A DNA stretch of 64,000 bases from a virus. The translations under genes and the position numbers were made by a program. Positions 1 through 64,000 of this stretch are shown here, one piece after another. The stretch spans positions 1 through 64,000 of IMG/VR virus record IMGVR_UViG_3300029711_000003; one strand, written 5' to 3'. Numbering within the stretch: the first letter of the stretch is position 1; the number at the start of each line of letters is the position of its first letter. Below the pieces are notes generated by a model that saw only the letters and a program-made list of their open reading frames with translations, was not told where the DNA came from and searched no databases.

Positions 1-24
1 GGAGAGGTTGAAAAATCTGACATC

Positions 25-504
25 ATGAACGCTTTGTCTTATCAGGGTGAAATCAAGGTATCGAAAACTGGTAAGGAAATTAAACAGCAAGTTGACGATG
101 TTCTTTTGCCTGACCTGAATGCTAAGTTGGCTGTTAAAGAGGAAGAAGCAACGAAGAAGTTAGCCGATTGCGGTGACGCTCCTACACGTGATGTTAACCC
201 TCGGTGGACAGGCGATGTAAAAATGGATGTTGGTTATAAGGTTTACAGTTGGGATGAAACCTATTACAATGAAGAAAAGGCAAATGATAGCGTTGCTGGT
301 TCTTTATCGGGAGAGGAAAATAAGAAAGAGTTCAATTGTCCTGAATCCAAAGAGGAAGCAGACTGCCGCAGATGCTACAATGATATTGTAAGAGCTATAT
401 GCAATATCAAAGTTGATATCAAGGCTTGCGAGATTTTGAAGGAGCTGAAGGACGGTACGACTTATGACCTCACTCCACGTCAGGTTTTAGCTTTAAGGCT
501 TTAA
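25..504 (+). CDS. hypothetical protein
   Basis: ORF track, 159 aa. Same strand and packing as neighbours. Followed by a hairpin terminator. No motif recognised. Confidence 0.45.
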   Translation: MNALSYQGEIKVSKTGKEIKQQVDDVLLPDLNAKLAVKEEEATKKLADCGDAPTRDVNPRWTGDVKMDVGYKVYSWDETYYNEEKANDSVAGSLSGEENKKEFNCPESKEEADCRRCYNDIVRAICNIKVDIKACEILKELKDGTTYDLTPRQVLALRL

Positions 505-546
505 TTGGGTTTAGTCATAATTTAAGGTAAAAAAGATGTTTGAACG

Positions 547-580
547 GGAGAGCTTGTGAAAGTTCTCCTTTTCATTTTTC
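547..580 (+). terminator. rho-independent terminator
   Basis: Stem GGAGAGC/GTTCTCC (one G-T pair), 8-nt loop, then a TTTTCATTTTT tract. Near-copy of the terminator at 4417. Confidence 0.6.
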
Positions 581-609
581 CATAGTTTATTAGATAAATA
601 AACACTCAA

Positions 610-939
610 ATGAGAATAATAAATACTGACCCCAAAGTTTGGAAATACTTCAAACATGGGGATATTGTAAGATGCGAGTACATATGGGACAAAAAGTTGT
701 TTGAAGTACACGGTTTTCACGGCAATTGGTATTGTCCTTTGATGACTGTGTATATGGTTGGAAAACCTAAGAATAATGCTAATATGTGCAACTTTGATGT
801 AAGGGAAACAAAGTTAATTACATCACCGCATAGACCATTTAGAAAACTGCCTAAGAAGAATTTGCTGAAGCTAATGTCTAAGGGTAATGTGGAAGCAAAA
901 AGAGAGTTCATAATGAGAGTAAATTCAAAAAGTTTATAA
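610..939 (+). CDS. hypothetical protein
   Basis: ORF track, 109 aa. Abuts the next gene. No motif recognised. Confidence 0.4.
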   Translation: MRIINTDPKVWKYFKHGDIVRCEYIWDKKLFEVHGFHGNWYCPLMTVYMVGKPKNNANMCNFDVRETKLITSPHRPFRKLPKKNLLKLMSKGNVEAKREFIMRVNSKSL

Positions 940-940
940 T

Positions 941-2053
941 ATGTTTGAACATGCAGCATGGTACGACAAACTGCCCGATGAAAGTTTGTCGTTATTTGAG
1001 CCTCATTTGAGGTTGTTCTTTGAAACAATGTATGAGCGTCAGCTTATATGGAAACGGAGATTTATTGACAAAAAGGAAAGACCTTGGACAAGTAATAAGA
1101 TTTTCCAAGAGTCAAAGTTCACCAATGTTTATCGTGAGCTGGATAGGAACAGCCAATGGCAAATTAAGAACATTCTTCTTGATGATGAATTGTCGTTGAA
1201 AAATCTTGTTTGGAAGATGATGGTTTTTCGTTTCTTCAATAATCCTGAAACATTTACATTTGAGCCGAAAGGAAAGAGTATTCAACCCAGTCTTTTTGGA
1301 GCTCAAACAAAATCGGGATTGAAGCAGGCTCAATCAACTTCGGAGTTAATCAGTGCAAAGAAATGGCGCAACGGCATTCCTGATTATGATGAATATGATG
1401 AAGAAGAGTTTAGCCGTTTTATTGCTGGTGTTCGTAGTTCGGGACAAAATCCTTATACAACTGCTTATCTTATCAATTCTCAAGCAACACCTGGTATGCC
1501 GAGAGATTATTGTTACACAAGAGTGGTTATACCTACACTGCATAAGAACATGAATAAACTCATTGCTACGGTGATGTCCGCTAAGAAGCCAGAAGACATT
1601 ATCAGTTATCTTAAAACATTGCCTGCAGTGGCAGACTTTATTGCTCATGAGTTCTATCAGGACTTCACTTACATTCCGAGATATACGGATAGAAAATTTA
1701 TGAAGTTTGACCAAAATGACTTCACCAACGTGGGGCCAGGTGCCAGTATCGGCATACGTCTTATTTACCCAAACTTAAAAACAGTCAGAGAACAAAAACA
1801 AGCTATATATTGGTTGAGAGATTTAGCCGATGACTGGCTCAGTCGGATAAGTCTTGAAAGGGGTGAAGATATGCCGTATCTGTATTGGGATAAAGTAGGA
1901 GGACATTATTTGGTAGATGATGAATGCAACATAACGCTTCATCAAATAGAAATGTGGCTCTGCGAATTTCAGAAGTACTGGAAGATGATAATCGGTGAAG
2001 GCAAACAACGTTCTAAGTTTAGTCCAAGAAGTAAAACAATATTGAAAAGATGA
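941..2053 (+). CDS. putative DNA base hypermodification enzyme (alpha-glutamyl/putrescinyl thymine pyrophosphorylase-like)
   Basis: The N-terminal segment YERQLIWKRRF..KERPWTSNKIFQESKFTNVYRELDRNSQW matches my recollection of the conserved PWT..D.I....[KR]FTNVYRExDR signature of aGPT-Pplase family proteins. The stop overlaps the start of the downstream methyltransferase (ATGA). The family call is from memory and needs an HMM check. Confidence 0.5.
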   Translation: MFEHAAWYDKLPDESLSLFEPHLRLFFETMYERQLIWKRRFIDKKERPWTSNKIFQESKFTNVYRELDRNSQWQIKNILLDDELSLKNLVWKMMVFRFFNNPETFTFEPKGKSIQPSLFGAQTKSGLKQAQSTSELISAKKWRNGIPDYDEYDEEEFSRFIAGVRSSGQNPYTTAYLINSQATPGMPRDYCYTRVVIPTLHKNMNKLIATVMSAKKPEDIISYLKTLPAVADFIAHEFYQDFTYIPRYTDRKFMKFDQNDFTNVGPGASIGIRLIYPNLKTVREQKQAIYWLRDLADDWLSRISLERGEDMPYLYWDKVGGHYLVDDECNITLHQIEMWLCEFQKYWKMIIGEGKQRSKFSPRSKTILKR

Positions 2054-3078
2054 ACAAAGAATTAAAAGATTTTTTTGAGAAGAAAGGATTTGAGGTTGTA
2101 GAAAAGAAAACTACAACCCAAATTCTATTACAAAACCTTCTTGCTTTCAGTGTAAGAGAGAAGAAGGGTGGGTTGTTTGATATTTCAATCAATCTTGTAA
2201 AAGAAACTGAAGAAAAAGAGAAGTTGAGAAGCAGGTCTCAAGGATTTGAAGTCAATTTCAAAGGCACTCCCACATTGTTGGGTGTTTCTTTCGATGACTT
2301 TGAAAAGTTCTGCAAACAAAGCAAGGTCATTGCTCAGGTGAAACGTATTTCGGAGTTCCGAGAAGTACAGAGTGAATTTACTCTTGCAGTAGCAGAGAAA
2401 GACGGAAAGACTTTGAAGTGGCGTTCAAACCTTCCTACGGAGAAGCATATTGTTGATGCCGTGTTCCGTGGTAGCGAGTACACTCACCGTTCAGTTGGAT
2501 TGGGAGGTCTGAATCTAACCAAGAAAGACGTTGTATTGGATTTAGGCGGTAATATCGGAGCGTTCACGTGCGATATTTTTGATAAGGTCAAAAAGGTCAT
2601 TGTATATGAGCCTGAAGATGTGAACTATGAATTTCTATCTACTAATATAGAAGACAACGGAGCAAAGAACGTAATTGCCCACAAACAGGCAGTAGTTGGT
2701 AATGACGATAAAGTCCGTGACTTCTATCTTGGCAAGGCACCGTATTACTACTCATTTTTGGTTAAACATAATCGCAAGAGAGTTCCAGTTGAGTGTGTAA
2801 ATATCAACGATGTTATGAAGAAGTACAAGCCTACCAAAATGAAAGTTGATATTGAGGGTTCAGAATGGGAAGTGCTTATCAATTGTACCGACTTCGGAAG
2901 CGTTGACCAAATTATCTTTGAGTACAACTTTGATATGAACATGGACTTGAAAGAGGATTTCAAGCGTTTCAAGGCTTTGAAAAAACATCTCAAGAAACAT
3001 GGTTTTGACGTTCAGGAAATGGAGCGTGATATGAAGCAAAATTGGAATTTAGTATTTATGGTTCAAAGAACATTGTAG
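2050..3078 (+). CDS. FkbM-family SAM-dependent methyltransferase with ~150-aa N-terminal extension
   Basis: VLDLGGNIGAFTCD (SAM-binding G-loop), VIVYEPEDVNYEFL and KMKVDIEGSEWEVL match the FkbM-type pattern DxGAnxG...EPxP...L...KxDxEGxExxVL. Confidence 0.75.
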   Translation: MNKELKDFFEKKGFEVVEKKTTTQILLQNLLAFSVREKKGGLFDISINLVKETEEKEKLRSRSQGFEVNFKGTPTLLGVSFDDFEKFCKQSKVIAQVKRISEFREVQSEFTLAVAEKDGKTLKWRSNLPTEKHIVDAVFRGSEYTHRSVGLGGLNLTKKDVVLDLGGNIGAFTCDIFDKVKKVIVYEPEDVNYEFLSTNIEDNGAKNVIAHKQAVVGNDDKVRDFYLGKAPYYYSFLVKHNRKRVPVECVNINDVMKKYKPTKMKVDIEGSEWEVLINCTDFGSVDQIIFEYNFDMNMDLKEDFKRFKALKKHLKKHGFDVQEMERDMKQNWNLVFMVQRTL

Positions 3079-3082
3079 CCTT

Positions 3083-3415
3083 ATGCCTATTTCTAAGAAA
3101 ATAAAAGACCTGAAAGAGCCGTTGGATGTAGATTTACAGCTGATAGCTACGGAGCTTGATACTTCGGTTAAGAGCATGAAATATCTTTGTGCAGAGCAAA
3201 TGACGGATGCTAACACTTTGGACGCTTTTAACAGGTTGGTAGAGGATATAACTCAAATAAACGGAGTAGAAGTGACTTCATTCGATGATAATACGATTTT
3301 GTATGAATACTTGGATGAAGCCATTGTTATACATTCAGTTTTGGGAGTCATATATATATTGTTTGATAGCATGGTCACTCAGAAGCTGGAAAACAAATTG
3401 GACAGTTATAGATAA
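3083..3415 (+). CDS. hypothetical protein
   Basis: ORF track, 110 aa. Confidence 0.45.
   Translation: MPISKKIKDLKEPLDVDLQLIATELDTSVKSMKYLCAEQMTDANTLDAFNRLVEDITQINGVEVTSFDDNTILYEYLDEAIVIHSVLGVIYILFDSMVTQKLENKLDSYR
3403..3411 (+). promoter_or_regulatory. conserved CAGTTATAG element (candidate phage promoter core)
   Basis: One of seven copies of CAGTTAT[AT][AG]. Lies 28 nt upstream of the ATG at 3439. Confidence 0.35.
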
Positions 3416-3438
3416 ACCGTTAATAAAACTTTGAATTT

Positions 3439-4080
3439 ATGAAAGATATAGTCATTAAGAAGACATCTGATGAAAGTCAGAGGATAGTTTTACAAACTGA
3501 CTCTGAAACATTGGATTATCAGAGCCGTTTCACTGTGATGACGGTTACTGGTAATATTGACGGTTTGGTTAATCCTTTCCGTGTAGGAAGTGTTACCAGC
3601 TTGTATGAAATTTCTCAATTCTTGGCTGATAATTCTTCTGCTTCAATTGATGTTAACATTCTTTCTCAGGATGTAGAAGTAGAGGAAATGGAAGCGGCAG
3701 TACCGAGAATTTTGGAAGCTGAACTTCACGCTATTGTTGATGAAAGCTCATACAAGAATTACACTGGCGATGGATATGCTAAGGAATATCCGTATGAAGA
3801 GTCAAAACAGTATTTGCCTTGGTTACGTTTCAGTGTCAAGAAGTCTGTTAAAGCAACTCCTTTTGATATTGAGATAAGTCATAATGGTGAGGCTTGTACG
3901 TTTGGAGGTAACACTTCTGATTTTGGAACGGTATCGGGAACGAAGATGACGCTAAAAGATTATGATAGCCTTATGTTTGCTTGTAAGGAAGATTTGGGCG
4001 TCACAAATTCTAAGGGCACTTGGACTATGAAGTTCACTATGAACAATGTCTCCATTACACGTGAAGTAGTAATATCTTAA
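3439..4080 (+). CDS. hypothetical protein (N-terminal domain paralogous to 4091..4396)
   Basis: ORF track, 213 aa. Shares the RFTVM....G.......GSV.S..EI pattern with the next ORF. Confidence 0.5.
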   Translation: MKDIVIKKTSDESQRIVLQTDSETLDYQSRFTVMTVTGNIDGLVNPFRVGSVTSLYEISQFLADNSSASIDVNILSQDVEVEEMEAAVPRILEAELHAIVDESSYKNYTGDGYAKEYPYEESKQYLPWLRFSVKKSVKATPFDIEISHNGEACTFGGNTSDFGTVSGTKMTLKDYDSLMFACKEDLGVTNSKGTWTMKFTMNNVSITREVVIS

Positions 4081-4090
4081 AACTACCAAT

Positions 4091-4396
4091 ATGATTGATT
4101 TTTTATTTGTTAGCAAAACAGACGCATCCAAGAAAGCTACGCTGAGAGTAGATATGGTTGACGGTAATATTGAAAGGTTTACCGTTATGTGGTGCGATGG
4201 TGTACGTGGTACTGAATTTGAGAAAAACTTGCCTTGGAAATGCGGCTCAGTTCTTTCTAAGACGGAAATAACTACTTGGGCTGAGAAAAACAAAGCATCA
4301 TACCAAGTTTATGAGTACGCTGGTGAGGAAGTTACGTTGCTTGTTGAAGATGAGGAAGAGGAAGAGGAAGAAACGGATGATGATGAAGGTGGCTAA
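4091..4396 (+). CDS. hypothetical protein with poly-acidic C-terminus
   Basis: ORF track, 101 aa. Paralogous to the N-terminus of the 3439 gene. Ends in EDEEEEEEETDDDEGG and is followed by a terminator. Confidence 0.5.
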   Translation: MIDFLFVSKTDASKKATLRVDMVDGNIERFTVMWCDGVRGTEFEKNLPWKCGSVLSKTEITTWAEKNKASYQVYEYAGEEVTLLVEDEEEEEEETDDDEGG

Positions 4397-4416
4397 GTTT
4401 TCACATTGACCATTGG

Positions 4417-4455
4417 AAAGGAGAGCATTGAAAAGTGTTCTCCTTTTCTTTTGTT
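4417..4455 (+). terminator. rho-independent terminator
   Basis: AAAGGAGAGCA / TGTTCTCCTTT stem (one G-T pair), 8-nt loop, T-rich tail. Confidence 0.7.
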
Positions 4456-4466
4456 TACACATTTAT

Positions 4467-4475
4467 CAGTTATTA
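4467..4475 (+). promoter_or_regulatory. conserved CAGTTATTA element (candidate phage promoter core)
   Basis: Lies directly after the terminator and 42 nt upstream of the portal ATG. The identical 9-mer occurs at 15896 and 47671. Confidence 0.4.
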
Positions 4476-4508
4476 GATATTTCAAAGTAAAAATTTGATA
4501 AAAATCGT

Positions 4509-6185
4509 ATGAGTTCGTATGCTAAACAATTAGATGCCATTTCACTTGCGGAAGCGAAACTGAAGGCAAAGAAGTTTAGGACACTTGAGAAAGCATTACG
4601 TTCAGAGTCACCCGATGACATGGTAAGAGCCTCTCAAGTGCTCCAACAAATACAGCCCAAAGTTGACCAAAATACAAAGTCGTTCTTCATTGACCCATTG
4701 GAATTCAATGCCAATTTGGGATACAAGGATAAGCCATTCTCATTGACATATGTAACATTGAAGAGGATGTCTAAAACTCCTATTATAAATTCAATTATCA
4801 AAACAAGGAAAAACCAAGTAGCAGATTTTGCAGAGCCGCAAGAAAACAAATACTCCACTGGATTTGTTATCCGAAAGAAACCGAAAGGTGGAGTGGAGCA
4901 GAAGATGGACAATAAGGATAAGAAAATTGCTTTTGCTATCACTGATTTCATATTGAAAGGCGGTAACACGAGCCAGTGGGGTTATGATGACTTTGATACT
5001 TTTATAAGAAAGATTGTTGAAGACTCATTGGTTTATGACCAAATGACTTTTGAATGTGTACGCAATCGCAGAGGACAGCTTGAGAATTTTATTGCTACGG
5101 ATGCTGCTACTTTCCGTATGGCTGATTCATTTTTTGATAAGGACTATGATAATGTGTTCTTCCAAAGGCATGGCGCTAATGTTTGGAAAGATAGAAGCGA
5201 TTTTGGACCAAAGGTTCATGGATATTATCCTGCTTATGTTCAGGTTTATCAAAACATGAAAGTAAATGAGTTTTATCCATGGGAACTTTGTTTTGGCATT
5301 CGCAATCCGTCCACTTCAATATGGGCTAATGGTTACGGATGTTCGGAGCTTGAAGAGCTTATCAATGTTGTAACATCAATGCTTTGGAGTGACGAGTACA
5401 ATAGACGTTTCTTCAGTCAGGGTTCAGCTCCAAAAGGTTTTTTTCGAGTAAAGGGAACGAACAATGAAGCAGCATTGCAACAATTTAAGCAGCAATGGCA
5501 ATCAATGATTACTGGAGTTATGCAGTCTTGGAAAACTCCTGTGATTGAAGCCGATGTTGATTGGATTGACCTTCAGAAGAACAACCGAGATATGGAATAC
5601 AGTTCTTGGATAGAATATCTGATAAAGATAGCTTGCGCTGTTTATTCTATTGACCCGTCAGAGATAGGTTGGGACATAAGTCGTTCTAATGGTAACGGAG
5701 GTTTGTTTGAAGGAAGCCAGGAGCAACGGCTCAAGCACTCCAAAGATAAGGGTTTATATCCTTTGTTGAAATTCTTACAGAGAAAGTTAAACAAATACAT
5801 TGTTGAGCAAATCAATCCTGATTTTGAATTGGTATTCGTAGGATTGAATGGTTTGACTATCGAAGAAGAATTGAAGATGGACATTGATAAGGTCAACAGC
5901 TTTATGACTGTCAATGAGGCACGTGAGAAGTATGAAATGAAACCGTTGGAAGGCGGTGACGCTCCTAACAATTCAGCTTTCTTACAGAACAAAAATGCTC
6001 AAGCTATGGCTCAACAGCAGGCTGCTATGGGCAGTGCTCCTAATGGAGAAGAAGGAAATGCTGAAGAGCAAAATCCTTTTGACTTGTACGCTGAGGAAGT
6101 TGATGAAGAGGACACTAATAAGGGTGGACTCAGAGAAGAATTTGTAAAAGCATTTGATAACTTTCTAAAACAAGAAGAAGTATGA
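4509..6185 (+). CDS. portal protein
   Basis: 558 aa. First gene of a new transcription unit. Acidic C-terminus. Sits upstream of the MuF-like, protease/scaffold and capsid genes. The call rests on size and synteny rather than a sharp motif. Confidence 0.7.
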   Translation: MSSYAKQLDAISLAEAKLKAKKFRTLEKALRSESPDDMVRASQVLQQIQPKVDQNTKSFFIDPLEFNANLGYKDKPFSLTYVTLKRMSKTPIINSIIKTRKNQVADFAEPQENKYSTGFVIRKKPKGGVEQKMDNKDKKIAFAITDFILKGGNTSQWGYDDFDTFIRKIVEDSLVYDQMTFECVRNRRGQLENFIATDAATFRMADSFFDKDYDNVFFQRHGANVWKDRSDFGPKVHGYYPAYVQVYQNMKVNEFYPWELCFGIRNPSTSIWANGYGCSELEELINVVTSMLWSDEYNRRFFSQGSAPKGFFRVKGTNNEAALQQFKQQWQSMITGVMQSWKTPVIEADVDWIDLQKNNRDMEYSSWIEYLIKIACAVYSIDPSEIGWDISRSNGNGGLFEGSQEQRLKHSKDKGLYPLLKFLQRKLNKYIVEQINPDFELVFVGLNGLTIEEELKMDIDKVNSFMTVNEAREKYEMKPLEGGDAPNNSAFLQNKNAQAMAQQQAAMGSAPNGEEGNAEEQNPFDLYAEEVDEEDTNKGGLREEFVKAFDNFLKQEEV

Positions 6186-6436
6186 ATTCAAAGAAAACTG
6201 ACGCACCAGTAGTGCGTACTTTTAGCGAGTATTTGCCTGAGCCTTACATTGATGAGGTTTCAGATAATGTGAAATACTACGGATGGGCACCCATGGGTAC
6301 TTCGGAAGATGAAGATGGGTGGAGAATTATGAGAGAAACAAAAGACGGTACGGTGACAAAACGTGAATATGCTCAAGGCACTATGGATTTTGTTTCTGCT
6401 TGGAGTAAAAGAACGTCTTATGTATATTCAAGATAA
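6182..6436 (+). CDS. hypothetical protein
   Basis: 84 aa. ATGA overlap with portal. Contains KYYGWAPMGTSEDEDGWRI, a possible weak copy of the KWVW..DWR motif. Confidence 0.5.
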   Translation: MNSKKTDAPVVRTFSEYLPEPYIDEVSDNVKYYGWAPMGTSEDEDGWRIMRETKDGTVTKREYAQGTMDFVSAWSKRTSYVYSR

Positions 6437-6439
6437 TTT

Positions 6440-8323
6440 ATGGCAACAAAGAATTTAGGACAGGTGTCGGGTGTTCATATAGGTAGCACCCCACCGTCAA
6501 ATACGATATTGATTTGGTACGACAGCACACCGAGTCAGTTGAGGCATAAGGTATATGACCCAACGCTGAAACAGTGGGTTGTTCTTGACCAAAACATTAT
6601 TTCTGCAATCACATATTCCGAGCTTACCAATATGGCTAAAAATTCGGGATTGTCGGTTGGAGAGTATTTCCAAATTACAGACCGTAGTAATGCCCTTGCA
6701 TTAGCAATTACTTCTACGAAAGTACAGTATTGCGACGCTTTGGGTGACATTCTGATTGATGACCTTGGAACGAACATACAATATCATGTAACATCTTCCA
6801 ACTTACAGATTGACGATGTTGTCGGGGTATTCGATGAAACCAACCGAAAGCTGGTATTCCAGTTCAACGAGCAAACGCCCGATTTCACCGCTGACGACTA
6901 TGTTCTTGGTAAGGTTCAACGTAACAACATATGGAGCCTTGCCAAGTACAAACTTTCGTCTTTCTTGTCGAAAGTAACGGGCAATAGCATAACGTGGAAC
7001 GGTGGATTTTTCTTCAGCTTTTCGGACGCTCTGAAGAATGTTCTTGATAAGGCTGGTGGGGTAGTTAGCAAAACAACTTATGATAGGGATAAGGAACAAC
7101 TGACCACTTCTATCAACAACGTAGGAAAGGAAAATCAGAATATCATACAGAACGCTCATGATGAGCTGACTGAAGCTACCAAGCCTGATTCATTCTATGG
7201 CACCAAGCTACCATCTATTCCTACTAGTGGTGAAGCTACGGATATAGCAAAAGGAGATACGTTGTTGAGTATTGTATCAAAAATACAAAGATATATCAAT
7301 AAGTTCAAGTATGCTACTGGTATCCGTATTTCTCAAGATTTCACTGATAGGGTGAGTCCGCAATATGTTAATAACAACGACACCGTTGATTCAGCCATAA
7401 GAAAAATTCAATATTGGTTGAAAAATATGGGTAAGGGTGGAAAGCTATCTGAAGATTGGGAGCCGAAAGACTACACCACTACTGTTGAAGATGTAGCGGC
7501 AGGAGATACGTTTGATGATGCATTTGCTAAGGCAGTTGCTAAGTTGAGTCAGATTGGAGATATTACCAACGGTAGAATTCAATCGAAAGCTACTGTTAAT
7601 GGTAGCAAATATACAAGGTGTACCGATTTCAACTTGGCTAATGGTTCTTTGACATTTAATCGTGACGTTTCAGGAAGTGCTAATCAACAGACTGTTCAAC
7701 TGAATAGAAGTAGTGGTTTGTATATCAACAATGCTTCAGGGAAATCAGTTAGAATTTCTGGCGAAGGAGTAAGTGTCAATGCTAACACTAATCAAGGTTT
7801 TCAATTGCCAAACTATGAAGATAGTTGGGGATTGGGAATTTATTATGGAGCTGCTGCCGCTTTGTTTACAGGCGCAGGAGCCTCACTTGGCGGTTACACT
7901 TCGGTTAAGTGTGCTGCTGGTATTTCTGCTATTTGTAGCCGTGGAACATTAGGAAGTGGCGTTGATATTTTTGATGCGTATTTCTCACGTCTTAAAGCAG
8001 GCAGTATTTCTTTTGGTAGGGCAGGCATGCAAGACTCAGATTTGTATATCACAAATGACTGTTCTTTTGTAACATGTACTAATACAGAAGATAGAAATGT
8101 ATATTTGCCCACAACTCCGTTTGACGGTTTAATGGTCATCATCAATCAGGTTAATACTGCTAATGTAGCGGTTCAAGGCAATGGACATAAGATTATCGAT
8201 AACGAAGATGTTGACTATATCAATATTGGAGGAGCAAGAAGAATTGCCGTATTTCTTTATCATGCTAATCTTGCTTCACCTACTGGTTCGGGAGCTTGGT
8301 TGTTTACACGTTGGTCAAGATAA
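6440..8323 (+). CDS. putative fibre / virion-surface protein
   Basis: 627 aa, Gly/Ser/Asn/Thr-rich and beta-like in composition. Followed by a chaperone-like gene. No catalytic motif seen. Confidence 0.4.
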   Translation: MATKNLGQVSGVHIGSTPPSNTILIWYDSTPSQLRHKVYDPTLKQWVVLDQNIISAITYSELTNMAKNSGLSVGEYFQITDRSNALALAITSTKVQYCDALGDILIDDLGTNIQYHVTSSNLQIDDVVGVFDETNRKLVFQFNEQTPDFTADDYVLGKVQRNNIWSLAKYKLSSFLSKVTGNSITWNGGFFFSFSDALKNVLDKAGGVVSKTTYDRDKEQLTTSINNVGKENQNIIQNAHDELTEATKPDSFYGTKLPSIPTSGEATDIAKGDTLLSIVSKIQRYINKFKYATGIRISQDFTDRVSPQYVNNNDTVDSAIRKIQYWLKNMGKGGKLSEDWEPKDYTTTVEDVAAGDTFDDAFAKAVAKLSQIGDITNGRIQSKATVNGSKYTRCTDFNLANGSLTFNRDVSGSANQQTVQLNRSSGLYINNASGKSVRISGEGVSVNANTNQGFQLPNYEDSWGLGIYYGAAAALFTGAGASLGGYTSVKCAAGISAICSRGTLGSGVDIFDAYFSRLKAGSISFGRAGMQDSDLYITNDCSFVTCTNTEDRNVYLPTTPFDGLMVIINQVNTANVAVQGNGHKIIDNEDVDYINIGGARRIAVFLYHANLASPTGSGAWLFTRWSR

Positions 8324-8334
8324 AATTGTAACAT

Positions 8335-8925
8335 ATGAAAGCAAAAATAGTAAGCAAGTATTCAGTATCAGTCATTGACTACGATACGGAAGTCAATAAG
8401 ATTGAGACCATCTTCAATAGCGATATTGTAAAGTATGGAGTAAATGATGACATAATCAACGCCATTCTTGCTAAGAAAGACGATGAAAGGACTATCGAAG
8501 AACTTCAGGCGATTGTAAAACGCAAGGAATTGAACGATTGGAAAGACAGTCAGCTCAAGGAGCTGGATGGATATTTGGAATTTGTTCCTTCGGAGTTCAA
8601 TGGTTATTTGGGCGAATATGAAGCAGCAAAACCTTATTACGTTGAAGAGGATGAAAAGGTGGTTCAAAAATGGGAAATCGTTGAAAACGACAAAACAAAA
8701 ATTTTAGCCAAAATTGACGTATTAAAAGGTGAGCTTGAACAAACGGACTATAAGGTGATAAAATGCTATGAGGCTGCTCTGTCCAGTAGTAGTGAAATGC
8801 CTTATGACGTTAATACTTTGATTTCTGAACGTCAGGCAAAACGTGATGAAATAAATAGTTTGCAAGAGTTGATAACCGAAGAAGTGGTTGAAAAAACGCT
8901 CAAAATAAATCGTTGTTATGTGTAA
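8335..8925 (+). CDS. hypothetical protein (possible fibre assembly chaperone)
   Basis: 196 aa. The C-terminal pattern L..ELEQTDYKVIKCYE......ERQAKRDEIN resembles the W/D..K..E...R..R.EI pattern of phage fibre-assembly proteins. Weak. Confidence 0.3.
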   Translation: MKAKIVSKYSVSVIDYDTEVNKIETIFNSDIVKYGVNDDIINAILAKKDDERTIEELQAIVKRKELNDWKDSQLKELDGYLEFVPSEFNGYLGEYEAAKPYYVEEDEKVVQKWEIVENDKTKILAKIDVLKGELEQTDYKVIKCYEAALSSSSEMPYDVNTLISERQAKRDEINSLQELITEEVVEKTLKINRCYV

Positions 8926-9478
8926 GATAGTTTATTTAACATCTAAGCGTTTCGATAAGCCGTCAAGCGAGTTCAAGAAAGCACTTGCCGATGAGCTACG
9001 CAAGAGAAATGTAGAAGTGGTAACAGATTATTCGTATGACTGGTTAAATCACTTCAGAAAGCATAAGACTTATGGAATTGCCATAGCTTTTGACTTTTAT
9101 AGGGATGGAAAAGAAGGGTGCGGGTTGACGTTGAATAAAAACTGTTCTTACATAAGCAGAGATTTTGCTTACAATCTTTCCAATGTATATGACCTTTTGA
9201 CGCCATCTATACATTGGAGAGATTTTAAGTTTGTAGATTCATACGATACAGAATGGTTTAAGTTTTTCAATAGAATAAGTGCTTCAACAAAAGCAATCTT
9301 CTATCTTTGTACTTTGAACAATCCTTCTGATTGGAATAACTATTCCATAGCAATTGAAGATATAGTAAGACATTTTGCTGATGAGATAGTACGTTGTTTA
9401 CGCTCCAATTATAATGCCGATGACTACAGAAAAAGAGTAAAATTAGCAAAACTAAGGGTTAATAAAGTTAAACAATAA
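8918..9478 (+). CDS. hypothetical protein
   Basis: 186 aa. The order of motifs loosely recalls the Amidase_3 fold, but I could not find the catalytic His/Glu residues. Confidence 0.45.
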   Translation: MCKIVYLTSKRFDKPSSEFKKALADELRKRNVEVVTDYSYDWLNHFRKHKTYGIAIAFDFYRDGKEGCGLTLNKNCSYISRDFAYNLSNVYDLLTPSIHWRDFKFVDSYDTEWFKFFNRISASTKAIFYLCTLNNPSDWNNYSIAIEDIVRHFADEIVRCLRSNYNADDYRKRVKLAKLRVNKVKQ

Positions 9479-9482
9479 AGCT

Positions 9483-9983
9483 ATGGGATGGTTTACTGAT
9501 AATGCGTTTGAGATAATATCATTGTTCTTTGGGACAAGCGGTATAGGATATGCCGTTGTAACACGCATAATGAACAAGAAAAAATATCAGCAGGAATTGT
9601 TACAATCTCAAGCTGATATAGATGCTAAGGAGGATGATTTTTGGAAAAAGAGGTACGATGTTTTACAAGCTGAAGTTGATAATAAAGATAGCTGGTGGAA
9701 GGAAAGGTATGACGCTTTGTATGCCGAATATCAAAATGAACGGAAACTAAGCAATGAAATTGTCAAATCATTCCGCACAGAGTTAAATGAAATGAGAACT
9801 GACTACGAGAAGCAGCGTGAGCTTGAAAAAATGAAATATGATAAGCTCATGGAACAATATCGTAGTTTTGAAGAAGAAAGCAAGAAACGTGAAACAGAGT
9901 ATAAACAACGAATTTCACAACTGGAAAAACTGGTTGAAAGTTACGAAAAAAGGTTGAACAAAGAAGATGACAACACAGAGTAA
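9483..9983 (+). CDS. membrane-anchored coiled-coil protein (i-spanin-like architecture)
   Basis: N-terminal hydrophobic helix FEIISLFFGTSGIGYAVVTRI, then a long charged heptad-like region with the internal repeat WKKRYDVLQAEV / WKERYDALYAEY. Confidence 0.45.
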   Translation: MGWFTDNAFEIISLFFGTSGIGYAVVTRIMNKKKYQQELLQSQADIDAKEDDFWKKRYDVLQAEVDNKDSWWKERYDALYAEYQNERKLSNEIVKSFRTELNEMRTDYEKQRELEKMKYDKLMEQYRSFEEESKKRETEYKQRISQLEKLVESYEKRLNKEDDNTE

Positions 9984-10548
9984 AAACATATTGAAATCCG
10001 TATTGATTTTAGCAATTTGCTTTTCGGTAGGGTTTTTTATAGGTTACTTGGTTTTTAGCAAAGATGAGCCAGCTGTCAGACGTATTGTTGAAATAAAATG
10101 GCAAAAAGGCGAAATGGTAAGAGATACGGTTGACCGTCCAGTTCCTGTTGAAACCATAATTCGTGACAGCATACCAGTTCCTATTCCTACGGATACAGCG
10201 GCATTGTTTGCCGTTTGGAAAGATTATTGCTTGGAGAGAAAATATGCTTTGAATTTTTCTAATGATAGCATAGGAACATTCCAAGTAGATGCGGTTGTGA
10301 ATCAAAACAAGCTCATTTCCGCCACTTCTTTAATTCAGCCTAATATCCGTACAGTTTACGAAAAAGAAGTGATTTACAAAAAAGAAAAGTGGGTTCCATG
10401 GGCAATGATTGGCACTTCGGTAGATTTGAAAACCAATAAGGTACAATTTGGCGTAGATTTGAATCAAAAATACGTTATCGGAGTTTCAGGCATACGCATG
10501 GATAACAGATATAGATATACATTAGATTTTGGTATTAAATTCAAATAA
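9967..10548 (+). CDS. single-pass membrane protein
   Basis: N-terminal TM segment ILKSVLILAICFSVGFFIGYLVF, 193 aa. Confidence 0.45.
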   Translation: MTTQSKNILKSVLILAICFSVGFFIGYLVFSKDEPAVRRIVEIKWQKGEMVRDTVDRPVPVETIIRDSIPVPIPTDTAALFAVWKDYCLERKYALNFSNDSIGTFQVDAVVNQNKLISATSLIQPNIRTVYEKEVIYKKEKWVPWAMIGTSVDLKTNKVQFGVDLNQKYVIGVSGIRMDNRYRYTLDFGIKFK

Positions 10549-10556
10549 TAAACAAT

Positions 10557-11547
10557 ATGGGACAGTTAGATGATATTTTGAAACATCAAAACATGGTGTG
10601 CAATAACATCATGAAATCCTTTGGCGCAGAAACTTCGGAAGACAGTTTGGAAAAATCTTTTGAAGATGAAGTCAATCCGTTTGAAATGGAAGCATATAAA
10701 TCCGAGCTAACCAAAGCAGAACTTGATGAGTTTGAAAAAGCTAAACATCAAGACGGAGATATGCACCCCCAACGGTAAATGGGTTTGGCGTCAATCCGCC
10801 AACGGAGGCAAGGGTGACTGGCGTGTAGCGAAACCAGGTGGTAGCAAAGCTACTGCTGGGAGCGCAGCTACTGCAAATAATAAAACAAACGCTATGGCTA
10901 AGACTTCACCCAGTAAACTTTCCGATAAGGAGAAATTCGCTAATATGGATATCAAAGAAGCAAAAAAGAAACTTGTTGGTAAAAATTTAACATTTAAGAA
11001 CTATTGGAGTGATGGAAAGGGCGGAAGTGTAGATGCTACTGGTAAGATTACAAATGTACAGTTGTATGGAAGAAATAAACAACCTTTAGTTTCAGTAGAG
11101 TTTGAAAATGGAGATAGAGCTACAGTTTCTCTTAAACAAATTGATGAAGGTAAAGCAGTAGGATATGATTTGTCATTATCCGATAGTTCATCTGCTTCTA
11201 AACAAACTGGCGATAGCAAATCAGAAAAATCTTCATCTGACAAGAAGAAAGATGCAGAAATTCCAAATGCGGCTCAAGTAGGTATTAGCAATATTATCAA
11301 AAGGACTTTTGGTAAAAATCTGAGTTCACTTAAATTCAAGGGGAAGAAAGTAATTATACAGGTTGATGGTAAAACACATGGAAGTGGTTACAGTTCTTAT
11401 GTTAAATCTTATTACAAAGATGGTAAGATGACAAGCAGAGAGCTTGAAAATTCATATGATAAATCAAGCATGGATACCGTTGAAAAGAAGTTAGGAACTT
11501 TGATTAAATATGTAAATCAAATTGAATTGATAGAGAACTATGACTAA
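10557..11547 (+). CDS. hypothetical protein requiring a +1 frameshift at CCC_C (10767-10771); 0-frame product is 73 aa
   Basis: Frame 0 reads ...GDMHPQR* (10557..10778). Frame +1 from 10771 reads NGKWVWRQSANGGKGDWR... to 11547. The paralogue at 15996 reads GDMHPNGKWVW uninterrupted, with 4 C where this gene has 5. Confidence 0.55.
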
Positions 11548-11725
11548 GAAGGAACATAAGCATAGTCATTTCATTCCTTCTCCTTTTCCAACGGTTACAG
11601 AGTATGAAAATGCTTTCATAAAGTTTTGGAATAAGAATACAGCAGAGGCAGTTGCAGAAGTCTTAAAATATATGGCACGAGCAACTGCCTCTGCTATAAA
11701 AGAAAATAGGGAGGAAAAGAAATGA
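11540..11725 (+). CDS. hypothetical protein
   Basis: 61 aa. Overlaps both neighbours by a few nt. Confidence 0.4.
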   Translation: MTKKEHKHSHFIPSPFPTVTEYENAFIKFWNKNTAEAVAEVLKYMARATASAIKENREEKK

Positions 11726-13749
11726 TATTTACAGCATCACAAATAAGCGATATGCTGTCAATTCTCAAAAAGTATGAATTGATATTTATTGCTAATCAAC
11801 TTGGTACTGATTTTCTAACAGCTGCTGATAAAGCTATTCTATTAGCTGCTGGCATAGACGTTGACCAGTTTAAGAACGCTCAAGGCATTATAGAGCATGC
11901 TTTTCTTTTCGGTATATTAGCGGAAGCCATAGGGGATGCGAGGGCAAAGAAAATGAATTACAAGCAATTTCAGAAGTTCCTGAAGAGCAAGAATTTCATA
12001 CCGCTAACAGAAGAGGAAGAACTGGCATTGCAGAATGTTAAGCAAAGAGCGTACACCGATATAACAAATTTGAGCAACCGTATGGCTGGAGCTTTCCGAA
12101 ACGTAGTATTAAAAAACAATCAAGAGCAACTTCTACTGGCTCAAAAGATAGTACGTGATAAAGCTGTAACGGCAATTGAGCTGCGTCAAGGAGCTACGAA
12201 GTTAGCACAAGAACTTGCTGACGCTGCTCAGAGTTGGGACACAGATTGGTTGCGTGTTGCTTATTACATATTACATGAAGCATACAACACAGGTCGTTCT
12301 CAGAGTATTTTGAAGAATAATGGAGCGGATGCCGAAGTATATTTTGATGTATTTCCAAAGGCGTGTCATAAGTGTAAGGAATTGTATCTTGAAGACCCAG
12401 ATGATGAAAATAGCACACCAAAGATTTTCAAGCTCAAAGACCTTATAGCAAATGGTAATAATATCGGACGTAAACAAGCTGATTGGAAAGCTACGATTGG
12501 ACCAATACATCCATATTGTTTCAATAGTCCTTCAGTTAAGATTTATACATCAAAGGGAGTTAAGAATATTTCTGATATTAAAGTAGGGGATTTGGTATTG
12601 ACTCATAGGGGGAGATATAGAAAGGTAACTAATATAATGGTTAGAGGATATGATTGTGAAATAGAAAATATATATGACCTTTTCTACAGTTTTCCAGGTA
12701 TTGGATATGTCAAAGCAAAAAAGTGTAGAAAGGTAAGGGCAATAACTGGAAACCATCCTGTGCTAACTAAAAGAGGTTGGGTAACGGTTGAAAATTTAAC
12801 CATTGGAGATAAAATATATATACCAGCATTAGTTTGTTCTAAATGCGGTAAAGTTTATCCTATAAATGCTTATTATGATGATAAATATAGCCGTAAATAT
12901 GATAATGATTTATGTTATGATTGTTTAAGAACAAAAATAGCAGAAGAACAGTGGAAGGATGAAAATTTTCATAAGTATATGAGTATCAAAATTACTGAAC
13001 AGATGAAAAAAAGATATGAAAACATGTCTTATGAAGATAGATTGAGAATTAGTAGCAAAGCAAGAAAGGCTATTGCGAAAAAATATCCCAATGGACATCC
13101 ATGGATGAAGGAAGCTATAATAAAAGCAAACAAAACTAATGGTAAGAAAAAAACTTTCATAGAAAGGAAACTATTGTATTTATGTGAAAAATTAGGAGTG
13201 GAAACTGTAACTGGTATGTGTTTGAGGAATAAAGATGGCAAGTTCAGGAATAACGTCACTTGTTATTTTCCTGATATATTTATTCCAAAATTAGGAATTG
13301 TTCTTGAAGCCGATGGAATTCAATGGCATAAGGACAAGGAATATGACTCAAACAGAGATAAAGACATTAAACAATTTTTCGGATATGATACATTTAGATT
13401 TTCAGAAGAAGATATTGTAAATAATGGCGATAAGGTATTTGATGAATTAAATAGAATTTTTAATAATCATGAAGGTAATTATAGAATGATTGAAGTTACT
13501 CTTCATGCTATAAGGCGTAGAATGAGAAGTTCAAGACATTGCAATTTGTTATATAATTTTTCTGTTGAAGAAGATGAAAGTTATATAGCAGATGGCGTTG
13601 TTGTGCATAATTGCCGTTGTATATTGAATCATAAGCCAGAAGGATTTGCTTGGGATGAAAATCTAAGAGCGTTCACCAAGCCTATTAAGAAGGTTTCAAA
13701 TCACCCGAAATTAAAGAACGTGAAGCTGAACATCAAAGTTACTAAGTAA
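11722..13749 (+). CDS. minor head (morphogenesis) protein, MuF / SPP1 gp7 family, intein-containing precursor
   Basis: The extein carries ...FPKACHKCKELY...IGPIHPY + CRCILNH. This reconstitutes the C..C / HPxCRC signature that closes MuF-family domains. Position is downstream of portal. Confidence 0.8.
   Translation: MIFTASQISDMLSILKKYELIFIANQLGTDFLTAADKAILLAAGIDVDQFKNAQGIIEHAFLFGILAEAIGDARAKKMNYKQFQKFLKSKNFIPLTEEEELALQNVKQRAYTDITNLSNRMAGAFRNVVLKNNQEQLLLAQKIVRDKAVTAIELRQGATKLAQELADAAQSWDTDWLRVAYYILHEAYNTGRSQSILKNNGADAEVYFDVFPKACHKCKELYLEDPDDENSTPKIFKLKDLIANGNNIGRKQADWKATIGPIHPYCFNSPSVKIYTSKGVKNISDIKVGDLVLTHRGRYRKVTNIMVRGYDCEIENIYDLFYSFPGIGYVKAKKCRKVRAITGNHPVLTKRGWVTVENLTIGDKIYIPALVCSKCGKVYPINAYYDDKYSRKYDNDLCYDCLRTKIAEEQWKDENFHKYMSIKITEQMKKRYENMSYEDRLRISSKARKAIAKKYPNGHPWMKEAIIKANKTNGKKKTFIERKLLYLCEKLGVETVTGMCLRNKDGKFRNNVTCYFPDIFIPKLGIVLEADGIQWHKDKEYDSNRDKDIKQFFGYDTFRFSEEDIVNNGDKVFDELNRIFNNHEGNYRMIEVTLHAIRRRMRSSRHCNLLYNFSVEEDESYIADGVVVHNCRCILNHKPEGFAWDENLRAFTKPIKKVSNHPKLKNVKLNIKVTK
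12517..13611 (+). mobile_element. intein (365 aa, residues 266-630) with nested Vsr/DUF559-like endonuclease
   Basis: Cys1 (CFNSPSVKIY), block B TxxH (ITGNHPVL), terminal VVVHN followed by the +1 Cys. The interior has a zinc ribbon (CSKCGK...CYDC) and FPDIFIPKLGIVLEADGIQWHKDKEYDSNRDKDIKQFFGYDTFRF. The segment is visibly AT-richer than the exteins. Confidence 0.8.
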
Positions 13750-13760
13750 AAAGAATTGTA

Positions 13761-14438
13761 ATGAAAACTGAAAAATGTTTAATTGTACAGCCTCATTCCG
13801 ATGACGCCTTGTTTTGTTGTTCTCATATACTATTTCAGCCTCAATACGAAGTTCAAGTGCTGACCGTAGAGAATGACCCAAAGCGTATTGCGGAAGATGA
13901 GAAATTGTATGATTTCCTCAATATTCCTTTCTTTCACCTTACAGCCGATTTTCACGATGAGAGCTATTATGGTTTCAATAAGGAATACAAAGAAGTAACT
14001 GTGGAAGCAACGTATAAATATCTACGTGGGTACTTCGGTAGCGATACGATGAATGAAATTGAGGAAATGATTGTAAGTTGGTTAAGGAAGTTTTTGAAAA
14101 ATAATAAGGGGTACAAAGTGATTGCTCCTTGGGGTGTAGGACATCCATTCCATTTGTTTGTTCGTGAAACTATTCAGAGCGCAATAAGCTATATGGAGTA
14201 TTATCGTGAATTTCCGCATTCGTATAAAAGACGTTCTCAAACGCAAGTTAATAAACAATTGGAAGAATATACGTTGAAACGGTCAGTACCAGTTGATGAG
14301 TTTCACGAAGTGAAGTGGAAACTTGCTTCAAAGTTTTACAGGTCGCAGTCGGGATTGCAGTTTTACGAGCAAAACTATATAAAGAAAATGTTGCCCGAAG
14401 AAATTTATATAAGAAACCAAGATGAATTGCCGTTTTGA
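13761..14438 (+). CDS. PIG-L / LmbE-family N-acetylglucosaminyl deacetylase-like protein
   Basis: N-terminal LIVQPHSDDALF matches the (A/P)HPDDE zinc-ligand motif. The later GVGHPFHLFV matches the H-x-x-H region of the family. Confidence 0.6.
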   Translation: MKTEKCLIVQPHSDDALFCCSHILFQPQYEVQVLTVENDPKRIAEDEKLYDFLNIPFFHLTADFHDESYYGFNKEYKEVTVEATYKYLRGYFGSDTMNEIEEMIVSWLRKFLKNNKGYKVIAPWGVGHPFHLFVRETIQSAISYMEYYREFPHSYKRRSQTQVNKQLEEYTLKRSVPVDEFHEVKWKLASKFYRSQSGLQFYEQNYIKKMLPEEIYIRNQDELPF

Positions 14439-14441
14439 TTT

Positions 14442-15893
14442 ATGAAGATATTCATTGCAGATTTTCAGATAGCAAAATATGGTGGCATTGTCGAGTACGT
14501 TGCCAGCATGCTTAAAGCATTCCGAGATTTAGGACATGAAGTGGATGTAGCTCAAATGACACCTGCATCTACTACTCAGAGTGCTTATAACAAGAAAGTA
14601 AAAGAGTTTGAGAGCGGAGAACATCAACAAAAGATAAAGTTCCATTCTCAGGCTGGAGGTTATGAGAAAGATGAGGTAACAGGTTATTGGCGCAATAACT
14701 ATTATGGCTATTTCTTGCCTCCAAGTAACCGTATCGGAGTATATGAAAAGAACGCTGTGGAGAGGTGGAAAGAATTGGTAAGGGATGCTGATATCATTCT
14801 TTGGAATTTCATGCCAACTAAAAGTTCCGCTTGGAATAAGAAAGGCGTTGAATTTGACTTTTGGTGGAAGTTCTTTGATTTACCTTCTTCTATTAAGCAA
14901 GTATTTTTATGCCATGATGCTTATTTCAACGTCAGAGCAAGTAATATATCTGCTCTGAAAGATAAGATATTGTTTATAGCTTGCGCTCACCTTGCAGCGT
15001 ATCAGTGTTGTTCCGAAATAGGGATACCAAGAACGTTGTTATTGAATCCACGTTATTTGCCCGATGGGGCACGTATGCCAATAAGACCCATGCAAAAGAG
15101 AACGGATGACTTTTTTGCTGCACATATGTTTAAGTCTATGAAACATATGGAAGAGTTGATTGCCGCTGTTCCGTATATTCAAAAGGGGAGTGAAGAAAGA
15201 TATTCGGTTAAGATTGCTGGAACTGGCATCGAATATAATTACATGACCAGTGAGACAAAGACAAAGAGTAATTACATGTGCACTCTGAAGCGTGACCCTA
15301 ACTTGCCTAAGAAGATGGATGGCAAAATTTCTCTTTGGGATAGAGCCGTTAAGTTTGGTATGGAGTATATGGGTCAGATGTCGGGCGGTGATGTCATTAA
15401 GACTTTGAAAAATACTAAGTTTGCTATTGACCCATCTTGGGCTGAACATTATGCCAATTATTGTCGCACTCACATAAACGGTTTTATTATCGAAGCTATG
15501 CTGAGCGGTGCTTATCCAGTTTTGCGTGATTATAGGGGATTGGTTAAGAACGGAGATAAGGAAATATATGACCCATTGTTTGAAAACGTCAGAGCAATCA
15601 TTATTCCATGGAATGCTACTCCGAAAGAATTTGCTGAATCATTGAAGAAAGCTATGCAGATGTCACCTGCTAAATTTCTCCGAGATACAAAGGCTAATTT
15701 TGAGCTTGTTTATGAATTATTCAACGCTAAGAAGAATGCTGAAGAAATAGTAAGACTTTGCCGTGGTGGTAAAAAGTTAATCAAAAAAGAGCTTGAAAAA
15801 GGCAAAGATTCAGAAAATGTTAAGAAAATAACAAAAGACATTATGGAGGACTTCTATCATATAGAGCTTCCAATTGAGTGGGAAACAGAATAA
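14442..15893 (+). CDS. GT-B fold glycosyltransferase (GT4-like)
   Basis: The N-terminus MKIF...AKYGGIVEYVASMLKAFRDLGHEVDV is the typical GT4 start. The C-terminal NGFIIEAMLSGAYPVL matches the E-x7-E / EAMA.G.PV region. Confidence 0.65.
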   Translation: MKIFIADFQIAKYGGIVEYVASMLKAFRDLGHEVDVAQMTPASTTQSAYNKKVKEFESGEHQQKIKFHSQAGGYEKDEVTGYWRNNYYGYFLPPSNRIGVYEKNAVERWKELVRDADIILWNFMPTKSSAWNKKGVEFDFWWKFFDLPSSIKQVFLCHDAYFNVRASNISALKDKILFIACAHLAAYQCCSEIGIPRTLLLNPRYLPDGARMPIRPMQKRTDDFFAAHMFKSMKHMEELIAAVPYIQKGSEERYSVKIAGTGIEYNYMTSETKTKSNYMCTLKRDPNLPKKMDGKISLWDRAVKFGMEYMGQMSGGDVIKTLKNTKFAIDPSWAEHYANYCRTHINGFIIEAMLSGAYPVLRDYRGLVKNGDKEIYDPLFENVRAIIIPWNATPKEFAESLKKAMQMSPAKFLRDTKANFELVYELFNAKKNAEEIVRLCRGGKKLIKKELEKGKDSENVKKITKDIMEDFYHIELPIEWETE

Positions 15894-15895
15894 AG

Positions 15896-15904
15896 CAGTT
15901 ATTA
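15896..15904 (+). promoter_or_regulatory. conserved CAGTTATTA element (candidate phage promoter core)
   Basis: Starts 3 nt after the glycosyltransferase stop codon and 52 nt upstream of the ATG at 15948. Confidence 0.4.
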
Positions 15905-15947
15905 TCCTACCATAATATGATTGTGAATAAATTAAACATAACGTGTT

Positions 15948-17675
15948 ATGGTAAAAAATAACGATGTAATTGAAAAGGCGGTGCAGCGTAAAGTAGGCGA
16001 TATGCACCCCAACGGCAAGTGGGTATGGACAGAATACAAGCCAGGAAAATTCGACTGGCGTCCACCTAAGAAAAACGCTGCTGGCGCAGCAGGCGGTAGT
16101 TCTTCGGGGAGTTCTGATACTGGTAAAAAGACAACCGCTACAACGTCAAAGACGACATCTGCTAAAAGCGGTGCGAAGCCTATGGACTCACAGAAGTTGG
16201 TTCAATGGGCTGCTACTACTTCGGATGACAATCTGTTAAAAGTTGCTAATAGCAAGAATGGTAATGCGCAGATGCGTATGATTGCTTACAAACAACTTGA
16301 AAGCAGAGGGTTTGATATGTCAAAGGTTGATACTTCGGGAACGCTGGGTCAGCTTATGAAGATGACTAAGCAAGGAAGTTCAAAGCAAACATCCACTTCT
16401 TCAGGTGATGACGATACGGTAAGCGGAGCAGCCGCAGGAGCATCTGTCGATATAGACGATGATTCAGATGAAGGTGGAGTTGATGGCAGTCAAATCACTG
16501 AGAAGTGGTATCTCAACAAGAACGATGACCGTGTTAAGAAACGCTTCAATCTCAAAACCAAGGAAGGTCGTATCAAGTATGACCAATTTGTTTACAAGGA
16601 GAAAAAGAAAGAGCCTGATTACAAAGACCCAGTTGAAGTCATTCAGGACTTGAATGAACAATACTTGGAGTTTTTGGACAATCCTGAACAGCGTTTCATG
16701 ATTTCCGCAGGTGGAGCTGGTATCGGTAAGTCATATGGCTTTAACAAGATTGCCGAGCTTTTGAACATGAAACCTTTTGAAGAGGGTGACCAGCCAGGTG
16801 ATGATGACTACGATATTTTTGAAGCTCCTGACGTAAATTCAGGCAAGCAATTACTTGGTATTCTCAAGGCTCACAACGGTAAGATTATCGTGTTCGATGA
16901 CAACGACAAGGTATTGCGTAGAGCGGATTGCGCATCAGTAATGAAGAAAGCAACTGCTACTACTGGTAAGCGTATTGTTGGTGACCCTGATGACATTAAG
17001 AGCAACTTTGAGTTTACAGGTCGTATTATGATTATGACCAATAAGGATTTGAACTCACTTGCCGAGAATGAAGATACCAAAGCAATCATTAGCCGTGCTA
17101 TGATGGTATCGGAGATTTACCTCACCGTGCCTGAGCAGATAGAGGTTATGAAGAGCCGTTATCAGGACTATGAATTCAAACAAGCTCCGAGATTGGACGA
17201 TGAAGCAGCCGATAAGAAAGAGCGTGATGAAATCATGTCTTTGATTGAGAAAAATCAAAAGAACATTGACCCTGCTCAGTTCACTACACGTACTTTCCAA
17301 GAAATTCTTATCAATAAACGTAAGGTTGACAACGCCAACGAAAAGCGTAACAATCCTGCTTTTGCTGCCATGATTGGTTCTAAGCAGAAAGACTGGAAGA
17401 AGGTCGCTTTGGACGTTCTGACCAAAGCTGCTATGAATGACTTTGAAGGTGACGCTGTTTCGGATGAACTTGTCAAAGCAGAAGATTTGCTTCTCAATAA
17501 AGCGTATGCTCATGATGCGGACGATGGCGTGAACTATCACGTTGATGACCCAGAGGATATGAACGTTGAGAAAGCGGAAAATCTTTTGTTGAATGATGAG
17601 GAAGAGGATATGGCGAAAGCCAATAGCAACGAAATGAGTATATCAGAAGCCGAAGAAATATTGCTGGGGTTATGA
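15948..17675 (+). CDS. P-loop (AAA-type) ATPase with N-terminal KWVW..DWR motif and S/T/G-rich linker
   Basis: GDMHPNGKWVWTEYKPGKFDWR at residues 17-38. Walker A GGAGIGKS. Walker B KIIVFDDND. IMIMTNKD resembles the AAA sensor strand. The acidic C-terminus has three AE(D/N/E)(L/I)LL motifs. Confidence 0.6.
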   Translation: MVKNNDVIEKAVQRKVGDMHPNGKWVWTEYKPGKFDWRPPKKNAAGAAGGSSSGSSDTGKKTTATTSKTTSAKSGAKPMDSQKLVQWAATTSDDNLLKVANSKNGNAQMRMIAYKQLESRGFDMSKVDTSGTLGQLMKMTKQGSSKQTSTSSGDDDTVSGAAAGASVDIDDDSDEGGVDGSQITEKWYLNKNDDRVKKRFNLKTKEGRIKYDQFVYKEKKKEPDYKDPVEVIQDLNEQYLEFLDNPEQRFMISAGGAGIGKSYGFNKIAELLNMKPFEEGDQPGDDDYDIFEAPDVNSGKQLLGILKAHNGKIIVFDDNDKVLRRADCASVMKKATATTGKRIVGDPDDIKSNFEFTGRIMIMTNKDLNSLAENEDTKAIISRAMMVSEIYLTVPEQIEVMKSRYQDYEFKQAPRLDDEAADKKERDEIMSLIEKNQKNIDPAQFTTRTFQEILINKRKVDNANEKRNNPAFAAMIGSKQKDWKKVALDVLTKAAMNDFEGDAVSDELVKAEDLLLNKAYAHDADDGVNYHVDDPEDMNVEKAENLLLNDEEEDMAKANSNEMSISEAEEILLGL

Positions 17676-20047
17676 ACGAGTTAAGAAAAGCATTGGATAC
17701 CTTTGCCCTCCAAAACGCTGAGGGAAAGGTATCTGATGACCTTTTGGTAAAGGCTTGCGATGCTTACAAGATAAAGTCTGATACATTTCTTGAGGACTAT
17801 GATTATCACGTTTGCGTCGCAAAGTCTTTATATGACCATCTTAATGGGATAGAGCCTGATGAAGAAATTTGTAAGTCGGTAGTCCCAGGTCAGACAAAGG
17901 TTGTCGATGGAGTTATGTACATATACACCGCCACTCCAAATGCTAAGACAAAATACGATTGGCGTGTATTTAAGGGAAAGAAGAAGATTGGGCGACAAGT
18001 TTCAGACCAAAAAGCGGTTGACGCTAAGCAAAAGTATGTAAATGAGTTGTTTCCTCAAGACCTAAGCGGATTGAAAGTTATTAAACAGCTTGGAGGAAGT
18101 ACTGGTGCTAAATTGGTTGAGGATAGTCGTGGTAATCAGTACGTGATGAAGAGAGGTAGCAATACCAGCAATGACCACGTTAAAGCAGAATATCTTACCA
18201 ATCAATTATATGACATCCTTGGTCAGAGAGTTCCTGATTATGAACTTTATGACGACAATGGAGAGGCAGTGTTGTTGTCAAAATACATTCCTTTGACACG
18301 CACTCCTTCTTCTAAGGATTATGATGAGATGGCTAAGGGGTTTGTCGCTGACGCTTTATTGGCCAATTGGGACGTTTATCAAAACGACAACTGTCTCATT
18401 GATTCAGCTGGTAGAGTTATCCGAGTAGATAATGGCGGAGCGTTGCACTATCGTGCTCAAGGAAGTACCAAAACATTTGGCGTTAAGGTTACTGACTTTG
18501 ACAGTATGCAAAAGTACAATCCGTCAGTAGTGGCAAACTTAACAACGCAAGACTACATAAACCAAATAGATGAAGTCTTGTCGAAGAAAGATGACGTTTT
18601 GAATTATTTGGAACAGAATGAAAGCGACACCCTACATGCTATGGTGTTAAAAGCAATGGAAGGTCGTTTCAAAGATTTAGAGCGCATCAAGAACGATTTG
18701 AATGCAAAATTAAACAGGAAAAATCGTAAGATTGTACCGAGAAAACTGAAGAGCGATGCTGACATGTATCGTGACTTTTCCGATGAGGAATTGGACGCAC
18801 TTTGGAATTCAGTAAGCGGAAGTTATCATAACAAGTTATTCGATTATGATTATCAAGTAGGATGGTCAATGTTGAGTAACATATGTAAGGAAAGAGGGTT
18901 TGATGCACGTCCAGAAGTTGTTGATGAAGCAACGTATTGGAATATGGCTAAACAATCCAAGTATCAAATGTTCCGTGGACTTTCTTCGGGTGGCGGTCAC
19001 GATGCAGAGTATTATGCTGATGACTTCAGATACAATGACAACTGTTTCTACGGAACTGTTGGTATTCATGGTTCGGGAATTTATGCTCATGTGAATGACG
19101 GTACTCATAACAAGGACAATACCCAAACTACCTACAAAAATTCAGACGCTTATAGAGCTGCTTTGGGTTATGCGGGAAGAAGCGGTGAAATTCTTGATAT
19201 GTGTCTTGACCCAAAAGCAAAGGTTGCTATGGTGCCTGATTTAAGAAAGGAAATACTTTCTTTGGTCACTTACGACAAAGCAGCCTATGATGCTAAACAA
19301 GCCGAAATTGACCAACTGAATGCAGACCTTACTAAAACTCAGGATGACCTGAACAATATTACAGAAAATACCGAGAAGCAAATCAAGAAAGATATGCACT
19401 GGGATAACGATGTCTTGGTTATGTCTCAACTTGATATTGATAATACCGATTGGGGAGCTGTAACGAGTACTGGTGAGCCTGATTATCCAGGATGGGATGC
19501 TTTCGTGGTAGGCAAGATGTTTGACTGGATTAAGAAGAACGGTGGTACTGTAACAGAGAAAGGCAAGGGCACAGACGTATATGTGTTCAAATTGCCTAAT
19601 AGTAAGGAGAGTTTCATGCTGAGTCGTTTTCAATGGGAAAATAATGCCATAAAGCGCAAAAACGCTTTTGCTAAAGCATACAATTATCCTTTAAGAAGGT
19701 TCCAAGATTGGATGATGAAAAATCATTATCAAGTCATTCAAAAGGTTATCGACAGAGAAACTTCTGATTTGGGCGACAAGGTTAATAAAATGAATAAGGA
19801 GATAAGCCGTATTAAATCGGATTTGAACACTAAGACAAATGAGCTTAATGCTATAAAGAATGCGAAAGACCCAAACAAAGACATAATTACTGGTATCTAT
19901 CAATCCGTTTCAGAAGGAAGCAAAGAAGCTATCGGAACATATGCCGCATTGAAGGGTTATGATGCTATCATTGAGCCTCATGGTAATGGTGGACCAAATT
20001 CATTTATGATTATTCTCAATCGTAGTAAGGTAATTGTAAAACGATGA
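17672..20047 (+). CDS. large multidomain protein: atypical protein-kinase-like domain plus uncharacterised C-terminal half
   Basis: LGGSTGAKLVEDSRGNQYVMK (Gly-loop plus Lys), EYLTNQLY (helix-C Glu), DALLANWDVYQNDN (catalytic-loop D....N) and IRVDNGG (DFG-like). The N-terminal region has VMYIYTATPNAKTKYDWR. The C-terminal FRG / HGSGIYA / IIEP...FMIILNRSKV is only weakly ART-like. Confidence 0.5.
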   Translation: MNELRKALDTFALQNAEGKVSDDLLVKACDAYKIKSDTFLEDYDYHVCVAKSLYDHLNGIEPDEEICKSVVPGQTKVVDGVMYIYTATPNAKTKYDWRVFKGKKKIGRQVSDQKAVDAKQKYVNELFPQDLSGLKVIKQLGGSTGAKLVEDSRGNQYVMKRGSNTSNDHVKAEYLTNQLYDILGQRVPDYELYDDNGEAVLLSKYIPLTRTPSSKDYDEMAKGFVADALLANWDVYQNDNCLIDSAGRVIRVDNGGALHYRAQGSTKTFGVKVTDFDSMQKYNPSVVANLTTQDYINQIDEVLSKKDDVLNYLEQNESDTLHAMVLKAMEGRFKDLERIKNDLNAKLNRKNRKIVPRKLKSDADMYRDFSDEELDALWNSVSGSYHNKLFDYDYQVGWSMLSNICKERGFDARPEVVDEATYWNMAKQSKYQMFRGLSSGGGHDAEYYADDFRYNDNCFYGTVGIHGSGIYAHVNDGTHNKDNTQTTYKNSDAYRAALGYAGRSGEILDMCLDPKAKVAMVPDLRKEILSLVTYDKAAYDAKQAEIDQLNADLTKTQDDLNNITENTEKQIKKDMHWDNDVLVMSQLDIDNTDWGAVTSTGEPDYPGWDAFVVGKMFDWIKKNGGTVTEKGKGTDVYVFKLPNSKESFMLSRFQWENNAIKRKNAFAKAYNYPLRRFQDWMMKNHYQVIQKVIDRETSDLGDKVNKMNKEISRIKSDLNTKTNELNAIKNAKDPNKDIITGIYQSVSEGSKEAIGTYAALKGYDAIIEPHGNGGPNSFMIILNRSKVIVKR

Positions 20048-20051
20048 AGTT

Positions 20052-20417
20052 ATGAACAGAGAAAGAAAACTATCTGTTATGGCGGGCAGAGCATCTAAGG
20101 TAGTTGCTTTGAAAAAACCGTCCAACTTGATTCCATTCAGGGGCAAATTTCCTTTGTTGGAAGCATATCAGGTGAAGCCGTATCTTGAAGCTGTACAATC
20201 AACTGATAATTTGGAAGATTTATCTGAAGAGTTTCAGAAGATAACTGAAAAGGGCAACCGCATAGTTGTTCTTGAAGATGGCTTCAAACAATATCTATCG
20301 GGATTTGGTATAAGTCCGAGCGATTTTGACAATTTAAGCAACAGCGAGAAGTCCGATAAGTTGATAAATTGGATGGCTCATGATTGTATTGATTTTTCTC
20401 AACTAACAATTAAGTGA
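20052..20417 (+). CDS. hypothetical protein
   Basis: ORF track, 121 aa. Confidence 0.45.
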   Translation: MNRERKLSVMAGRASKVVALKKPSNLIPFRGKFPLLEAYQVKPYLEAVQSTDNLEDLSEEFQKITEKGNRIVVLEDGFKQYLSGFGISPSDFDNLSNSEKSDKLINWMAHDCIDFSQLTIK

Positions 20418-20418
20418 T

Positions 20419-20829
20419 ATGGCAGATTTTTTAACAGCTTTCAATCGTACTGAAAAGAACGAAGGAAAGGATATTTGGACAAATGTAGATGGAGATAGTG
20501 GCGGTGAAACTTGGAGCGGCATAAGCCGTAAAGCCAATCCATCTTGGAGCGGTTGGAAAATTCTTGACCAAATTAAGAATAAGAAAAACGGTCAAAAAAT
20601 TTCTACGCCAGAGCTTGAAGAGCGTAAACAGTCGTTGTATCGTACTAATTATTGGAATCCAATTTGGGGTGATGAAATCAAAAATCAAAAGGTTGCTAAT
20701 GATTTGTATGATACAGGAGTAAATTGCGGAGTATCAATGTCAATCAAGCTGTCAGAAAGGCAGTTCAAAATGAAAGAAACGGGTAGAATGTCCGATGAAT
20801 TATTGAGCAAATTAAATAGTGTCGTATGA
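20419..20829 (+). CDS. endolysin, glycoside hydrolase family 108-like
   Basis: EKNEGKD...DGDSGGETWSGIS and LYRTNYWNPIWGDEI...LYDTGVNCG match the GH108 pattern E.G...D.GG.T..GI ... YR..YW ... D..VN.G. Confidence 0.7.
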   Translation: MADFLTAFNRTEKNEGKDIWTNVDGDSGGETWSGISRKANPSWSGWKILDQIKNKKNGQKISTPELEERKQSLYRTNYWNPIWGDEIKNQKVANDLYDTGVNCGVSMSIKLSERQFKMKETGRMSDELLSKLNSVV

Positions 20830-21533
20830 TAGGCATAATCTATAAATTCACTATCCTTGCCCGATATAGAATGGACGGCCATAAACCGTTCTACGTTGGT
20901 CAACATTGGACAAATGACATTGAACGCTTTCTAAGAGTCAATTGCGGTAATTATTATGGAAGTGGTTCAATTTGGAATGATTTTATAGATAAGATGAAAA
21001 AGGATTATCCGAAGAATTGGAGAAAACTTTTGAAGAGAGAAATTTTGTTTTATTCAGATAAGATAAGCCCTGATGCTTTGAATAAACTTGAGGCTTATTA
21101 TATTAAGCGTGAGAAGTCTCATTACTCTTATAAGTTAGGTGGAACTAATGTCCTTTGGGAAGCATCTACTGAGAATAGTCCTATGCTTAACAGAAAACAT
21201 AAAGAAACATCTAAGATTAAGATGAGAAATGCTAAAATAGGAAAGTCATTATCTGAAGTTCATAAACAAAATATATCAAAATCTATAAACTACTTTTGGA
21301 ATCATATTTCAGATGAAGAGAGAAAGATTTTGGTATCAAAACTCACTAATAAGCCAAATGCTATGAAAGGCACTAAATACATAACTAATGGTTTGATTGA
21401 ATGTAGAATTAAAGCAAATGATGATATTCCTGTAGGTTGGAAGTTAGGCAGAAAACCTAAAAGTGAAGAAACGTGCAGAAGAATAAGTGAATCTCAAATT
21501 AAAAGATGGAGAAGAATAAAAGAATGTGTATGA
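20826..21533 (+). CDS. free-standing GIY-YIG homing endonuclease with NUMOD3-type repeats
   Basis: GIIYKFT...FYVGQ...YYGSGS is the GIY-YIG core. RKHKETSKIKMRNAKIGKSLSEVHKQNISKS gives NUMOD3-like repeats. AT-rich. ATGA overlaps at both ends. Confidence 0.8.
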   Translation: MIGIIYKFTILARYRMDGHKPFYVGQHWTNDIERFLRVNCGNYYGSGSIWNDFIDKMKKDYPKNWRKLLKREILFYSDKISPDALNKLEAYYIKREKSHYSYKLGGTNVLWEASTENSPMLNRKHKETSKIKMRNAKIGKSLSEVHKQNISKSINYFWNHISDEERKILVSKLTNKPNAMKGTKYITNGLIECRIKANDDIPVGWKLGRKPKSEETCRRISESQIKRWRRIKECV

Positions 21534-21859
21534 AAAAGTTATTCTTATGCTTGCTAACAGTCTTAATGGTTAGCTGTGGTACGAGAGTTCAGAACGATGA
21601 ACCAAGAGTTCCTACGATGCCTGATACTGTTTACGTTGAGGTGCCCAATCTTAATGAAGAACGTATTAAGGAGCTTGAAGCAGATGTTGAGTATTGGAAA
21701 GCCGTAGCGGATAGTGTAAACACAACCATTCCGTATGATGACTATATGAATGCTCGCAGAATGGAAAAAGTAAAGTATTACATTTCTATTTGCGAGAAAA
21801 ATTCAAATAACAAAAAATTTTTCTACGGATGGATAAAAAGAACTATGTCTGAAAATTAG
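21530..21859 (+). CDS. lipoprotein
   Basis: MKKLFLCLLTVLMVSC: signal peptide with a lipobox-like MVSC. I prefer the ATG at 21530 (ATGA overlap) over the track start at 21506. Confidence 0.55.
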   Translation: MKKLFLCLLTVLMVSCGTRVQNDEPRVPTMPDTVYVEVPNLNEERIKELEADVEYWKAVADSVNTTIPYDDYMNARRMEKVKYYISICEKNSNNKKFFYGWIKRTMSEN

Positions 21860-21874
21860 CAATTTTATTGTTGA

Positions 21875-21883
21875 CAGTTATAA
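21875..21883 (+). promoter_or_regulatory. conserved CAGTTATAA element (candidate phage promoter core)
   Basis: 57 nt upstream of the protease/scaffold ATG. Here it precedes the hairpin. Confidence 0.3.
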
Positions 21884-21886
21884 AGA

Positions 21887-21925
21887 GGTCAAGAGTAACA
21901 AAAACTTTTGACCTTTTATTTTTGA
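21887..21925 (+). terminator. rho-independent terminator / 5' UTR hairpin
   Basis: GGTCAAGAG / CTTTTGACC (one G-T pair), 9-nt loop, TTTTATTTTT tail. Confidence 0.55.
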
Positions 21926-21931
21926 AAAGAT

Positions 21932-23482
21932 ATGTCAAAGAATTTAGAAGATAATTTCAAATTTTGGTGTCCTATCGAAAAGGCTCAAGAAACCATTGAC
22001 CCTACGACTGGAGAACAAGTGATGCGTTTAGGCGGCATTGCTTCCACTTCAGATGAAGATGCTGATGGAGAATTTCTTGACCCCAAGGGATTTGATATCA
22101 AGCCGTTAATGGAAAGCGGTATGGTCAATTGGCATCATCAAGCCAAAGGACAACCTGCCACTATTATTGGAGAGCCTACAAAAGCAGAGATACGCCCAGA
22201 GGGTTTATACATTGAAACAGATTTGTATCCGAGTTCTAAAATAGCTTGCGATGTTTGGGAGCTTGCTAATACTCTTGAGAAAGACTCAAAGACAAGGCGG
22301 TTGGGGTATTCTATTGAAGGAAAAGTTGTCAAGAGAAAATCTAACAACAAAAATTCTCCTGACTACAAAAAGATTGTAAAGGCTATTATCACTGGAGTAG
22401 CTATTACTCATCAGCCGAAAAATCCCAAGACATTCGCTAATATCATTAAGGGTGAGATTGACGATGATGAGGAAGAAGTAGATATGTTTGACGGCAATGG
22501 CGATTCAAATAATCTAATGAAAAAACTCAATGAAAAAGAAAAGAGTTTGGACACCGAAAGCGGAAAGCCTTTGAAAAAAGAGTCATTGAATAAAAAGCTC
22601 AAAAATCAAACTTTTGGAAAATCAGAGGTAGTTGAGCGACTTTTCAAAGACATTCCAGGTATTAGTATTGAAAAAGCAGAAAAGATTTATTCACTTATAT
22701 CAAAAATTTCCAATATGAAAGGTAAAATTTCAGTCACAGAAGAGGATATTCAGAAGGCTTATGAAGCCCTTGGGCTTGAGTTAGAGCCTACTGAAGATGT
22801 CCAAAAGGGTGGTGACGGATGCACCAACGGAGGCAAGGAGCAAACTCTGAATAAGGCGAAAGCTAAGAAAGCAGAAGATGCTGATGACTCTGAAGAGCAA
22901 GAAGAAACTACCGAAGAAAATGAGGAAGATGATGACGATGCTCAAAAGGGATGCGGTGGCAAGATGAAGAAAGGCGGTGATGGCGGCAATCGTTTTGACC
23001 GTATTGAAAAAGCCATGGCAACTTCTCATCAGGTTACTTCCAAGTACATTAAGGCTTTGGGCGTCATGATTAAAGACGCAAGTCAGAAATTGGAGAAAGC
23101 TGCAGAGCGTGAAATGGAGTTGCTTGACCTTGTAAAAGCTCAGGAAGACACCATTTCAGCTTTGACCGAAAAGATTGAGCAGTTTGGTTCTGAGGTTCCT
23201 GCTCCGAAGTCACTCAGTGCTGCACGTCCAGTTGAACGTCAGTTTGCTAAGGGTAATGAAGAAGATGATTTGAACAAAGGCGGTGAAGGTCGCAAGTCAA
23301 ATCAGGTATCTATGAGCCGACAGCCGAGATTGGTTGCAGAAATTCTTGACCAAGCTACGTTTGCTAAGGGATATGACGCTGAGTTCAGCAAGGCTTGTAC
23401 TACCTTTGAAGCAAGCAAAACTTTGCCGGCAAGTATTATTGCCCGTGTAAAGAATGAGTGTGGATACGAAATTGTTAAATAA
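21932..23482 (+). CDS. prohead serine protease fused to scaffolding-like domain
   Basis: The N-terminal GGIASTSDEDADGEFLDPKGFD...VNWHH...GLYIE...LGYSIEG fits the HK97-type prohead protease pattern. The C-terminal ~300 aa are acidic and coiled-coil, as scaffolds are. Lies directly upstream of the capsid gene. Confidence 0.7.
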   Translation: MSKNLEDNFKFWCPIEKAQETIDPTTGEQVMRLGGIASTSDEDADGEFLDPKGFDIKPLMESGMVNWHHQAKGQPATIIGEPTKAEIRPEGLYIETDLYPSSKIACDVWELANTLEKDSKTRRLGYSIEGKVVKRKSNNKNSPDYKKIVKAIITGVAITHQPKNPKTFANIIKGEIDDDEEEVDMFDGNGDSNNLMKKLNEKEKSLDTESGKPLKKESLNKKLKNQTFGKSEVVERLFKDIPGISIEKAEKIYSLISKISNMKGKISVTEEDIQKAYEALGLELEPTEDVQKGGDGCTNGGKEQTLNKAKAKKAEDADDSEEQEETTEENEEDDDDAQKGCGGKMKKGGDGGNRFDRIEKAMATSHQVTSKYIKALGVMIKDASQKLEKAAEREMELLDLVKAQEDTISALTEKIEQFGSEVPAPKSLSAARPVERQFAKGNEEDDLNKGGEGRKSNQVSMSRQPRLVAEILDQATFAKGYDAEFSKACTTFEASKTLPASIIARVKNECGYEIVK

Positions 23483-23501
23483 CGCTTAAAACGAGAATAA
23501 G

Positions 23502-24998
23502 ATGAACGAAAGATTGACAATCAACTTGGCTGATTATGGCTTTGCCTCTCAGCAAGATGGTTTCCGCGCTGGAATGGAAAGTTCTGAAACCGTTGACCAG
23601 CTTAACAAAGCGTTGGCTGCGGAACAGATTACTGGCCGTGAAACCACAGACCTGACTACTGCGTCGGGTGCTCCGTTGAAAGTTGAGTCTTTGGAGAAAA
23701 CTCTGAAGCACCTTACTTTCCGTGAGCAAGACATTCGGTTGTGGAAGGATATTCCGAAGAAACCTGCCTACAACACCGTTGAAGAGTACAACCAGCAAGT
23801 AAGCTACGGTGCACACCGTGGAGGTTGGAATAGAGAAGGTGAGCTGCCTGAAGAGGAAGACAGCGTATTTGTACGCAGGGCTCAGTTGGTGAAATACCTT
23901 GGTGTAACCAAGAGTGTAACTCACCAGATGACCCTTGTAAATACGATGATTGGTTCTGTGATGGAGCGCACTATCAAGGACGGTACGTTGTGGATTTTGC
24001 GTGCTCTGAACGAAGGCTTGTACTTCGGTGATGAGAAGATTGTTCCTGAACAGTTCAACGGTTTCATTGCTCAGCAGAAGGGTTCTGACTCTTGGGCATC
24101 TTACGCTGAATATATGGACAGTGAGCATGTTATTGATTTGCGTGGCTCTGCTTTGACTGAGGACGCTATCGAAACTGCTGCAAACACTATCGTAGAAAAC
24201 TACGGTTTAGGTACTCAGATTTATGGACCACCCGCAGTTCTTTCCAACTTTGTTAAGAACTTCTATGGCAATAAGTTCGTTGTGCCCAATACTCCGAGCT
24301 TGTCTGACGGTATTATGGGTCAGCGTGTTCAGGCATTTGACTCTCAGTTCGGTCGTATCGGTTTGAATCACGATGTGTTCTTCAAGAAGCTGCCGTCAAA
24401 GACTGCATCTTCAGCTGCCACTTCTCAAAAAGCTCCGACAAAACCGACTTGGGACGGTTCAACGCCTGCTACGGTTCAATCTACTATTGCTGGAAGCAAG
24501 TGGGGTAGCACGGATGCTGGTAACGTGTACTACGCTGTAACGGCAATCAACCGTTTCGGTGAGTCTGATTTGGCTGTTTACGATACTGCCGTAGCTGCAA
24601 CTGCTGGTTCTGCCATTGACCTCAAGTTCGCTGATGGAGGCGGTGTTAACAAAGCAACAGCCTATCGCATTTACCGTACTAAGGTTGGTGGAACTGCAGC
24701 TGGCCCATTCTATCCGTTGTTTGAGGTATCGGTTGATGACCTGACCCGTGGTTATGACGGTGGTTCTCCTGGAATTATCCGTGATATGAATCGGTACTTG
24801 CCCGATACTGACCAGAGCATTCTGTTCCAGTTCGACAACGAAGTTATTGAGTTCTCTCAGTTGGCTCCGTTGATGAAGATGGATTTGGCTGTTCTTTCTC
24901 CTGCTTTCCGTTTCATGATTTTGCTGTACGGTACTCCGTTCTTGTATGCGCCGAAGAAGATGGTACGCTTCATCAATATCGGAAAGACAATTCAGTAA
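23502..24998 (+). CDS. major capsid protein
   Basis: 498 aa. Immediately follows protease/scaffold and is followed by a strong terminator. The call is by synteny and size. Confidence 0.7.
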   Translation: MNERLTINLADYGFASQQDGFRAGMESSETVDQLNKALAAEQITGRETTDLTTASGAPLKVESLEKTLKHLTFREQDIRLWKDIPKKPAYNTVEEYNQQVSYGAHRGGWNREGELPEEEDSVFVRRAQLVKYLGVTKSVTHQMTLVNTMIGSVMERTIKDGTLWILRALNEGLYFGDEKIVPEQFNGFIAQQKGSDSWASYAEYMDSEHVIDLRGSALTEDAIETAANTIVENYGLGTQIYGPPAVLSNFVKNFYGNKFVVPNTPSLSDGIMGQRVQAFDSQFGRIGLNHDVFFKKLPSKTASSAATSQKAPTKPTWDGSTPATVQSTIAGSKWGSTDAGNVYYAVTAINRFGESDLAVYDTAVAATAGSAIDLKFADGGGVNKATAYRIYRTKVGGTAAGPFYPLFEVSVDDLTRGYDGGSPGIIRDMNRYLPDTDQSILFQFDNEVIEFSQLAPLMKMDLAVLSPAFRFMILLYGTPFLYAPKKMVRFINIGKTIQ

Positions 24999-25029
24999 AC
25001 AAGGTCAGAATAAATAGTAACAATCGAAG

Positions 25030-25066
25030 AAGGGGTGGGGCTGTTCTGCCCTGCCCTTTTTTCTTA
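25030..25066 (+). terminator. rho-independent terminator
   Basis: GC-rich stem GGGTGGGGC / GCCCTGCCC with two G-T pairs, 6-nt loop, TTTTTT tail. Confidence 0.7.
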
Positions 25067-25082
25067 AAAATCGTTCAAAAAG

Positions 25083-25508
25083 ATGAAAATTAAAGCGAAA
25101 AACAGTAAGATTGCTTCCATGAAGCTTTGCGTGCCCGTAGATGGCGTTATTAGCATTGACCATAACGGAGTAGCGGACGTATCACCTAAGTGTGCAGCGT
25201 TGCTTGTAAAAGGCACTAATGACTGGGAATATCTGAAGAAGTCTGCCGCTAAAACTGAAGAGGAAGAAAAGACTTCAACGGATGAAGTTGAAGAGCCTGA
25301 AGCTGAGGAAGAGGAAACCGAAGAAGATGGAAAGTCTGACCGTGAAAGGTTTGAAGCCTATCTTGACGGATTGACCGTTGCTCAGATGAAGGACTATGCT
25401 AAGGAAGGCAATTTGCCTGCTGAAGAATATGACAAACTTTCTTCTAAGAAGCTGATGAAAGCATATCTTCTGAAGAAGTATGACGAAACGGCTGAAGAGG
25501 AAGATTAA
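25083..25508 (+). CDS. acidic protein with C-terminal HeH/Rho_N-like motif
   Basis: 141 aa. EEEEK..EEPEAEEEETEED tract. LTVAQMKDYAKEGNLPAEEYDKLSSKKLMKAYL resembles SAP/HeH helix-extension-helix motifs. Confidence 0.5.
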   Translation: MKIKAKNSKIASMKLCVPVDGVISIDHNGVADVSPKCAALLVKGTNDWEYLKKSAAKTEEEEKTSTDEVEEPEAEEEETEEDGKSDRERFEAYLDGLTVAQMKDYAKEGNLPAEEYDKLSSKKLMKAYLLKKYDETAEEED

Positions 25509-25529
25509 CAACAGTAACATTGTTTTGAT

Positions 25530-26327
25530 ATGCCAAGTTTAAGACTGAAAATAAAATACAACAAGAATATGGGGATGATTATGTCTCCAACCGAGTTGTT
25601 AGAGAATTACATGTTTGGTATTCCTATGTGTTCAAATGACGGTAGGAAAATGTCCATGTCATCCATTTCTCAGCACATTCTGTCAGCTCAATCTTTGATA
25701 GAAAATCTTTTCAGTATTAAGCTAACAAAACAAGTCATAGAGGAAAACCGAGATTACATCAGGCAGGAATTTATGTCTTGGGGGTATATCAAAACAATGT
25801 ATCCTATTGCCTATATAGACAATTTGGAGGGATGGATAAACGATGTTTGTCAATTGACTTATCCCAGAGAATGGTTGTCTATTAAGAAAATTGAGTCAGT
25901 AGCAATATATCGAAATATATATCTTATTCCAAATACTGGTAGTAAGGAAGGTGCTCACATGACAAACAATTCTTTGATTTACAACGGTATTTCACCGCAT
26001 CTTGGATGGTTCGGTCAGGCTTATATTCCAAACTACTGGCGCACAAGATATATCACTGGTTGGGATAAGATACCTGCTGATTTGTTTGATTTTACTGCTA
26101 AGTTGGCTGCACTTAATGTCCTTGCTGTTATAGGTGATGTTTTGTATGGAATTGGTTTGACATCTATAAGCATAACGCTTGACGGAGTGAGCCAAAATAC
26201 TCCATTGACCCGTAGTGCTCAAGGAGGATTGTTTGCAGGTCGTATAAAGACTTACATTGACCAAATGAATCAAGTCTTGCCTATATTGAAATCTAAGTAT
26301 CGTGGCATACCGTTTGAAGTTTTGTAA
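25530..26327 (+). CDS. putative head-tail connector/neck protein
   Basis: 265 aa. Positioned between the capsid and sheath genes. No motif. Confidence 0.4.
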   Translation: MPSLRLKIKYNKNMGMIMSPTELLENYMFGIPMCSNDGRKMSMSSISQHILSAQSLIENLFSIKLTKQVIEENRDYIRQEFMSWGYIKTMYPIAYIDNLEGWINDVCQLTYPREWLSIKKIESVAIYRNIYLIPNTGSKEGAHMTNNSLIYNGISPHLGWFGQAYIPNYWRTRYITGWDKIPADLFDFTAKLAALNVLAVIGDVLYGIGLTSISITLDGVSQNTPLTRSAQGGLFAGRIKTYIDQMNQVLPILKSKYRGIPFEVL

Positions 26328-26329
26328 GC

Positions 26330-27169
26330 ATGGAAAGTAACAATAAAAACCGAAAGAGCATCATTACCGATAAACCAATTGCCTATCAAACACCTGCTGC
26401 TCCGATTGACCCAAGAGTAGGATGGATGGTGGATGATTTTGAAAGGCTCATTCAATCGCAAGGGTACGATGCTTACATAGATAGAGCGATGAGATGCCCT
26501 TGCGTAGATAAGGCAACTGGCCAGGCACTTTCCACTTGTAAAAATTGTTTGGGACGTGGCTGGTTTTTTGTTGATAGAACTGAAACACGTATCATTGCTC
26601 AACATATGGATAGCAAGAAACGCTATCTTGATTGGGGTGAGGTTAATCGTGGTACGGCTTCAATTACCACTAAGGGCATTGATAAGGTTGGGTTCATGGA
26701 CAGAATTATCTTGTTACAATTACAAGAATTTTATTCGGAGATTTTAAGACCTGAATTGTATGAAGGTGAACTTTTAGCCTATCCAGTGTATGAGCCTTTG
26801 GAAATAAGCAATATGTTTTTGTTCCTTGGTGATTACACTAAGTTGGAGCCTATTCCGAGCGAAATGTATGTTGTGGATAAAAACAAGATAGTATTTGACC
26901 AAAGTCTTTTGAGTATTTTGCCAGTAGAGGATGTTAATCAGAAAACTCCTAATATGAGCGTTTCTGTAAGATATTCTCACTATCCTGTTTATCACGTCAT
27001 AGACGTCAACCGAGAGCTGATGAAAGTTCGGGAAAGTAAGTTATGTTCTTTCGATGATTCAGAGCTCAGGCAAATGCCTATAAATGTGTTAGCAAGAAAA
27101 GCTCACTACATATTCGATGCTCAGAAATTCGGAGAAGAAAGTTTTGAAAATACCGTAATGCCTGAATAA
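26330..27169 (+). CDS. putative neck/virion protein with Cys4 knuckle
   Basis: 279 aa. CPCVDK...CKNCLGRG is zinc-ribbon-like. Confidence 0.4.
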   Translation: MESNNKNRKSIITDKPIAYQTPAAPIDPRVGWMVDDFERLIQSQGYDAYIDRAMRCPCVDKATGQALSTCKNCLGRGWFFVDRTETRIIAQHMDSKKRYLDWGEVNRGTASITTKGIDKVGFMDRIILLQLQEFYSEILRPELYEGELLAYPVYEPLEISNMFLFLGDYTKLEPIPSEMYVVDKNKIVFDQSLLSILPVEDVNQKTPNMSVSVRYSHYPVYHVIDVNRELMKVRESKLCSFDDSELRQMPINVLARKAHYIFDAQKFGEESFENTVMPE

Positions 27170-27170
27170 T

Positions 27171-27977
27171 ATGCCTCAGCCAATAACAATAGACCTAAGC
27201 GGACTTCAATCTCAATTCGGTTTGTCAAACCAAGAGATTGATATGCTTACAGAAACTTGCGTAAATGCAGTTACTGCGGTAGTATATGCTAATTGGCAGG
27301 CACTTGCTAAGCAAAGGTTGAATTCAACTGTACCTGAATACCTGCAAAATATCATTAAGGTTGATAAAGGTAGATTTGCTAAGCAAATAGTGTTGACTGG
27401 TATCTTGCCTAATATGATTGAGCAAGGTGCCTCAGCTTTCGACATGAAAGAAGGCTTTAAGAAGTCAAGCAAGGTACGGTACACTATCCCAGTTTACAAC
27501 GCAAAAGGCAAACAAGTTCGTAAGGGTGGAGATTGGTATTTGACCATTCCGTTTAGACATGGAACGCCTGGCATTGTAGGGCAAGCAGGTTTTGCTAACG
27601 AAATGCCTCAAGAGATATATGATATCATGAGGAAACGTCAATCGGGCAGACCGCTAACTGCTCAGGAAATTCCTTCGCCATACGATGTTCCAAGGTCAAG
27701 AGCTGCTATTGAAGAAACTCCTAACAATCCGAGATATGATGAGTATGTTCACAAAAGTTCTATATATGAAGGCTTGACGAAGATAACTGGTCAATATGGA
27801 AAGACTACTCAAAATATGTATTATGCGTTTAGACGTGCGGGAGCTAACTCAGACCCATTGAGTTGGATACACCGTGGAATTAAGGCTTACCAGTTAGCTG
27901 ATGAAGCGGTTAATATGACTGACGTTGAAACTATTGTAGAAAATGAAGTAACAACTTATTTAGAAGGTGTATTATGA
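27171..27977 (+). CDS. putative neck/tail-completion protein
   Basis: 268 aa. By synteny only. Confidence 0.4.
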   Translation: MPQPITIDLSGLQSQFGLSNQEIDMLTETCVNAVTAVVYANWQALAKQRLNSTVPEYLQNIIKVDKGRFAKQIVLTGILPNMIEQGASAFDMKEGFKKSSKVRYTIPVYNAKGKQVRKGGDWYLTIPFRHGTPGIVGQAGFANEMPQEIYDIMRKRQSGRPLTAQEIPSPYDVPRSRAAIEETPNNPRYDEYVHKSSIYEGLTKITGQYGKTTQNMYYAFRRAGANSDPLSWIHRGIKAYQLADEAVNMTDVETIVENEVTTYLEGVL

Positions 27978-28672
27978 GTGGAATACTTTTACCCGAAATT
28001 GTAATTTACAATACTTTGCAGAGTATCGTAAAATTGTTGCGTGACGATTTGAAAGAACACGCAGGTGATGACAAGGAAACTATTTTGTACAAGATATTGG
28101 GAGTTGATGAAGAGGGGAAACCTATCAAAATGAATTTGTACAATTATTTTGTACAAGCTAAGAAAATGATATTGACGCCCAAAAATCTTTCCGTAAACTT
28201 CGGATATAATCAAGAGGTTGCTAAGATTATTTCAATGCACATTCTCTTACCTGCCGAACAGGGTGAATCAACCATAGGTGAGGATGAGGGATATATGAGC
28301 GAGAATATCTTGGACGAAGAAGGTAACAAAATAGGAGAACAACAATGTTTTACTCAGATTTATGATTGTACGTATCAAATCATGATTACAAGCAATAATT
28401 CTTCTGAAGTAAACGTAGTGTATAATATACTGAAAAGCATGCTTCTGATGCTTGTACCGCATTTGGAGTTGATGGGTATTCACATTCCTAAATTATCGGG
28501 GAACGATATAGTAATGCAAGATGACCTTGCTCCAGTGCCATTATTCCATAAGGTCATAAATCTTTCTTTCAAGTACGAACATACAGTTCCACAACTTGTA
28601 AAAAATGAAGTTGCAAAGAAGTTTTATTTTTGTATGAGAGCAATTGATTACAATGACAGCACAATTCAGTAG
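27974..28672 (+). CDS. putative neck/tail-completion protein
   Basis: 232 aa. ATGA overlap. By synteny only. Confidence 0.4.
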   Translation: MSGILLPEIVIYNTLQSIVKLLRDDLKEHAGDDKETILYKILGVDEEGKPIKMNLYNYFVQAKKMILTPKNLSVNFGYNQEVAKIISMHILLPAEQGESTIGEDEGYMSENILDEEGNKIGEQQCFTQIYDCTYQIMITSNNSSEVNVVYNILKSMLLMLVPHLELMGIHIPKLSGNDIVMQDDLAPVPLFHKVINLSFKYEHTVPQLVKNEVAKKFYFCMRAIDYNDSTIQ

Positions 28673-28724
28673 CAAGTATAATTAAGAAGATTTCAAATAT
28701 ATTTTAACAAATAAAGTAGATAAT

Positions 28725-30344
28725 ATGGCAACAGTAGTCAATTTTCACGGAAAGAACTACATTGAACCAGGTTCATATGCTGCTACAGTTTACAATCCTA
28801 CTTCGGTAGTCAACGTTGCTGAATTTGGCAACGTCATGATTATTGATACTGGATTGTCTATGAACGGCTCATATGAATTTGCTGGCGGTTCGGGTGTTCA
28901 TGGCGAGCTTGCTCAAGGGCTGAAATCAGTTTATGAGTTTGAGAACTATGAAGACTTTCTGTCATTCATGGGCGGTGGTTTTGTTGGCGATTTAGCCGAG
29001 AAAATTTTTACTCCGCTTACAGGTTCGGCTGGTGCTCCTAAACTGTATTATGCACGAGCAGCGACAACAAAGTGTGCAACTCTTACTCTTACTATTTCAA
29101 GCGGTAATACTTTGATATTGAAATGTAAGAATGAAGGTATTGCCGGCAATGGAGTTAAGGTAGGAGAAGTTTTGAAAGTAGGTTATGGAGCACAGATTGT
29201 AGCAGGAGATACTGCCGATACATTCAAACTCCAAGTTTATCGTGGCTCATATATGGGTACTGATGATGCAGGTGAATCATATGGAGCTTACTCTTTGGAT
29301 GATGCTCAGCCAAACCTTATTGCCGAGTCAGATGATTTTACAACTCTTCAAGAGCTTTATGATTGGGCGTCATCTAACCGATACATGCTTGCTAACTTTG
29401 TTGTAAGTATGGAGGGTAGCGGAGAAACCGAGCTTGTTGCTGTCGAAATGGCATTAGCAACTGGAGGTACAACTCAGTATTTGAGCGGTACGGAGTATGA
29501 CGACATCTTGGAAGCTATTGATGAGCTTGATGTTACTTTCTTCTTGTGCACTAACTTGAACGCCGCCAGCGGTAGGGGTGTTGATGCAGCAACAAACGGT
29601 AAACTATTTACATTCTTGAAACAGGATGCTAAGTTCACCGAGTTTATGGTTGTTCCAGGTGGTCAGGATGATACCGATTTACTTGGTGAAGCAAACAGTT
29701 CTCAGGCAATTGCTAAGTATTTCAACAGTGGTCAGGTAGTAGTCGTTCACGGTTCACCTATCGTTGACCGCAAGGACGGTAATGGTACGAAACAGTTGCC
29801 CACGATTTACCTTGCCGCTGATATTATAGGATTAAATGCTGGTATGGCGGCTCAAACTCCTTTGACGTTCAAGCGAGTTGGTTATCAATCATTCGCTTAT
29901 GACCTCAAAAAGCGAGAAAGAGAGAAGGCACTGCAGGCAGGTATCTTACATGTACGCAACGTATCGGGGTATTGGTGCGTAAACCAAGGTGTTACGACTT
30001 TGCAGGCTAACAAGAAAACTATTGCTGATGATGGTCAGTCGTTTGAGTTGTCTGTTGAGTTAATCAAGGCTCAGCTGAACAAAGAGCTTATTTTGGAAGG
30101 TCAAACGAGATTCACTGGTCAGACCGCTGCACAGGCTTCACCTGAAGCAGTGAAGAACTTCACCGAAACCAAACTTGACTCTTTGGTTGCTTCTACGGGT
30201 AATGATAACCTGCTTATCAGTTGGCAGAATGTCAAAGTATCTGCTAAAAATGGCGATTATTTCATCACCTACGATTTTGTTCCAAATGTACCTGTGAACA
30301 AGACGTTCTTTGTTGGTAACATTTTAGATTTCACTTTTAATTGA
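28725..30344 (+). CDS. tail sheath protein
   Basis: 539 aa. Lies upstream of the tube, chaperone and tape measure genes. Has the N-terminal IEPGSYA and C-terminal GILHVRNVSGYWCVNQGVTTL patterns typical of sheath proteins. Confidence 0.6.
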   Translation: MATVVNFHGKNYIEPGSYAATVYNPTSVVNVAEFGNVMIIDTGLSMNGSYEFAGGSGVHGELAQGLKSVYEFENYEDFLSFMGGGFVGDLAEKIFTPLTGSAGAPKLYYARAATTKCATLTLTISSGNTLILKCKNEGIAGNGVKVGEVLKVGYGAQIVAGDTADTFKLQVYRGSYMGTDDAGESYGAYSLDDAQPNLIAESDDFTTLQELYDWASSNRYMLANFVVSMEGSGETELVAVEMALATGGTTQYLSGTEYDDILEAIDELDVTFFLCTNLNAASGRGVDAATNGKLFTFLKQDAKFTEFMVVPGGQDDTDLLGEANSSQAIAKYFNSGQVVVVHGSPIVDRKDGNGTKQLPTIYLAADIIGLNAGMAAQTPLTFKRVGYQSFAYDLKKREREKALQAGILHVRNVSGYWCVNQGVTTLQANKKTIADDGQSFELSVELIKAQLNKELILEGQTRFTGQTAAQASPEAVKNFTETKLDSLVASTGNDNLLISWQNVKVSAKNGDYFITYDFVPNVPVNKTFFVGNILDFTFN

Positions 30345-30353
30345 TGAAGACTT

Positions 30354-30851
30354 ATGGAAACAAGAGTAATGACGGCTCCATTAGCTATTATTCAAATAAA
30401 TAGTGTAACGGTGGGTAAGATGAAGAATGTCCGTGTTACGGAGCAAATTCGTAGAGGTCGTGTGACTGGTTTGGGCACTCTTACTCCTTCTGAACTTCCA
30501 GCTTTGGAATGGTCAGGAAGTTTGACTTGTTCATCATACACTATCAATTTCAATCTTTTAGCTAATGTAGCGAAGAAAGGAACATTCCGCAACGCCAACT
30601 CATTAGAGGAATGGGCAAATGCTATTTTGCTTCAGGAAGATGGTTTGGAAATTTCTATCCTACGAAAAGTTAAGGATGGACAGATTGACACAGAAACTGG
30701 TTTGGTAAACGCCAAGTATGAAACCTTTGCAAAGGTCGCAGGAGCTTTCGCCACCAGAGAAGGATTTGACATACAAGAAGGACAAATTTCAGGTAGAGAT
30801 ACTGAATTTGAATATCTGCGTCCTATTCTGTTCAATAGCACTCAGGCTTGA
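30354..30851 (+). CDS. tail tube protein
   Basis: 165 aa. Immediately after the sheath gene and followed by a terminator. Confidence 0.55.
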   Translation: METRVMTAPLAIIQINSVTVGKMKNVRVTEQIRRGRVTGLGTLTPSELPALEWSGSLTCSSYTINFNLLANVAKKGTFRNANSLEEWANAILLQEDGLEISILRKVKDGQIDTETGLVNAKYETFAKVAGAFATREGFDIQEGQISGRDTEFEYLRPILFNSTQA

Positions 30852-30871
30852 TAAGACAGTTTGTCAAATCA

Positions 30872-30880
30872 CAGTTATAG
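30872..30880 (+). promoter_or_regulatory. conserved CAGTTATAG element (candidate phage promoter core)
   Basis: Intergenic, 70 nt upstream of the ATG at 30942. Confidence 0.3.
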
Positions 30881-30883
30881 TTA

Positions 30884-30920
30884 AAGCACTACTTTCTTAT
30901 TGGAAGTGGTGCTTTATTGT
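30884..30920 (+). terminator. rho-independent terminator / attenuator
   Basis: AAGCACTACTT / AAGTGGTGCTT stem (one G-T pair), 9-nt loop, TTTATTG tail. Confidence 0.55.
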
Positions 30921-30941
30921 TAATTAAAAATTGTGAAAATT

Positions 30942-31322
30942 ATGATTGAAAGAGAAATTACCATTTCTTACAACGGCAAGAAATTTCAAGTTAAATTTCC
31001 TAATGTTGGACAACTGATTGACATTGAGTCGTTGAAAAACGCTTTAACTGGAGGCAAGTACGGTTCATTTGCAGCATCTGGCGTAAAGTCTATGTACTTT
31101 ATATTAGATATTGTAGATACAATTGCCTTCCTGACTGTAATGTGCCCAAAGTTGAAAAATTTCATAACCGAAGAAGAAGATGGCATTGATTATACTCAGA
31201 TGAAGCCTGAAACGGTTAAGGCTTTGGTGAATGTTTACAAAGAGCAGATTTTGCCTTGGTATTCAAAGATTATGGGACAACTTTATTCATCTGCTACTAA
31301 TGATACAACAGAACAAGAATAA
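30942..31322 (+). CDS. tail assembly chaperone (gpE/gpG position)
   Basis: Positioned between the tube and tape measure genes. I prefer the ATG at 30942; the track start at 30933 is GTG. Confidence 0.45.
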   Translation: MIEREITISYNGKKFQVKFPNVGQLIDIESLKNALTGGKYGSFAASGVKSMYFILDIVDTIAFLTVMCPKLKNFITEEEDGIDYTQMKPETVKALVNVYKEQILPWYSKIMGQLYSSATNDTTEQE

Positions 31323-31617
31323 TAATGACCTGAAAAAGAGTGTTGACGATTTTATCAATCGTTGGCACTCAGGTTTTATTCTTGACTATTGGTGGAGAAG
31401 AAAACATAATGTTGCTTTTGGTTCACCTGAACATAGACGAATGAATTTCATTGACATGTATATAGAATATCGTGAAGATGAAAAGATAAGACGTTTACAC
31501 GAACAGGAGTATCAAATTGATGATGTCAGCGGTGTTAAAGTTTCACAAAAAGAGATTGATGAAGATTATGAAAATTTGGACTTAAAAGAATTTGATAATG
31601 CCAAACGTAACGATTGA
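31300..31617 (+). CDS. second tail chaperone-position ORF (+1 frame relative to upstream gene)
   Basis: Open from 31231. An in-frame ATG at 31300 gives a 23-nt overlap with the upstream gene. Overlaps the tape measure start. Confidence 0.4.
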   Translation: MIQQNKNNNDLKKSVDDFINRWHSGFILDYWWRRKHNVAFGSPEHRRMNFIDMYIEYREDEKIRRLHEQEYQIDDVSGVKVSQKEIDEDYENLDLKEFDNAKRND

Positions 31618-33640
31618 TATAACAGGAAGAAACACTGGAGGTGCTCAGCCGACAACTCCTGACAACGGTCGTACAACCACGTCAGGTGCTGATAGTCGTA
31701 CTTCTACTGGTAGTCAGGATAATCGTCAAAGCCCGATATTTGACCCCAACGCAAGACTTATGGACGACTTGCGTAGGATGTTAATAGAACAAGCCAGTAC
31801 CTATCAAAAACCAAGTGATAGGTACACCCCTATTATATCTCAAATAGAACAAGCGCAACGTCAGCAGATAGCTAACCAGTACGAAGAAAGACGACAACAG
31901 GCTCAACAGCGAATGACTCAACGCTATTCTGATATTGATAGAGATATTGACGCAAGTATTGACCAAGAAATTTCTACAATTGATGATGACGATGAAGTAA
32001 ATAGAGTTATTGACCGTTGGGAAGGAGAGAGAAACAAACGCTATGAAACCGCTGGTAGGCAGTATGATGACGATATTGCTGCCATTGAAGAAGAGCAAAC
32101 TCAAAAAGAAGAAGAACTAAGCAGAACTATCGAAGAACTCACTGAAGAAATTCGTAGAAGTGGGGGAAATTTGAATCCCAATTCCTTTTTGAGTCAACTT
32201 CGGGAACAACGTCAACAAGCTATCATTGACAGAGATACTGCTGAAGATGAGGAAACTGCCAGACAGGCAGCTGCAAGAGTTCGTGAGCTTGACCAACAAA
32301 TAAGGGATATTGAAAGAGGTGATTCCAGTAGTAACGAGGATGAAGAAAAGAAAACCGATTGGGGTTTGAGGACAATACAAACCATGATGGGTTTTGACCA
32401 ACTTGCCCGTGGCATAGCTGGCCGTGATTTAGGTTCCATCATTATGGGAGGTGCTCAAACCGTTACTTCTATGCTTGGCATGAGTGATAGAGGTGCCGCA
32501 CGTTCACTTGCTTGGGTTAAGCCTCTTGCTACTATTGGTACATTACTTACTCAGGAAGCTCAAAAATCTGACCAAATGGCAGTACTTGCTGCATTGGTTC
32601 AGAATGACCCTAACTTCGGTGGAGGTTCAATCGAAGCTACAAGAGAGGAAATGTACAGACGTCTTTGGGATTATTCTCCTAATTACGATTTAGCTGGAAT
32701 AAACTCTATGGGTTTATCTTCTCCTGAATTTGCTCAATTTGCTTCAAGAAGAATAAGACAGCGTGGAATTGCATCAGATGGTATATCAGAAGCATATTAC
32801 CAAGAAGCATTGGAAAGGGTTTTTTCTCTTGACCAAGGAGCTTTGGGTGCTGCAGGAAGATATGACCGTTATGGAACTAATGCTACAGATGCTATCAGCA
32901 ACCTTGTAGAACGTCTTTCAAGAATACAAAACAGCGGAGTATCTCAAGGTAACTATGTCCGAGTTCAGGAATATCTGAATATGCAACAAGGAGTTATGCA
33001 ACAACTCATGCGTTTTCAGGATAGACCTAATATTGGCATAGCTAACAAAGAAATAGAGGCATTTGCTCAGCTGCAAAACTACACGGTGGATAGTAGGACT
33101 GGAAGTGACATTGCGGCTGTGCGCAACACCATTACCAATCCTCAGAATGACCGTATGAGAGCGTTGCTGTATGGTACGGTAGAAGAACTGCTGCCTGAAA
33201 CTGCTGGACGTTCAGACCTGATAGACCGAGCAATCAATGACCCTGCTAAACAAGGTGAGATTATCCGAGCTTATATGCAGAAGATACAAAATATGTATGG
33301 AGGCACGGATACACCCATGGGATATTGGGCAGGTAAAGCATTGCTTTCAAGCATAGAAAGTCCTGAACGTAGGGATGCTATTCTAAGGGGTATCACGAGC
33401 GGTAGAGCTGGACAAACTCTTGCTAATGGAGAGGTAATAAATACTTACAATACTCCAGTCAGAGATACCTATGCTAAGCAAGTTGAGGGATATGCTTCTG
33501 AATTGACGTCAACGCTTATAAAAGCATCTGATGGAATATACGCTGGTGTTAACATTATTGAAAATATTGCTAAGGATGTAAGGGATTTAGTCACTGGTAC
33601 TAAGTCACTTGCTGATATAGTTCAACAAAGAGTTTATTAA
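31598..33640 (+). CDS. tape measure protein
   Basis: ~680 aa. Gln/Arg/Glu-rich helical first half. Position is after the chaperones. ATG at 31598; the track start at 31592 is TTG. Confidence 0.6.
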   Translation: MPNVTIDITGRNTGGAQPTTPDNGRTTTSGADSRTSTGSQDNRQSPIFDPNARLMDDLRRMLIEQASTYQKPSDRYTPIISQIEQAQRQQIANQYEERRQQAQQRMTQRYSDIDRDIDASIDQEISTIDDDDEVNRVIDRWEGERNKRYETAGRQYDDDIAAIEEEQTQKEEELSRTIEELTEEIRRSGGNLNPNSFLSQLREQRQQAIIDRDTAEDEETARQAAARVRELDQQIRDIERGDSSSNEDEEKKTDWGLRTIQTMMGFDQLARGIAGRDLGSIIMGGAQTVTSMLGMSDRGAARSLAWVKPLATIGTLLTQEAQKSDQMAVLAALVQNDPNFGGGSIEATREEMYRRLWDYSPNYDLAGINSMGLSSPEFAQFASRRIRQRGIASDGISEAYYQEALERVFSLDQGALGAAGRYDRYGTNATDAISNLVERLSRIQNSGVSQGNYVRVQEYLNMQQGVMQQLMRFQDRPNIGIANKEIEAFAQLQNYTVDSRTGSDIAAVRNTITNPQNDRMRALLYGTVEELLPETAGRSDLIDRAINDPAKQGEIIRAYMQKIQNMYGGTDTPMGYWAGKALLSSIESPERRDAILRGITSGRAGQTLANGEVINTYNTPVRDTYAKQVEGYASELTSTLIKASDGIYAGVNIIENIAKDVRDLVTGTKSLADIVQQRVY

Positions 33641-33641
33641 C

Positions 33642-35138
33642 ATGGAATATCTAACTTTATATCATCATGACTCTTCTGTTAAAACATTAGCAGAATATAT
33701 GGAGGCAGAGCATATCCCAACCAGTGTCATTTCCGTTGATGAGCTGTTTGATTATAATAGGGATATGATTTTCAATCAGATGTCTTTGAACGAGAAAGCT
33801 GAATATGCTAAGCAGAAAGGTAAGGATTCAATTACATCTAATGACCTTACAAGCGATATGACTTTGCCTTGTCCTTGTACTCTTAAAATTCAGGCTAAGA
33901 ACGTAACTTATGAGCTTGCTATTTCTCAAACAAATTTTGAAGCTCAAACCGATAACATCTATGCTTTTGAAAATCAGCAGATACAAAACATACTTCAAAA
34001 CGAAGGATACAATATTGACCGTAGTACGAAGAAACTCAATCCAGAGTGTTCGGTTTGGGGTTGGTTCAAGTCCTTATATTATGTTGGCGCATTAGACAAT
34101 ATGAACGCTTTGGGCACTATTCGTAGTAATACCAATAAATTTGTAGATATATCGGACTTTATTGTAAATATGACTACAAATGTTTCATTGTCGGGTGGTT
34201 CTTTTTCTATTACATTGCCTATTATAAATTCCATTCAGCAATTGTTAAAGATAGAGCCTTATTCTGATACCAATAACTCATTGATGAAGATTTTCACATA
34301 TACGGATAGACGTGCTGAGCAAATAGACCTATACCAATATGGTAAACAATTCTTTCATAAAGGCGGTATTGTTGCCATGGAACATAATTACTTCAATTGG
34401 CTTATTCAGTCTAATGACCTTTTGTTCATTTCTTTTGAAAAATTAGAGCTTGAGAAGTCATTGGGTAGTAATGTCTTTGATATGATAGGTTTGGTTGATA
34501 ACGTCAGTGTTTATCAAGATGCTAATGGTAATGGTAATGTAACTGTAAGCGGACGGGATTTGATGAAGCTGTTAACAGATGATAGCTCATTATTTTTCAA
34601 TACTTCTACTGTTTGGGGAGAAAGTCAGATTTTTGCTAATACTGAGAGTATGGGTAAGCAAGGTGATATTCGCAATGCTGATATGAGCGGAAATAAATAT
34701 AACACTCCTATAAACAGACTTCGCAGATTGACAAACGAAATAGACGTTTTTGCTACTCCATTCAATCGTTCACTGGACTTCATTATGAAGGGTGTTATTT
34801 CTCAGCTTGCTAATATAGAGGTGGTTCCTGATTATGTGTTTGAAGATTGGGGAGATAGGCGAACAAGATTTTCTGAACTTTATCCTGACGTTTCTTCTAA
34901 TACTCAAGGAACGGCAAACGGAGCAAGTTCGGGTAGTGGACAATCAGATAGTAGTTCATCTGATGAAGTTCCTAATAACGATGCTTTCAGAACTAATATG
35001 CCTAATGTAAATGAGGATAAGTATGAGCCAATAACTGGCGGTGATAATGGAGCAAGAAATTCAGACACTCCGTCAGTTCCGAGATTGAACGAAGGAATGA
35101 CGTATTTGGGTGATGGTATGTATGTTAAAATAAAGTAA
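33642..35138 (+). CDS. putative distal tail / baseplate hub protein
   Basis: 498 aa. By synteny only. Confidence 0.4.
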   Translation: MEYLTLYHHDSSVKTLAEYMEAEHIPTSVISVDELFDYNRDMIFNQMSLNEKAEYAKQKGKDSITSNDLTSDMTLPCPCTLKIQAKNVTYELAISQTNFEAQTDNIYAFENQQIQNILQNEGYNIDRSTKKLNPECSVWGWFKSLYYVGALDNMNALGTIRSNTNKFVDISDFIVNMTTNVSLSGGSFSITLPIINSIQQLLKIEPYSDTNNSLMKIFTYTDRRAEQIDLYQYGKQFFHKGGIVAMEHNYFNWLIQSNDLLFISFEKLELEKSLGSNVFDMIGLVDNVSVYQDANGNGNVTVSGRDLMKLLTDDSSLFFNTSTVWGESQIFANTESMGKQGDIRNADMSGNKYNTPINRLRRLTNEIDVFATPFNRSLDFIMKGVISQLANIEVVPDYVFEDWGDRRTRFSELYPDVSSNTQGTANGASSGSGQSDSSSSDEVPNNDAFRTNMPNVNEDKYEPITGGDNGARNSDTPSVPRLNEGMTYLGDGMYVKIK

Positions 35139-35142
35139 TATT

Positions 35143-36702
35143 ATGATACCAATTTTCAAAAAAGGCTGGCTTGGGAATAAGACTTCTTTGACAATATCTT
35201 CTCCAATGGGTATGCGTAATGGCAGACGGCATAATGGAGTTGATATTGCTGTACCAGTAAATACTAAGATATTAGCTCCAACGGCTGGGCAAATTATACA
35301 GATAGCAACTCAAGCTAATGGAGCAGGACTTTACATGAAATTGAGATTCAGAGCTACGGCATCAATATATTATGATGTTATCTTTATGCACCTTCATCAA
35401 ACTGTCGCTTCAAGAGGACAAACTGTTGCTGAAGGTGATTTGTTAGCTTATAGCGGTGGCGCCCCAAGTGACACTCCAAGGTGCGGAAGAAGTACTGGAC
35501 CACATGTTCATCTTGAGATAAGAAAGGGTGGCGTGGCGGTCAATCCTTTGCCATTTCTTTCCGAGCGTTGCACTTGGAAAGGTAAGGTTTTGAATGAAGG
35601 CAGAAATACGGCAATGCTATCCGAGAATATTGATGATTCAGTATCTAATCACATGAACATTGATATTACAACTGATTCAGATGCTAATGCTATTGAACAA
35701 GACGTTGTTACTAAAACTACCACTAAGGTTGGAGCCGTAGGGGAAAGGTTGGCACCTGGTATATGGCAAATAACGAAGTTGCTTATGGATTCATCTGTTA
35801 GTCACAGACAGATATTTGATAGCAGCATAGCCTTACAAACTGGGCCATTGGGTAATTTTTTCAATAAAGTCTGTCAGCAACCTTTGGTAGAGCTTTCGGG
35901 AGATACGTTTGGTGACCAATATTATTTCATGGTTCGCAAGCCACCATTTGATAAGGAAGGAATGAATAAGATGCAAGACCTGACGTCATTCTTAATCGAA
36001 GAGCAAGAAATAATTTCTACAAACATAGGATGGACAAATACAGGCATCTACTCATGGTATCAACTCATACCTTACGCAGAGTATGGAGGATTGGACCAAA
36101 CCATGCTATACATGCCCGCAATCTTCTTTCCTGAATATGCCGCTATATGGGGAAGTAAAGATTTGACCGTTCAGAGTCAGTATGTGAATTTCTACATGAG
36201 TGGATATTGGAATCAAACAACGGATGAACAGAAAAAGAAGAACGGAGAAAACATAATCAAGAATGCTGTAAGAGATTTGAAATACCTTATTGAAAGCAAC
36301 GCATATATACCATTCACTCGCAGTGGTACAATAACTCTGAACGGAGATAGACGCATAAAGAGAGGAACGCTCATTATCATGCCTAACAATGAGCAATTCT
36401 ATGTGGATGCAGTTAGTAACAGTATTTCTTTCGGCGGTAGTTCAGTTGATCGCACTACGACTTTGAATGTTTCAAGAGGCATGTTCCAAGAATACATAGA
36501 CGGTAAAGAAGTCAACGGAGATTTGATGAGTTATTTCAACATCATTGATTTTGGAGAAGATTTTGATGTTAATAATATAACAGTTGAAAACTGGAAGAAA
36601 GTATTTTCATCTTGGAAAGTAAACATAAACGTATTTGCTTACTTTCTGAAAAGGTCACAAATACTTTCTACTTATGTAAACAAACTAACATCTGAAAAGT
36701 AG
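35143..36702 (+). CDS. tail-associated lysin with N-terminal M23 (LytM-type) peptidase domain
   Basis: RRHNGVDIAVPVNTKILAPTAGQI...FMHLHQ...GRSTGPHVHLEI matches HxxxD ... HLH ... GPHxHxE of M23 metallopeptidases. Confidence 0.75.
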   Translation: MIPIFKKGWLGNKTSLTISSPMGMRNGRRHNGVDIAVPVNTKILAPTAGQIIQIATQANGAGLYMKLRFRATASIYYDVIFMHLHQTVASRGQTVAEGDLLAYSGGAPSDTPRCGRSTGPHVHLEIRKGGVAVNPLPFLSERCTWKGKVLNEGRNTAMLSENIDDSVSNHMNIDITTDSDANAIEQDVVTKTTTKVGAVGERLAPGIWQITKLLMDSSVSHRQIFDSSIALQTGPLGNFFNKVCQQPLVELSGDTFGDQYYFMVRKPPFDKEGMNKMQDLTSFLIEEQEIISTNIGWTNTGIYSWYQLIPYAEYGGLDQTMLYMPAIFFPEYAAIWGSKDLTVQSQYVNFYMSGYWNQTTDEQKKKNGENIIKNAVRDLKYLIESNAYIPFTRSGTITLNGDRRIKRGTLIIMPNNEQFYVDAVSNSISFGGSSVDRTTTLNVSRGMFQEYIDGKEVNGDLMSYFNIIDFGEDFDVNNITVENWKKVFSSWKVNINVFAYFLKRSQILSTYVNKLTSEK

Positions 36703-36703
36703 T

Positions 36704-37594
36704 ATGGAAGGAAAGTTTGAAATAAACAGGGGTGGTAACAACGCCATAGGACAGTCAGGTATCGGTTTTATCGTAGTTCCTGACGATAATACAAGGCAAC
36801 AATATATTGATGATTGCTATCGTACATCTACGGTAACAATCAATGGAGGTTTTGGTTATGGTTACATAAGTGCTGTTAAGATTTTGCCTGACGTTCTTCA
36901 AAAAATACGCTTTCCGCTAAAAAGCACGGAGAGAGGAACGCCAGTGTTATGGTTGAGGGAAAATTTCTCAAACCGTCCCATTGTTATTGGTATAATAAGT
37001 GAAGAAGGTTACACAAACCTTTTGAAAGAAAATCAAAACCGATTTGTTCAGGAAATAGACGGAAAAACGGTTGAGATTTTTCAAGATGCTAATTCGGCTA
37101 CACTAAACATAAATGTTGTAGGAAAATCTGATACTCCAGCTAATATCAATATCAAGGTTGCTTCTGGTTCAGAAGATAGCGTTGTTAACATAGATAGCGA
37201 TGGCAAGGTAAATGTTTCCGCTAATGATTTCACAGCAACAGCAAGAAATACTTTTAATATATTTTTGAAGGACGGAAAGAATGATGAGCTAATTTCTTTG
37301 ATTGGCGATTCAGAAAAGATGGAATTCAAAGATAAATTTGGTAATGTAATAACTTCTAATGAAGAAAATGTTAACATTACCGTTGCTGGAAAGTTCAATG
37401 TAAACAGCGGTAAAGAGCCGATGGTGCTTGGACAAACTCTTGTAGATTTGTTGAGCGAAATATTGGATGCTATTAAGCAGATAACGGTAGTCACGCCTGT
37501 CGGTACTTCTTCTGTTCCTGTTAATATAGCATCATTTACTTCTGCTCAGCAAAAATTGAAAAATATATTAAGTACAATTTCTAATTTAGATTGA
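36704..37594 (+). CDS. putative baseplate central spike / gpV-like protein
   Basis: 296 aa. Repetitive beta-strand middle (VNIDSDGKVNVSANDFTATARN...). Position is before the gp25-like and J-like genes. Confidence 0.4.
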   Translation: MEGKFEINRGGNNAIGQSGIGFIVVPDDNTRQQYIDDCYRTSTVTINGGFGYGYISAVKILPDVLQKIRFPLKSTERGTPVLWLRENFSNRPIVIGIISEEGYTNLLKENQNRFVQEIDGKTVEIFQDANSATLNINVVGKSDTPANINIKVASGSEDSVVNIDSDGKVNVSANDFTATARNTFNIFLKDGKNDELISLIGDSEKMEFKDKFGNVITSNEENVNITVAGKFNVNSGKEPMVLGQTLVDLLSEILDAIKQITVVTPVGTSSVPVNIASFTSAQQKLKNILSTISNLD

Positions 37595-37595
37595 T

Positions 37596-37862
37596 ATGCC
37601 AATAGCAACTGAAGCATTAAGAGCGTTTTTGACTCAGGGAATAAAAAATGCGCTTGACCAACCAATTGATGAAACTTCTAATTCAGACGAAGTTAAACAA
37701 AGATTTGCACAAAACATTGCTAATGCAATAGCAGATGGAGTTGACGCTTGGATTAAGACCGCTACTGTTACTGTACAGCCAGGAATACCAGTATCAACAG
37801 CAGGTGGGCCATCAGCTCAAACTGGAGCTACAACTGGTCAGGGAACTGGTACAATATCGTGA
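37596..37862 (+). CDS. hypothetical baseplate-module protein
   Basis: 88 aa, ORF track. Confidence 0.4.
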   Translation: MPIATEALRAFLTQGIKNALDQPIDETSNSDEVKQRFAQNIANAIADGVDAWIKTATVTVQPGIPVSTAGGPSAQTGATTGQGTGTIS

Positions 37863-37867
37863 ACAAA

Positions 37868-37876
37868 CAGTTATAA
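37868..37876 (+). promoter_or_regulatory. conserved CAGTTATAA element (candidate phage promoter core)
   Basis: Intergenic, 27 nt upstream of the ATG at 37895. Confidence 0.35.
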
Positions 37877-37894
37877 TTCATAGAAAAGAATAAT

Positions 37895-38629
37895 ATGAGC
37901 GCAATTACATCTGTTATAGAAAATACGTTGAATGCTGCAATGACCGTAGGTAAGGCGGCACTTCACGCTATGGCTCCTGATAACTACGAGTATTACATGT
38001 GTTCTCTTGAACTCATTGATTGCTCAGGTAATCAGGTAGGCTTTATTTCATTCGTTGTAATGCCCAATAATATAACTGAAAGCACAACTCCTATACAGAC
38101 CCAAACAAAGACGAAGAACGGCATGGTGACATTATTCAATGATTCATTTGCTCCTGTTAATATATCTTTGCAGGGTACATTTGGAAGAAAGTTCAAGATT
38201 GTTACCGATATGGTTGACCCAAGTGAAAAGGGTAATAATTTCTTCAATGGCAATATTGGTAAAATTGCTGGCGTTGAAATAGCGATTAAAAGTGGTTATG
38301 GGCTTACAAGAGTGTTACAATACATATTGAAAAAGACTAATGAATTGGACACGCAAGGCAGACCTTACATTCTGTTGTTCAATAATTATTCTTTCAATTC
38401 TTCTTATGTCGTTGACGTCATGAGCTATTCTTTCAATCAGAGTATTGAGAATAACATGCTTTGGTTCTACGAGCTTCAATTGAAGGCAATAGCACCTGGC
38501 TCAGCGGTAAGGAGTAGTAAACAGAACAATGCTCAACTTTTGAAAGTAGTTGCTTCCAATGCCATAGCTCAAGGATTGACTAATGTAATTAATGATGTAA
38601 AACGTAACAACACATTAAAGTATGTTTAG
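37895..38629 (+). CDS. hypothetical baseplate-module protein
   Basis: 244 aa, ORF track. Confidence 0.45.
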   Translation: MSAITSVIENTLNAAMTVGKAALHAMAPDNYEYYMCSLELIDCSGNQVGFISFVVMPNNITESTTPIQTQTKTKNGMVTLFNDSFAPVNISLQGTFGRKFKIVTDMVDPSEKGNNFFNGNIGKIAGVEIAIKSGYGLTRVLQYILKKTNELDTQGRPYILLFNNYSFNSSYVVDVMSYSFNQSIENNMLWFYELQLKAIAPGSAVRSSKQNNAQLLKVVASNAIAQGLTNVINDVKRNNTLKYV

Positions 38630-39530
38630 TGATATTGTAAGTGACTTTGAAAATATAACCAAGTTTGCCTTGTTAGACTACTTGGAACAATATAGGGATT
38701 TCATGCAAAATGATTTCTCCTATATTTCTTCATATTACAACGGAGATACGGCAAGTGTTGATTCATCTTATATTTCCAATTTCAATTCTTTGAGGACTAA
38801 GAGCAAAACACTGATGCAGCAGTTCATAAACTTTTCTCACCGATTATCGAATTGCGGTTTTTGGGAGCTTCAGGAGTATTGTCAAGACCTTAATGATACT
38901 TTGGAAAAGATAACCAAATTGCCTAAGTATTACAGAACATCTAAGACGGTAAGAGGTTATCAGCCGTATATACAAGTCAAGGGAAACATTGGCGGTATGA
39001 AAACCGTTAAGGATTTAGCCGAAGAAATAAGTTCCAATGGTGTTAGCGAAATAAGTCTTATCATTGATAATGACCTTCAGGAGAAAGATTGGGAAATTGA
39101 CCAATTGTCTGCCGTTACTGCCTTTGTAAATAATCAGGTGGACGTAGTAGTTGAAACAATTCTTGAACAGCCTGTAGGCAATCAAATTTATGGTAAGGAT
39201 ATTGCTCGCAAGATAACACTGGAAGACAATGATATTGCCGTTAAGAAATATGAAGACAACGTTGAACAAAAATGTGATATTCTATTAGAGCTTGAGCGTG
39301 GTAACATTCCTGAAATGCCTGCGTTTGGTAAAAATCCGCTTCAAGGTACCAATATGGCTAATTACAATTATGCTGAATTGGTAAAGGACTTGCAGAGCGT
39401 ATTTCTTCAGGATGATTTGTTTGAATCAATAGAAGTTACAAACGTTGAATTCAAAGATGGCGACTTGTATGTCACTTGTTCTATTCAAACCAAGTATTCG
39501 TATTCAACTGTAAAAACATTAAGATTATGA
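38622..39530 (+). CDS. baseplate wedge protein with C-terminal gp25/gpW-like domain
   Basis: The C-terminal ...GNIPEMPAFGKNPLQG...ELVKDLQSVFLQDDLFESIEVTNVEFKDGDLYVTCSIQTK fits the GPW/gp25 pattern. Confidence 0.5.
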   Translation: MFSDIVSDFENITKFALLDYLEQYRDFMQNDFSYISSYYNGDTASVDSSYISNFNSLRTKSKTLMQQFINFSHRLSNCGFWELQEYCQDLNDTLEKITKLPKYYRTSKTVRGYQPYIQVKGNIGGMKTVKDLAEEISSNGVSEISLIIDNDLQEKDWEIDQLSAVTAFVNNQVDVVVETILEQPVGNQIYGKDIARKITLEDNDIAVKKYEDNVEQKCDILLELERGNIPEMPAFGKNPLQGTNMANYNYAELVKDLQSVFLQDDLFESIEVTNVEFKDGDLYVTCSIQTKYSYSTVKTLRL

Positions 39531-40723
39531 TAACGAAAATAACATCAGTAGATGAATTGAAGCAAATATGGTTGGAGATATTTCTCAACAAAACCGATAA
39601 GGTGAGTGACGTTTCGGATGAGTCAGTTTTGAACGGTATTGCATACGGATGCGGAAAACTTGCTCAAAGAACATTGGCTAATCAAGCTATCATTGAAGGT
39701 CATATCTTTCCTGATACTGCTTATGGAGATTATCTTGACCAGTTAGCTGCTATTCGTGGCGTAGCTCCGAGATTTGGTGCAACGGCAAGCTCAACTTATG
39801 TTAGAGTGATTGCTGATGCTGGAACGTCTTATTTAGCAGGAACACATCAGTTTACTTCTACTTCGGGAATTGTATTTGTACCCGAAAAGAGCGTGACGGT
39901 TGGTGAAAATGGATATGCTTATGTTAAGGTAAGAAGTTTGCAGAGCGGATTGTCTGCTAATGTAGATGCACTTTCCATAAACCAAGTGTCTCCAATTCCT
40001 GAGGGTCATATAAATTGTACAAATGAGTATGCTGCAACTGGAGGTCGTGACCAAGAAGATGATGAACTGTTCCGACAGAGGATAAAAGAAAGTATAAATC
40101 AATTGTCAAGAACAACGCTGTCTTATCTTGAGCAAGTTTTCATGAAAATCAATAACAATGTTTTAAGGCTGTTCAAAGGTAGTACGGACGAAAGCGGACG
40201 TTTGAATTTGATTGTAGTTTCAGTAAACGGACAAGATTTCACGGAAGATGAGTTCAATGAAATTCTCAGCCGTTCTGAAGAATATCTTTCTTTGTCCGAG
40301 CTTTTGAGAACTTCTACAGATTATGCTTTGAAGCTCAATAATGTTGACTGGCTTACAGTTGACGTTGAGTTCCGAGTAGATTTTGACCCTGCTTATGACC
40401 AAGACGAAATTCGCAAGAACATACAGATTCAAATGTCAAAACTTTTTGACTATCGTTTTTGGCAATATGGTGATAAGGTAGAATGGGAAAATTTGTTGTA
40501 TGCCGCTAAGAATGTTGAGGGTGTTAGATACGTGCCTGATACACACTTTTCTCCGCACGCTGATATAAATGTACCGAAATATCAATTGCCACGCATTAGA
40601 GGATTTGTATTGAGAGATTTGGATGGCAATATCATAGAAGACAATGGCGGCGTATTGAGTGAGTTCTATTATCCCAATGAGCCTGATGATTCATTTTCAA
40701 GTTCTGTTTTAATGACTATTTGA
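39527..40723 (+). CDS. baseplate J-like (gp6-like) protein
   Basis: VLNGIAYGCGKLAQRTLANQAIIEGHIFPDTAYGDYLDQLAAIRGVAPRFGATASSTYVRV fits the Baseplate_J pattern. I prefer the ATGA-overlap start at 39527 over the track start at 39476. Confidence 0.65.
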   Translation: MITKITSVDELKQIWLEIFLNKTDKVSDVSDESVLNGIAYGCGKLAQRTLANQAIIEGHIFPDTAYGDYLDQLAAIRGVAPRFGATASSTYVRVIADAGTSYLAGTHQFTSTSGIVFVPEKSVTVGENGYAYVKVRSLQSGLSANVDALSINQVSPIPEGHINCTNEYAATGGRDQEDDELFRQRIKESINQLSRTTLSYLEQVFMKINNNVLRLFKGSTDESGRLNLIVVSVNGQDFTEDEFNEILSRSEEYLSLSELLRTSTDYALKLNNVDWLTVDVEFRVDFDPAYDQDEIRKNIQIQMSKLFDYRFWQYGDKVEWENLLYAAKNVEGVRYVPDTHFSPHADINVPKYQLPRIRGFVLRDLDGNIIEDNGGVLSEFYYPNEPDDSFSSSVLMTI

Positions 40724-40724
40724 T

Positions 40725-41030
40725 ATGAGAACGGAAGTAAGTGTAAAAACGACAACCGAAGTTGACACCAAAACTGGCGATTTTCTTATAAGTTGTTTTG
40801 CTGATATGAACGAAGATGGGTCAAAAACTCCTTCTATTTACAAGTCAGATGTTTTAGACAGTACTAAGATAATTGACAATGTTTCGGGAAAAGAGGGAGA
40901 ATTGATGTTGACCTATTCGGGAGATACGGTTGGTGAAATCAACGATGACGGTGAACTGGTAATAAATCCTGACGGTGATGACGTCAATAAGTACAATAAA
41001 CAAGATGAAAACTTGATATATGAAGGATAG
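40725..41030 (+). CDS. hypothetical baseplate/fibre-module protein
   Basis: 101 aa, ORF track. Confidence 0.4.
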   Translation: MRTEVSVKTTTEVDTKTGDFLISCFADMNEDGSKTPSIYKSDVLDSTKIIDNVSGKEGELMLTYSGDTVGEINDDGELVINPDGDDVNKYNKQDENLIYEG

Positions 41031-42705
41031 TATATTACAAGCAATAGGTGATGTTCTTATCATTGATGTTGTTCCTAAGATAAACGGACGTATCCAATTC
41101 ACGGAGTATTCGGACGTATGGGAAGGAATAACAGATGAAAGGACGGTGAACAAAGAGTTCCGTGTTTCAGCAGACGGAGTTTTTTGGAGTAATTGGTTGG
41201 CTTTAACAAATGAAAATCTTGCCAACGGTCAATTCGTTGCCAACGGTCAATTCACCATCCAACTCCGATTTACCCGTACTGGTACAGATGAAACTGGAGT
41301 AATAGAGTTCAAAACAATAGACTTCTATGGGTCAAGGGAGGAAATTCAATTTGTCGCTCCTACCTTGTCTTCCAGTATATTCGCTGATATTGTTGGTACA
41401 GACGGTTTACGTCAATTGGAAGAAAATTTATTCAAGAAGCTGTATTACAGAGGCATTTTGCCCGATTACATAATCAGAGCTGCTAATTCAGATGCTGAAG
41501 AAGATGCTGACTTTATTGATGTGTTTTATAGCGTGGCACGTTTCTTCGCTATAATGATACGTTTCTTCACGAGATTTGAAAATTTCAAAGACGATTTTGA
41601 TTTGATGCGTGAAAACGTAAGACAATATGGCTTGTACTTTGATGAATCAAATATCACTCTGGAAGAGCTTCAATTTCTTTCTCAGCATCTGTTCGATGAG
41701 ATACGAAAGAGAGGAACAGTGATGATATTTAAGCGTCAGGGTGACGTTGTAAATGGTCAACCGCTGCCCATAGATGGAGAATTTATAAGACTTCTAAGAA
41801 GTAAGCCGAGCGATGAGTTGTTGTATGAGAATGTTCCGTTGTATAAGGTAGGTTGGTGTCTTGGACAATGTTCTCCTATGTATCGTGGCACTTCTCAAGC
41901 CTACTATTTGAACAAGACTAAGGAAAACACAGAAGATTTTGTTGATATCAATAACTTCATTATAACTAATAGCGGCAGAGGAAATTATGAGTTGCAGACA
42001 TTCAACAATAAAAAGGTTTTGCGACTTTTCCAAACAACTACTTCAAACACCACTGTCGGTTTAGGTCGTGTGAACGAAGATACGGAGGTATCAATTGATG
42101 ATTTAATTGTAGTTGATTCACGTTTAGATTATGAAATAACATTCGCTTTCCAAGTAGTTGGTAGTGGTTCTTCAAATAACAAATTACTGTTTGGAGTAGA
42201 AGGATTTGACATTTTAGGCAATAGGTTGAACGATGCTTTCATAACTCCTAATGGTGACCAAATATCGGAAACTTTTGTTTTGGAAAGTTTGTCTAAATGG
42301 AAAAGGAACAATTGGTATTATGCCAGAGGAATTTTGCACGCTTATTCATCTGTTAACATGGATGAAAATCTTACAAATTTAGGATTTGGCACCAATTTGT
42401 ATTTCAACAATTCATTTGTTAAATACATTCTGCCCAAGATACAGATAAGCGGAACAGCTACATTTGACGTGAAGATTTGGGACTACAAAGTAAGACCGCT
42501 GGTAAGAGGAACGAACATATTGCCGTTAAAAAGCGGTGAGGAAAATTCTCATAGTCTTGGTTTCATACAAAGCCAAAGGATATTCTACAGCTATGTTAGA
42601 AACAACAATAATAGTCAAAGCAAGGATGAAATAACAGATATTATAGAAAAGTATTTGTTACCATATAACACAACAGATATATTTGTTTTCATGAGTAATT
42701 ATTAA
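41020..42705 (+). CDS. putative baseplate/tail fibre protein
   Basis: 561 aa. By synteny. Confidence 0.45.
   Translation: MKDSILQAIGDVLIIDVVPKINGRIQFTEYSDVWEGITDERTVNKEFRVSADGVFWSNWLALTNENLANGQFVANGQFTIQLRFTRTGTDETGVIEFKTIDFYGSREEIQFVAPTLSSSIFADIVGTDGLRQLEENLFKKLYYRGILPDYIIRAANSDAEEDADFIDVFYSVARFFAIMIRFFTRFENFKDDFDLMRENVRQYGLYFDESNITLEELQFLSQHLFDEIRKRGTVMIFKRQGDVVNGQPLPIDGEFIRLLRSKPSDELLYENVPLYKVGWCLGQCSPMYRGTSQAYYLNKTKENTEDFVDINNFIITNSGRGNYELQTFNNKKVLRLFQTTTSNTTVGLGRVNEDTEVSIDDLIVVDSRLDYEITFAFQVVGSGSSNNKLLFGVEGFDILGNRLNDAFITPNGDQISETFVLESLSKWKRNNWYYARGILHAYSSVNMDENLTNLGFGTNLYFNNSFVKYILPKIQISGTATFDVKIWDYKVRPLVRGTNILPLKSGEENSHSLGFIQSQRIFYSYVRNNNNSQSKDEITDIIEKYLLPYNTTDIFVFMSNY
41221..41256 (+). 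repeat. 18-bp in-frame tandem duplication (ANGQFV-ANGQFT)
   Basis: GCCAACGGTCAATTCGTT followed by GCCAACGGTCAATTCACC. Confidence 0.9.
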
Positions 42706-42717
42706 AAGCGTAAAAAT

Positions 42718-44166
42718 ATGTCAAGATTGAAATTTAGTTCCAATCTTTTTCTTGAGGTTAATGAGCTGCAACGGTTCAACAAATTCTTGGAAGAAGATGG
42801 ATGGAAAAGAGCAATGAAGGCAATATCAAAGAACTTCGGTATTGTTGAAAATGCGTCAAATTCCTACTTCAAAGTAACCGCACGTTCAGGTAGCAATTCG
42901 GTGATTGTAATCAATGCAGGTATTGCCTTTGATAGCAATATGGATGCTATCGTAATGACGGATGACTTGGAATTGTCGGTAGGAAATACTGGTTCAAACC
43001 GTTGGGTCATCTTATCAAGAGCCGTAACCAATGAAGAACAAGGAACTGTTAGCATCAATTCGGACGGTTCACTTTCAGGCATTGGAACTGAATTCACTAA
43101 GGTATTGAGAGGCCAACCCAATTTTCCTGTTAAGGTTAAATTCAACTCAACGAGCAATAACGGAGAATATGAAGTTGTTTCAGTTACTTCTGATACTTCG
43201 GCACTACTTTCGGGGTCATTCGTAAATCAAAGCAATATAAAGTATTCGGTTGTTGGAACATTCACACCTGGCTTCCAACCTACTGAAGATAACAAAATGA
43301 TTTATGAATATGACTCTTATAACATAGAGGTTGTTGATTCAGAGGATAGACCAGCTGTATCGGAAGATGAATTCATTCTTGCTATGATATCATTTGACGT
43401 CAGTGGTTCAATGAATGTTTCGGATGAAAGAATAAGATATATGTTTAACAATCCTTACACTCAATCCGATGAATCAGACAATTCTACTGACCCATTGGTA
43501 AGTTTATTGAGTACTGGGGTTGTTGGAGGTATTCATGCTGTAGGTAGTGCCGCCGCAGAATTTGAATTGATTATGGAACACGGATATACGGTAACAAGAC
43601 ATGAGTTGATTACCACTTCCACTTCCAATACTTTCAACATCATTAGTGGACAAAGTAATTTCTTGGGCACTGGTAACATTCCTGACGGTATGTTCAGAGG
43701 ATGGCTGCTTGTAAACCGAGCTAATATGAAGTATGCTTTGATTGATGACAATAGCAATAAGTCTTTGTACATTTCCAATCTTGATACTTCTATTATATTG
43801 GATAGCGTAAATGATTTCATCATTGTTCCTAATTGCAATGAAATTGAATATGAAGTTACAGTATCTAACAATGTTGACCATCCAAACATACCTTTCTATT
43901 TCAGAAGTTCTATTTGGAATTTATACACAAGAGCTAAGGTACATGCTTTTTATCCGAGCAATGACGTAGATAATTTTGACAATCAAGTCACTATAACCAT
44001 CAAATACCGTCTTATGGACAATAGCGGTAATCAACAGCCTTTTAGCAATCTTGCTATTGCTCAATTTGAAAACGTCAACGGACAGACAGAAACTCTTTCC
44101 GAAAGCTCATTTGTCGTTGACCTTACTACCATTGAACCTGAAGCTAAACAACGTAATTATTCTTGA
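42718..44166 (+). CDS. putative tail fibre protein
   Basis: 482 aa. By synteny. Confidence 0.45.
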   Translation: MSRLKFSSNLFLEVNELQRFNKFLEEDGWKRAMKAISKNFGIVENASNSYFKVTARSGSNSVIVINAGIAFDSNMDAIVMTDDLELSVGNTGSNRWVILSRAVTNEEQGTVSINSDGSLSGIGTEFTKVLRGQPNFPVKVKFNSTSNNGEYEVVSVTSDTSALLSGSFVNQSNIKYSVVGTFTPGFQPTEDNKMIYEYDSYNIEVVDSEDRPAVSEDEFILAMISFDVSGSMNVSDERIRYMFNNPYTQSDESDNSTDPLVSLLSTGVVGGIHAVGSAAAEFELIMEHGYTVTRHELITTSTSNTFNIISGQSNFLGTGNIPDGMFRGWLLVNRANMKYALIDDNSNKSLYISNLDTSIILDSVNDFIIVPNCNEIEYEVTVSNNVDHPNIPFYFRSSIWNLYTRAKVHAFYPSNDVDNFDNQVTITIKYRLMDNSGNQQPFSNLAIAQFENVNGQTETLSESSFVVDLTTIEPEAKQRNYS

Positions 44167-44167
44167 T

Positions 44168-45022
44168 ATGTTACTATATTTAACAGGTGCAAGCACCTCA
44201 TTAGTTAAAAGTGAGGACAATCCTCAAACAGATGCAAGTAAGAGCTTGGGTGGATATATTTCTTCCACTCCAGCTCCCAACGCTGCTTTGAATAGTTTGT
44301 TTGATATGATTTCTTCTTATACTTTGGAGAAGAAGCAAAAAGAAACTATTGCGCTTGGTTTGATTAACCAATTAGAAACAGCCGTAAAGAACGTTGAATT
44401 GAAAATAGTAACGGACGTTGATAACGTAGCTACATTCAAAGTAGCAGCCGTTGCTGTTAGTTCAGACAACTATCGGATGGAAAGTATTTCAAGCCGTTAT
44501 CAGGAGCCTATGGCGGCTGAATTTCATGATGCTTCATTTTACAGAGCTTGCGTTGATTTAGAGGTTACTCAATACGCTGGTAAGGATGAAGAAATAGCAC
44601 TTTATCCATTTGGCATTTCTTTCGTTGTTCAGGAAGAAGGATGGGAAGGAACATGGAAGGCTTTTGAAGAGGCATTTTCCAATGACGAAACATACGAGAT
44701 AAGGCGAATATCTAAAAAGAAATATAGGATTGGCAGGCGTGACGAAAAATTATTGGAAAAACCACTTAAATGTTTTTACATAACCACTGAAGGTTTTAAG
44801 GCAGAATTTTTAGGCGAATTATCCAATGAATCTGACAATACGGTATTGATTTCTGAAAGACTGGAGCCGAAAGAAGCAATTGGATTATGGATTCAAAGAG
44901 ATATAAAAGACTCATCAATTTCCAGTAATGAACAATTACTTGAAGATTACAAACATCATGTCATTAAGGAAACTGTTGAGGATGTAGAAATTGTTGTAAG
45001 CTACGATTTAGGAGAGCCGTGA
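44168..45022 (+). CDS. putative fibre-module protein
   Basis: I prefer the ATG at 44168, 1 nt after the upstream stop. It gives MLLYLTGASTSLVKSEDNPQTDASKSLGGYISS.... The track start at 44051 is a TTG inside the upstream gene. Confidence 0.45.
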   Translation: MLLYLTGASTSLVKSEDNPQTDASKSLGGYISSTPAPNAALNSLFDMISSYTLEKKQKETIALGLINQLETAVKNVELKIVTDVDNVATFKVAAVAVSSDNYRMESISSRYQEPMAAEFHDASFYRACVDLEVTQYAGKDEEIALYPFGISFVVQEEGWEGTWKAFEEAFSNDETYEIRRISKKKYRIGRRDEKLLEKPLKCFYITTEGFKAEFLGELSNESDNTVLISERLEPKEAIGLWIQRDIKDSSISSNEQLLEDYKHHVIKETVEDVEIVVSYDLGEP

Positions 45023-45106
45023 AATAAAACTCCAGATATAGACATAATTGAATGAGGTAAAACTTATTCAAAGCAAATTAAATGTTAAACTTAAATTATT
45101 AAAATT

Positions 45107-45316
45107 ATGGACGAAAATGTCGGTAAGATTTATTGCTTGGACAGAGGCAATGATGATGCGTTAGCAGCTGCTATTTTAGCAAATGGTAATAGACGTGATT
45201 ATGACCCGATGACTGCGGCGGCTCTGCTGAAGCAGACTCAGAGACTTCTGAACGCTTATCGTAATGGTTGCGGCTGTGGATGTAACGATGGTTGCGGAAA
45301 CGGCTGCGGTTGCTAA
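45107..45316 (+). CDS. 69-aa peptide ending in Cys-Gly repeat GCGCGCNDGCGNGCGC
   Basis: ORF track. Structured-looking N-terminal ~52 aa, then 7 Cys in the last 16 residues. First gene of a two-gene unit closed by a terminator. Confidence 0.5.
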   Translation: MDENVGKIYCLDRGNDDALAAAILANGNRRDYDPMTAAALLKQTQRLLNAYRNGCGCGCNDGCGNGCGC

Positions 45317-45334
45317 TTAAAGGAGGGCACTACT

Positions 45335-45760
45335 ATGGCAGTATATTTATCACCCGTGGGATTATCATCTGCGCCAGTAGCAAACCAAGTTTCTTTGTCA
45401 GCAACTTTCAAAGAACGTCTTTGTCGTAGAATTTGCGAAAATTCAACAAATCAACCTGAAGCATTCGTAACTTATAAGACTGGTACTCCAATCTTTAATG
45501 GAACGACTGTTTTCGTACCTGTTATTGCTACTGTAACAATAGTAACGCCAGGATGCGGTTGTAAAGCTACAACTCAGGTTATTGTTGAAGAGTTTATGGC
45601 TACATTTCAAGGACAAACTGGATTGCCTACAAATGTTTCACTATCAGCTGAGGGACAAACTCAACGGTTGGCTAATGTTTCTTGCGGCAGTTCTAACTGT
45701 TTGGCGATTTACAGCTCATTGACTGTAACTATTACACCTGCTACAACGGCAGCTGCTTGA
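45335..45760 (+). CDS. Thr/Val-rich beta-type protein with internal GCGC
   Basis: 141 aa. Preceded by AAGGAGGG 7 nt from the ATG, the strongest SD-like sequence I noticed in the window. Contains TPGCGCKATT and NVSCGSSNC. Confidence 0.55.
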   Translation: MAVYLSPVGLSSAPVANQVSLSATFKERLCRRICENSTNQPEAFVTYKTGTPIFNGTTVFVPVIATVTIVTPGCGCKATTQVIVEEFMATFQGQTGLPTNVSLSAEGQTQRLANVSCGSSNCLAIYSSLTVTITPATTAAA

Positions 45761-45773
45761 GTTAGTTAATTTG

Positions 45774-45815
45774 GGGCAGAAGGTAGATTTTTACAGTTTA
45801 TCTTCTGCCCTTTTG
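45774..45815 (+). terminator. rho-independent terminator
   Basis: Perfect 9-bp stem GGGCAGAAG / CTTCTGCCC, 19-nt loop, TTTTG tail. Confidence 0.7.
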
Positions 45816-45842
45816 TATAAACAATTAAATAAATGAATCGTT

Positions 45843-46349
45843 ATGTTACAGTTCAAAGACATTAAGCAAAACTCAAATGTTTACATTCTTGATAAGAATA
45901 CAGTTGAGATAACGACAGGAAAGATAAGCTCAGCTTCATTTCCAAAGCTGGAATACAATCCGCAAACTGGTCAACAACAGATGATGATAACATTCGGTAT
46001 CGAAGCCGATGGTAAATCACCCACTTATTCGATACCTGAATCAGCGTCAGTAGTTACGGCTGGCGATTTGATAATTGCTACAGAAAAGTCAGGTTTGTTG
46101 CATGATATTGAAATACTCAATAACACATCAGACCAATTCTTGACTAATGTTGACAATCTCATCGAACACCACAAAATGGTTAAGGAGAAAGCAACGGCAT
46201 TACTGTCTGACCTCAATCCAGTTTACAAAGAGAAACAGGAAACGGAAAAGAGGTTCAATAGCATTGAAGACAGATTCAATAAGTTTGAGAAGAAAGTGGA
46301 CGGCATGAGCCAAATGCTTGAGAATTTCATTAAAAAGATGGAGAGCTAA
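45843..46349 (+). CDS. hypothetical protein
   Basis: 168 aa, ORF track. Confidence 0.45.
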   Translation: MLQFKDIKQNSNVYILDKNTVEITTGKISSASFPKLEYNPQTGQQQMMITFGIEADGKSPTYSIPESASVVTAGDLIIATEKSGLLHDIEILNNTSDQFLTNVDNLIEHHKMVKEKATALLSDLNPVYKEKQETEKRFNSIEDRFNKFEKKVDGMSQMLENFIKKMES

Positions 46350-46352
46350 GTT

Positions 46353-46886
46353 ATGGGAAAGAAAAGATTTATCATATTCCAGTGCTCTCAACACACTGAA
46401 GATAAGGTAGGAAACGAGCCAGTTCACGTTCACGGAGAAGTAACCTCATCAGGCAAAACTCACGATATTGAATTTACACTACCATATGAACAATCGGCAA
46501 ATGCCCTGATGTCCGCAAAGGGATATGTCGAATATGTTAAGAAACATGGATACCATTTTACTGAAAAACTTGCGGAACACGTCAGTAAGATGCTGTATAA
46601 TAAGATACCGCAGCTCCAATACATACCCGAAAGTCAAATATCGGATTTGATTGAAGCTAATAAAATCAATCTAAATAAAAAGGCAACATTAGGCGACATG
46701 ATATATGCTACTAATGTTGCTTATTCTACTTTCTATCCAGACCTGTTAAAAGATATGAAGGCATGCCTTATTCATGCCCACAAGATGGTTAATTCAGTGA
46801 ATGGATACGATGGTTCAGTATTTTGTCGCTGGACTGCTGACGCTATTGGTAAAGCGATAAAGATTGATTGGGAAAAATTTATATAA
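46353..46886 (+). CDS. hypothetical protein
   Basis: 177 aa, ORF track. Confidence 0.45.
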   Translation: MGKKRFIIFQCSQHTEDKVGNEPVHVHGEVTSSGKTHDIEFTLPYEQSANALMSAKGYVEYVKKHGYHFTEKLAEHVSKMLYNKIPQLQYIPESQISDLIEANKINLNKKATLGDMIYATNVAYSTFYPDLLKDMKACLIHAHKMVNSVNGYDGSVFCRWTADAIGKAIKIDWEKFI

Positions 46887-46898
46887 AAGAGGTGAGTT

Positions 46899-47585
46899 AT
46901 GGCAGGATATGATGATACATATAATATGATAATAAGCACGCTGATGGGGCGTCCAAACGGTACGGAGATTCAACCTGAAAACCATCAAGCGTTTGCTCTC
47001 AATATGCTGGAATATATACGGAGCTTGGAATTGCTTGCTAACGCACCTTTCATTGGCGTGGCTACACCTACTACACAACCCGTACAGCCCGATGATTCCC
47101 GTGCTTGCTATATAGCAGGAGTTGCCCAAGACCGCACAACTACCTTTCAGAACTTTCGTGATATGAACGGCAACCCCATTTCTATTACTAATGGGGAAAT
47201 GGAAGCGTGTTTAGTTATATTTGTTTGGAATGCTCAATATTGGAGTGCTGAAACAGTACCTACGAACATTATAAGTTCCGCTGACCAAGCGTACTTCTTC
47301 TACAACTTGACTATCCGAAAGACTTATGACAGCGTGTCGGATATGAATGCTGACGTATCAGCTCCAGTAGGTAATGACGGAAAATACATTAAGGTAGGAG
47401 AGATTGTTTCAGTTCATAATGAAGATGACCCGACTGAGGACGCTATATACAGTTGGGAAGAAGGTCCAAGATGGCAATTACAAATGAAATTATCTGCACT
47501 TGATAGCCGAGTATTTGACGGAGGTCGTGCGGATAGTAAGTATGGAGGAGCAAGAAACATCGATTGCGGCACAGCTCAGGTATAA
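46899..47585 (+). CDS. hypothetical protein
   Basis: 228 aa, ORF track. Confidence 0.45.
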   Translation: MAGYDDTYNMIISTLMGRPNGTEIQPENHQAFALNMLEYIRSLELLANAPFIGVATPTTQPVQPDDSRACYIAGVAQDRTTTFQNFRDMNGNPISITNGEMEACLVIFVWNAQYWSAETVPTNIISSADQAYFFYNLTIRKTYDSVSDMNADVSAPVGNDGKYIKVGEIVSVHNEDDPTEDAIYSWEEGPRWQLQMKLSALDSRVFDGGRADSKYGGARNIDCGTAQV

Positions 47586-47615
47586 GCTGAGACAGGGCTT
47601 ATTCAAGGTTGGGAA

Positions 47616-47664
47616 GAAGGAAATGATGTCAAAATGTATTGATGTTCATTTCCTTCTTTTTTTT
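47616..47664 (+). terminator. rho-independent terminator
   Basis: Perfect 11-bp stem GAAGGAAATGA / TCATTTCCTTC followed by T8. Confidence 0.8.
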
Positions 47665-47670
47665 ACTTAT

Positions 47671-47679
47671 CAGTTATTA
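47671..47679 (+). promoter_or_regulatory. conserved CAGTTATTA element (candidate phage promoter core)
   Basis: Lies 7 nt after the terminator T-tract and 36 nt upstream of the fibre ATG. Confidence 0.4.
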
Positions 47680-47706
47680 TAAAACAAAACATTTAATATT
47701 AACATT

Positions 47707-50493
47707 ATGGCAGACAGAATTCAACAAAGGCGGGACACCGCCGCAAGATGGAAGCAATACAATCCCATATTGCTTGAAGGTGAGGTAGGGTATGTGACCG
47801 ATAACCCTAACCAGTATAAAATTGGCGATGGTGTTCATACTTGGAATGAACTACCGCTACGTGGATTTGACGGAATACTTGTTCATGAGCTTGGAAACAG
47901 TCAGACAGCAGCAATGAGTCAACAAGGAGTTAGTTATTCATTGCTTTTTCTTTTAAGAAGGGACGTATATTTTTCAGAATATTTTATTAATTCAAACCCT
48001 TCTTGGTTTTTAAACATAGGAGAAAAAATTGAAAAGTTTTCTCCATCATTATTTACAAAATTGTCTGATTATAAATCAAGCGAAGAACCACCTTTGGTTA
48101 ATTATACAACATATGTAATAAAGAATGACACTACAGACATTTTTTATGTGTATGTTAATTTTCGTTCTGATGCAAGATATTCTGACAACTTTAAATATTT
48201 AAAAGTTGCAATTTTTGATGAAAATGATAATAATACTGCAAATTCTTATGAAGATGGGAGTTTATTGCTTGGAGTTTATCCTAAAAATACTCTTGTTATA
48301 TCTGGCAATACTTGGGTATCGGAGCCAAGAAGAATATTATTACAAAACCTGATTTATGATTACTCTTATGATTCATATATTGAAAAAAATAAGAATAGCA
48401 TTGGTAATTATGTAGAATCATATGAAAAAGTTAACCTATTAAGTAATTATTTGATAACACAAAAAGAGGCAAACTGTTTTACAGAAGGTCATAGACTAAA
48501 GGTATTGGTAAAATGGGATGCTAATGTGGACATTGGAAATTATGCCTACATTACACAAGATATTGCTCCAAATTTTGATTTTAATTATAACTATCACTGG
48601 GAAATATATAATAAGGGGGATTATCCTATAACTATTAACATAGGGTTAACAAAAGGTGTTCATGATTGGAGTGAAGGGTACATCTTTAAAAAAGAATCGG
48701 TGGTAATAAACCCAGGAGAGAAATTCTCATTTACAGCGAATAAATATGATATTGTTAAGAGTTATTATGACCTTAATGGTAGAGATAGAGGAAACATTTA
48801 TGACCTTAATTTGCAATATACTTATATGCACACAGTATTGTATGGAGATACTGGAGCAAATACTGATATTTTTTCTCATTCTGGCAATATAGAAGTATCA
48901 ATGTATTATACAATAAACAATGATATATATGAGACAAATACTGAAAATTCAAGAAATTCAGGTTGGTTAGTAGGTGGATTGCCTAAAAATGCAATATTTA
49001 GGGATGAAAATCCGAACAATAAAGATTCATTTACTAAGGATGCTATGTCTGTAATACAGATTGATTACAGAACAATAAAACTTATAACTAATATAACTTC
49101 AAGTGTTATGGGTTCTGTTTATAGGGGAATTTATTGGAGAATTTATTATAACAATCTTGAAGATTTGAAAGGAATATGGAGGCTTACAAGTAAGTATAAC
49201 AAATATGACAATTGTCATATTCATTGGAATATATGTGATTGGAGTCCTAATGAACATGACGTTATAGATATAGATAACCCAGAAGGAGCATATAAAGATT
49301 ATGATTTATATTCTTTAATTACAAATTATAAGAGTGTGCATTCAGAAGATGGAAAGTGGACAGGAATACTTGAGAATCAGGGATTTTTATATATATCATT
49401 TCTGAATTATAATAAAGATGGATATTTTTCAGAATTTGAAGATATATTAACATTAGATTTCTTACCAAATGATTCAAAGGTTATTGCTTCAGAGTTCACT
49501 CCGCAAGCAGAAGAAAGAATTTTACAAATATCTCAAGATGGAACTGCTAACAAAACATTGATTACAAATTGGGGTGATAGTCTAACAGCTGGAGCAGGTT
49601 CATCAAATCATGATAACCAATCAATAGTATTATCAGCAATTAGAGATAAAGGTTATCCTGATTTAAGTCTATCAGATACCCAAGATATTACATATAGTAT
49701 AATGATGCAAGCACTTCTTGGTGATGACTATAATGTTATGAATTGTGGCGTAGGAGGAGAAAATATCAATACTATTGCGGCAAGACAAGGAGCAACCTAT
49801 TTGATTACTACAAATGACTTTACTCTTCCATCTGATACAACTCCCATACAAATAGGAGATTACACAACAAGATTAATGACTCCATGGGGAAGACAGGCAT
49901 CCCCTTTACTACAGGGGGATGGAAACTCTGTCAATCCATGTTATGTAGAGGGAATAGAATGTACACTTAAATGGACTGGAACATCTTGGTCAGATAGTAA
50001 TGGAACATATACTATTCAAAGGGTTGCTACTGGCGATAGAGAAATAAAATTTTCAAATAAAACGCCAATTATATTATACGGTTCTCAATTAAGTTCAAAT
50101 GCAAAAATAGCAGTATTATGGTGCTGGCAGAATGGAGGGTATAATGATGATAATGACTTGATTGAAAAGTTAGATAAAATGATTTCTACTTTACAAACAA
50201 ATAAATATCTCATAATAGGACTTCATTCAGGAGATACCTCAACAAGAGAAACGCAAGAAAATGCTTTATCTTCTAAATATGGCGGAAAGTTCTTTAATTG
50301 GAGGCAATATATTTCAACAAATGGAATGTATGATTTTGGCTTAACTCCTACTGAAGAAGATTTAACTGCAATGTCTAAAGGTGAATGTCCTAAATCTTTA
50401 CTGAAAGATAATGTTCATCTTAAAGCAGCTGGATATGCAATACTTGGATTCAAGATAATTGAGAGGTTCAAGGCTTTGGGATATGTTTCTTGA
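47707..50493 (+). CDS. tail fibre/spike with Mtd_N-like N-terminus and C-terminal SGNH/GDSL esterase domain
   Basis: The N-terminus RRDTAARWKQYNPILLEGEVGYVTDNPNQYKIGDGVHTWNELP is the widespread fibre/hyaluronidase N-terminal motif. The C-terminus has GDSLTAG (block I), GGYND (block III) and DNVHL (block V). Confidence 0.7.
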   Translation: MADRIQQRRDTAARWKQYNPILLEGEVGYVTDNPNQYKIGDGVHTWNELPLRGFDGILVHELGNSQTAAMSQQGVSYSLLFLLRRDVYFSEYFINSNPSWFLNIGEKIEKFSPSLFTKLSDYKSSEEPPLVNYTTYVIKNDTTDIFYVYVNFRSDARYSDNFKYLKVAIFDENDNNTANSYEDGSLLLGVYPKNTLVISGNTWVSEPRRILLQNLIYDYSYDSYIEKNKNSIGNYVESYEKVNLLSNYLITQKEANCFTEGHRLKVLVKWDANVDIGNYAYITQDIAPNFDFNYNYHWEIYNKGDYPITINIGLTKGVHDWSEGYIFKKESVVINPGEKFSFTANKYDIVKSYYDLNGRDRGNIYDLNLQYTYMHTVLYGDTGANTDIFSHSGNIEVSMYYTINNDIYETNTENSRNSGWLVGGLPKNAIFRDENPNNKDSFTKDAMSVIQIDYRTIKLITNITSSVMGSVYRGIYWRIYYNNLEDLKGIWRLTSKYNKYDNCHIHWNICDWSPNEHDVIDIDNPEGAYKDYDLYSLITNYKSVHSEDGKWTGILENQGFLYISFLNYNKDGYFSEFEDILTLDFLPNDSKVIASEFTPQAEERILQISQDGTANKTLITNWGDSLTAGAGSSNHDNQSIVLSAIRDKGYPDLSLSDTQDITYSIMMQALLGDDYNVMNCGVGGENINTIAARQGATYLITTNDFTLPSDTTPIQIGDYTTRLMTPWGRQASPLLQGDGNSVNPCYVEGIECTLKWTGTSWSDSNGTYTIQRVATGDREIKFSNKTPIILYGSQLSSNAKIAVLWCWQNGGYNDDNDLIEKLDKMISTLQTNKYLIIGLHSGDTSTRETQENALSSKYGGKFFNWRQYISTNGMYDFGLTPTEEDLTAMSKGECPKSLLKDNVHLKAAGYAILGFKIIERFKALGYVS

Positions 50494-50509
50494 AACATCA
50501 GATAACTAA

Positions 50510-50537
50510 TAAATACACAGGGGATGATTTTTTCATC
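50510..50537 (+). terminator. rho-independent terminator (end of structural block)
   Basis: GGGGATGA / TCATCCCC stem, 5-nt loop, CTTTTT tail. Confidence 0.75.
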
Positions 50538-50660
50538 CCCCTTTTTATAATAAAATCAAAGTTATAAGTAATGCGTGAACGTCTTTACCAGTAACGCACG
50601 AGAGGCAGCAATGTCCTGGATAATTGAGGGGTAAACTTCTGACAACTGCCGACTATCATA

Positions 50661-50747
50661 CCCAAGTAATTAAAACAATATTGTCAAACATAGGGGATTT
50701 AGGGGTTAAACTTTCACTTTATATCCTAATCACCCCAAGTAATTAAA
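50661..50747 (+). repeat. direct repeats in the late/early intergenic region
   Basis: CCCAAGTAATTAAA occurs at 50661..50674 and 50734..50747. TAGGGGATT and TAGGGGTTA are tandem at ~50691..50708. Confidence 0.8.
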
Positions 50748-50755
50748 GAAAAAAA

Positions 50756-50899
50756 ATGGACAAACAAAAAACCGTTTGGGAAGCATTTATGGAATTTGTT
50801 AATTCCAAAGAAATTGGTACTATTATAACACGCCAAGAAATTATACAATATATAAACCGAGAAAACTGGCATGTGTCCATACGGAGGTACTACCAGTGA
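50756..50899 (+). CDS. small ORF (47 aa), possibly the N-terminal part of a split gene
   Basis: My own translation gives MDKQKTVWEAFMEFVNSKEIGTIITRQEIIQYINRENWHVSIRRYYQ*. It is below the track cutoff. Confidence 0.3.
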   Translation: MDKQKTVWEAFMEFVNSKEIGTIITRQEIIQYINRENWHVSIRRYYQ

Positions 50900-51101
50900 T
50901 ATTGAAGGATATTGGAATAATATCAATTTTTGTCATAAGCATTATTCTGTAAGCACTCTTGACTATATGCGCAACCTTGCTGAAAAGGTGTATTATTTAG
51001 ACAAAACACGTTGCTCTGGTATGTATGTTGTTAACAAACACTTTCCTTCAGGCTACACCGTTTCTCAGTTAAGAAAAGATTATGATAGTAGAACATGGTA
51101 G
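50871..51101 (+). CDS. hypothetical protein (76 aa), +1 frame relative to 50756 ORF
   Basis: ORF track. Overlaps the helicase start. Confidence 0.35.
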   Translation: MCPYGGTTSDIEGYWNNINFCHKHYSVSTLDYMRNLAEKVYYLDKTRCSGMYVVNKHFPSGYTVSQLRKDYDSRTW

Positions 51102-52600
51102 ATATAAACATTACAAGGATAAACAATTTTGAATACAGTTTCAAACTGTCCAGTCGTGATGGCATACGTCATGTAGCAAAGGCTTTGACCTTTCGCAATC
51201 CTGACCCTTTTGCTTATTCTCATAAAATAGAAAAATTTGACAAGCGCAGGTTGACATTCCGTATAGGTATGTTGCCTACGCTTCAAGCGTATATTAAGGA
51301 ACATGGTTTGTCGTTTCAAATATCTGATTATGATTACCACTTACCCGATGGAGTGGAAATAGACAGCCGTATGTCTGGGCGGTATGTTCATCAGCGTCAT
51401 GCGGTTGAGGCTTTCTTTCGCCGTCGCTTTGGAATCATAGTTGTCCCGACACGTGGAGGAAAGACGTTTATTGCCTCAGAGATATTGCGTATATTTCTTG
51501 ATACAGATGAAGGCAATTTTCTTTTCCTTACTGATAACACAACGTTGTTCACTCAGGCAGTGAATGATATACGGACGTATTTTGAACCGTATGGCGGTAT
51601 AGAAGTTGGAGAAATACGGGCAGGTCGTATTGATATCAGCCATAGAGCTACTGTTGGTATGATACAGACTATACAGAGTACATTAAGCGGTCGTTGTCGG
51701 GATAAGAAGAAAAAGAAGGATTTGGAGAAATATATTCGTGAGTTGAAATTCCTATGCGTAGATGAGGTTCATGAAAATTGTTCGGACGCTAAACTGAAAA
51801 CCTATAAAAAGGCAAGAAATTTGGAATATCAGCTTTGTTTGTCCGCAACTCCATATCGTGCCGGCGCGTTGGTTCAAAATTTGAAACTCAAGGAATGGAG
51901 CGGTGACGTTGTTTATACAATAACAGAGAAAAGATTGAGGAAACGTCATGTACTTTCAGACTATCGGGTGTTCATGCTTTTAATAGACCACAATGAAATA
52001 TCATATGATGTAGCCGTAGAGGATTATGCGGGTTATCGGACGGCTTTGATTTTCAACTCCGAGATAAGAAACCGAGTGTTGATGATGATGATGAAGGTAC
52101 TTCGGGAGCTCAATTTGAAAACGCTTGTGTTATTCCAAAGTATAGAGCATGTTAGCAAGATGGCAGAACTTTCGGGCGAAAGATTTATCAGCGGACAGAC
52201 TAAAAGCGCAGAGCGTGAGCGAGCAAAAGCTGAATTTCTTTCGGGTGAGGGAGGTTTTTTGCTTGCATCTGATATTTTCAAGAAAGGTGTGACGCTGCCG
52301 CAAGTTGAGGTATTGATAAACGTAGATGGCGGATTGGAGGATGCTAACACTATTCAGAAAAAAGGACGTGTACTGGGAGCAACCGAAACTAAGAGCCGAA
52401 GCCTGATTATTGATTTCTTTGATTTGTATGATGCGTATTTTTCAGCTCACTCTGAAACACGGTTAAACACTTATGTAGAAGCAATCGGAGAAAAACGTGT
52501 TGGCATTCTTGATACTTCTGTTGATGATTGGTTAGAAACTTTTAGAAGATGGACAATAAAGTGGTTCGCCGCAGACAAAGGCTATTCCGTTACGCAGTAG
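51095..52600 (+). CDS. superfamily 2 DNA helicase (ResIII/DEAH type)
   Basis: Motif I VPTRGGKT, motif II CVDEVHE, motif III SATP, motif VI QKKGRVLG. Confidence 0.8.
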   Translation: MVDINITRINNFEYSFKLSSRDGIRHVAKALTFRNPDPFAYSHKIEKFDKRRLTFRIGMLPTLQAYIKEHGLSFQISDYDYHLPDGVEIDSRMSGRYVHQRHAVEAFFRRRFGIIVVPTRGGKTFIASEILRIFLDTDEGNFLFLTDNTTLFTQAVNDIRTYFEPYGGIEVGEIRAGRIDISHRATVGMIQTIQSTLSGRCRDKKKKKDLEKYIRELKFLCVDEVHENCSDAKLKTYKKARNLEYQLCLSATPYRAGALVQNLKLKEWSGDVVYTITEKRLRKRHVLSDYRVFMLLIDHNEISYDVAVEDYAGYRTALIFNSEIRNRVLMMMMKVLRELNLKTLVLFQSIEHVSKMAELSGERFISGQTKSAERERAKAEFLSGEGGFLLASDIFKKGVTLPQVEVLINVDGGLEDANTIQKKGRVLGATETKSRSLIIDFFDLYDAYFSAHSETRLNTYVEAIGEKRVGILDTSVDDWLETFRRWTIKWFAADKGYSVTQ

Positions 52601-53154
52601 ATTTGTTCATTGAATTATTGGAACAAGTAACTAAACGTAAACGGATAAAATACACGTGTAATGACGCTGATACGGTTTGTTGGAATAATTTCATGGATAC
52701 ATTCTCAGACCGTATCGGTGAGGATTTTATAAGGAAGTTTTGCGAGTATGGTATTCAGAGCTGGTTTAATGACGGTACAGAAAGAGATTATTCACGTTCA
52801 GTCCGTTTCAATTGGATTTTTGGTAAGTCAGCAATAGAGCGTTGGAAAAAGTATGATATTGAAACCAACGTGTATATAACACGTATTGGCATTAAAAAAG
52901 ACCATAAAATCAACGTTATTCGTAAACATACGGAAATTCCTAAAATAGTAGGTACATTAAGACATACGGAGGAAAAATTCAAGGCTGAATTTCATAATAC
53001 ACGCAAAGGCTTACTGTGGTGTATTGCTAATACTACTTTGTATTTTCATAAGAGTTCTTTATGTGCTACTTGTAATTATAAAAATGAATGTAAAAAATTA
53101 CTCAAACAAGAGTATCCAAAAATATATTTGAAAAGGGGATATGGCGAAAGATAA
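52549..53154 (+). CDS. hypothetical protein
   Basis: 201 aa. The start is uncertain, since the track start overlaps the helicase by 52 nt. Confidence 0.45.
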   Translation: MDNKVVRRRQRLFRYAVDLFIELLEQVTKRKRIKYTCNDADTVCWNNFMDTFSDRIGEDFIRKFCEYGIQSWFNDGTERDYSRSVRFNWIFGKSAIERWKKYDIETNVYITRIGIKKDHKINVIRKHTEIPKIVGTLRHTEEKFKAEFHNTRKGLLWCIANTTLYFHKSSLCATCNYKNECKKLLKQEYPKIYLKRGYGER

Positions 53155-54529
53155 TATGTTAGCAACAAATTTTGTTGTTGAGCTTATTGCTGCTGCGTTG
53201 GAACGTAGGACAGTTTTTGAAATTGTAAAACAATATCTTAAATTTTCCTATCTTCAAGAAGAAGCAGAAAAGAAACTCTGGCAGTGGGTCACCAAGCGTT
53301 ATGACCTTACTGGTAAAGTTCCTACGATTGGTCAGATACAACAACAATTTGTAGATGATGAACGGGTGCTTGAAAAACTTGAAGAGATAGGCGATGTTGA
53401 GATTGATGAAAATGGCGGTTATGAATTGATAATAGATAGCTTTGAGAAGTTCATCAAAAAGATGAAATTTCTTGAGGTTAATGATAAGATTGCTGACACT
53501 TACAATCGTGGTGATAAAGAGGGAGCTTGGGAGTTATTTGTTAAGTCCGCTGAAGATTTCAGTAAGTTCTCCATTCAGGACGCTAAGTTTGAAACTGTAT
53601 TTGGTGACTTTGCCGAACGTCAGGCGAAACGTAAGAGTGAAGATTGGAATTTTCGTTTTAAGATACCTACTGGAATTGATGAACTTGATTATAGGCTTGG
53701 AGGAGAAAGCGGTGGCCCTGAAACTGGTGAATGTGTTCTTTGGTTAGGCGATTCAGGAGCTGGTAAGAGTCAATGTTTGGTATCAGTAGGTATAGCTGCT
53801 GCAAGACAAGGATTCAGAGTTGCCCACTTTCAGTTAGAAGGCACGAAAGAGCAGTGTTTGAACCGTTATGACGCTGCTTGGACAGGTACGCTTTATCAAG
53901 ATGTGAAGCTTGGTAACATAACCGCTAAGAAAATGGAAGTGACCAAGCGTATCATCAAGAAGCTCCGAAAGACCGATATTATTGTAAGTTCAGAGGAAAC
54001 TTTCAACGCCAAGACGCTTGTTGATATTCGTAGGGAGTTGAAAGAAATGGAGAAGAAGTATGGCAAGATTGATGTCATAATTATAGACTATTTGGAGTTG
54101 TTAGAGCTGGGCGATGGGCACCGTTACACTCCAAGTGAAGAGCGTTTCCGTCAAGCTAAGTTAGCGAAAGGGATGAAGATGCTTGCTATGGAATTCAATG
54201 CCGTAGTTCATACTGCAACTCAAAGTAGTAATATCCCAGAGGAACAGAAGAATGACCCTGAGTTTGTCATAACAAGAGCGCAGTTGAATGAAGATAAAGG
54301 AAAGTGCAGACCTATGGACGTGTTTGTTACTATAAATCAAACAAGGGATGAAAGGAAAGAAGAAATAATGAGGTTGTATATAGATAAAGCACGTGAATAT
54401 AAAAGCGGAGATATTATATATATATGCAATAATTTTGCTTATGCACGTTTTTATGACCGCAAACGTACTATCGAATTAAATATGGATGACGGTTGGGGTG
54501 AGTTTTATGATAAGGATGAAGAAGAATGA
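53141..54529 (+). CDS. dnaB: DnaB-family replicative helicase
   Basis: N-terminal helical domain. RecA-like core with Walker A GDSGAGKSQ and Walker B VIIIDYLE. Adjacent to primase. Confidence 0.7.
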   Translation: MAKDNMLATNFVVELIAAALERRTVFEIVKQYLKFSYLQEEAEKKLWQWVTKRYDLTGKVPTIGQIQQQFVDDERVLEKLEEIGDVEIDENGGYELIIDSFEKFIKKMKFLEVNDKIADTYNRGDKEGAWELFVKSAEDFSKFSIQDAKFETVFGDFAERQAKRKSEDWNFRFKIPTGIDELDYRLGGESGGPETGECVLWLGDSGAGKSQCLVSVGIAAARQGFRVAHFQLEGTKEQCLNRYDAAWTGTLYQDVKLGNITAKKMEVTKRIIKKLRKTDIIVSSEETFNAKTLVDIRRELKEMEKKYGKIDVIIIDYLELLELGDGHRYTPSEERFRQAKLAKGMKMLAMEFNAVVHTATQSSNIPEEQKNDPEFVITRAQLNEDKGKCRPMDVFVTINQTRDERKEEIMRLYIDKAREYKSGDIIYICNNFAYARFYDRKRTIELNMDDGWGEFYDKDEEE

Positions 54530-54807
54530 AGTTGATTGTTGCTAATAAGATAAAGGAAACCGAAAAAGCGGTTGACTATTGTATAACATTTTGGATAGAT
54601 AGTTGTGACTATTATATCTACAAATGGTTACCAAAGAAATTAGTCATTCCAGTAGATGACCGACATATTAAGGTAGGAGATATTGGATTGAAAATGATAA
54701 TTGATGAGATTGCCCGCAAACATACTTTTAACAGAGCAAGCTACACCGCAAGGTTTTATCCTGAGAATATAATATGGAATAAAGAAGATGAAGCTGATTT
54801 CAGATGA
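54526..54807 (+). CDS. hypothetical protein
   Basis: 93 aa. ATGA overlap. Confidence 0.4.
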   Translation: MKLIVANKIKETEKAVDYCITFWIDSCDYYIYKWLPKKLVIPVDDRHIKVGDIGLKMIIDEIARKHTFNRASYTARFYPENIIWNKEDEADFR

Positions 54808-55747
54808 TGATTTGAAGGATTTGTTAATCAATCCTAAACCAACACGGAGCGGACAATACATTTCAGATTGCCCGCTTTGTGGTAAAGAACAACACTTTTA
54901 TATTTCACGTAAAACTCAAATGTGGGATTGTAAGAAGTGTCATTCTTATGGCAGTATTTATAAGCTCCTACGATTGCTTGATAAAACATATCTGCTTGCT
55001 GGTAGTACCATAGAAAATAAGGAACGCATTGAGAGTATTCGGGAAATGACTCAGGAGCTTATTAGCAATGATGATATAGAACTTTCGGAGCTGCCTGTTA
55101 AGAAGATGCCTGTTGGATGGAAAGTGTCTGCTAAGAGCACGAAATACTTGTTAAGCCGTGGCATAACTCCTGAAGATTGTAAGCGTTACAATATCGGAGC
55201 TACTGATATGTTTCGTAAGTACGAAAATTATGTACTGATTCCAATTTACGATGATGGTAAAATAAGAGGATTTTTGGGCAGATACGGAGACAAAAAAGTT
55301 CCTGAAGATAAATTACGCTATAATAATAGTATAGGAACGGAGTTTGCCGAATTATTGTTTGGATATGATGAAATAACAGGCAATACCAGTACAGTCGTAT
55401 TAGTCGAAGGAGTGTTTGATAAAATTGCCGTTGATAAAGTCCTTCATCTTTGGGATGGAGAAGAAGTAAAATGTGTTTGTACTTTTGGTAAAAAGATAAG
55501 TGACAAACAAATAAAGAAACTGATGTTGAAAGGAGTTACAAATGTAATATTGTTATATGATTTTGACGCTATTAAGGAAATCAAAAAGTATGGTTTGGAG
55601 CTTGAAAAATACTTTGTTACAAGTATTACTTATACCAATAAAAAAGATATAGATGAATGCTCAGAAGATGAAGCGTTGGAAGTTTTCACCCATTTGATGA
55701 AACCAAAAGATTTTAATGAGGGTGTAATCGGTAAATTAAAGAAGTAA
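54788..55747 (+). CDS. DNA primase (zinc finger plus TOPRIM)
   Basis: CPLCGKEQHFY...WDCKKCHSYG is the zinc ribbon. VVLVEGVFD and LLYDFDAIKE are the TOPRIM E and DxD motifs. Confidence 0.75.
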   Translation: MKLISDDDLKDLLINPKPTRSGQYISDCPLCGKEQHFYISRKTQMWDCKKCHSYGSIYKLLRLLDKTYLLAGSTIENKERIESIREMTQELISNDDIELSELPVKKMPVGWKVSAKSTKYLLSRGITPEDCKRYNIGATDMFRKYENYVLIPIYDDGKIRGFLGRYGDKKVPEDKLRYNNSIGTEFAELLFGYDEITGNTSTVVLVEGVFDKIAVDKVLHLWDGEEVKCVCTFGKKISDKQIKKLMLKGVTNVILLYDFDAIKEIKKYGLELEKYFVTSITYTNKKDIDECSEDEALEVFTHLMKPKDFNEGVIGKLKK

Positions 55748-55750
55748 GGT

Positions 55751-56188
55751 ATGGAAACAAAAAAGAAGACAAGAAATTTATCCGTTGCTGAATACTTTCT
55801 TGTTATTCAGAAAGAATACTTGATTGCTGAATTTAGAAAGAAAATCTATTTTAGCAAGAATGACAAGAATTATTATCAGCGAGTAATGAACGGTAAGCGT
55901 GAAAAAATTGAAATGATTTCCAAGCGCAACCGTTTAGACAACATATTTAACAATGCTGCTAAGATGGAAGAAATGAGAAACGAGCTTTTTGACCGTCTTG
56001 GTAAACCAAAGTTTGAAATGTCTCAAACGGACATTGATAACTATTATTCCGTTGGCAATGAATTTTCTTTCCGTGGTGATATTTGGATTTTAGACCAAGT
56101 AAACAGCGATGGTACGCTCACGCTGTATTCTGCTAAATTACAACAATACGAAACGGCTGATAAATCTGAAGTTTGTAGGATTTTATAA
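55751..56188 (+). CDS. hypothetical protein
   Basis: 145 aa, ORF track. Confidence 0.45.
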   Translation: METKKKTRNLSVAEYFLVIQKEYLIAEFRKKIYFSKNDKNYYQRVMNGKREKIEMISKRNRLDNIFNNAAKMEEMRNELFDRLGKPKFEMSQTDIDNYYSVGNEFSFRGDIWILDQVNSDGTLTLYSAKLQQYETADKSEVCRIL

Positions 56189-56213
56189 GATTCAATAATT
56201 CATTATTTTCTGT

Positions 56214-56272
56214 GGGTTTGTCCTGGTTTTTGCTAAACAAAAGTTAAAATTTTGGGCAAACCCAAATTTTTT
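56214..56272 (+). terminator. possible terminator / structured intergenic element
   Basis: GGGTTTG ... CAAACCC (7 bp) enclose a 36-nt loop that has its own TTTTG/CAAAA mini-hairpin. Followed by AAATTTTTT. Confidence 0.3.
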
Positions 56273-56283
56273 CCAAAAATTAT

Positions 56284-56314
56284 TTTGCCGTTTGTAAAAT
56301 TCTCCGTACCTTCG
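56284..56314 (+). promoter_or_regulatory. candidate Bacteroidota-type host promoter (TTTG-N19-TAccTTCG)
   Basis: TTTG at 56284..56287 and TACCTTCG at 56307..56314. There is one mismatch to the TAnnTTTG -7 element. Lies ~37 nt upstream of the sigma-like gene. Confidence 0.3.
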
Positions 56315-56350
56315 CTTCAGAATTGTAAATGAAATCGTAAATTGAATTGT

Positions 56351-56995
56351 ATGAATGCTAAAATAAAAATGTCCGAAAGGCTTTATCGTCGCTATGAGTA
56401 TCTTGCTCCGAGATACGCCAGTAGGATATTCTCATACGAGCAATTGTCTTATGAATATGAAGATTTGGTACAAGAGTTCCGTATCAAGATTTTCACTTCC
56501 ATTAAGGCTTATGGACGTAGATGGCTAAGGTATCGGAGAGGTGAAGCACCCAAGCCAGTTCCTTTGAAATACTATTTGGAAGCAGCATGTTCTAATAAGA
56601 TGCGTGATTTCACTAAGTATATTACAAGAGAGAACAATAAAACGAGTATTGATGAAATCCATTATGATTATGGAGTTAATGACGATACAACAATTTCTCC
56701 TGAACGCAATATCTTTATAGTAAATGGCGTGAATTTATTGGAGGGATTGACTGGTAAGGAAAGAGCCGTTTTTTCTCTTTATTTGCGAGGTTGCAATAAA
56801 ATTTTGCTTAACAAAGTTTATTTTAGCAATAAAGAAGAAAAACGGTTGAGAAAAGAAGTTTTGGAAACTGGCGATGAGCCGTTTGGCGTAGCAGATATAA
56901 TAGATTTACAAAAGAGCTATTTGATTCGCAAGTACGGAAATGACTTACTCCAGCAAAACCGAGTTTTTTCAACTTACAACTTCGATGAAGAATAA
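56351..56995 (+). CDS. sigma-70/ECF-like transcription factor
   Basis: YEDLVQEFRIKIFTSIKAY is region-2-like. LTGKERAVFSLYLRG is a region-4-like HTH. ATG at 56351; the track start at 56342 is TTG. Confidence 0.5.
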   Translation: MNAKIKMSERLYRRYEYLAPRYASRIFSYEQLSYEYEDLVQEFRIKIFTSIKAYGRRWLRYRRGEAPKPVPLKYYLEAACSNKMRDFTKYITRENNKTSIDEIHYDYGVNDDTTISPERNIFIVNGVNLLEGLTGKERAVFSLYLRGCNKILLNKVYFSNKEEKRLRKEVLETGDEPFGVADIIDLQKSYLIRKYGNDLLQQNRVFSTYNFDEE

Positions 56996-57033
56996 CTTTT
57001 TAACATAGTAATAACTTAAAAATTGTAAAGAAA

Positions 57034-58233
57034 ATGGCAACAAAATTGAATCCAGCAACTGCTAAGAAAGTGAAGGCATTGGGTATTAATGCTAAATCAG
57101 AAGAAGATGCACGTGAGAAACTGCTTGAAATCCTGAAGGACAACGGCATTGACGGCATGGAAGAGGAAGACACCGAAACTCTTATTGACATTGCCGAGAG
57201 CTATGTTGAGGAAGGCGGTGAAAATGAATCAGAAGAGCAAGAGGCAGAAGAGCTTGCTAATGAAGCTGAGGAAGAGGAAACTGAAGAAGAAAAGCCGAAG
57301 GCAAAGGTCAAGAAAGCTCCTGCTAAGGATGACGATGAAGAAGAGGAAGAAGAAACTGAAGAAGAGCCTGAAGAGGAAGAAACTGAAGAAGGTGATGAGT
57401 TTGACGAAATGGACAGAACGGAGTTGAAATCCTATATCAAGAAGAATGGGCTGGAAATTACTGTCAAGAAGTCTATGACTGATGACGACATCCGTGACCT
57501 CATTCGTGAAGCAGTAAATGATGAAGAGGAAGAAACGGAGGAAGCAGAAGAGGAAGCTCCAGCATCGAAAGAAAAGGCTGCTAAGAAAGCTGAAACGAAA
57601 GCTCCTGAGAAGCCTGCGAAGAAGAAAGAGGAAAAGAAAGAAACTAAGTCAAAACCTGCCGGCAAGCGTGGTACTAAACTTGACCCGAAGAACAACGAAG
57701 ATGACCGCAAGGCATTTGCTCCTTTGAAAAAGCTGTTCCCTGAAGATGAGTTCAACTATGCTTGGGTAGCAAGCGCAGGAGTTACAATCAAACATAAGGG
57801 TACAAACTCCAACCGTTCTATGGTTCTGATTGAGAACTGTTCTCAGATGCCCGATGGTTCTATCAAGTGTAACTTGTATCTGCTTACTTTCAACAAGCAG
57901 CTTGAAGTTCTTGATGAAGCAGGTATTGAGTACGAAAAGTGCTGGAGCGGTGCACCGCTTATCAAGGGCATAACTCTTGATGAGGCAATCGAAATCATCA
58001 AAGGCTTGCTTGACAACATTCTGTCTTCTGTAAAGAAAATCGACAAGAAGCTGGGAGAAAACCGCAAAAAGATGGAGGAAAATCTGAACAAGAAAGCTCC
58101 GAAGAAAGCGGCAAAGCCTGCTAAGGATGATGACGATGAAGAAGAGGAAGAAACTGAGGAAGAAGAAACGCCGAAGGCAAAACCTGCCTCAAAGAAGGCT
58201 GTAGCAACAAAGAAAACTACAAAGAAAAAGTAA
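57034..58233 (+). CDS. acidic/basic low-complexity protein with HeH/SAP-like motifs and histone-H1-like Lys-rich tail
   Basis: Has long E/T-rich tracts. TELKSYIKKNGLEITVKKSMTDDDIRDLI is the HeH-like motif. Residues ~215-330 look like a folded core. The C-terminus ends KPASKKAVATKKTTKKK. Confidence 0.6.
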   Translation: MATKLNPATAKKVKALGINAKSEEDAREKLLEILKDNGIDGMEEEDTETLIDIAESYVEEGGENESEEQEAEELANEAEEEETEEEKPKAKVKKAPAKDDDEEEEEETEEEPEEEETEEGDEFDEMDRTELKSYIKKNGLEITVKKSMTDDDIRDLIREAVNDEEEETEEAEEEAPASKEKAAKKAETKAPEKPAKKKEEKKETKSKPAGKRGTKLDPKNNEDDRKAFAPLKKLFPEDEFNYAWVASAGVTIKHKGTNSNRSMVLIENCSQMPDGSIKCNLYLLTFNKQLEVLDEAGIEYEKCWSGAPLIKGITLDEAIEIIKGLLDNILSSVKKIDKKLGENRKKMEENLNKKAPKKAAKPAKDDDDEEEEETEEEETPKAKPASKKAVATKKTTKKK

Positions 58234-58268
58234 TTTGCGTAACTGCATAAATGATAGATAGAGATTGG

Positions 58269-58305
58269 AAGGAGCTGCTTGAGAAAGTGGCTCCTTTTTC
58301 TTTTT
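58269..58305 (+). terminator. rho-independent terminator
   Basis: AAGGAGCTGC / GTGGCTCCTT stem (two G-T pairs), 8-nt loop, TTTTTCTTTTT tail. Confidence 0.65.
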
Positions 58306-58353
58306 ACAACGTTACTTACATAGTTAGAAATAATAAGTTAAACAAATTGAAAT

Positions 58354-59553
58354 ATGGAAAATATTGATTTCAAAAATGTGTTTATTCCGCCACTTGGCGT
58401 AATTTCAACTTCACAATTCAGTGAGATGTATCCTGTGGTTAATGACTATATTCTCAATGAAATGAAGTTTGAGGATAGCAGGGATGGAAAGGTAAAGGAA
58501 ATGCTTGATATTAAAACAATGTTAAGCAATCCGTATCGTAGATGCGTAGGCGGTTATCGAAGAAACATAAATGTGTTCTTTTTGCTTGCTGAAGCTATGT
58601 GGATTGTTTTAGGCAGGAAAGATGTTGAGACATTAGTCAATTTCAATAACAATATGAAAAACTTTTCCGATGATGGTGAAACATTTCACGCTCCTTATGG
58701 TTTTCGTTTGCGCCATTGGGGTATAAGGACAGAGGATAAGTTTGAGGAAGGAGTTAATACTGCTCAAGGTTCAGACCAAGTTTTGAATGCTATCAAACTT
58801 TTGACGGAAAATCCTAACACCCGTCAAGTTGTTATGTCTATTTGGAATCCAAACTTTGATTTAGGATTCAAAACAAAAGACATACCTTGTAATGATATGG
58901 TGATGTTAAAGATAAGGAACGGAAAGCTGATAACAACGGTTCAAAATCGTAGCAACGACTTGCATTGGGGTTTGCCTACGAACATATTCCAGTTCTCATT
59001 CCTCACCGAAGTTATGGCGGCTTGTTTAGGTATAGAGCTTGGCACTCAAACTCATAATTCTCAGAGCCTACATATATATGAGTGGAATGATGTTGCTAAT
59101 GTTATGGATGAAGAATATAAGAAAATCGGAAACGGTTTTGATTTGTATCATTGGGCTCATGAGAAGCATATGGATTTCAACTTCAATCACGAAGTTCCTG
59201 CTAACCGTTTCCGTGAGATTGAATACAATTTTTCGGTTATTATCGAAAATCTGAATAAAGTTGCTAAGGGAGAGAGTGAGAACAACGATGAAATCCAAGC
59301 ATTAGCAATGTTTTCTAATTATCTGTATAACTCTTATCTGTTATTGAAGATTTATTTGGATTACAAGCATGATATTAAGTCTGCTAAGACGGATGAGGAA
59401 AAGGATGTTGCCCGTTTGAAGGCAATTTCAGATATTGAATTGATAGAAATTGAGAACAAGTTACAAGGATGGGACATTTCAGTTCTTGCTAAGAATTTCT
59501 TTGCCGCAAGGTTACACAATAAGGTAGAACATGAATACATTGGTAAGTTATGA
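58354..59553 (+). CDS. divergent ThyA-family enzyme (thymidylate synthase or dUMP hydroxymethylase) with ~130-aa C-terminal extension
   Basis: APYGFRLRHWG, DQVLNAIKLLTENPNTRQVVMSIWNP, catalytic IPCND, NRSNDLHWGLPTNIFQF and SLHIYEWN align with the ThyA core motifs. Asn in LPTN is the uracil-type specificity residue; dCMP hydroxymethylases have Asp there. Confidence 0.7.
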   Translation: MENIDFKNVFIPPLGVISTSQFSEMYPVVNDYILNEMKFEDSRDGKVKEMLDIKTMLSNPYRRCVGGYRRNINVFFLLAEAMWIVLGRKDVETLVNFNNNMKNFSDDGETFHAPYGFRLRHWGIRTEDKFEEGVNTAQGSDQVLNAIKLLTENPNTRQVVMSIWNPNFDLGFKTKDIPCNDMVMLKIRNGKLITTVQNRSNDLHWGLPTNIFQFSFLTEVMAACLGIELGTQTHNSQSLHIYEWNDVANVMDEEYKKIGNGFDLYHWAHEKHMDFNFNHEVPANRFREIEYNFSVIIENLNKVAKGESENNDEIQALAMFSNYLYNSYLLLKIYLDYKHDIKSAKTDEEKDVARLKAISDIELIEIENKLQGWDISVLAKNFFAARLHNKVEHEYIGKL

Positions 59554-62500
59554 CAAAAAGTCTATCTGAATGGATTGAAAACAACAAACTTTCGGTATCG
59601 GAGTCAAAAATCAATGACTCCGATATTGTAAGTATTGAAGGTGTTGGAACATTCCTTTATGTACATCCGTTTGACGGTAAGATAATTGATGAAGATTTTG
59701 CTTTCATATTATCGGATGAAGAGTTTGATTTGCTTGATGAAAAGAAAGTAGATTACATATTGTTTGAGTTCGGTAAGAAATTCTATTATTCCAGTCCTAA
59801 ACAATCGAAGAACAGATACAACGAAATCATTTACAAACCTGAGTTCAATGATTTCAAGTATTTGGGTACAACGAAAGAAACAACAGAAGATATATTTCCA
59901 TTTGTTCACCTTGGAGTTCATTCCGAGTATGAAATGTTGAATGGTTCGGGAGCCTGTGAGTTGTGGGCTAAGAAAGCTGCCTTTATGAAAGTTAAGGCTT
60001 TGGGCATATGTGATAAAAATACTATGGCTGGAGTTCTTTCATTTCAGACCGCTTGTGAAAAGAAAGGGGTGAAGTCAATAATAGGTGAAACCGTAACTGT
60101 AGCAATAGATTATTCCGAAGAAAAACAAAACCAAGAAACATTTGAATTAAAGCTATATGTTTTGAATTATGAGGGGTGGAAAAATCTGTTGCTTATCAAT
60201 AAAGCTATAAATGTTGACTATGATGGTTTTATTCCTGATACGTTACTTTATACGCTGGGAAAGGGCTTATGCTGCGTAGTGCCCAAAGAGAGTGAATTCA
60301 ACTACATTAAGGATGATAAGGTGAAAGTGTTAAAACTTATAGCCAAATACAAAAAGACGTTTGACCAAGTCTATTATCAAATTGATACGGTTGAATATAC
60401 TTCTCAACAATTATTCCGTAAGCACTTGGAAAACATTGATACTTATATAATGAAATACAAAAGGTTCATCAAGCCTATCTTAATCAATGATTCATATTAT
60501 CTTGATGCCGAAGAAGGTGGATTGAAATCTTTGTTGAATAAGGTATCGGGAAAGGCTGCGCCTGAATCAAACAATCAATTCTTCAAGAGCTTTATGGATA
60601 CCTTGGAATCATATAAGGAATGGGGAGAGGTATCGGAGCTATGGGACATTATTTTATCAGGAAGACATTATGCTGAAAAGCTCACAGATAAAATTGATTT
60701 CCGCATAAATACTGGAGAACGTAAGTTGCCTCATTTTGAGGTTAAGGATGTTGAAGGACTGTTCTTTCAGGAGCTTGAACGTGGAATAAACGAGCGTTTG
60801 GGAGATTTGCCTCCAAAGAAGATGAAAGAATATCTCAAGCAGATAGAAACCGAGTGCGCTGTTATAGTTCCTAATGGTTTGTGCGATTATTTTATGATAC
60901 TTTGGGACATCATAAAGTGGTGTCATGATAATGATATAAACACTGGTCCAGGACGTGGTTCAGTTTGCGGTAGTCTTATAGCGTACTGTTTACATATAAC
61001 AGACGTTGACCCATTGAAGTATGGATTGATGTTTGAGCGTTTCTTGAATGAAACACGTGTATCGGGAGAGCGAGCGAAAAGTGCGGACAGTATGCCTGAT
61101 ATAGATGTTGATTTTCCAACAGAGTTCCGTGATGCTGTTAAAGAGTACATCAAAGAAAAGTATGGTTATGCTTACACTTGTAGTATTGGTACATATACGA
61201 GAATGAAGCTCAAAACTTGTATCAAGGACTTCGGAAAGGTTAAGGGATTGTCATTTGATTTGACAAATAAATTGACTAAGGATATAGATGACCAAATAGA
61301 ATACACTTGGGGAGATTTGATTGAATATGCAAGCAAGTCGAAACTTCTTTTCAAGTTTGTTCAGGAAAATCCTGAATTGGTTCATATGACCAAATATGCA
61401 CTTCTTCAGCCGAAAGCTGAAAGCGTACACCCGTCAGCCGTTATTATCGTACCTAAACATGCTGTGGACGGTACGAACAGAGAAATGGACTTGTGGGAGT
61501 GGATGCCTGTAAAGAAAATTGATGGTGTATTGGTATCTGAATGGGAAGGAAAGTACATTGATAAGTCAGGTTTTTTGAAAGAGGATATTCTTGGACTTTC
61601 TCAGCTTGATAAGTTTAAGAGTATTTTGAAACTTATTGAAAATAATTGTCACAAGAAAATAGATGTTAACAAGATACCGCTGGACGATGAAGCGACATTC
61701 CGATATTTCAAACGTGGTTGGAATGAAGATGTATTTCAGTTCGGTACGACTGGGTTGATGAATTATTGTCGTCAAGTTAAGCCTGATAGTTTGGAAAACC
61801 TTATAGCCATGACTGCTTTGTTCAGACCTGGACCCATGGAGCTTAATGCGCATCAAGACTTTGCTGATATTAAGAACGGAAAGAAGAAACCTGTGTATGA
61901 CTTTGGTATGGAAGATATAACCAAAGAAACTTATGGACTTTATGTGTATCAAGAGCAGGTTATGCAAGCCGTAGTTGTCGGAGGTTTGACGAAGGTTGAA
62001 TCAGACGTTCTCCGTACTACGATTAAGAAGAAGGATGTGAAAACACTGGCTTCATTTGGCGATAAGTTTAAGGATGGATATGCTAAACTTTTGTCAAAGA
62101 ATGGTATCAAAAATCCTGAAGAGTATGCTAATCACGTATGGTATAAGCTGCTTGCCTTTTCAGGGTATGGTTTTAACAAATCACACGCTGCCGCTTATTC
62201 TATAATGTCTTATTGGAGCCAATGGTTTAAGGTTAATTATCCGTTGGAATTTTGGACAACTGCTCTTCAATTCTCCAAAGAGGGAGAAGTGCCATACCGT
62301 TTAGCTGAGTTGAAAAAGACAGGAGCTGAAATTGAGATACGTCCACCTGATGTTAATTTCTCCGATATAAATTTCACTTGCGATGCGAAAGAACAGCGCA
62401 TCTTCTTCAGCCTGACGAAAATTAAGGGAGTAGGAGAAGTGGCGGTGAAGAATATAATGGATACAAGGCACGCAGGTGGGCAGTTCTATTCGTTGGAAGA

Positions 62501-63101
62501 GTTCCTCAGCCGAGTACCCAGTAAGGTAAACAAAACTGTTGTAAAATGCTTAATAGTAGCTGGAGCGTTTGACCTGATAGAAGGTGTTAACAATCCGAGA
62601 GATAGAAAGAAGCTGCTGGAGAAGTATTTGGAAAGCAAGAATGAAAGTTTACCAGAAGAATACTCAGGAGCGGATAGCAATTCCAACGCATTTTGGATTT
62701 TGGAACAAAAACGTCTTACTGGGTTTGGAGAAGTAGATTATGAAACCATGATACGTGATGCCATTCCTAACAAGCGTTTGTCTAAGTTGTATGTCAATGA
62801 TAGCGAGTTCCTTGATACTAAGGAAAAAACGGAAGTTGTTATTGCCGGCAAACTTATATTCTATCGTGAGCGTGATATTAAGAACGGAAAGGTGTGTACT
62901 ATTCAGATAGACTGTAATAATACTATTTTGAACGCCATTCTTTGGCCAGACGCATACGAGAAGATTGATGAGGATATAGCTAATTTGAAGGGTTGTATCG
63001 TAGCTTTGAGCGGTACGGTTGAAAAAGACCGATATAGGAATGAAAAAAACTTGTATAGTAACAATAAAACAAAGTTATATGTTATATCAGAATCAAAATA
63101 A
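59550..63101 (+). CDS. dnaE: DNA polymerase III alpha subunit (DnaE-type, with PHP domain)
   Basis: FVHLGVHSEYEMLNGS (PHP), GPGRGSVCGSLIAYCLHITDVDPLKYGLMFERFLN, MPDIDVDF, FRPGPM and YGFNKSHAAAYS. Confidence 0.9.
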   Translation: MTKSLSEWIENNKLSVSESKINDSDIVSIEGVGTFLYVHPFDGKIIDEDFAFILSDEEFDLLDEKKVDYILFEFGKKFYYSSPKQSKNRYNEIIYKPEFNDFKYLGTTKETTEDIFPFVHLGVHSEYEMLNGSGACELWAKKAAFMKVKALGICDKNTMAGVLSFQTACEKKGVKSIIGETVTVAIDYSEEKQNQETFELKLYVLNYEGWKNLLLINKAINVDYDGFIPDTLLYTLGKGLCCVVPKESEFNYIKDDKVKVLKLIAKYKKTFDQVYYQIDTVEYTSQQLFRKHLENIDTYIMKYKRFIKPILINDSYYLDAEEGGLKSLLNKVSGKAAPESNNQFFKSFMDTLESYKEWGEVSELWDIILSGRHYAEKLTDKIDFRINTGERKLPHFEVKDVEGLFFQELERGINERLGDLPPKKMKEYLKQIETECAVIVPNGLCDYFMILWDIIKWCHDNDINTGPGRGSVCGSLIAYCLHITDVDPLKYGLMFERFLNETRVSGERAKSADSMPDIDVDFPTEFRDAVKEYIKEKYGYAYTCSIGTYTRMKLKTCIKDFGKVKGLSFDLTNKLTKDIDDQIEYTWGDLIEYASKSKLLFKFVQENPELVHMTKYALLQPKAESVHPSAVIIVPKHAVDGTNREMDLWEWMPVKKIDGVLVSEWEGKYIDKSGFLKEDILGLSQLDKFKSILKLIENNCHKKIDVNKIPLDDEATFRYFKRGWNEDVFQFGTTGLMNYCRQVKPDSLENLIAMTALFRPGPMELNAHQDFADIKNGKKKPVYDFGMEDITKETYGLYVYQEQVMQAVVVGGLTKVESDVLRTTIKKKDVKTLASFGDKFKDGYAKLLSKNGIKNPEEYANHVWYKLLAFSGYGFNKSHAAAYSIMSYWSQWFKVNYPLEFWTTALQFSKEGEVPYRLAELKKTGAEIEIRPPDVNFSDINFTCDAKEQRIFFSLTKIKGVGEVAVKNIMDTRHAGGQFYSLEEFLSRVPSKVNKTVVKCLIVAGAFDLIEGVNNPRDRKKLLEKYLESKNESLPEEYSGADSNSNAFWILEQKRLTGFGEVDYETMIRDAIPNKRLSKLYVNDSEFLDTKEKTEVVIAGKLIFYRERDIKNGKVCTIQIDCNNTILNAILWPDAYEKIDEDIANLKGCIVALSGTVEKDRYRNEKNLYSNNKTKLYVISESK

Positions 63102-63151
63102 TATGAAACAGGAAGAAGAAATAATTGTTGTTTTCCCTTGGACAATTTTTA

Positions 63152-63766
63152 ATGTTAAAAGTCATGATAAAGGAATTTGTTAATAAAATTGTATCTTTGG
63201 ACAACGTTCATCAATGGGCAGAACGTGATAGCGTTATCAAAGAAACCGTATCGCAACATTCATTTAAGGTTGCATCATTTGCCATCTTCATTCTTGATAG
63301 ATTGGAAAATGAAAATTGTAATGTAATTGGTAAAGGAAATCAAGATTGGATTGAGTTCCGAAAGAATTGCGTTGAGTATGCTGTTTTACACGACTTTGAT
63401 GAAGCAATACTTGGACGTGATATCAGTCATGTCGTTAAGTATAATAAACATAATGGCGACAAAATCAGAAAGGATATTGATGACTATGTCAATTATGAAA
63501 TTGAACGTCTTGGATTAAATCTGATTAAGGATGAAATAAATCCTAATGTTAAGACGTTTGTGAAATTCTGCGATTGGCTTGCTATGATGTCTTTTATTTA
63601 TCGTAACAAATCAATGGGAGTGCGAACATTCGGTAATGAGAGAATGTATTGCCAAGATAAAGCAACAGAAAGCAGTGTGGTAGTTCAATCTATGTTGAAC
63701 AAAGTTTTCCATATTGAAAGTTTCAAATGTTTGGTAGAAATACTTAATGACTATATTTATGAATGA
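63152..63766 (+). CDS. HD-domain 5'-deoxynucleotidase (YfbR-like)
   Basis: ETVSQHSFKVA (His), LHDFDEAILGRDISHVVK (HD) and KFCDWLAM (Asp) follow the YfbR pattern. ATG at 63152 or 63164; the track start at 63125 is TTG. Confidence 0.65.
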   Translation: MLKVMIKEFVNKIVSLDNVHQWAERDSVIKETVSQHSFKVASFAIFILDRLENENCNVIGKGNQDWIEFRKNCVEYAVLHDFDEAILGRDISHVVKYNKHNGDKIRKDIDDYVNYEIERLGLNLIKDEINPNVKTFVKFCDWLAMMSFIYRNKSMGVRTFGNERMYCQDKATESSVVVQSMLNKVFHIESFKCLVEILNDYIYE

Positions 63767-64000
63767 ACAGATAGTTGAAGACCTGAAAATAATTCAGGAA
63801 AAGGAGCCTGATGCGTATAAGGCGGTAGAAATGGTGATTCACCATATAGCAGGCACTTACAGCGATAAGTACGAAGTGAAAGAAGATACGGTCATTGATA
63901 CAAAGAAAATGCTGTACAATGCTAAAATGGGCAAGTACATCAATATATATCAAGTCAACCGTTATCTTCAAAGAGTTCTTTCGGAGGGTAAAAAGAAGTC
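63759..64000 (+). CDS. hypothetical protein, 5' fragment (runs off window)
   Basis: My own translation from the ATG at 63759 gives MNEQIVEDLKIIQEKEPDAYKAVEMVIHHIAG.... It stays open to the window end and overlaps the HD gene stop. Confidence 0.3.
   Translation, partial: MNEQIVEDLKIIQEKEPDAYKAVEMVIHHIAGTYSDKYEVKEDTVIDTKKMLYNAKMGKYINIYQVNRYLQRVLSEGKKK

Follow-up and report, generated by a model that had tools for sequence, protein, structure and literature searches.

Thymidine hypermodifications shield phage DNA from host nucleases. To our knowledge, a single scheme has so far explained them, in which a hydroxymethylase, a 5-hydroxymethyl-dU (5-hmdU) DNA kinase, a clade 2 transferase and tailoring enzymes act in turn. 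A clade 1 paralog has accompanied these systems since it was first predicted, and we know of no activity ever shown for a clade 1 protein. The clade 1 domain is PF18723, earlier named aGPT-Pplase clade 1 and now HMUDK_hel; Pfam at present describes it as a helical add-on to the kinase. Clade 2 (PF18724, "ADDT") is the sole clade with shown amino-acid:DNA transferase activity, and the clade 1 protein of phage M6, gp55, is not needed for glycinylation in vitro (PMC8989533). A Cys and a Glu are both essential in clade 2 (PMC8989533; PMC11472151), and in characterised phages the clade 1 protein is sometimes fused to the kinase or encoded next to it (PMC5889632).

Here we analyse a 64,000-nucleotide stretch of phage DNA (the window; all coordinates refer to its plus strand) in which a clade 1 gene without a kinase, together with an optional methyltransferase gene, points to a DNA chemistry that has not yet been described. 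The clade 1 gene, ORF1 (941..2053, 370 aa), encodes a stand-alone member of PF18723, which it matched at E 1.6e-47 in a Pfam profile search (162.7 bits; curated gathering cut-off 25) with most of the domain covered; it also matched phrog_2396 at E 9.8e-47 over residues 20-361. PF18723 is likewise matched by M6 gp55 and Det7 gp36, whereas M6 gp51 matches PF18724 instead. ORF1 gave no match to PF18724 at E <= 1, against E 1.4e-46 for M6 gp51, and the PDB sequence search returned no match between gp46 of phage PaMx11 and ORF1. The first-pass annotation, made from the letters alone, had called ORF1 aGPT-Pplase-like and suggested a scan with the profiles of that family; the scan places it in clade 1 (PF18723) instead of clade 2 (PF18724).

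The block on which that annotation relied, RPWTSNKIFQESKFTNVYRELDRNSQW (1079..1159, residues 47-73), is a genuine N-terminal hallmark of clade 1, and the family is indeed among the genes that make up the thymidine-hypermodification systems of M6, ViI, PhiW-14 and SP10. Its residues P48, W49, T50, F60, N62, R65, E66 and D68 are kept in at least 90% of 46 aligned sequences (alignment A4) drawn from three PF18723 subgroups with a mutual identity of only 24-31%, which makes them nearly invariant across the subgroups, and the pattern PWT...N[IV].RE.DR recurs in 114 of 120 close relatives of ORF1. Invariant in the same alignment are R97, N100, D241, G265-P266-G267, E337, C341, E342 and K345. The C-terminal motif I-E337-M-W-L-C341-E342-F (1946..1969) holds a candidate catalytic Glu/Cys pair, and the motif is found in 119 of the 120 relatives. 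All motifs of the family (PWT...N.RE.D, G-P-G and E-x3-C-E-x2-K-Y) are present in ORF1, and the Glu, Cys, Glu, Lys, Asp and Gly-Pro-Gly positions, unchanged across 24-31% identity, have the appearance of an active site. The AF2 model of ORF1 (pLDDT 85.7) is mostly helical, with a helix-hairpin-helix-like fold. In BFVD the SP10 "kinase" fusion ranked first (E 2e-12, TMq 0.66), and "helical domain" proteins, those of PhiW-14 and phiRSL1 among them, were matched as well; the best match in the PDB, PaMx11 gp46 (8Z2N), was weak (prob 0.51, TM 0.33/0.40).

Comparison with described proteins places ORF1 among the clade 1 members and sets its genome apart from theirs. M6 gp55, ViI gp160 (of the Det7 gp36 type), PhiW-14 gp72 and the C-terminal domain of SP10 gp186 belong to the Pfam family of ORF1 and share with it a full-length family match, the PWT...N.RE.D, GPG and E-x3-C-E motifs and the predicted fold, although identity is only 24-31%. 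A dUMP hydroxymethylase is encoded both in their phages and here. In all the characterised phages, however, the clade 1 protein stands alongside a 5-hmdU DNA kinase and a clade 2 transferase, neither of which is found in the ORF1 genome. The clade 2 proteins M6 gp51, ViI gp247 and PhiW-14 gp109, to which PaMx11 gp46/PUGT (PDB 8Z2M, 8Z2N) and SH-Ab 15599 Pplase2 can be added, are placed by the literature in one superfamily with ORF1. Common to them and ORF1 is a G-P-[FW] motif ~95-110 residues upstream of Glu-x3-Cys; the clade 2 invariants E243 and C247 have the E-x3-C spacing and C-terminal position of E337 and C341 in ORF1, an equivalence drawn by inspection only; hhalign between the clades was not significant. 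Against this, clade 2 structures and the ORF1 model reach a TM-score of only 0.33-0.46, the N-terminal DxDPxY and RxERRHxR motifs of clade 2 do not occur in ORF1, and clade 2 requires kinase-made 5-phosphomethyl-dU while the ORF1 genome has no detectable kinase. Clade 2 chemistry would be harder without a phosphate leaving group, which counts against a kinase-free step.

Matching contigs allowed the entire genome of ~100 kb to be pieced together. The ThyA-family gene and the HD-domain gene reported earlier for the window are both present. The former (58354..59553, 399 aa; PF00303, E 4e-26) encodes an enzyme of the dUMP hydroxymethylase type: among phage proteins it is closest to the hydroxymethylases of SPO1 (gp29), SP8, SP10 and M6 (gp58), with E 1e-41 to 1e-45, compared with only ~1e-19 for PDB entries that are true thymidylate synthases, and both the catalytic Cys, in IPCNDM, and the Asn in GLPTNIF are retained. 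At least 13 long contigs carry it together with ORF1, and it is, by homology, the putative source of 5-hmdUMP. Because a SPO1/M6-type dUMP hydroxymethylase is encoded, phages of this lineage probably replace thymine with 5-hydroxymethyluracil and build their DNA with 5-hmdU. The second gene encodes a YfbR-like HD phosphohydrolase (63125..63766, 213 aa; PF12917, E 3e-11; phrog_7076 "dATP triphosphohydrolase", E 1e-11), a candidate enzyme for keeping dTMP or dNTPs out of the pool, and M6 pairs a ThyA-like and an HD gene in the same way (gp58/gp59). A dUTPase is also encoded. The SPO1/SP8-type 5-hmdU phages have the hydroxymethylases (gp29) most like the one described here, and SPO1-like portals are ~40% identical to the portal of the lineage. 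Beyond the SPO1/SP8-type set, with the dUTPase and the nucleotidase-type HD enzyme, our lineage has the clade 1 gene and variable tailoring genes; SPO1 was not among the Bacillus phage matches to PF18723 listed; just six Bacillus records matched, the one listed being phage YungSlug.

Across the same ~100-kb genome, no 5-hmdU DNA kinase (PF18748), ADDT or Nmad5 was detected in a search that combined Pfam calls on the reference contig, Pfam on gap ORFs of a relative 99-100% identical, phmmer with M6 references and a Walker A scan. The genome also held no small P-loop kinase, no tailoring gene for a PLP decarboxylase, rSAM isomerase, FAD lyase or acetyltransferase, and no TET/JBP dioxygenase was seen in it. 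The earlier suggestion that the kinase merely lies outside the window therefore falls, PF18748 being found nowhere in the genome. With no detectable kinase, ADDT or Nmad5, the canonical M6/ViI-type pathway cannot run as described in this phage.

The stop codon of ORF1 overlaps the start of ORF2 (2050..3078, 342 aa), whose product is a class I SAM methyltransferase of the FkbM family. Both FkbM profiles exceed their curated cut-offs (PF05050, E 6e-8, 33.4 bits against 22.7; TIGR01444, E 4.9e-18, 65.9 bits against 37.7), which bears out the original assignment, and phrog_8156 matches at E 6e-20. PF05050 and TIGR01444 cover about residues 160-320, with an invariant SAM-binding loop, D164-x-G166-x-N168-x-G170. 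The N-terminal ~150 residues (2050..2499, aa 1-150), which had been called uncharacterised, are indeed unmatched by either profile; they form an alpha/beta domain private to the lineage, with 13 representatives among 1.84 billion proteins. The nearest phage FkbM homologs outside the lineage align to the catalytic half of ORF2 only, at ~30% identity. The AF2 model of ORF2 (pLDDT 94, pTM 0.88) matched only generic Rossmann methyltransferases in the PDB (TM 0.3-0.39). FkbM-family members known to us O-methylate polyketides, small molecules and sugars, and not DNA or other nucleic acids. At the junction, ...AAAAG ATG A AC..., the TGA of ORF1 and the ATG of ORF2 share 4 nt (ATGA, 2050..2053). The overlap reported in the first-pass annotation is therefore real, and it is not special for this genome, in which a 4-nt overlap is seen at 8 of 65 junctions and an overlap of some kind at 21.

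The two genes differ in their conservation. ORF1 belongs to the core of the lineage: each of the 80 related loci carries it, always in the same position and at 56-94% identity, and directly upstream of it in 76 of the 80 lies a homolog (35-97% identical) of ORF0 (610..939, 109 aa), which ends one base from the ORF1 start. ORF2 is an accessory gene, found next to the clade 1 gene in 20 of 77 relatives (IMG/VR loci) and absent from the other 57, which keep ORF1. In relatives lacking it, such as L140, L149, L151 and L160, ORF1 is directly followed by ORF3 (3083..3415, 110 aa), a conserved small protein at which the cargo slot of ORF2 ends on the downstream side; neither ORF0 nor ORF3 matched a Pfam or PHROG family. 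In divergent phages, too, ORF2 lies beside the clade 1 gene, with ORF2 46%, 57% and 52% identical, ORF1 down to 50% and the portal down to 54%. Among six divergent ORF2 homologs sampled, three lie in a different gene block. There ORF2 either is flanked by an rSAM-SPASM gene and a fusion of a PIG-L-like domain with TAGT or adjoins homologs of the window's genes at 13761..14438 and 14442..15893. Conversely, the slot after the clade 1 gene holds a stand-alone TAGT in a relative with a 76%-identical ORF1 and an rSAM-SPASM gene in another. An ordinary Dam methyltransferase fills the slot in L193, and elsewhere small genes of unrelated kinds occupy it; the slot may simply be an insertion hotspot, as the Dam gene in one relative suggests, which would tell against the tailoring role proposed below for ORF2. 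An obligate methyltransferase partner of ORF1 does not fit the absence of ORF2 from 57 of the 77 loci and its other block in three of the six homologs. Hundreds of related contigs belong to the lineage, whose ~100-kb phages are common, uncultured and known from metagenomes only; to judge by record names, they apparently come from the human gut.

What defines the TAGT family (PF20691) is that it is associated with TET/JBP DNA base-modifying enzymes. In relatives of this phage, the FkbM gene adjoins TAGT and rSAM-SPASM, or TAGT adjoins the clade 1 gene; in comparison, the genome of the window has only sub-threshold glycosyltransferase and deacetylase signals, with no TAGT domain or confident glycosyltransferase detected. 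The sugar enzymes claimed earlier for the window hold up only weakly. The product of 13761..14438 (225 aa), possibly PIG-L/LmbE-like, is 37-39% identical to residues 1-221 of the 507-509-aa PF20691 proteins of L328 and L329, that is, to the PIG-L-like N-terminal half of these TAGT fusions, and its homolog in L326 scores under the cut-off against PIG-L (E 2e-4). The adjacent gene, 14442..15893 (483 aa), sits where the TAGT domain sits in L328 and L329, and carries a sub-threshold N-terminal signal of GT4 type (Glyco_transf_4, E 9e-4, 19.7 bits against 28.5). Searches of the PDB and NCBIfam supported neither assignment, both of which are weak. Here a pre-replicative route of ThyA type would supply the hydroxymethyl group. 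Studies of phage DNA glycosylation clusters, whose glycosyltransferases are associated with TET/JBP or ThyA, report methyltransferases in the vicinity of the glycosyltransferases, as well as O-methyltransferases and sugar-modifying enzymes in 5mYOX-associated pathways (bioRxiv 10.1101/2023.12.21.572611; PMC13229309).

We propose, with confidence that is evenly balanced, that ORF1 belongs to a kinase-independent module modifying 5-hmU DNA in which the FkbM enzyme of ORF2 is an interchangeable tailoring component. ORF1 would flip 5-hmU, or a derivative, out of replicated DNA and act on the base through Glu337 and Cys341, by analogy with the clade 2 transferases. This step would run without a 5-hmdU DNA kinase, and is proposed because the genome has neither the kinase nor a clade 2 enzyme. 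ORF2 may then methylate the resulting base, for example at the 5-hydroxymethyl oxygen or on an attached sugar or other substituent, as one of several swappable tailoring genes, others of which are the TAGT glycosyltransferase and the radical-SAM/SPASM enzyme. We infer both the catalytic activity of ORF1 and the substrate of ORF2. The core idea of the first-pass annotation, that a modification derived from thymidine undergoes methylation, is plausible, and gains support because the FkbM gene recurrently neighbours the clade 1 gene, TAGT and radical SAM. We found no description in the literature of a thymidine hypermodification pathway with an FkbM partner, in agreement with the first-pass annotation, which knew of none with a methyltransferase.

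Two other readings of the locus carry some weight. ORF2 could be unrelated cargo in an insertion hotspot, with a non-DNA target for its methylation, for instance a small molecule or a glycan on the surface of virion or host, and with the overlap between the genes reflecting only tight packing; we regard this as possible but rather unlikely. It accords with the 57 of 77 loci that have ORF1 and lack ORF2, the Dam methyltransferase of L193 and the unrelated small genes in the slot elsewhere, the different block around half of the six homologs sampled, the frequency of 4-nt overlaps (8 of 65 junctions) and the generic fold matches of ORF2. It does not account well for a clade 1 pairing that recurs at 50% (ORF1), 52% (ORF2) and 54% (portal) identity with differing surrounding genes, for the TAGT and rSAM-SPASM genes in the alternative neighbourhood of ORF2 and again in the slot beside the clade 1 gene, or for an N-terminal domain confined to the lineage. 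ORF1, in turn, might be no enzyme at all: a helical DNA-binding module that recognises 5-hmU DNA, serves as a kinase-targeting partner in other phages, in line with its Pfam name, and here protects, marks or handles hmU DNA near packaging. The fusion of clade 1 to a P-loop kinase in SP10 gp186 (PMC5889632, Table 3), its position next to the kinase in M6, the dispensability of M6 gp55 for catalysis in vitro (PMC8989533) and the location of the ORF1 gene between replication genes and the portal gene all agree with such a role. We nonetheless consider it unlikely, since the unvarying Glu, Cys, Glu, Lys, Asp and Gly-Pro-Gly positions resemble an active site, a lineage without any kinase conserves ORF1 in its core, and tailoring-type enzymes cluster beside it.

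The remaining alternatives fare far worse. That ORF1 acts as a transferase on kinase-activated 5-hmdU, with a kinase outside the window and methylation to follow, has its superfamily, its E-x3-C motif and the hydroxymethylase-type ThyA in its favour, but PF18748, PF18724 and small P-loop kinases are all absent from the ~100-kb genome and ORF1 is clade 1 where the active clade is clade 2; we hold it to be very improbable, and on the established gene content the canonical pathway is essentially refuted. Some database labels would make ORF1 a terminase small subunit, an idea that deserves almost no credence. It draws on a match to phrog_800 ("terminase small subunit", E 1.8e-8), on Klebsiella phage homologs, some of which are so labelled, and on the nearby portal gene, yet ORF1 aligns only to the C-terminal part of that profile (293-474 of 511), its PF18723 match is far stronger and TerL is ~9 kb distant. 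M6 gp54 bears the same label yet matches PF18748, and is the demonstrated 5-hmdU DNA kinase (PMC8989533), so the label is erroneous in the M6-type cluster.

The preferred reading, a kinase-independent module, has a more specific form, in which the clade 1 enzyme acts directly on 5-hmdU DNA without a kinase and the FkbM enzyme methylates the product where ORF2 is present, yielding an undescribed thymidine hypermodification with TAGT and radical-SAM variants in sublineages. ORF2 products would then be, for example, 5-methoxymethyl-dU or a methylated glycosyl- or otherwise substituted hmU. Taken as a whole, this chain is tentative and on balance improbable.

A lineage with the hydroxymethylase and without the kinase or clade 2 enzyme offers a minimal natural context for clade 1 function, and its optional FkbM, TAGT and radical-SAM genes point to a set of related, chemically distinct DNA bases. 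These phages bear on phage-host arms races in the gut and on sequencing bias in virome studies, as DNA modifications can confer resistance to enzymes and change the nanopore signal, and they may provide new DNA-modifying enzymes as tools. If direct, kinase-free action is true, it would define the long-missing function of aGPT-Pplase clade 1 and reveal an undescribed thymidine hypermodification in an abundant phage lineage, apparently of the human gut.

On its sequence, the protein encoded by ORF1 (941..2053, + strand, 370 aa) is a clade-1 alpha-glutamyl/putrescinyl-thymine pyrophosphorylase (aGPT-Pplase), and not a member of the clade with demonstrated activity. A Pfam scan returned a single strong match, PF18723 ("HMUDK_hel, 5-hmdU DNA kinase helical domain", E 1.6e-47), and no other family at E <= 1. 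To interpret this name, the reference proteins of phage M6 were scanned in the same way. M6 gp55, known in the literature as aGPT-Pplase1 (PMC9476957; PMC5889632 Table 3), matches PF18723 (8e-56), as does the ViI-like homolog Det7 gp36, while the proven glycine:DNA transferase gp51 matches PF18724 ("ADDT") and gp54 matches PF18748, the kinase. It is the PF18723 match common to ORF1, M6 gp55, and Det7 gp36 that places ORF1 in clade 1. Activity has been demonstrated for clade 2 only, as an amino-acid or polyamine:DNA transferase acting on kinase-made 5-phosphomethyl-dU (PMC8989533, PMC11472151, PMC13458397), and M6 gp55 is dispensable in vitro (PMC8989533). The first-pass annotation, which had called ORF1 an aGPT-Pplase, was therefore right about the superfamily, as the Pfam match confirms, but not about the active clade. 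In PHROGs, residues 20-361 fall into phrog_2396 (unknown function); a "terminase small subunit" label was rejected.

The AlphaFold model of ORF1 (pLDDT 85.7) resembles SP10 gp186, a fusion of kinase and helical domain (E 2e-12, TMq 0.66), and further "helical domain" proteins, among them one of PhiW-14. The best match among solved structures, a weak one, is clade-2 PaMx11 gp46 (8Z2N, prob 0.51, TM 0.33/0.40), with HhH glycosylases ranking next at non-significant scores; PDB sequence searches, with the single sequence and with a profile, found nothing. When lineage relatives were aligned with ViI-type and M6-type proteins (groups 24-31% identical to ORF1), residues R97, N100, A175, P184, F233, A235, D241, G265-P266-G267, and G271 were invariant, together with E337, C341, E342, K345, and G354 towards the C-terminus. 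The block at residues 47-73 (RPWTSNKIFQESKFTNVYRELDRNSQW), initially recognised as the family hallmark, is nearly invariant in this alignment. The C-terminal motif I-E-M-W-L-C-E-F is found in 119 of 120 close relatives, and the clade-2 alignment has an invariant E243-T-x-x-C247 at the same C-terminal position, about 95 residues past G-P-W, versus about 110 past G-P-F in clade 1. The clade-2 Cys and Glu are essential, with the Cys attacking pyrimidine C6 (PMC8989533, PMC11472151). The E-x3-C likeness between ORF1 and the clade-2 transferases is suggestive; however, hhalign gave no significant result for clade 1 with either M6 gp51 or a seven-sequence clade-2 alignment, matching the GPF/GPW region alone, so the proposed equivalence of the two motifs is one made by inspection.

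Supply of a hydroxymethylated substrate is suggested by a ThyA homolog (58354..59553, 399 aa) that is closest to the dUMP hydroxymethylases SPO1 gp29, SP8, SP10, and M6 gp58 (E 1e-41 to 1e-45), compared with about 1e-19 for true thymidylate synthases in the PDB. SPO1, SP8, SP10, and M6 are known 5-hmdU phages. The catalytic Cys is retained, as is the uracil-type Asn, in agreement with the earlier description of a divergent ThyA-family enzyme with uracil-type specificity. At least 13 long IMG/VR contigs carry both this homolog and ORF1, and eight of them have no ORF2. Given this similarity, the retained residues, and the co-occurrence, the phage DNA likely contains 5-hmdU. The order ThyA homolog, DnaE, HD enzyme echoes the gp58/gp59 arrangement of M6 and ties modified-nucleotide production to the replicase; the end of the ThyA gene overlaps the start of DnaE by 4 nt (59550..59553).

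The exact ORF1 protein was found on ~100.5-kb metagenome contigs, apparently from the human gut, with coordinates that fit a circular genome, and hundreds of relatives are carried on contigs of 90-125 kb. Four loci of a reference contig encoding the exact protein, complemented by two loci that overlap on an IMG/VR contig of 99-100% identity, covered the whole genome. Its Pfam-level content includes a dUTPase/DCD-type protein, ferritin, 5'-3' exonuclease, DnaB, primase, the ThyA homolog, DnaE, a YfbR-like HD enzyme, RecA, SbcCD, UvrD, HU, a DnaQ-like exonuclease, and TerL. Neither the PF18748 kinase, nor PF18724 ADDT, nor Nmad5 appears in the Pfam-level annotation of this ~100-kb genome, phmmer searches across it with M6 kinase, ADDT, Nmad5, PLP, and rSAM proteins gave no match, and credible Walker A motifs are confined to DnaB, UvrD, TerL, and RecA. 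Since the whole genome was covered, the 5-hmdU DNA kinase, which had been noted as possibly lying beyond the window, is undetectable in the genome rather than merely off-window.

Several other features of these genomes were recorded. TerL of the reference contig (L002 1..999) carries a Hom_end/LAGLIDADG intein (927 aa), and an intein-less TerL of 575 aa is encoded by the 99-100% identical relative (L007/L054 merged segment 19492..21219). A 928-aa protein (47707..50493) weakly matches Mtd_N, the major tropism determinant of diversity-generating retroelements, and the Pfam calls include no reverse transcriptase. Megablast of window positions 1-8000 against deposited phages revealed no close relative. 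The cultured 103-kb Chryseobacterium phage MA9V-3 (PV245944.1; L220-L222) is a distant relative (portal 40%, DnaE 34% identical) and was rejected as a model, as it has neither ORF1 nor ORF2 and a different ThyA. It carries the 7-deazaguanine genes folE and queE in a genome with no hydroxymethylase-type ThyA or clade-1 gene, and related phages thus seem to use different DNA-modification kits.

ORF2 (2050..3078, + strand, 342 aa) lies, like ORF1, exactly where the first-pass annotation had placed it. At the junction (...AAAAG-ATG-A-AC...) the TGA stop of ORF1 shares four bases with the ATG of ORF2, as described. Genes of the window are tightly packed, on the + strand throughout except for one small ORF, and 8 of 65 junctions show an identical 4-nt overlap; the overlap by itself is therefore no evidence of a functional link, and we rejected the argument for coupling made from it. 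In 76 of 80 related loci ORF1 is directly preceded by ORF0 (610..939, 109 aa, no family match; one base from the ORF1 start), and the two proteins may be functional partners.

The product of ORF2 exceeds the FkbM family cut-offs, upholding its identification as a methyltransferase of this type, and its DxGxNxG SAM-binding loop is invariant. A confident two-domain structure is predicted (pLDDT 94), for which fold searches retrieved generic class I methyltransferases only (RumA/RlmCD, TYW2, fibrillarin; TM 0.3-0.39), so that the fold is silent on substrate. The N-terminal 150 residues are confined to the lineage, with 13 representatives and none from elsewhere among 1.84 billion proteins. A large protein collection contains 125 relatives of ORF2 and 609 of ORF1. 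Recent horizontal acquisition of ORF2 was rejected on composition (GC 0.381 vs 0.378 for the window).

Among 80 IMG/VR loci with an ORF1 relative, every locus that reaches far enough has ORF0-ORF1 upstream of the portal gene. Of the 77 loci usable for this purpose, only 20 contain ORF2; relatives with 76-84% identical ORF1 pass directly from ORF1 to ORF3, and the slot after ORF1 is occupied by an rSAM-SPASM enzyme and a 252-aa protein in one related locus (L186) and by a D12 Dam methyltransferase in another (L193). ORF2 is thus an accessory gene. Ordinary DNA methyltransferases (N6_N4_Mtase, D12 Dam) occur near the clade-1 gene at L330 3038..3826, L332 906..1640, and L193 7374..8207, L330 additionally encoding a 716-aa HAD-family hydrolase. 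The 252-aa protein (L186 1947..2702), which has no Pfam match, recurs as homologs of 41-44% identity about 5 kb upstream of ORF1 in a sublineage with 57% identical ORF1 (L197-L212).

Sampling of six deeply divergent, full-length ORF2 homologs revealed two recurrent neighbourhoods. In three (P0223, P0199, P0209) ORF2 adjoins the clade-1 gene, at identities of 46%, 57%, and 52% for ORF2, 68%, 56%, and 50% for ORF1, and down to 54% for the portal, with the 4-nt overlap kept in two. The other three lie in a block equivalent to window positions 11.7-17.7 kb. Two of these are flanked by an rSAM-SPASM enzyme and a 507-509-aa protein, whose N-terminal half is homologous to 13761..14438 and whose C-terminal half is a TAGT glycosyltransferase domain (PF20691, E 4e-12); the third adjoins homologs of 13761..14438 and 14442..15893. 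A stand-alone TAGT fills the post-clade-1 slot in a relative with 76% identical ORF1. Through these alternating adjacencies the clade-1 gene, FkbM, TAGT, and rSAM-SPASM are linked within one phage lineage. What defines the TAGT family is its occurrence with DNA base-modifying TET/JBP enzymes. Published work reports phage DNA glycosyltransferases beside ThyA-type or dioxygenase genes, accompanied by further sugar-modifying enzymes (bioRxiv 10.1101/2023.12.21.572611), and O-methyltransferases in dioxygenase-associated pathways (PMC13229309).

With the head protease and major head protein beginning at 21.9 kb, the 6.4-21.9 kb region is an accessory block between portal and head genes. Its roughly 15 kb (~6440..21900) are mostly unannotated; the equivalent block of relatives harbours rSAM-SPASM, FkbM, and TAGT. 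The sugar enzymes initially reported in the window correspond to a sub-threshold GT4 signal (14442..15893) and an indirect PIG-L-like link (13761..14438), neither supported by PDB or NCBIfam searches, and both are treated as leads rather than findings; no TAGT domain is present in the window's genome. A 675-aa gene (11722..13749) harbours an intein that includes a DUF559-type homing endonuclease, its intein-less counterpart in L328 and L326 measuring about 300 aa. Within 20419..21859 a homing-endonuclease-like gene (20826..21533, phrog_314) separates GH108 lysozyme and PG_binding_3 genes, a possible case of an endolysin divided by a mobile element.

Directly observed in these genomes are the family assignments, the gene content, and the patterns of neighbourhood; the reading they best support is a kinase-independent module modifying 5-hmU DNA, each chemical step of which we infer. 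The hydroxymethylase would provide 5-hmdU ahead of replication, ORF1 as the core clade-1 protein would act on the base in DNA, probably via Cys341 and Glu337, and variable tailoring genes, here the FkbM methyltransferase, would diversify the product. The canonical hypermodification pathway originally proposed, in which the kinase would be encoded off-window, is all but excluded, both kinase and ADDT being undetected in the whole genome. ORF2 might instead be unrelated cargo in an insertion hotspot, a less likely reading, for which its patchy presence speaks and against which its recurrence next to divergent clade-1 genes. Slightly less probable still is that ORF1 serves as a non-catalytic module binding hmU-DNA, which the in vitro dispensability of its M6 counterpart favours and its invariant residues speak against.

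Both protein families and thymidine hypermodification are already known, and our literature search found no FkbM partner or methylated 5-hmU derivative described for phage DNA. New here are the conserved core status of clade 1 with neither kinase nor clade 2, its association with an FkbM methyltransferase bearing a private N-terminal domain, and the exchange of the FkbM gene for TAGT and rSAM genes within an abundant, apparently gut-associated phage lineage. The lineage offers a minimal natural context for testing clade-1 function.

Follow-up and report, generated by a model that had tools for sequence, protein, structure and literature searches.

A putative mobile intein with an in-frame Vsr-like nuclease in the MuF-like head-morphogenesis gene of a phage

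Introduction

The nucleases of inteins are generally described as LAGLIDADG or, rarely, HNH enzymes. In the canonical bifunctional inteins, which are of the PI-SceI type with an in-frame LAGLIDADG enzyme or contain an HNH enzyme, the nuclease splits the Hint lobes after block B, and the element follows a homing life cycle with decay to mini-inteins. The 'fractured gene' model starts from a free-standing endonuclease gene that enters an intein and later fuses with it. Vsr-like nucleases are also tied to inteins as antisense genes.

In addition, Vsr-like nucleases are found as free-standing genes between the halves of split inteins (Dassa 2009, PMC2677866). The closest described enzymes are I-Bth0305I and its EDxHD family (PMC2677866, PMC3239194, 3R3P), which are phage-borne and tied to self-splicing elements, and in which a DNA-binding region made of NUMOD2/HTH repeats precedes the nuclease. 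The known members are separate ORFs, either free-standing or located within group I introns or between the halves of split inteins. The DUF559 proteins (PF04480; 3HRL) and Vsr (PF03852; 1CW0) share the D...ExDG..WH...D..R...RF layout with the nuclease described below but are stand-alone cellular proteins, either repair nickases or proteins whose role is not known.

An intein in the Mu F protein of a Mu-like prophage of Methylococcus capsulatus was reported in 2004, without an endonuclease (PMC517821), and MuF-type minor capsid proteins were listed among the intein hosts of actinophages in 2025 (bioRxiv 10.1101/2025.01.02.630785). The actinophage minor-capsid inteins are reported to carry non-canonical nucleases, such as antisense LAGLIDADG, rather than by in-frame LAGLIDADG enzymes (same preprint). 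Here, a 64,000-nucleotide stretch of viral DNA (positions 1 to 64,000 of IMG/VR record IMGVR_UViG_3300029711_000003, hereafter the window) was examined, in which a gene of the same host protein family is interrupted by an intein that, in contrast to the M. capsulatus and actinophage MuF inteins, carries its nuclease in frame.

The interrupted gene and its host protein

The listing of open reading frames includes a 675-aa precursor ORF at 11722..13749 on the plus strand, as are all parts of the gene described below. The N-extein (11722..12516, 265 aa) ends in KATIGPIHPY, holds the upstream CxxC of the MuF-type motif (KACHKCKELY), and is 92.8% identical in nucleotide sequence to the intein-free locus L001. 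The insert consists of ORF residues 266-630 (12517..13611; 1095 bp, or 365 in-frame codons free of frameshifts and stops) and is followed by a C-extein of 45 aa plus the stop codon (13612..13749), whose +1 Cys (13612-13614) opens the CRC sequence. The N-side junction is KATIGPIHPY|CFNSPS and the C-side junction GVVVHN|CRCILNHK, so that the split in the HPxCRC motif falls after x and before the first Cys. As stated in a preliminary description made from the sequence alone, deletion of 12517..13611 recreates IHPYCRC, and the product is a protein of 310 aa. The L001 allele, which reads AAAGCTACGATTGGACCAATACATCCATAT|TGCCGTTGTATATTGAATCATAAGCCAG at the junction, lacks precisely these 1095 bases, whereas 58 of the 60 junction-flanking bases are identical, and the insert is therefore not a chance feature. 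More than 100 homologues without an intein, 308-316 aa in length, align straight across the insertion point and further confirm it; the closest of these, P0097 (310 aa), is 95% identical.

The spliced extein was matched by the Phage_Mu_F profile (PF04233) over positions 3-111 of 112, at a score below threshold (12.8 bits versus a gathering score of 29.6; E 0.21). When the extein family was compared by hhalign with spliced Phage_Mu_F-positive proteins, the probability was 96.95% (E 1.3e-10), and RVAYYILHEAYNTGR, CHKC and HPYCRC were paired with the ARTE, CxxC and HPnCRC motifs of those proteins. The latter comparison supports assignment of the host as a probable divergent head-morphogenesis protein of the MuF/SPP1-gp7 type. 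The gene lies in a head module, in which a portal gene (PF04860; 4509-6185) is located upstream of it and the gene for an SU10-type major capsid protein occupies 23502-24998, and the order portal, MuF-like, major capsid is found also in L001 and L003.

The Hint domain

Both lobes of a Hint domain are present in the insert. As judged by conservation and by Foldseek, the N-terminal lobe occupies intein residues 1-105 (12517..12831) and includes Cys1 (12517-12519; Cys266 of the ORF), the nucleophile of a class 1 intein, and block B with T77-G-N-H80 (12745-12756). The C-terminal lobe, residues 319-365 (13471..13611), comprises blocks F and G, LLYNFSVEEDESYIADGVVVHN, and ends in His364-Asn365, which precede the +1 Cys (C631 of the ORF). 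Residue conservation was judged in an alignment of 21 related inteins (A1), in which C1, H80, the four Cys at 107, 110, 133 and 136, E216, D253, E264, G267, H364 and N365 are invariant, while T77 of the block B motif ITGNHP is nearly so (at least 90% of the 21 inteins). The terminal His-Asn and the +1 Cys show no variation either in A1 or in a second alignment (A2), and among 63 related precursors the +1 Cys never varies.

Block F is non-canonical, with N347 and E354/S355 at the positions where many inteins show Asp and His; N347, E351-E354, S355, H364 and N365 are all invariant or nearly so in A1. The intein models Intein_splicing (PF14890; 36.6 bits versus a gathering score of 35.8), Hint_2 (PF13403; 28.6 versus 28.4) and TIGR01443 (intein_Cterm; 29.9 bits versus a cut-off of 15.6) were all matched above their thresholds, the last in the C-terminal lobe. 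In Foldseek searches, an AF2 model of the intein (pLDDT 82.9) matched the gp41-1, DnaB and RecA mini-inteins (6QAZ, 6FRG and 2IN8, each with probability 1.0). The intein landmarks named in the preliminary description, namely Cys1, TxxH, the terminal His-Asn and the +1 Cys, are borne out by these results.

The nuclease and its DNA-binding region

A Vsr-like nuclease of the DUF559/EDxHD type occupies intein residues 214-318 (13156..13470) and includes the segment FPDIF...LEADGIQWH...D..R...RF. DUF559 (PF04480) was matched at residues 242-313 with a score of 36.4 bits (gathering score 20.6), and at E < 1e-3 in 62 of 63 relatives. The Vsr model (PF03852) was also matched by 15 of the 63 but not by the sequence of the window itself, and the match of the profile to the Vsr structure 1CW0 was marginal (E 0.19). 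The A1 profile matched the DUF559 structure 3HRL (E 6.4e-12) and I-Bth0305I (3R3P; E 5.1e-11), and in the Foldseek comparison the AF2 model was superimposed on the catalytic domain of I-Bth0305I with a TM of 0.82 and an rmsd of 2.5. Neither LAGLIDADG nor HNH families were matched in the intein in Pfam and NCBIfam profile searches, in agreement with the nuclease class proposed in the preliminary description.

Candidate catalytic residues are E216, D253 (13273-13275), E264 (13306-13308), D266, H271 (13327-13329) and D277 (13345-13347), all of which are intact, as are the four zinc ligands described below. Residues D196, H213 and D222 of I-Bth0305I (PMC3239194) align with D253, H271 and D277, respectively, and the EDxHD enzymes resemble the intein nuclease in the catalytic fold and in the active-site positions D253, E264, H271 and D277 together with an N-terminal Glu. 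An antisense-encoded nuclease, as in the actinophage inteins, was considered and rejected, as the minus-strand ORFs in the insert are only 68 and 76 aa long and of low complexity; it is the sense frame that encodes the nuclease.

Upstream of the nuclease lie the CxxC...CxxC ribbon and the Lys/Arg-rich helical stretch that had been noticed from the sequence. The former is a four-Cys zinc ribbon, presumed to bind DNA (C107, C110, C133 and C136; 12835..12924), whose Cys are invariant in the 21 inteins and whose relatives are weak treble-clef and zf-FCS matches. The latter (residues 134-189; 12916..13083) is predicted by AF2 to form helices at 134-147, 149-168 and 172-189, and is presumed to be a DNA-binding arm. 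A Pfam search of the arm gave no NUMOD family at E <= 1, and no NUMOD/HTH motif was found; NUMOD3-like 'NPM...' repeats are visible by eye in some relatives. The ribbon and helices thus take the position of the NUMOD/HTH region of the EDxHD enzymes, and the N-to-C order of binding region and then nuclease is kept.

Taken together, the zinc ribbon, the basic three-helix arm and the Vsr-like nuclease, embedded in frame in the Hint domain between its two lobes, make up a homing-endonuclease module. It differs from that of canonical bifunctional inteins in being derived from the Vsr-like PD-(D/E)xK fold rather than from LAGLIDADG or beta-beta-alpha-Me enzymes, and in the additional zinc-ribbon and helical arm; it differs from the EDxHD enzymes in lying within a contiguous intein.

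Empty, full and decayed alleles

The intein-free L001 shows that an empty allele with an identical target sequence is present in public data. In a second close relative, L003, the homologous intein (P0001) is only 228 aa long, and the extein is 98% identical. Comparison of the window with L003 by blastn showed that the segment absent from this intein is 12985..13394, which takes in the last part of the helical arm together with the nuclease's catalytic half. Mini-inteins of 147-152 aa occupy the same codon in P0011, P0020 and P0021. A clade of near-identical phages therefore shows empty, full and decayed alleles, and the homing cycle is visible in it.

At 29.9%, the GC content of the insert is below that of the N-extein (38.9%) and the mean of the window (37.8%), placing it within the lowest 1.35% of 1095-nt windows in the sequence examined; GC3 is 20.8% versus 32.5%. 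The AT-richness reported previously was thus reproduced, but recent invasion does not follow from it: the decayed L003 copy is just as rich in AT (GC 30.4%), and AT-richness therefore marks the intein lineage and not the date of invasion. The presence/absence polymorphism among near-identical phages is better evidence for mobility than base composition.

Distribution of the family

For the nuclease module alone, word-indexed searching found no more than one fragment, and an exhaustive HMMER search was needed. At least 91 protein clusters from metagenomes, MuF for the most part, have a Hint domain and a Vsr-like nuclease fused in frame, and so do cellular genes for family-4 UDG. The family numbers ~250 members; those hosted by UDG have lost D266 and H271 and have the sequence EVRG... 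at this position. The closest relative of the nuclease module, P0217, is 66% identical and retains the module end to end, and the same combination of zinc ribbon, helices and nuclease occurs as a free-standing gene in P0265. No near-identical DNA was detected among GenBank phages by megablast, tblastn with the intein gave no record covering at least 80% of it, and no second intein of this type was detected with the family HMMs elsewhere in the 64-kb window.

Dozens of metagenomic MuF proteins carry an intein at the same xCRC site. The intein of Gordonia phage Lennon has the same insertion point (...N|C...HN|CRC), a HintN match with an E of 7e-24 and a block F reading WNFAVDEDESY; no in-frame nuclease was detected in it with the Nuc profile. 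Given these examples and the published hosts (PMC517821; bioRxiv 10.1101/2025.01.02.630785), the MuF insertion site is not unusual, contrary to the initial suggestion. The nuclease class had likewise been regarded as unusual for an intein. Vsr-like enzymes as such, however, were already linked to inteins in split (PMC2677866) and antisense arrangements. The in-frame fusion is common in metagenomes, but no paper describing it was found in the searchable literature. Only the in-frame fusion appears to be undescribed, and both the MuF host and the link between Vsr-like nucleases and inteins were already known.

Proposed mechanism and alternatives

The element is very probably a mobile class 1 intein with an in-frame Vsr-like homing-endonuclease module in a MuF-like gene; its splicing, DNA cleavage and current mobility are deduced from these features. 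In splicing, Cys1 would undergo an N-S acyl shift, the +1 Cys would accept the N-extein by trans-thioesterification, and Asn365 would cyclise with the assistance of His364, giving the 310-aa MuF protein with IHPYCRC and a free 365-aa intein. In mixed infections, the module would cut an intein-less allele near CCATAT|TGCCGT, and recombinational repair off the intein-bearing genome would copy the element into the cut allele. The dimeric I-Bth0305I recognises a pseudo-palindromic site, whereas none was found for this intein: the arms CAATACA...TGTATATTG, picked out visually, do not stand out from background (symmetry score at best 8 of 18; P(background >= observed) = 0.62). The phage encodes a 5-hmdU DNA kinase, and the real substrate may therefore be hypermodified DNA.

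It is conceivable, though unlikely, that the intein still splices while its nuclease has stopped functioning as a homing enzyme, the element being a vertically inherited relic on the way to a mini-intein. Deleted or minimal versions exist at the same site in close relatives, D266 and H271 are lost in the UDG-hosted members, and no protein more than 70% identical across the whole intein was found, so that recent spread of the exact copy is undocumented. However, the uninterrupted reading frame, the intact catalytic positions and zinc ligands, and the complete module of P0217 argue for a functional enzyme, and the susceptible empty allele with its identical target co-exists with the full one in public data.

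Co-option of the nuclease for the benefit of the phage, for example in marker exclusion or in discriminating between unmodified and hypermodified DNA, is improbable. It would accord with the 5-hmdU DNA kinase gene and with the occurrence of Vsr-fold domains in the modification-dependent PvuRts1I and AbaSI, to which the profile and fold matches are weaker. A modification-reading domain is absent, the top matches are DUF559 and I-Bth0305I rather than PvuRts1I, and the presence/absence pattern of the host intein is typical of homing. Even more remote is the proposition that the Hint module acts as an autoproteolytic Hint or pre-toxin HINT domain and does no more than release the C-terminal 45 residues. 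Many MuF proteins do have C-terminal cargo or toxin domains, and the PT-HINT model gave a weak match (18.7 bits versus a gathering score of 27.7), but intein-specific models were matched above their thresholds, the terminal His-Asn and the +1 Cys are invariant, and excision restores a conserved motif and leaves a protein precisely as long as the more than 100 uninterrupted homologues. A mobile, splicing intein with its own homing module therefore remains the preferred interpretation.

Conclusions

We tentatively suggest that the element is an intact member of a large, apparently undescribed class of inteins, in which an EDxHD/Vsr-like enzyme with its own zinc-ribbon and helical arm is fused in frame into a contiguous Hint domain as the end state of the 'fractured gene' model. 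Such a class could be specialised on HPx|CRC of MuF and VK|CRPP of family-4 UDG, with its empty, full and decayed stages represented in one clade of ~100-kb phages that probably have hypermodified thymidine DNA. The in-frame fusion would then be the missing fused stage on the route from a free-standing endonuclease gene to an intein domain, a reading supported by the free-standing relatives of the module and by the decayed copies in sister phages. It would also provide a compact, monomer-encoded putative homing enzyme of the Vsr fold whose natural target is defined as CCATAT|TGCCGT, within the conserved MuF motif. For annotation, architectures combining Hint and DUF559 are to be expected in MuF and family-4 UDG genes, and such genes should not be labelled as 'very-short-patch-repair endonuclease' fusions.

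Identity of the insert

The 675-aa ORF lies on the plus strand at 11722..13749 in the window ORF listing, and nt 12517..13611 correspond exactly to its residues 266-630. The insert junctions are KATIGPIHPY/CFNSPS on the N side and GVVVHN/CRCILNHK on the C side, and in-frame excision of the 365 codons, as proposed in the preliminary description, restores IHPYCRC in a 310-aa protein. With the insert alone as the query, the Pfam models Intein_splicing (36.6 bits, gathering score 35.8) and Hint_2 (28.6 bits, gathering score 28.4) were both matched, and NCBIfam TIGR01443, for the intein C-terminal region, scored 29.9 bits (cut-off 15.6). No LAGLIDADG or HNH family was matched in the insert in the Pfam scan.

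When this intein was aligned with 20 full-length relatives, C1, H80 (of the T77-x-x-H80 block) and the terminal H364-N365 were found to be invariant, and the +1 Cys showed no variation in 63 related precursors. Block F (intein residues 347-354, window 13555..13578), which reads YNFSVEEDESY, is unusual in having N347 and E354/S355 at positions where many class-1 inteins have Asp and His. The variant is kept family-wide, including in Gordonia phage Lennon (WNFAVDEDESY). The Hint part of an AlphaFold2 model built from the alignment (mean pLDDT 82.9, pTM 0.71) resembles the gp41-1, DnaB, RecA and DnaX mini-inteins (Foldseek probability 1.0). The insert is thus an intein splitting the HPxCRC end of a MuF-type head protein; the landmarks noticed by eye all hold, and the original structural reading was correct.

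The GC content of the insert is 29.9%, as compared with 38.9% for the N-extein and a window mean of 37.8%, and its GC3 is 20.8% against 32.5% in the N-extein; just 1.35% of same-length windows are as AT-rich. This confirms the compositional contrast previously taken as a sign of recent invasion. However, the decayed copy of the intein in the related locus L003 has a similar GC content (30.4%), and AT-richness therefore marks the lineage of the element, not a recent arrival.

Host protein and its neighbourhood

The spliced extein gave a sub-threshold match to Pfam Phage_Mu_F (12.8 bits, E 0.21), in which the alignment takes in positions 3-111 of the 112-position profile and stops at the HPYCRC motif. 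Comparison of an extein-family profile with a profile of spliced PF04233-positive proteins gave 96.95% probability (E 1.3e-10), pairing the ARTE-like helix, the CxxC and the HPxCRC. In the window, the gene is preceded by a portal gene (4509-6185) and followed by an SU10-type major capsid gene (23502-24998). Given this profile match with paired motifs and the position in the head module, the host is regarded as a divergent MuF-superfamily protein. The intein would then interrupt an apparent Cys/His metal-binding knuckle (CxxC ... HPxCxC).

Directly downstream are a 225-aa ORF (13761..14438) without a family match and a 483-aa ORF (14442..15893) that weakly matches glycosyltransferase-4. Such neighbours are unusual in a head module, and both ORFs are conserved in L003 and in L001, the locus of an intein-free allele. 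Some MuF relatives of this clade, among the metagenomic proteins P0217, P0121, P0135 and P0137, have a C-terminal InPase (PF18823) domain, and more distant intein-bearing MuF proteins in an alignment of related precursors include ADP-ribosyltransferase, Zeta-toxin, kinase, topoisomerase IB or metallopeptidase domains. The extra domains look like MuF-cargo fusions.

The nested nuclease

The assignment of the interior to a Vsr/DUF559-type nuclease was upheld. DUF559 (PF04480) matched intein residues 242-313 with 36.4 bits (gathering score 20.6), and the profile of the 21-member alignment matched the DUF559 structure 3HRL (E 6.4e-12) and 3R3P, the catalytic domain of the EDxHD homing endonuclease I-Bth0305I (E 5.1e-11); the match to Vsr (1CW0) was marginal (E 0.19). 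The nuclease part of the model superimposes on 3R3P with a target TM-score of 0.82 and an rmsd of 2.5 Å (Foldseek). The key residues of I-Bth0305I, D196 (Vsr D51), H213 (Vsr H69) and D222 (Vsr D97) (Taylor et al. 2011, PMC3239194), correspond in the HMM alignment to intein D253, H271 and D277. Further active-site candidates are E216, located in the N-terminal helix, and E264, which belongs to the ExDG strand; all five residues are kept in the window sequence.

Upstream of the nuclease, the predicted ribbon (C107, C110, C133 and C136) is invariant in the alignment, and three long basic helices (intein residues 134-189) stand between it and the nuclease in the model, in agreement with the Lys/Arg-rich stretch described earlier. 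No NUMOD motif was detected in the insert by the Pfam scan. The zinc ribbon and helices would serve in DNA binding, in the same order as in the EDxHD enzymes, with the binding region first and the nuclease after. The target site has no significant palindromy (P = 0.62), so that the enzyme may not act like I-Bth0305I, which is dimeric.

Empty, full and decayed alleles

With the spliced extein as the query, 275 homologues were found; almost all of the top 120 lack an interruption and are 308-316 aa long. The closest, P0097 (95% identical), is encoded on a 102.6-kb contig (L001). The spliced gene and the L001 allele share 92.8% DNA identity, 58 of 60 bases match in the junction region, and the two differ in length solely by the precise 1095-bp insertion. 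In P0001, encoded by L003, the extein is 98% identical and the intein, inserted at the same codon, is 228 aa long. As judged by blastn, this intein lacks window positions 12985..13394, which contain the last part of the helical arm together with the catalytic half of the nuclease. Further clade members have inteins of 147-257 aa at residue 266, mini-inteins among them. Closely related phages thus carry empty, full and decayed alleles side by side, as would be expected of a homing cycle.

In the intein-free relative, the homologues of two genes that adjoin each other in the window (13761..14438 and 14442..15893) are separated by an additional 298-aa gene (L001:7601-8497), which contains NUMOD3 and probably encodes a free-standing homing endonuclease. 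The mobile elements thus differ from one member of this phage clade to another. Neither window 10859..11540, within a Ser/Lys-rich 274-aa ORF (10723..11547) just upstream of the MuF gene, nor 7320..8917 was matched by blastn in L001 or L003, whose identity elsewhere is 88-98%. The two stretches resemble variable cassettes within the head module.

Distribution and relation to known inteins

Searches with the intein identified dozens of metagenomic MuF proteins interrupted at the same HPx/C...HN/CRC site, and related inteins of ~350 aa in family-4 uracil-DNA glycosylases (UDGs) at ITNxVK/C...HN/CRPPxNR. An exhaustive HMMER search of 1.84 billion cluster representatives with the nuclease module (intein residues 103-320) gave 253 matches at E <= 1e-3. 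The best 150 of these include 91 proteins with the whole HintN-(zinc ribbon)-nuclease-HintC arrangement in frame, another 13 that are fragments of this arrangement, and 44 nuclease-only proteins. A Pfam scan of 63 complete examples detected DUF559 in 62, Intein_splicing in 60, Phage_Mu_F in 36 and Vsr in 15, and many have C-terminal cargo domains. P0265, from the nuclease-only group, is a complete ORF of 247 aa in which zinc ribbon, helices and nuclease are arranged as in the intein, and it is not flanked by Hint sequences. Two other metagenomic proteins, P0240 and P0303, each include two separate Hint + Vsr-like inteins.

In species-representative genomes, 262 loci encode relatives. The full in-frame architecture was found in 16 of the best 80, 13 of them (L007-L016 and L018-L020) in family-4 UDG genes of Nitrospira, Rokubacteria, Anaerolineae and other MAGs, with the Hint-zinc ribbon-nuclease intein at the UDG site. 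The UDG-hosted members of the 21-sequence alignment have lost D266 and H271 (EVRG..., His replaced); as read from these members, the UDG-hosted copies are therefore probably dead nucleases inside splicing-competent inteins. None of 50,697 GenBank phage records covers at least 80% of the window intein. The closest inteins in these records interrupt MuF-like minor capsid proteins of Gordonia phages; that of Lennon, at ...HEVIN/C...CHN/CRC, has a related Hint domain but no in-frame nuclease.

The preliminary description considered both the MuF site and the nuclease class unusual. An intein without an endonuclease was reported in 2004 in the Mu F protein of a Methylococcus capsulatus prophage (PMC517821), and a 2025 preprint includes minor capsid (IPR006528) proteins among intein hosts (10.1101/2025.01.02.630785). 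Together with the metagenomic proteins, this makes the MuF site a known intein site that is very common in metagenomes, and the first claim was not sustained. The second stands in part. Vsr-like homing endonucleases, characterised as the EDxHD family (PMC3239194), are known as free-standing genes that lie between the halves of split inteins or within group I introns (PMC2677866). The preprint adds examples encoded antisense within full inteins, and notes that reports of such nucleases were otherwise confined to split inteins (10.1101/2025.01.02.630785). An association of this class with inteins was thus on record, but the open-access literature yielded no account of a Vsr-like nuclease fused in frame into a contiguous intein, and the fused form is provisionally new to it. 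The element belongs, as an intact copy, to an intein class that is widespread and apparently unnamed.

Proposed mechanism

The best-supported account is standard class-1 splicing combined with homing by the in-frame Vsr-like nuclease. Splicing of the precursor would restore IHPY-CRC, and the nuclease would cleave intein-less MuF alleles in co-infection; the element may still be mobile. At window 941..2053 and 2050..3078, a 5-hmdU DNA kinase helical domain (PF18723, E 1.6e-47) is encoded beside an FkbM-type methyltransferase, which suggests hypermodification of thymidine by the phage. If true, this would matter for any nuclease acting on the phage DNA.

Follow-up and report, generated by a model that had tools for sequence, protein, structure and literature searches.

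An in-frame deletion allele of a conserved cysteine-rich protein in a portable, dispensable gene module of phages associated with Bacteroidales

Introduction

The i-spanins, such as lambda Rz and P2 LysB, combine one membrane segment with a long helical domain that contains conserved cysteines, and they are encoded next to the holin and the endolysin. Under some conditions, phages can do without their spanins. In the lysis-inhibition system of T4, the holin T is a single-pass membrane protein whose extramembrane domain is large, and its partners, the antiholins RI and RIII, are small and soluble; the accessory lysis-timing genes of T4 are readily lost (r mutants). Phi29 gp8.5 and lambda stf are examples of dispensable fibres. 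PhicrAss001 has two head fibres, a gp29 dimer and a gp21 trimer, which are thought to be dispensable and group-specific, and the authors who described gp29 expected analogues in other crassvirus groups (PMC10172136). Cysteine-rich termini are found in proteins of other kinds: McbA and the heterocycloanthracin precursors have a Gly/Cys-rich C-terminal stretch, and metallothioneins and the CxC sites of metallochaperones have dense C-x-C motifs.

Here we describe a phage gene module, A-B-C-D, that has something in common with each of these. Like gp29, gp21, and phi29 gp8.5, its products are small accessory proteins, and gp29 lies inside a lysis cassette. Protein A resembles the i-spanins in its single putative membrane segment, its long predicted helical domain with conserved cysteines, and its usual location, but its hydrophobic segment is preceded by about 50 residues, its length is double theirs, it has no lipoprotein partner, and it shows no sequence similarity to them. 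Compared with T, RI, and RIII, protein A has no homology and its predicted topology is, if anything, the opposite. The C-terminal tail of A has 7 Cys in 16 residues, with the dense C-x-C spacing of metallothioneins, but here the cluster ends a much larger protein. Unlike in the McbA and heterocycloanthracin systems, there is no leader-plus-core gene, the parent protein has 293 amino acids, and neither a cyclodehydratase nor a dehydrogenase was recognized among window ORFs of at least 340 amino acids. Literature searches on crAss spanins, crAss-like cysteine-rich lysis proteins, and DUF7841 returned nothing on the A-D module.

Results

The locus

We analyzed 64,000 nucleotides of viral DNA (“the window”; positions 1 to 64,000 of IMG/VR record IMGVR_UViG_3300029711_000003). 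The features of the locus are as follows.

45107..45316, + strand: ORF-A', ATG start, 69 amino acids; in-frame deletion allele of the ~293-amino-acid Cys-rich family A (putatively phrog_16490)
45221..45226, + strand: deletion junction, a 6-nt microhomology (GCTCTG), located by a three-way comparison between the window and the two flanks of the deleted part in the intact gene
45266..45313, + strand: Cys-Gly tail GCGCGCNDGCGNGCGC, the C-terminus of ORF-A'; conserved in family A
45320..45327, + strand: Shine-Dalgarno-like sequence AAGGAGGG, 7 nt 5' of the ATG of ORF-B
45335..45760, + strand: ORF-B, 141 amino acids, intact; all-beta partner protein (by structure prediction) with six conserved Cys
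45773..45811, + strand: intrinsic terminator with a 17-pair stem, a 5-nt loop, and a T run; closes the A'-B unit
45843..46349, + strand: module gene C, 168 amino acids; beta N-terminal part and coiled-coil C-terminal part; matches phrog_28898
46353..46886, + strand: module gene D, 177 amino acids; DUF7841 (PF25223, E = 4e-15)

An initial annotation, made from the letters alone, had described the first two genes as a two-gene cassette. Its placement of the two ORFs, of the Cys-Gly tail, of the 18-nt gap between the ORFs, of AAGGAGGG, and of the terminator 3' of the pair was reproduced in full. It had also singled out the Shine-Dalgarno sequence of ORF-B. A Shine-Dalgarno core of at least 5 nt is present at just 2 of the 55 gene starts in the window, so AAGGAGGG is indeed unusual there. 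AAGGAGGG is kept in the closest group of relatives (as the read-throughs LREGTT or LKGGHYYG) and is absent from another group (the L063 type), so the site is not universal. Relatives that lack B have hairpins at the equivalent place 3' of A.

The window encodes a tail sheath and a baseplate wedge, and its major capsid protein is of the SPO1 type (45% identical to that of Bacteroides phages DAC16-23). A and B match crAss-like (cr-series) genomes, and we considered a crAss-like identity for this phage; we dropped it because the tail sheath, the baseplate, and the SPO1-type capsid indicate a myovirus. Tail-fibre-type sequence lies downstream of the module, at 46899–47585 (identified by eye) and at 47707–50493 (Mtd_N and tail PHROGs). 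The genes upstream of ORF-A' (41020–45022), which the initial annotation had taken for fibre genes, had no match in Pfam or PHROG, megablast of positions 43000–48000 against GenBank phages gave no match, and an Rfam scan of the window found no RNA family.

ORF-A' is a deletion allele of a larger protein

Alignment to intact relatives shows that ORF-A' is an allele, in circulation, in which the gene for a conserved protein of about 293 amino acids has lost its interior by a deletion that keeps the frame. Its product comprises residues 1–40 of an intact homologue (P0145, 293 amino acids), with which it is identical, joined to residues 264–293 minus one Gly. P0145 represents a cluster of 221 sequences (at 90% identity or above) on contigs of 97–104 kb. 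Relative to the closest full-length locus (L022/L056), ORF-A' is short by 669 nt, or 223 codons, and the junction GCTCTG sits inside an imperfect in-phase repeat of 21 nt (16 of 21 positions; ALFNQNQ and ALLKQTQ). A microhomology-mediated deletion of 223 codons joined residue 40 directly to the C-terminal ~30 residues. What had been described as a 69-amino-acid peptide gene with an ordinary N-terminal region of 52 residues is a composite, in which the apparent leader is residues 1–40 of A joined to the final ~30.

The window is AT-rich and has many short ORFs of about this size (40–60 amino acids), and by itself the 69-amino-acid ORF does not stand out from chance. The initial annotation had named a chance ORF as the outcome that would refute its reading. 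It is homology that marks both ORFs as real coding sequence: the two halves of ORF-A' each match a large protein family, and the same 69-amino-acid product is encoded on 6–7 independent contigs of 50–200 kb (one of 100,557 bp), so it is not an assembly artefact. Nor would an assembler make a mis-join over the junction microhomology, which at 6 nt is much shorter than any usual assembly k-mer. A chance or artefactual ORF is therefore hardly credible.

The database searches that the initial annotation had proposed gave homologues for both proteins. With ORF-A' as the query there were 24 matches; with a full-length relative, there were 2,232; family A has over 2,000 sequence clusters at 90% identity. 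(For B, there were 816.) The homologues of A have 280–307 amino acids, and the short forms are scattered, independent deletion alleles. The intact allele is the common state, and intact alleles far outnumber deleted ones. ORF-A' itself matched no PHROG profile, and scans of ORF-A' and ORF-B with Pfam, PHROG, NCBIfam, and PADLOC gave no match. The profile phrog_16490 matches full-length relatives of A at E values of 3e-39 to 2e-11 but matches the closest one, L022, at only 0.92; the membership of the window's clade in phrog_16490 would rest on transitive homology.

Architecture of intact A

Intact A has four parts: an acidic N-terminal part of ~50 residues with an invariant Cys; a single hydrophobic segment, flanked by Gly, at about residues 50–65; a region of ~200 residues that is predicted to be helical and has two CCC motifs; and the C-terminal Cys-Gly tail. 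The hydrophobic segment is conserved in position and reaches a Kyte-Doolittle value of 2.6. In cr125_1 it reads WWWIWIILLFFCW, and the window's own clade has a short hydrophobic core (FAYLIWMMFAG-R). The helical or coiled-coil character of A is a prediction, and the AlphaFold2 model of intact A (pLDDT 42.6) was unusable for fold search. Crass-like homologues (cr116_1, QOR59421.1; cr1_1, QOR58550.1; cr4_1, YP_010112546.1; and cr125_1, YP_010113184.1) share the N-terminal part, the Gly-flanked hydrophobic segment, the CCC helical region, the Cys-rich tail, and the A-B-C synteny. Unlike them, the window copy lacks residues 41–263, which include the sole hydrophobic segment and the entire helical core with the CCC motifs, so that residues 1–40 and the tail are all that is left.

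The tail is the part of ORF-A' that had drawn attention, and loss of the tail among homologues had been named as grounds for giving the idea up. The tail is kept: comparable Cys-Gly ends are present in 117 of the 120 full-length homologues that we inspected (the best 120 of the 2,232), and distant crAss-like members have the tail too. The 7 Cys of ORF-A' fall in its final 16 residues, and the clustered CxC/CxxC motifs of GCGCGCNDGCGNGCGC are conserved across the family. We found no match to metallothionein families in Pfam or NCBIfam at E values of 0.1–1 or below.

The alternation of Cys with Gly in these last 16 residues is also the one feature that recalls a linear azole-containing or otherwise modified peptide, of the microcin B17 or heterocycloanthracin type, whose enzymes would be encoded elsewhere. 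This idea came from the initial annotation and now looks very improbable. The ancestral and prevalent form is a protein of ~293 amino acids, of which the tail is simply the C-terminus, and NCBIfam, which holds models of RiPP precursors, gave no match. Among window ORFs of at least 340 amino acids, Pfam and PHROG searches found no YcaO, E1-like, McbBCD, FMN dehydrogenase, or other RiPP enzymes, and no maturation enzymes of this kind were present among the genes scanned or annotated around the related module loci that we examined.

ORF-B is intact and has no structural relative

ORF-B has 816 homologues, and its family comprises 118 clusters at 50% identity. The window copy includes the motifs TPGCGCKATT and NVSCGSSNC, and its dN/dS relative to L022 is 0.19. 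Its AlphaFold2 model is confident (pLDDT 88.8) and all-beta, with 8 strands. A Foldseek search with this model against PDB and BFVD gave no significant match; the best matches were weak and were to tailspikes, with OmpX/Ail and CapZ at TM scores of 0.3 or below. B is a real and novel protein, for which PDB and BFVD yielded no structural relative. We considered that B might be an 8-stranded outer-membrane barrel and dropped this candidate, given the TM scores of at most 0.3 to OmpX/Ail and CapZ and no signal peptide seen. Sequence and profile searches of PDB with A–D returned only noise: C matched coiled coils of the syntaxin type, and B matched a hydrogenase at E = 0.29.

A portable module of four genes

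The two-gene cassette of the initial annotation proved to be a genuine conserved gene pair. In the retrieval based on A, B comes next after 71 of the 72 Cys-tailed A genes, and the Cys-Gly tail and ORF-B co-occur: B is absent from all six Cys-less A loci (Dulem virus 42, cr7_1, L119, L121, L173, and L199). There could be a trivial reason for this joint absence: with 18 nt between the tail and B, a single deletion can take both. The T/A-rich ends of Cys-less A might be remnants of the C-terminus of B (A::B fusions), a comparison for which the DNA is too diverged. Gene C invariably comes next after B, or after A in loci that lack B, and DUF7841 is also part of the module in L001, cr1_1, L119, L204, and Dulem virus 42. 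The only PADLOC match was a weak one, of gene D to PDC-S15.

These arrangements show that A, B, C, and the DUF7841 protein D are a portable module. We found it in five or more phage backbones that are unrelated to one another and that either infect Bacteroidales or occur together with them, and its carriers include the myovirus of the window, crAss-like podoviruses (Crassvirales cr-series), ~50-kb phages, and a Phocaeicola contig. Our search of phage genomes with A identified no cultured phage with the module. Outside the window, the gene orders include the following.

L001: A-B-C-D, then Phage_holin_4_1, then Amidase_2
cr1_1: holin, coiled-coil TM protein, D-A-B-C, then DUF5675
cr4_1 and cr125_1: holin, (LysB-like), D-A-B-C
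cr116_1: holin and L,D-carboxypeptidase ~1.2–2 kb upstream of the module, with three small genes between
Dulem virus 42: A-C-D, with DUF5675 and a holin two to three genes downstream
Phocaeicola coprophilus An818 (contig JACJJM010000005.1): Amidase_3, DUF6808, then A-B-C-D

In six of the seven genomic settings that we examined, the module is beside or near genes for a holin, an endolysin, or a LysB-like protein. The window is the exception: there, the module lies between tail-fibre-type genes and no adjacent holin or endolysin was recognized.

The module is a hot spot of deletions

The module is dispensable, and it is a hot spot in which deletions and in-frame fusions have arisen independently of one another. 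Eight of the ten internal deletions that we mapped stay in frame into the tail or into B, versus an expectation of one-third (P about 0.003 by binomial arithmetic), and at least three separate alleles (the window, P0121, and P0122) join the N-terminus of A to the tail at differing junctions. The microhomologies at these deletions repeat in phase and encode peptide motifs that resemble each other (QAQ, QDN, and AL-x-x-Q-x-Q). Out-of-frame alleles and deletions of the whole gene also persist (L099, L103, L107, P0124, and P0138–P0140). Three further copies of A (L045, L082, and L145) have an in-frame stop at the position of a Trp or Gln codon, confirmed as TAG in L045 and L082; we do not firmly count these “nonsense” alleles as inactivations because recoding of TAG to Gln occurs in gut phages (PMC10136315).

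The excess of in-frame deletions raises the question of whether the 69-amino-acid product is itself functional, that is, a minimal protein under selection that consists of the N-terminus and a metallothionein-like tail and binds B and perhaps a metal. The recurrent N-terminus-to-tail fusions fit this idea, as does the circulation of the allele on ~100-kb genomes in several assemblies. The remnant also has a dN/dS of just 0.04 relative to L022 (11 synonymous and 2 non-synonymous differences), a value in which changes from before and after the deletion are inseparable, and most of the synonymous divergence is probably older than the deletion. The in-frame bias can be mechanistic, as the microhomologies are in-phase repeats, or it can reflect selection only for the undisturbed translation of B. 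Given also that out-of-frame and whole-gene deletions persist and that intact alleles are far commoner, we consider a functional mini-protein unlikely. The window allele is most likely a loss-of-function allele because the anchor and the core are gone. The remnant may persist only because an in-frame stop 18 nt 5' of B maintains the expression of B; alternatively, the mini-protein might still bind B.

Is the module a fibre or an accessory to lysis?

If A is a coiled-coil shaft, B could be a distal beta “knob” on its tail, with C and D as further parts or chaperones, and the module would be an accessory fibre of the virion that is dispensable and often lost, as other accessory fibres are; the window phage would then have lost its fibre. 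Several observations are consistent with this. In the ~50-kb phages, the module is 3' of a hypervariable tail-fibre gene, and in the window it is among fibre-type genes. The frequent natural loss also fits, since phi29 gp8.5 and lambda stf are fibres that a phage can do without, and the best Foldseek matches of B, weak as they are, are tailspikes. GenBank labels homologues of A as “spike protein/glycoprotein” or “outer capsid protein/viral fiber.” Even the synteny with lysis genes is compatible with a structural role because gp29 of PhicrAss001, encoded between the holin and the endolysin, is a dimeric head fibre (PMC10172136).

On the other hand, the GenBank labels are unverified and look like automatic coiled-coil matches, and the Foldseek matches of B, at TM scores of 0.3 or below, are not significant. 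The N-terminal part of A, which would dock to the virion, is conserved across unrelated capsids and tails (those of the myovirus, the podoviruses, and the ~50-kb phages), and a conserved and very hydrophobic segment, such as the one in cr125_1, would be odd in a soluble fibre. PhicrAss001 was not among the tblastn matches for A or B, and its gp27–gp31 look unrelated by eye; the C-terminal domain of gp29 is Ig-like, whereas the model of B is a long-stranded beta meander without a match. We view a fibre as possible but rather doubtful.

We tentatively prefer another role for intact A, to which we would give somewhat less than an even chance: that it is a late accessory to envelope disruption or lysis timing. 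A would sit in the inner membrane as an oligomeric helical protein and would act late in infection, with B docking on or near its Cys-Gly tail. The charges that flank the hydrophobic segment in 121 A sequences (K+R of 0.08 on its N-terminal side and of 1.0 on its C-terminal side, with a net charge of -3 for the N-terminal tail) weakly favor an N-out, C-in topology by the positive-inside rule, an argument that depends on a single conserved Arg. With this topology, the Cys-Gly tail would be cytoplasmic and in the same compartment as B, C, and D.

A-B-C-D is not a canonical spanin pair: when we inspected the N-termini of B, C, and D by eye, in the window and in relatives, we saw no lipobox or signal peptide. 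In Suoliviridae genomes, a LysB-like candidate i-spanin already adjoins the module. We found no link by homology or fold from A, B, C, or D to a characterized lysis protein.

Discussion

The explanation that we consider likely overall is that the window carries a deletion allele of A beside an intact B, within a portable and dispensable module for which we infer an accessory role in lysis. The window has no gene for a RiPP-like peptide; what it has is a larger gene, in a broken form.

A bolder version is speculative, and we would not expect it to hold in full: A-D would be a new, horizontally mobile late-gene system in which B, with a new fold, sits on the metallothionein-like tail of the membrane-anchored helical protein A, the complex of the two would control envelope disruption or the timing of lysis, and the repeated natural loss by microhomology deletions would reflect a conditional cost. 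If this is true, the cost might be, for example, recognition by abortive-infection systems of the host, or a trade-off like that of the rapid-lysis mutants of T4.

The A-D module is among the more widespread uncharacterized gene sets of human-gut Bacteroidales phages, being common to crAss-like podoviruses, a lineage of ~100-kb myoviruses, and ~50-kb phages. It combines three unusual traits: a conserved Cys-Gly tail, a protein (B) for which modelling suggests no structural relative, and a very high rate of natural deletion and in-frame fusion. The deletions that have arisen in nature already supply a set of alleles with which to probe the function of the module, and Phocaeicola coprophilus An818 may be a culturable carrier of it. 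Lysis and accessory virion functions are poorly understood in phages of the Bacteroidales, and a dispensable, mobile module that mostly neighbours lysis genes offers a concrete handle on them.

ORF-A and its full-length counterpart

The two-gene locus comprises the following features:

45107..45316, ORF-A, 69 aa, with the C-terminal end GCGCGCNDGCGNGCGC
45320-45327, Shine-Dalgarno-like sequence AAGGAGGG, preceding ORF-B
45335..45760, ORF-B, 141 aa, containing TPGCGCKATT and NVSCGSSNC
45773-45811, terminator with a stem of 17 pairs

The layout described in the initial annotation (both ORFs, the Cys-Gly tail of ORF-A, the 18-nt spacer between the ORFs, the Shine-Dalgarno-like sequence, and the terminator) was confirmed in the window sequence. 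Across the window, just 2 of 55 gene starts have a Shine-Dalgarno core of at least 5 nt. Neither ORF had a match in Pfam, PHROGs, NCBIfam, or PADLOC.

Searching with the 69-aa product returned 24 proteins that share its N-terminus and diverge beyond it, continuing as a long protein, as the Cys-Gly tail at other joins, or as out-of-frame sequence from ORF-B or the next gene. Across 31 IMG/VR loci fetched via ORF-B, the gene 5' of B is normally 287-300 aa. The closest of these loci (L022, 92-95% nucleotide identity) aligns with the window as two blocks separated by a gap of 669 nt, or 223 codons; the blocks meet at a 6-nt microhomology (GCTCTG, 45221-45226) within an imperfect in-phase 21-nt repeat. 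The product consists of residues 1-40 and 264-293 of a 293-aa metagenomic protein, P0145, which is the intact counterpart; its cluster, with 221 sequences from contigs 97-104 kb long, bears only the name "hypothetical protein." On these alignments, ORF-A is a deletion allele (ORF-A') of a longer gene, A, and a truncated addition to an already catalogued family. The exact 69-aa product was found on 6-7 long contigs, including one of 100,557 bp, and the allele is a real, viable, minority form.

The deletion took from A its hydrophobic segment and all of the helical core with the CCC motifs. Still present are the first 40 residues, the tail, the native stop codon 18 nt ahead of B, the Shine-Dalgarno-like sequence of B, and the terminator. 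The remnant has a dN/dS of 0.04 (most of this divergence may predate the deletion). ORF-A' is probably a loss-of-function allele whose frame was kept either for B's sake or mechanistically; that the retained tail still interacts with B strikes us as quite improbable.

L022 also differs near the start of the gene: judging from the translations, there appears to be a small indel just after the start (L022 position 5111, versus window 45107-45140), with a downstream ATG used in the shifted frame. Its N-terminus is MSVRFYCLDRG where the window has MDENVGKIYCLDRG. Since two other metagenomic proteins (P0122 and P0134) carry the L022 version, the first ~9 residues seem dispensable.

Features of the intact proteins

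A query with a full-length relative returned 2232 proteins, mostly of 280-307 aa. The initial annotation had called for a check on whether the Cys-Gly tail is conserved, and it is: 117 of the best 120 full-length homologues have it at the C-terminal end. In the alignment, Cys10 is invariant, as is an NNP-x-x-Y motif that is followed by the sole hydrophobic segment; there are also two CCC motifs and other conserved cysteines, and an IQDLK motif precedes the tail. The hydrophobic segment has the same position across all subfamilies and is strongly hydrophobic in the distant ones (e.g., GIFGILLLFILMGAF and WWWIWIILLFFCW). Its flanks are asymmetric (a mean of 0.08 Lys or Arg on the N side, one conserved Arg on the C side) and the N-terminal tail of about 50 residues has a net charge of -3, which weakly suggests an N-out, C-in topology. 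The AF2 model of A predicts helices throughout, but only at pLDDT 42.6. The A family matches a single PHROG, phrog_16490, and profile searches of the PDB gave no matches.

The metagenomic search proposed for ORF-B found it to be conserved, with 816 homologues among metagenomic proteins, nearly all of 130-141 aa and many from contigs of 50-100 kb. An exhaustive profile search placed the family in 118 clusters at 50% identity, and six cysteines are invariant or nearly so. By these measures ORF-B is a real, conserved gene. Relative to L022, dN/dS is 0.19 for both B and the next gene (C) in the window, and, on these ratios, both are under purifying selection. The AF2 model of ORF-B, a confident one (pLDDT 88.8, pTM 0.79), has eight strands, five of them with 14-17 residues, and no significant Foldseek match in the PDB or BFVD; as modeled, B is a partner with a new fold.

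The Cys-Gly tail and its co-occurrence with B

The initial annotation was right about the sequence and partly right in its interpretation, but its reading of a modified peptide fails on the defining features of such a family: there is no dedicated short precursor gene, and no YcaO-type or other maturation enzyme was found among the window's ORFs of at least 340 aa or among the scanned or annotated genes near the related loci covered here. The tail's resemblance to metallothionein is real at the level of the motif.

We counted downstream neighbors in a set of 80 loci retrieved via A, independently of B, wherever there was enough downstream sequence. B comes after 71 of 72 Cys-tailed A genes, and the sole exception (L145) is an obvious deletion of B. 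Six A genes, spanning at least two clades, instead have a Cys-less, Thr/Ala-rich tail (Dulem virus 42, cr7_1, L119, L121, L173, and L199), and C lies directly after all six. With Cys-tailed A followed by B and Cys-less A by C, the pattern argues for a functional tie between B and the tail, with the caveat that the tail is just 18 nt from B, so one deletion can take out both. A second caveat comes from the crAss-like podovirus cr4_1, whose B has no cysteine: a disulfide or metal site shared via B's GCGC cannot hold across the family.

A deletion hot spot

Of the 73 loci retrieved via B that had 1 kb or more of upstream sequence, A is partly or wholly deleted or replaced in nine, and about six further loci have frameshifts or an in-frame TAG in A.

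Deletions affecting A (length in nt)
In-frame: window, 669; L050, 402; L057, 657; L098, 408; L043, 636; L030, 993 (A::B fusion); L031, 1224; L042 (judged by product)
Out-of-frame: L099, 646; L103, 722
Whole-gene: L107, 903

Where a reference was close enough to read the junction, microhomology was mostly 6-10 nt and usually in phase. The frame was kept in 8 of 10 internal deletions (binomial test versus 1/3 expected, P about 0.003, with the independence of events uncertain); microhomology that is in phase and joins similar peptide motifs would alone favor in-frame products. GGNTGCGGTTG occurs in the DNA of A's tail (45266-45312) and again at B's GCGC (45551-45561), a ready microhomology for A::B deletions.

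The representative library contains in-frame A::B, B::C, B::D, and A::B::D chimeras, and L203 is an A::C fusion. These join A, B, C, and D: the hot spot is the whole four-gene module, not A alone. The module is clearly dispensable. (Chimera carriers are P0286, P0294, P0299, P0329, P0274, P0324, P0285, P0081, and P0371, and loci L030 and L203.)

In-frame stops within an otherwise intact A, in the place of a Trp or Gln codon, were seen in L045 (3236), L082 (3459), and L145 (~2740), and were confirmed as TAG in the first two. Either nonsense mutation or TAG-to-Gln recoding of a late gene may account for them; cr4_1, cr7_1, and cr125_1 have clear recoding-type in-frame stops within A, C, and D.

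Genomic settings of the module

A and B are accompanied by two further genes, with C proteins being 150-190 aa:

45843-46349, module gene C, phrog_28898
46353-46886, module gene D, DUF7841 protein

Gene order around the module
~50-kb phages (L001): fiber, A, B, C, D, Phage_holin_4_1, Amidase_2
cr1_1: holin, coiled-coil TM protein, D, A, B, C, one gene, DUF5675
cr4_1, cr125_1: holin, (LysB-like), D, A, B, C
cr116_1: holin and L,D-carboxypeptidase upstream at a distance of about 1.2-2 kb, with three small genes in between
Dulem virus 42: A, C, D, then, two to three genes further downstream, DUF5675 and holin
Phocaeicola coprophilus An818 isolate contig: Amidase_3, DUF6808, A, B, C, D
Window: module between tail-fiber-type genes

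The module is near lysis genes in six of the seven settings examined. This is the strongest clue to its function but is not decisive, because gp29 of PhicrAss001, a dimeric head fiber, is encoded between holin and endolysin (PMC10172136). In crAss-like genomes, A is labeled "spike protein/glycoprotein" or "outer capsid protein/viral fiber". A virion appendage, one of the roles proposed in the initial annotation, is a live though less likely alternative.

The An818 contig (L204; JACJJM010000005.1, 154,868 bp, module region 4371-8236) encodes an A of 289 aa with a Cys tail; it gives a pointer to the host and may provide the intact module in culturable form. The genome of cr7_1 has a reverse-transcriptase gene (L115, 1391-2350), placed two genes 5' of the Cys-less A and adjoining a tail protein gene, that may be part of a diversity-generating retroelement.

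The window phage and its relatives

A and B match crAss-like genomes (cr116_1, cr1_1, cr4_1, cr7_1, cr124_1, cr125_1, and others). The window itself encodes:

23502-24998, SPO1-type major capsid protein
28725-30344, tail sheath
39476-40723, baseplate wedge protein

These three genes rule out a crassvirus. The major capsid protein is 45% identical to those of the Bacteroides thetaiotaomicron myoviruses DAC16-23 and SJC03, and the phage has no close relative among GenBank phages. It is a Bacteroidales myovirus of ~100 kb. With A-B present both in crAss-like genomes and in a myovirus, the pair has moved between unrelated phage backbones.

Several other genes bear on this phage's biology. At 941-3078 and 58354-59553, a 5-hmdU DNA kinase helical domain (PF18723, E = 1.6e-47) with an FkbM-type methyltransferase next to it, and a thymidylate-synthase-like gene (phrog_5131), together suggest that the phage hypermodifies thymidine in its own DNA. 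A 675-aa ORF (11722-13749) has a DUF559 endonuclease domain along with Hint / intein-splicing domains and is thus an intein-containing gene, whose host protein matches solely PHROGs of unknown or head function. The 928-aa tail protein at 47707-50493 has an Mtd_N N-terminal domain, a C-terminal part that matches tail PHROGs, and a weak GDSL/SGNH esterase match. At 35143-36702 lies a 519-aa protein, probably a tail-associated lysin, whose N-terminal domain is of the M23 peptidase type.

Of greater interest than the peptide are the mobile A-B-C-DUF7841 module, the co-occurrence of the tail with its partner, the predicted new fold of that partner, and the frequent natural deletion.
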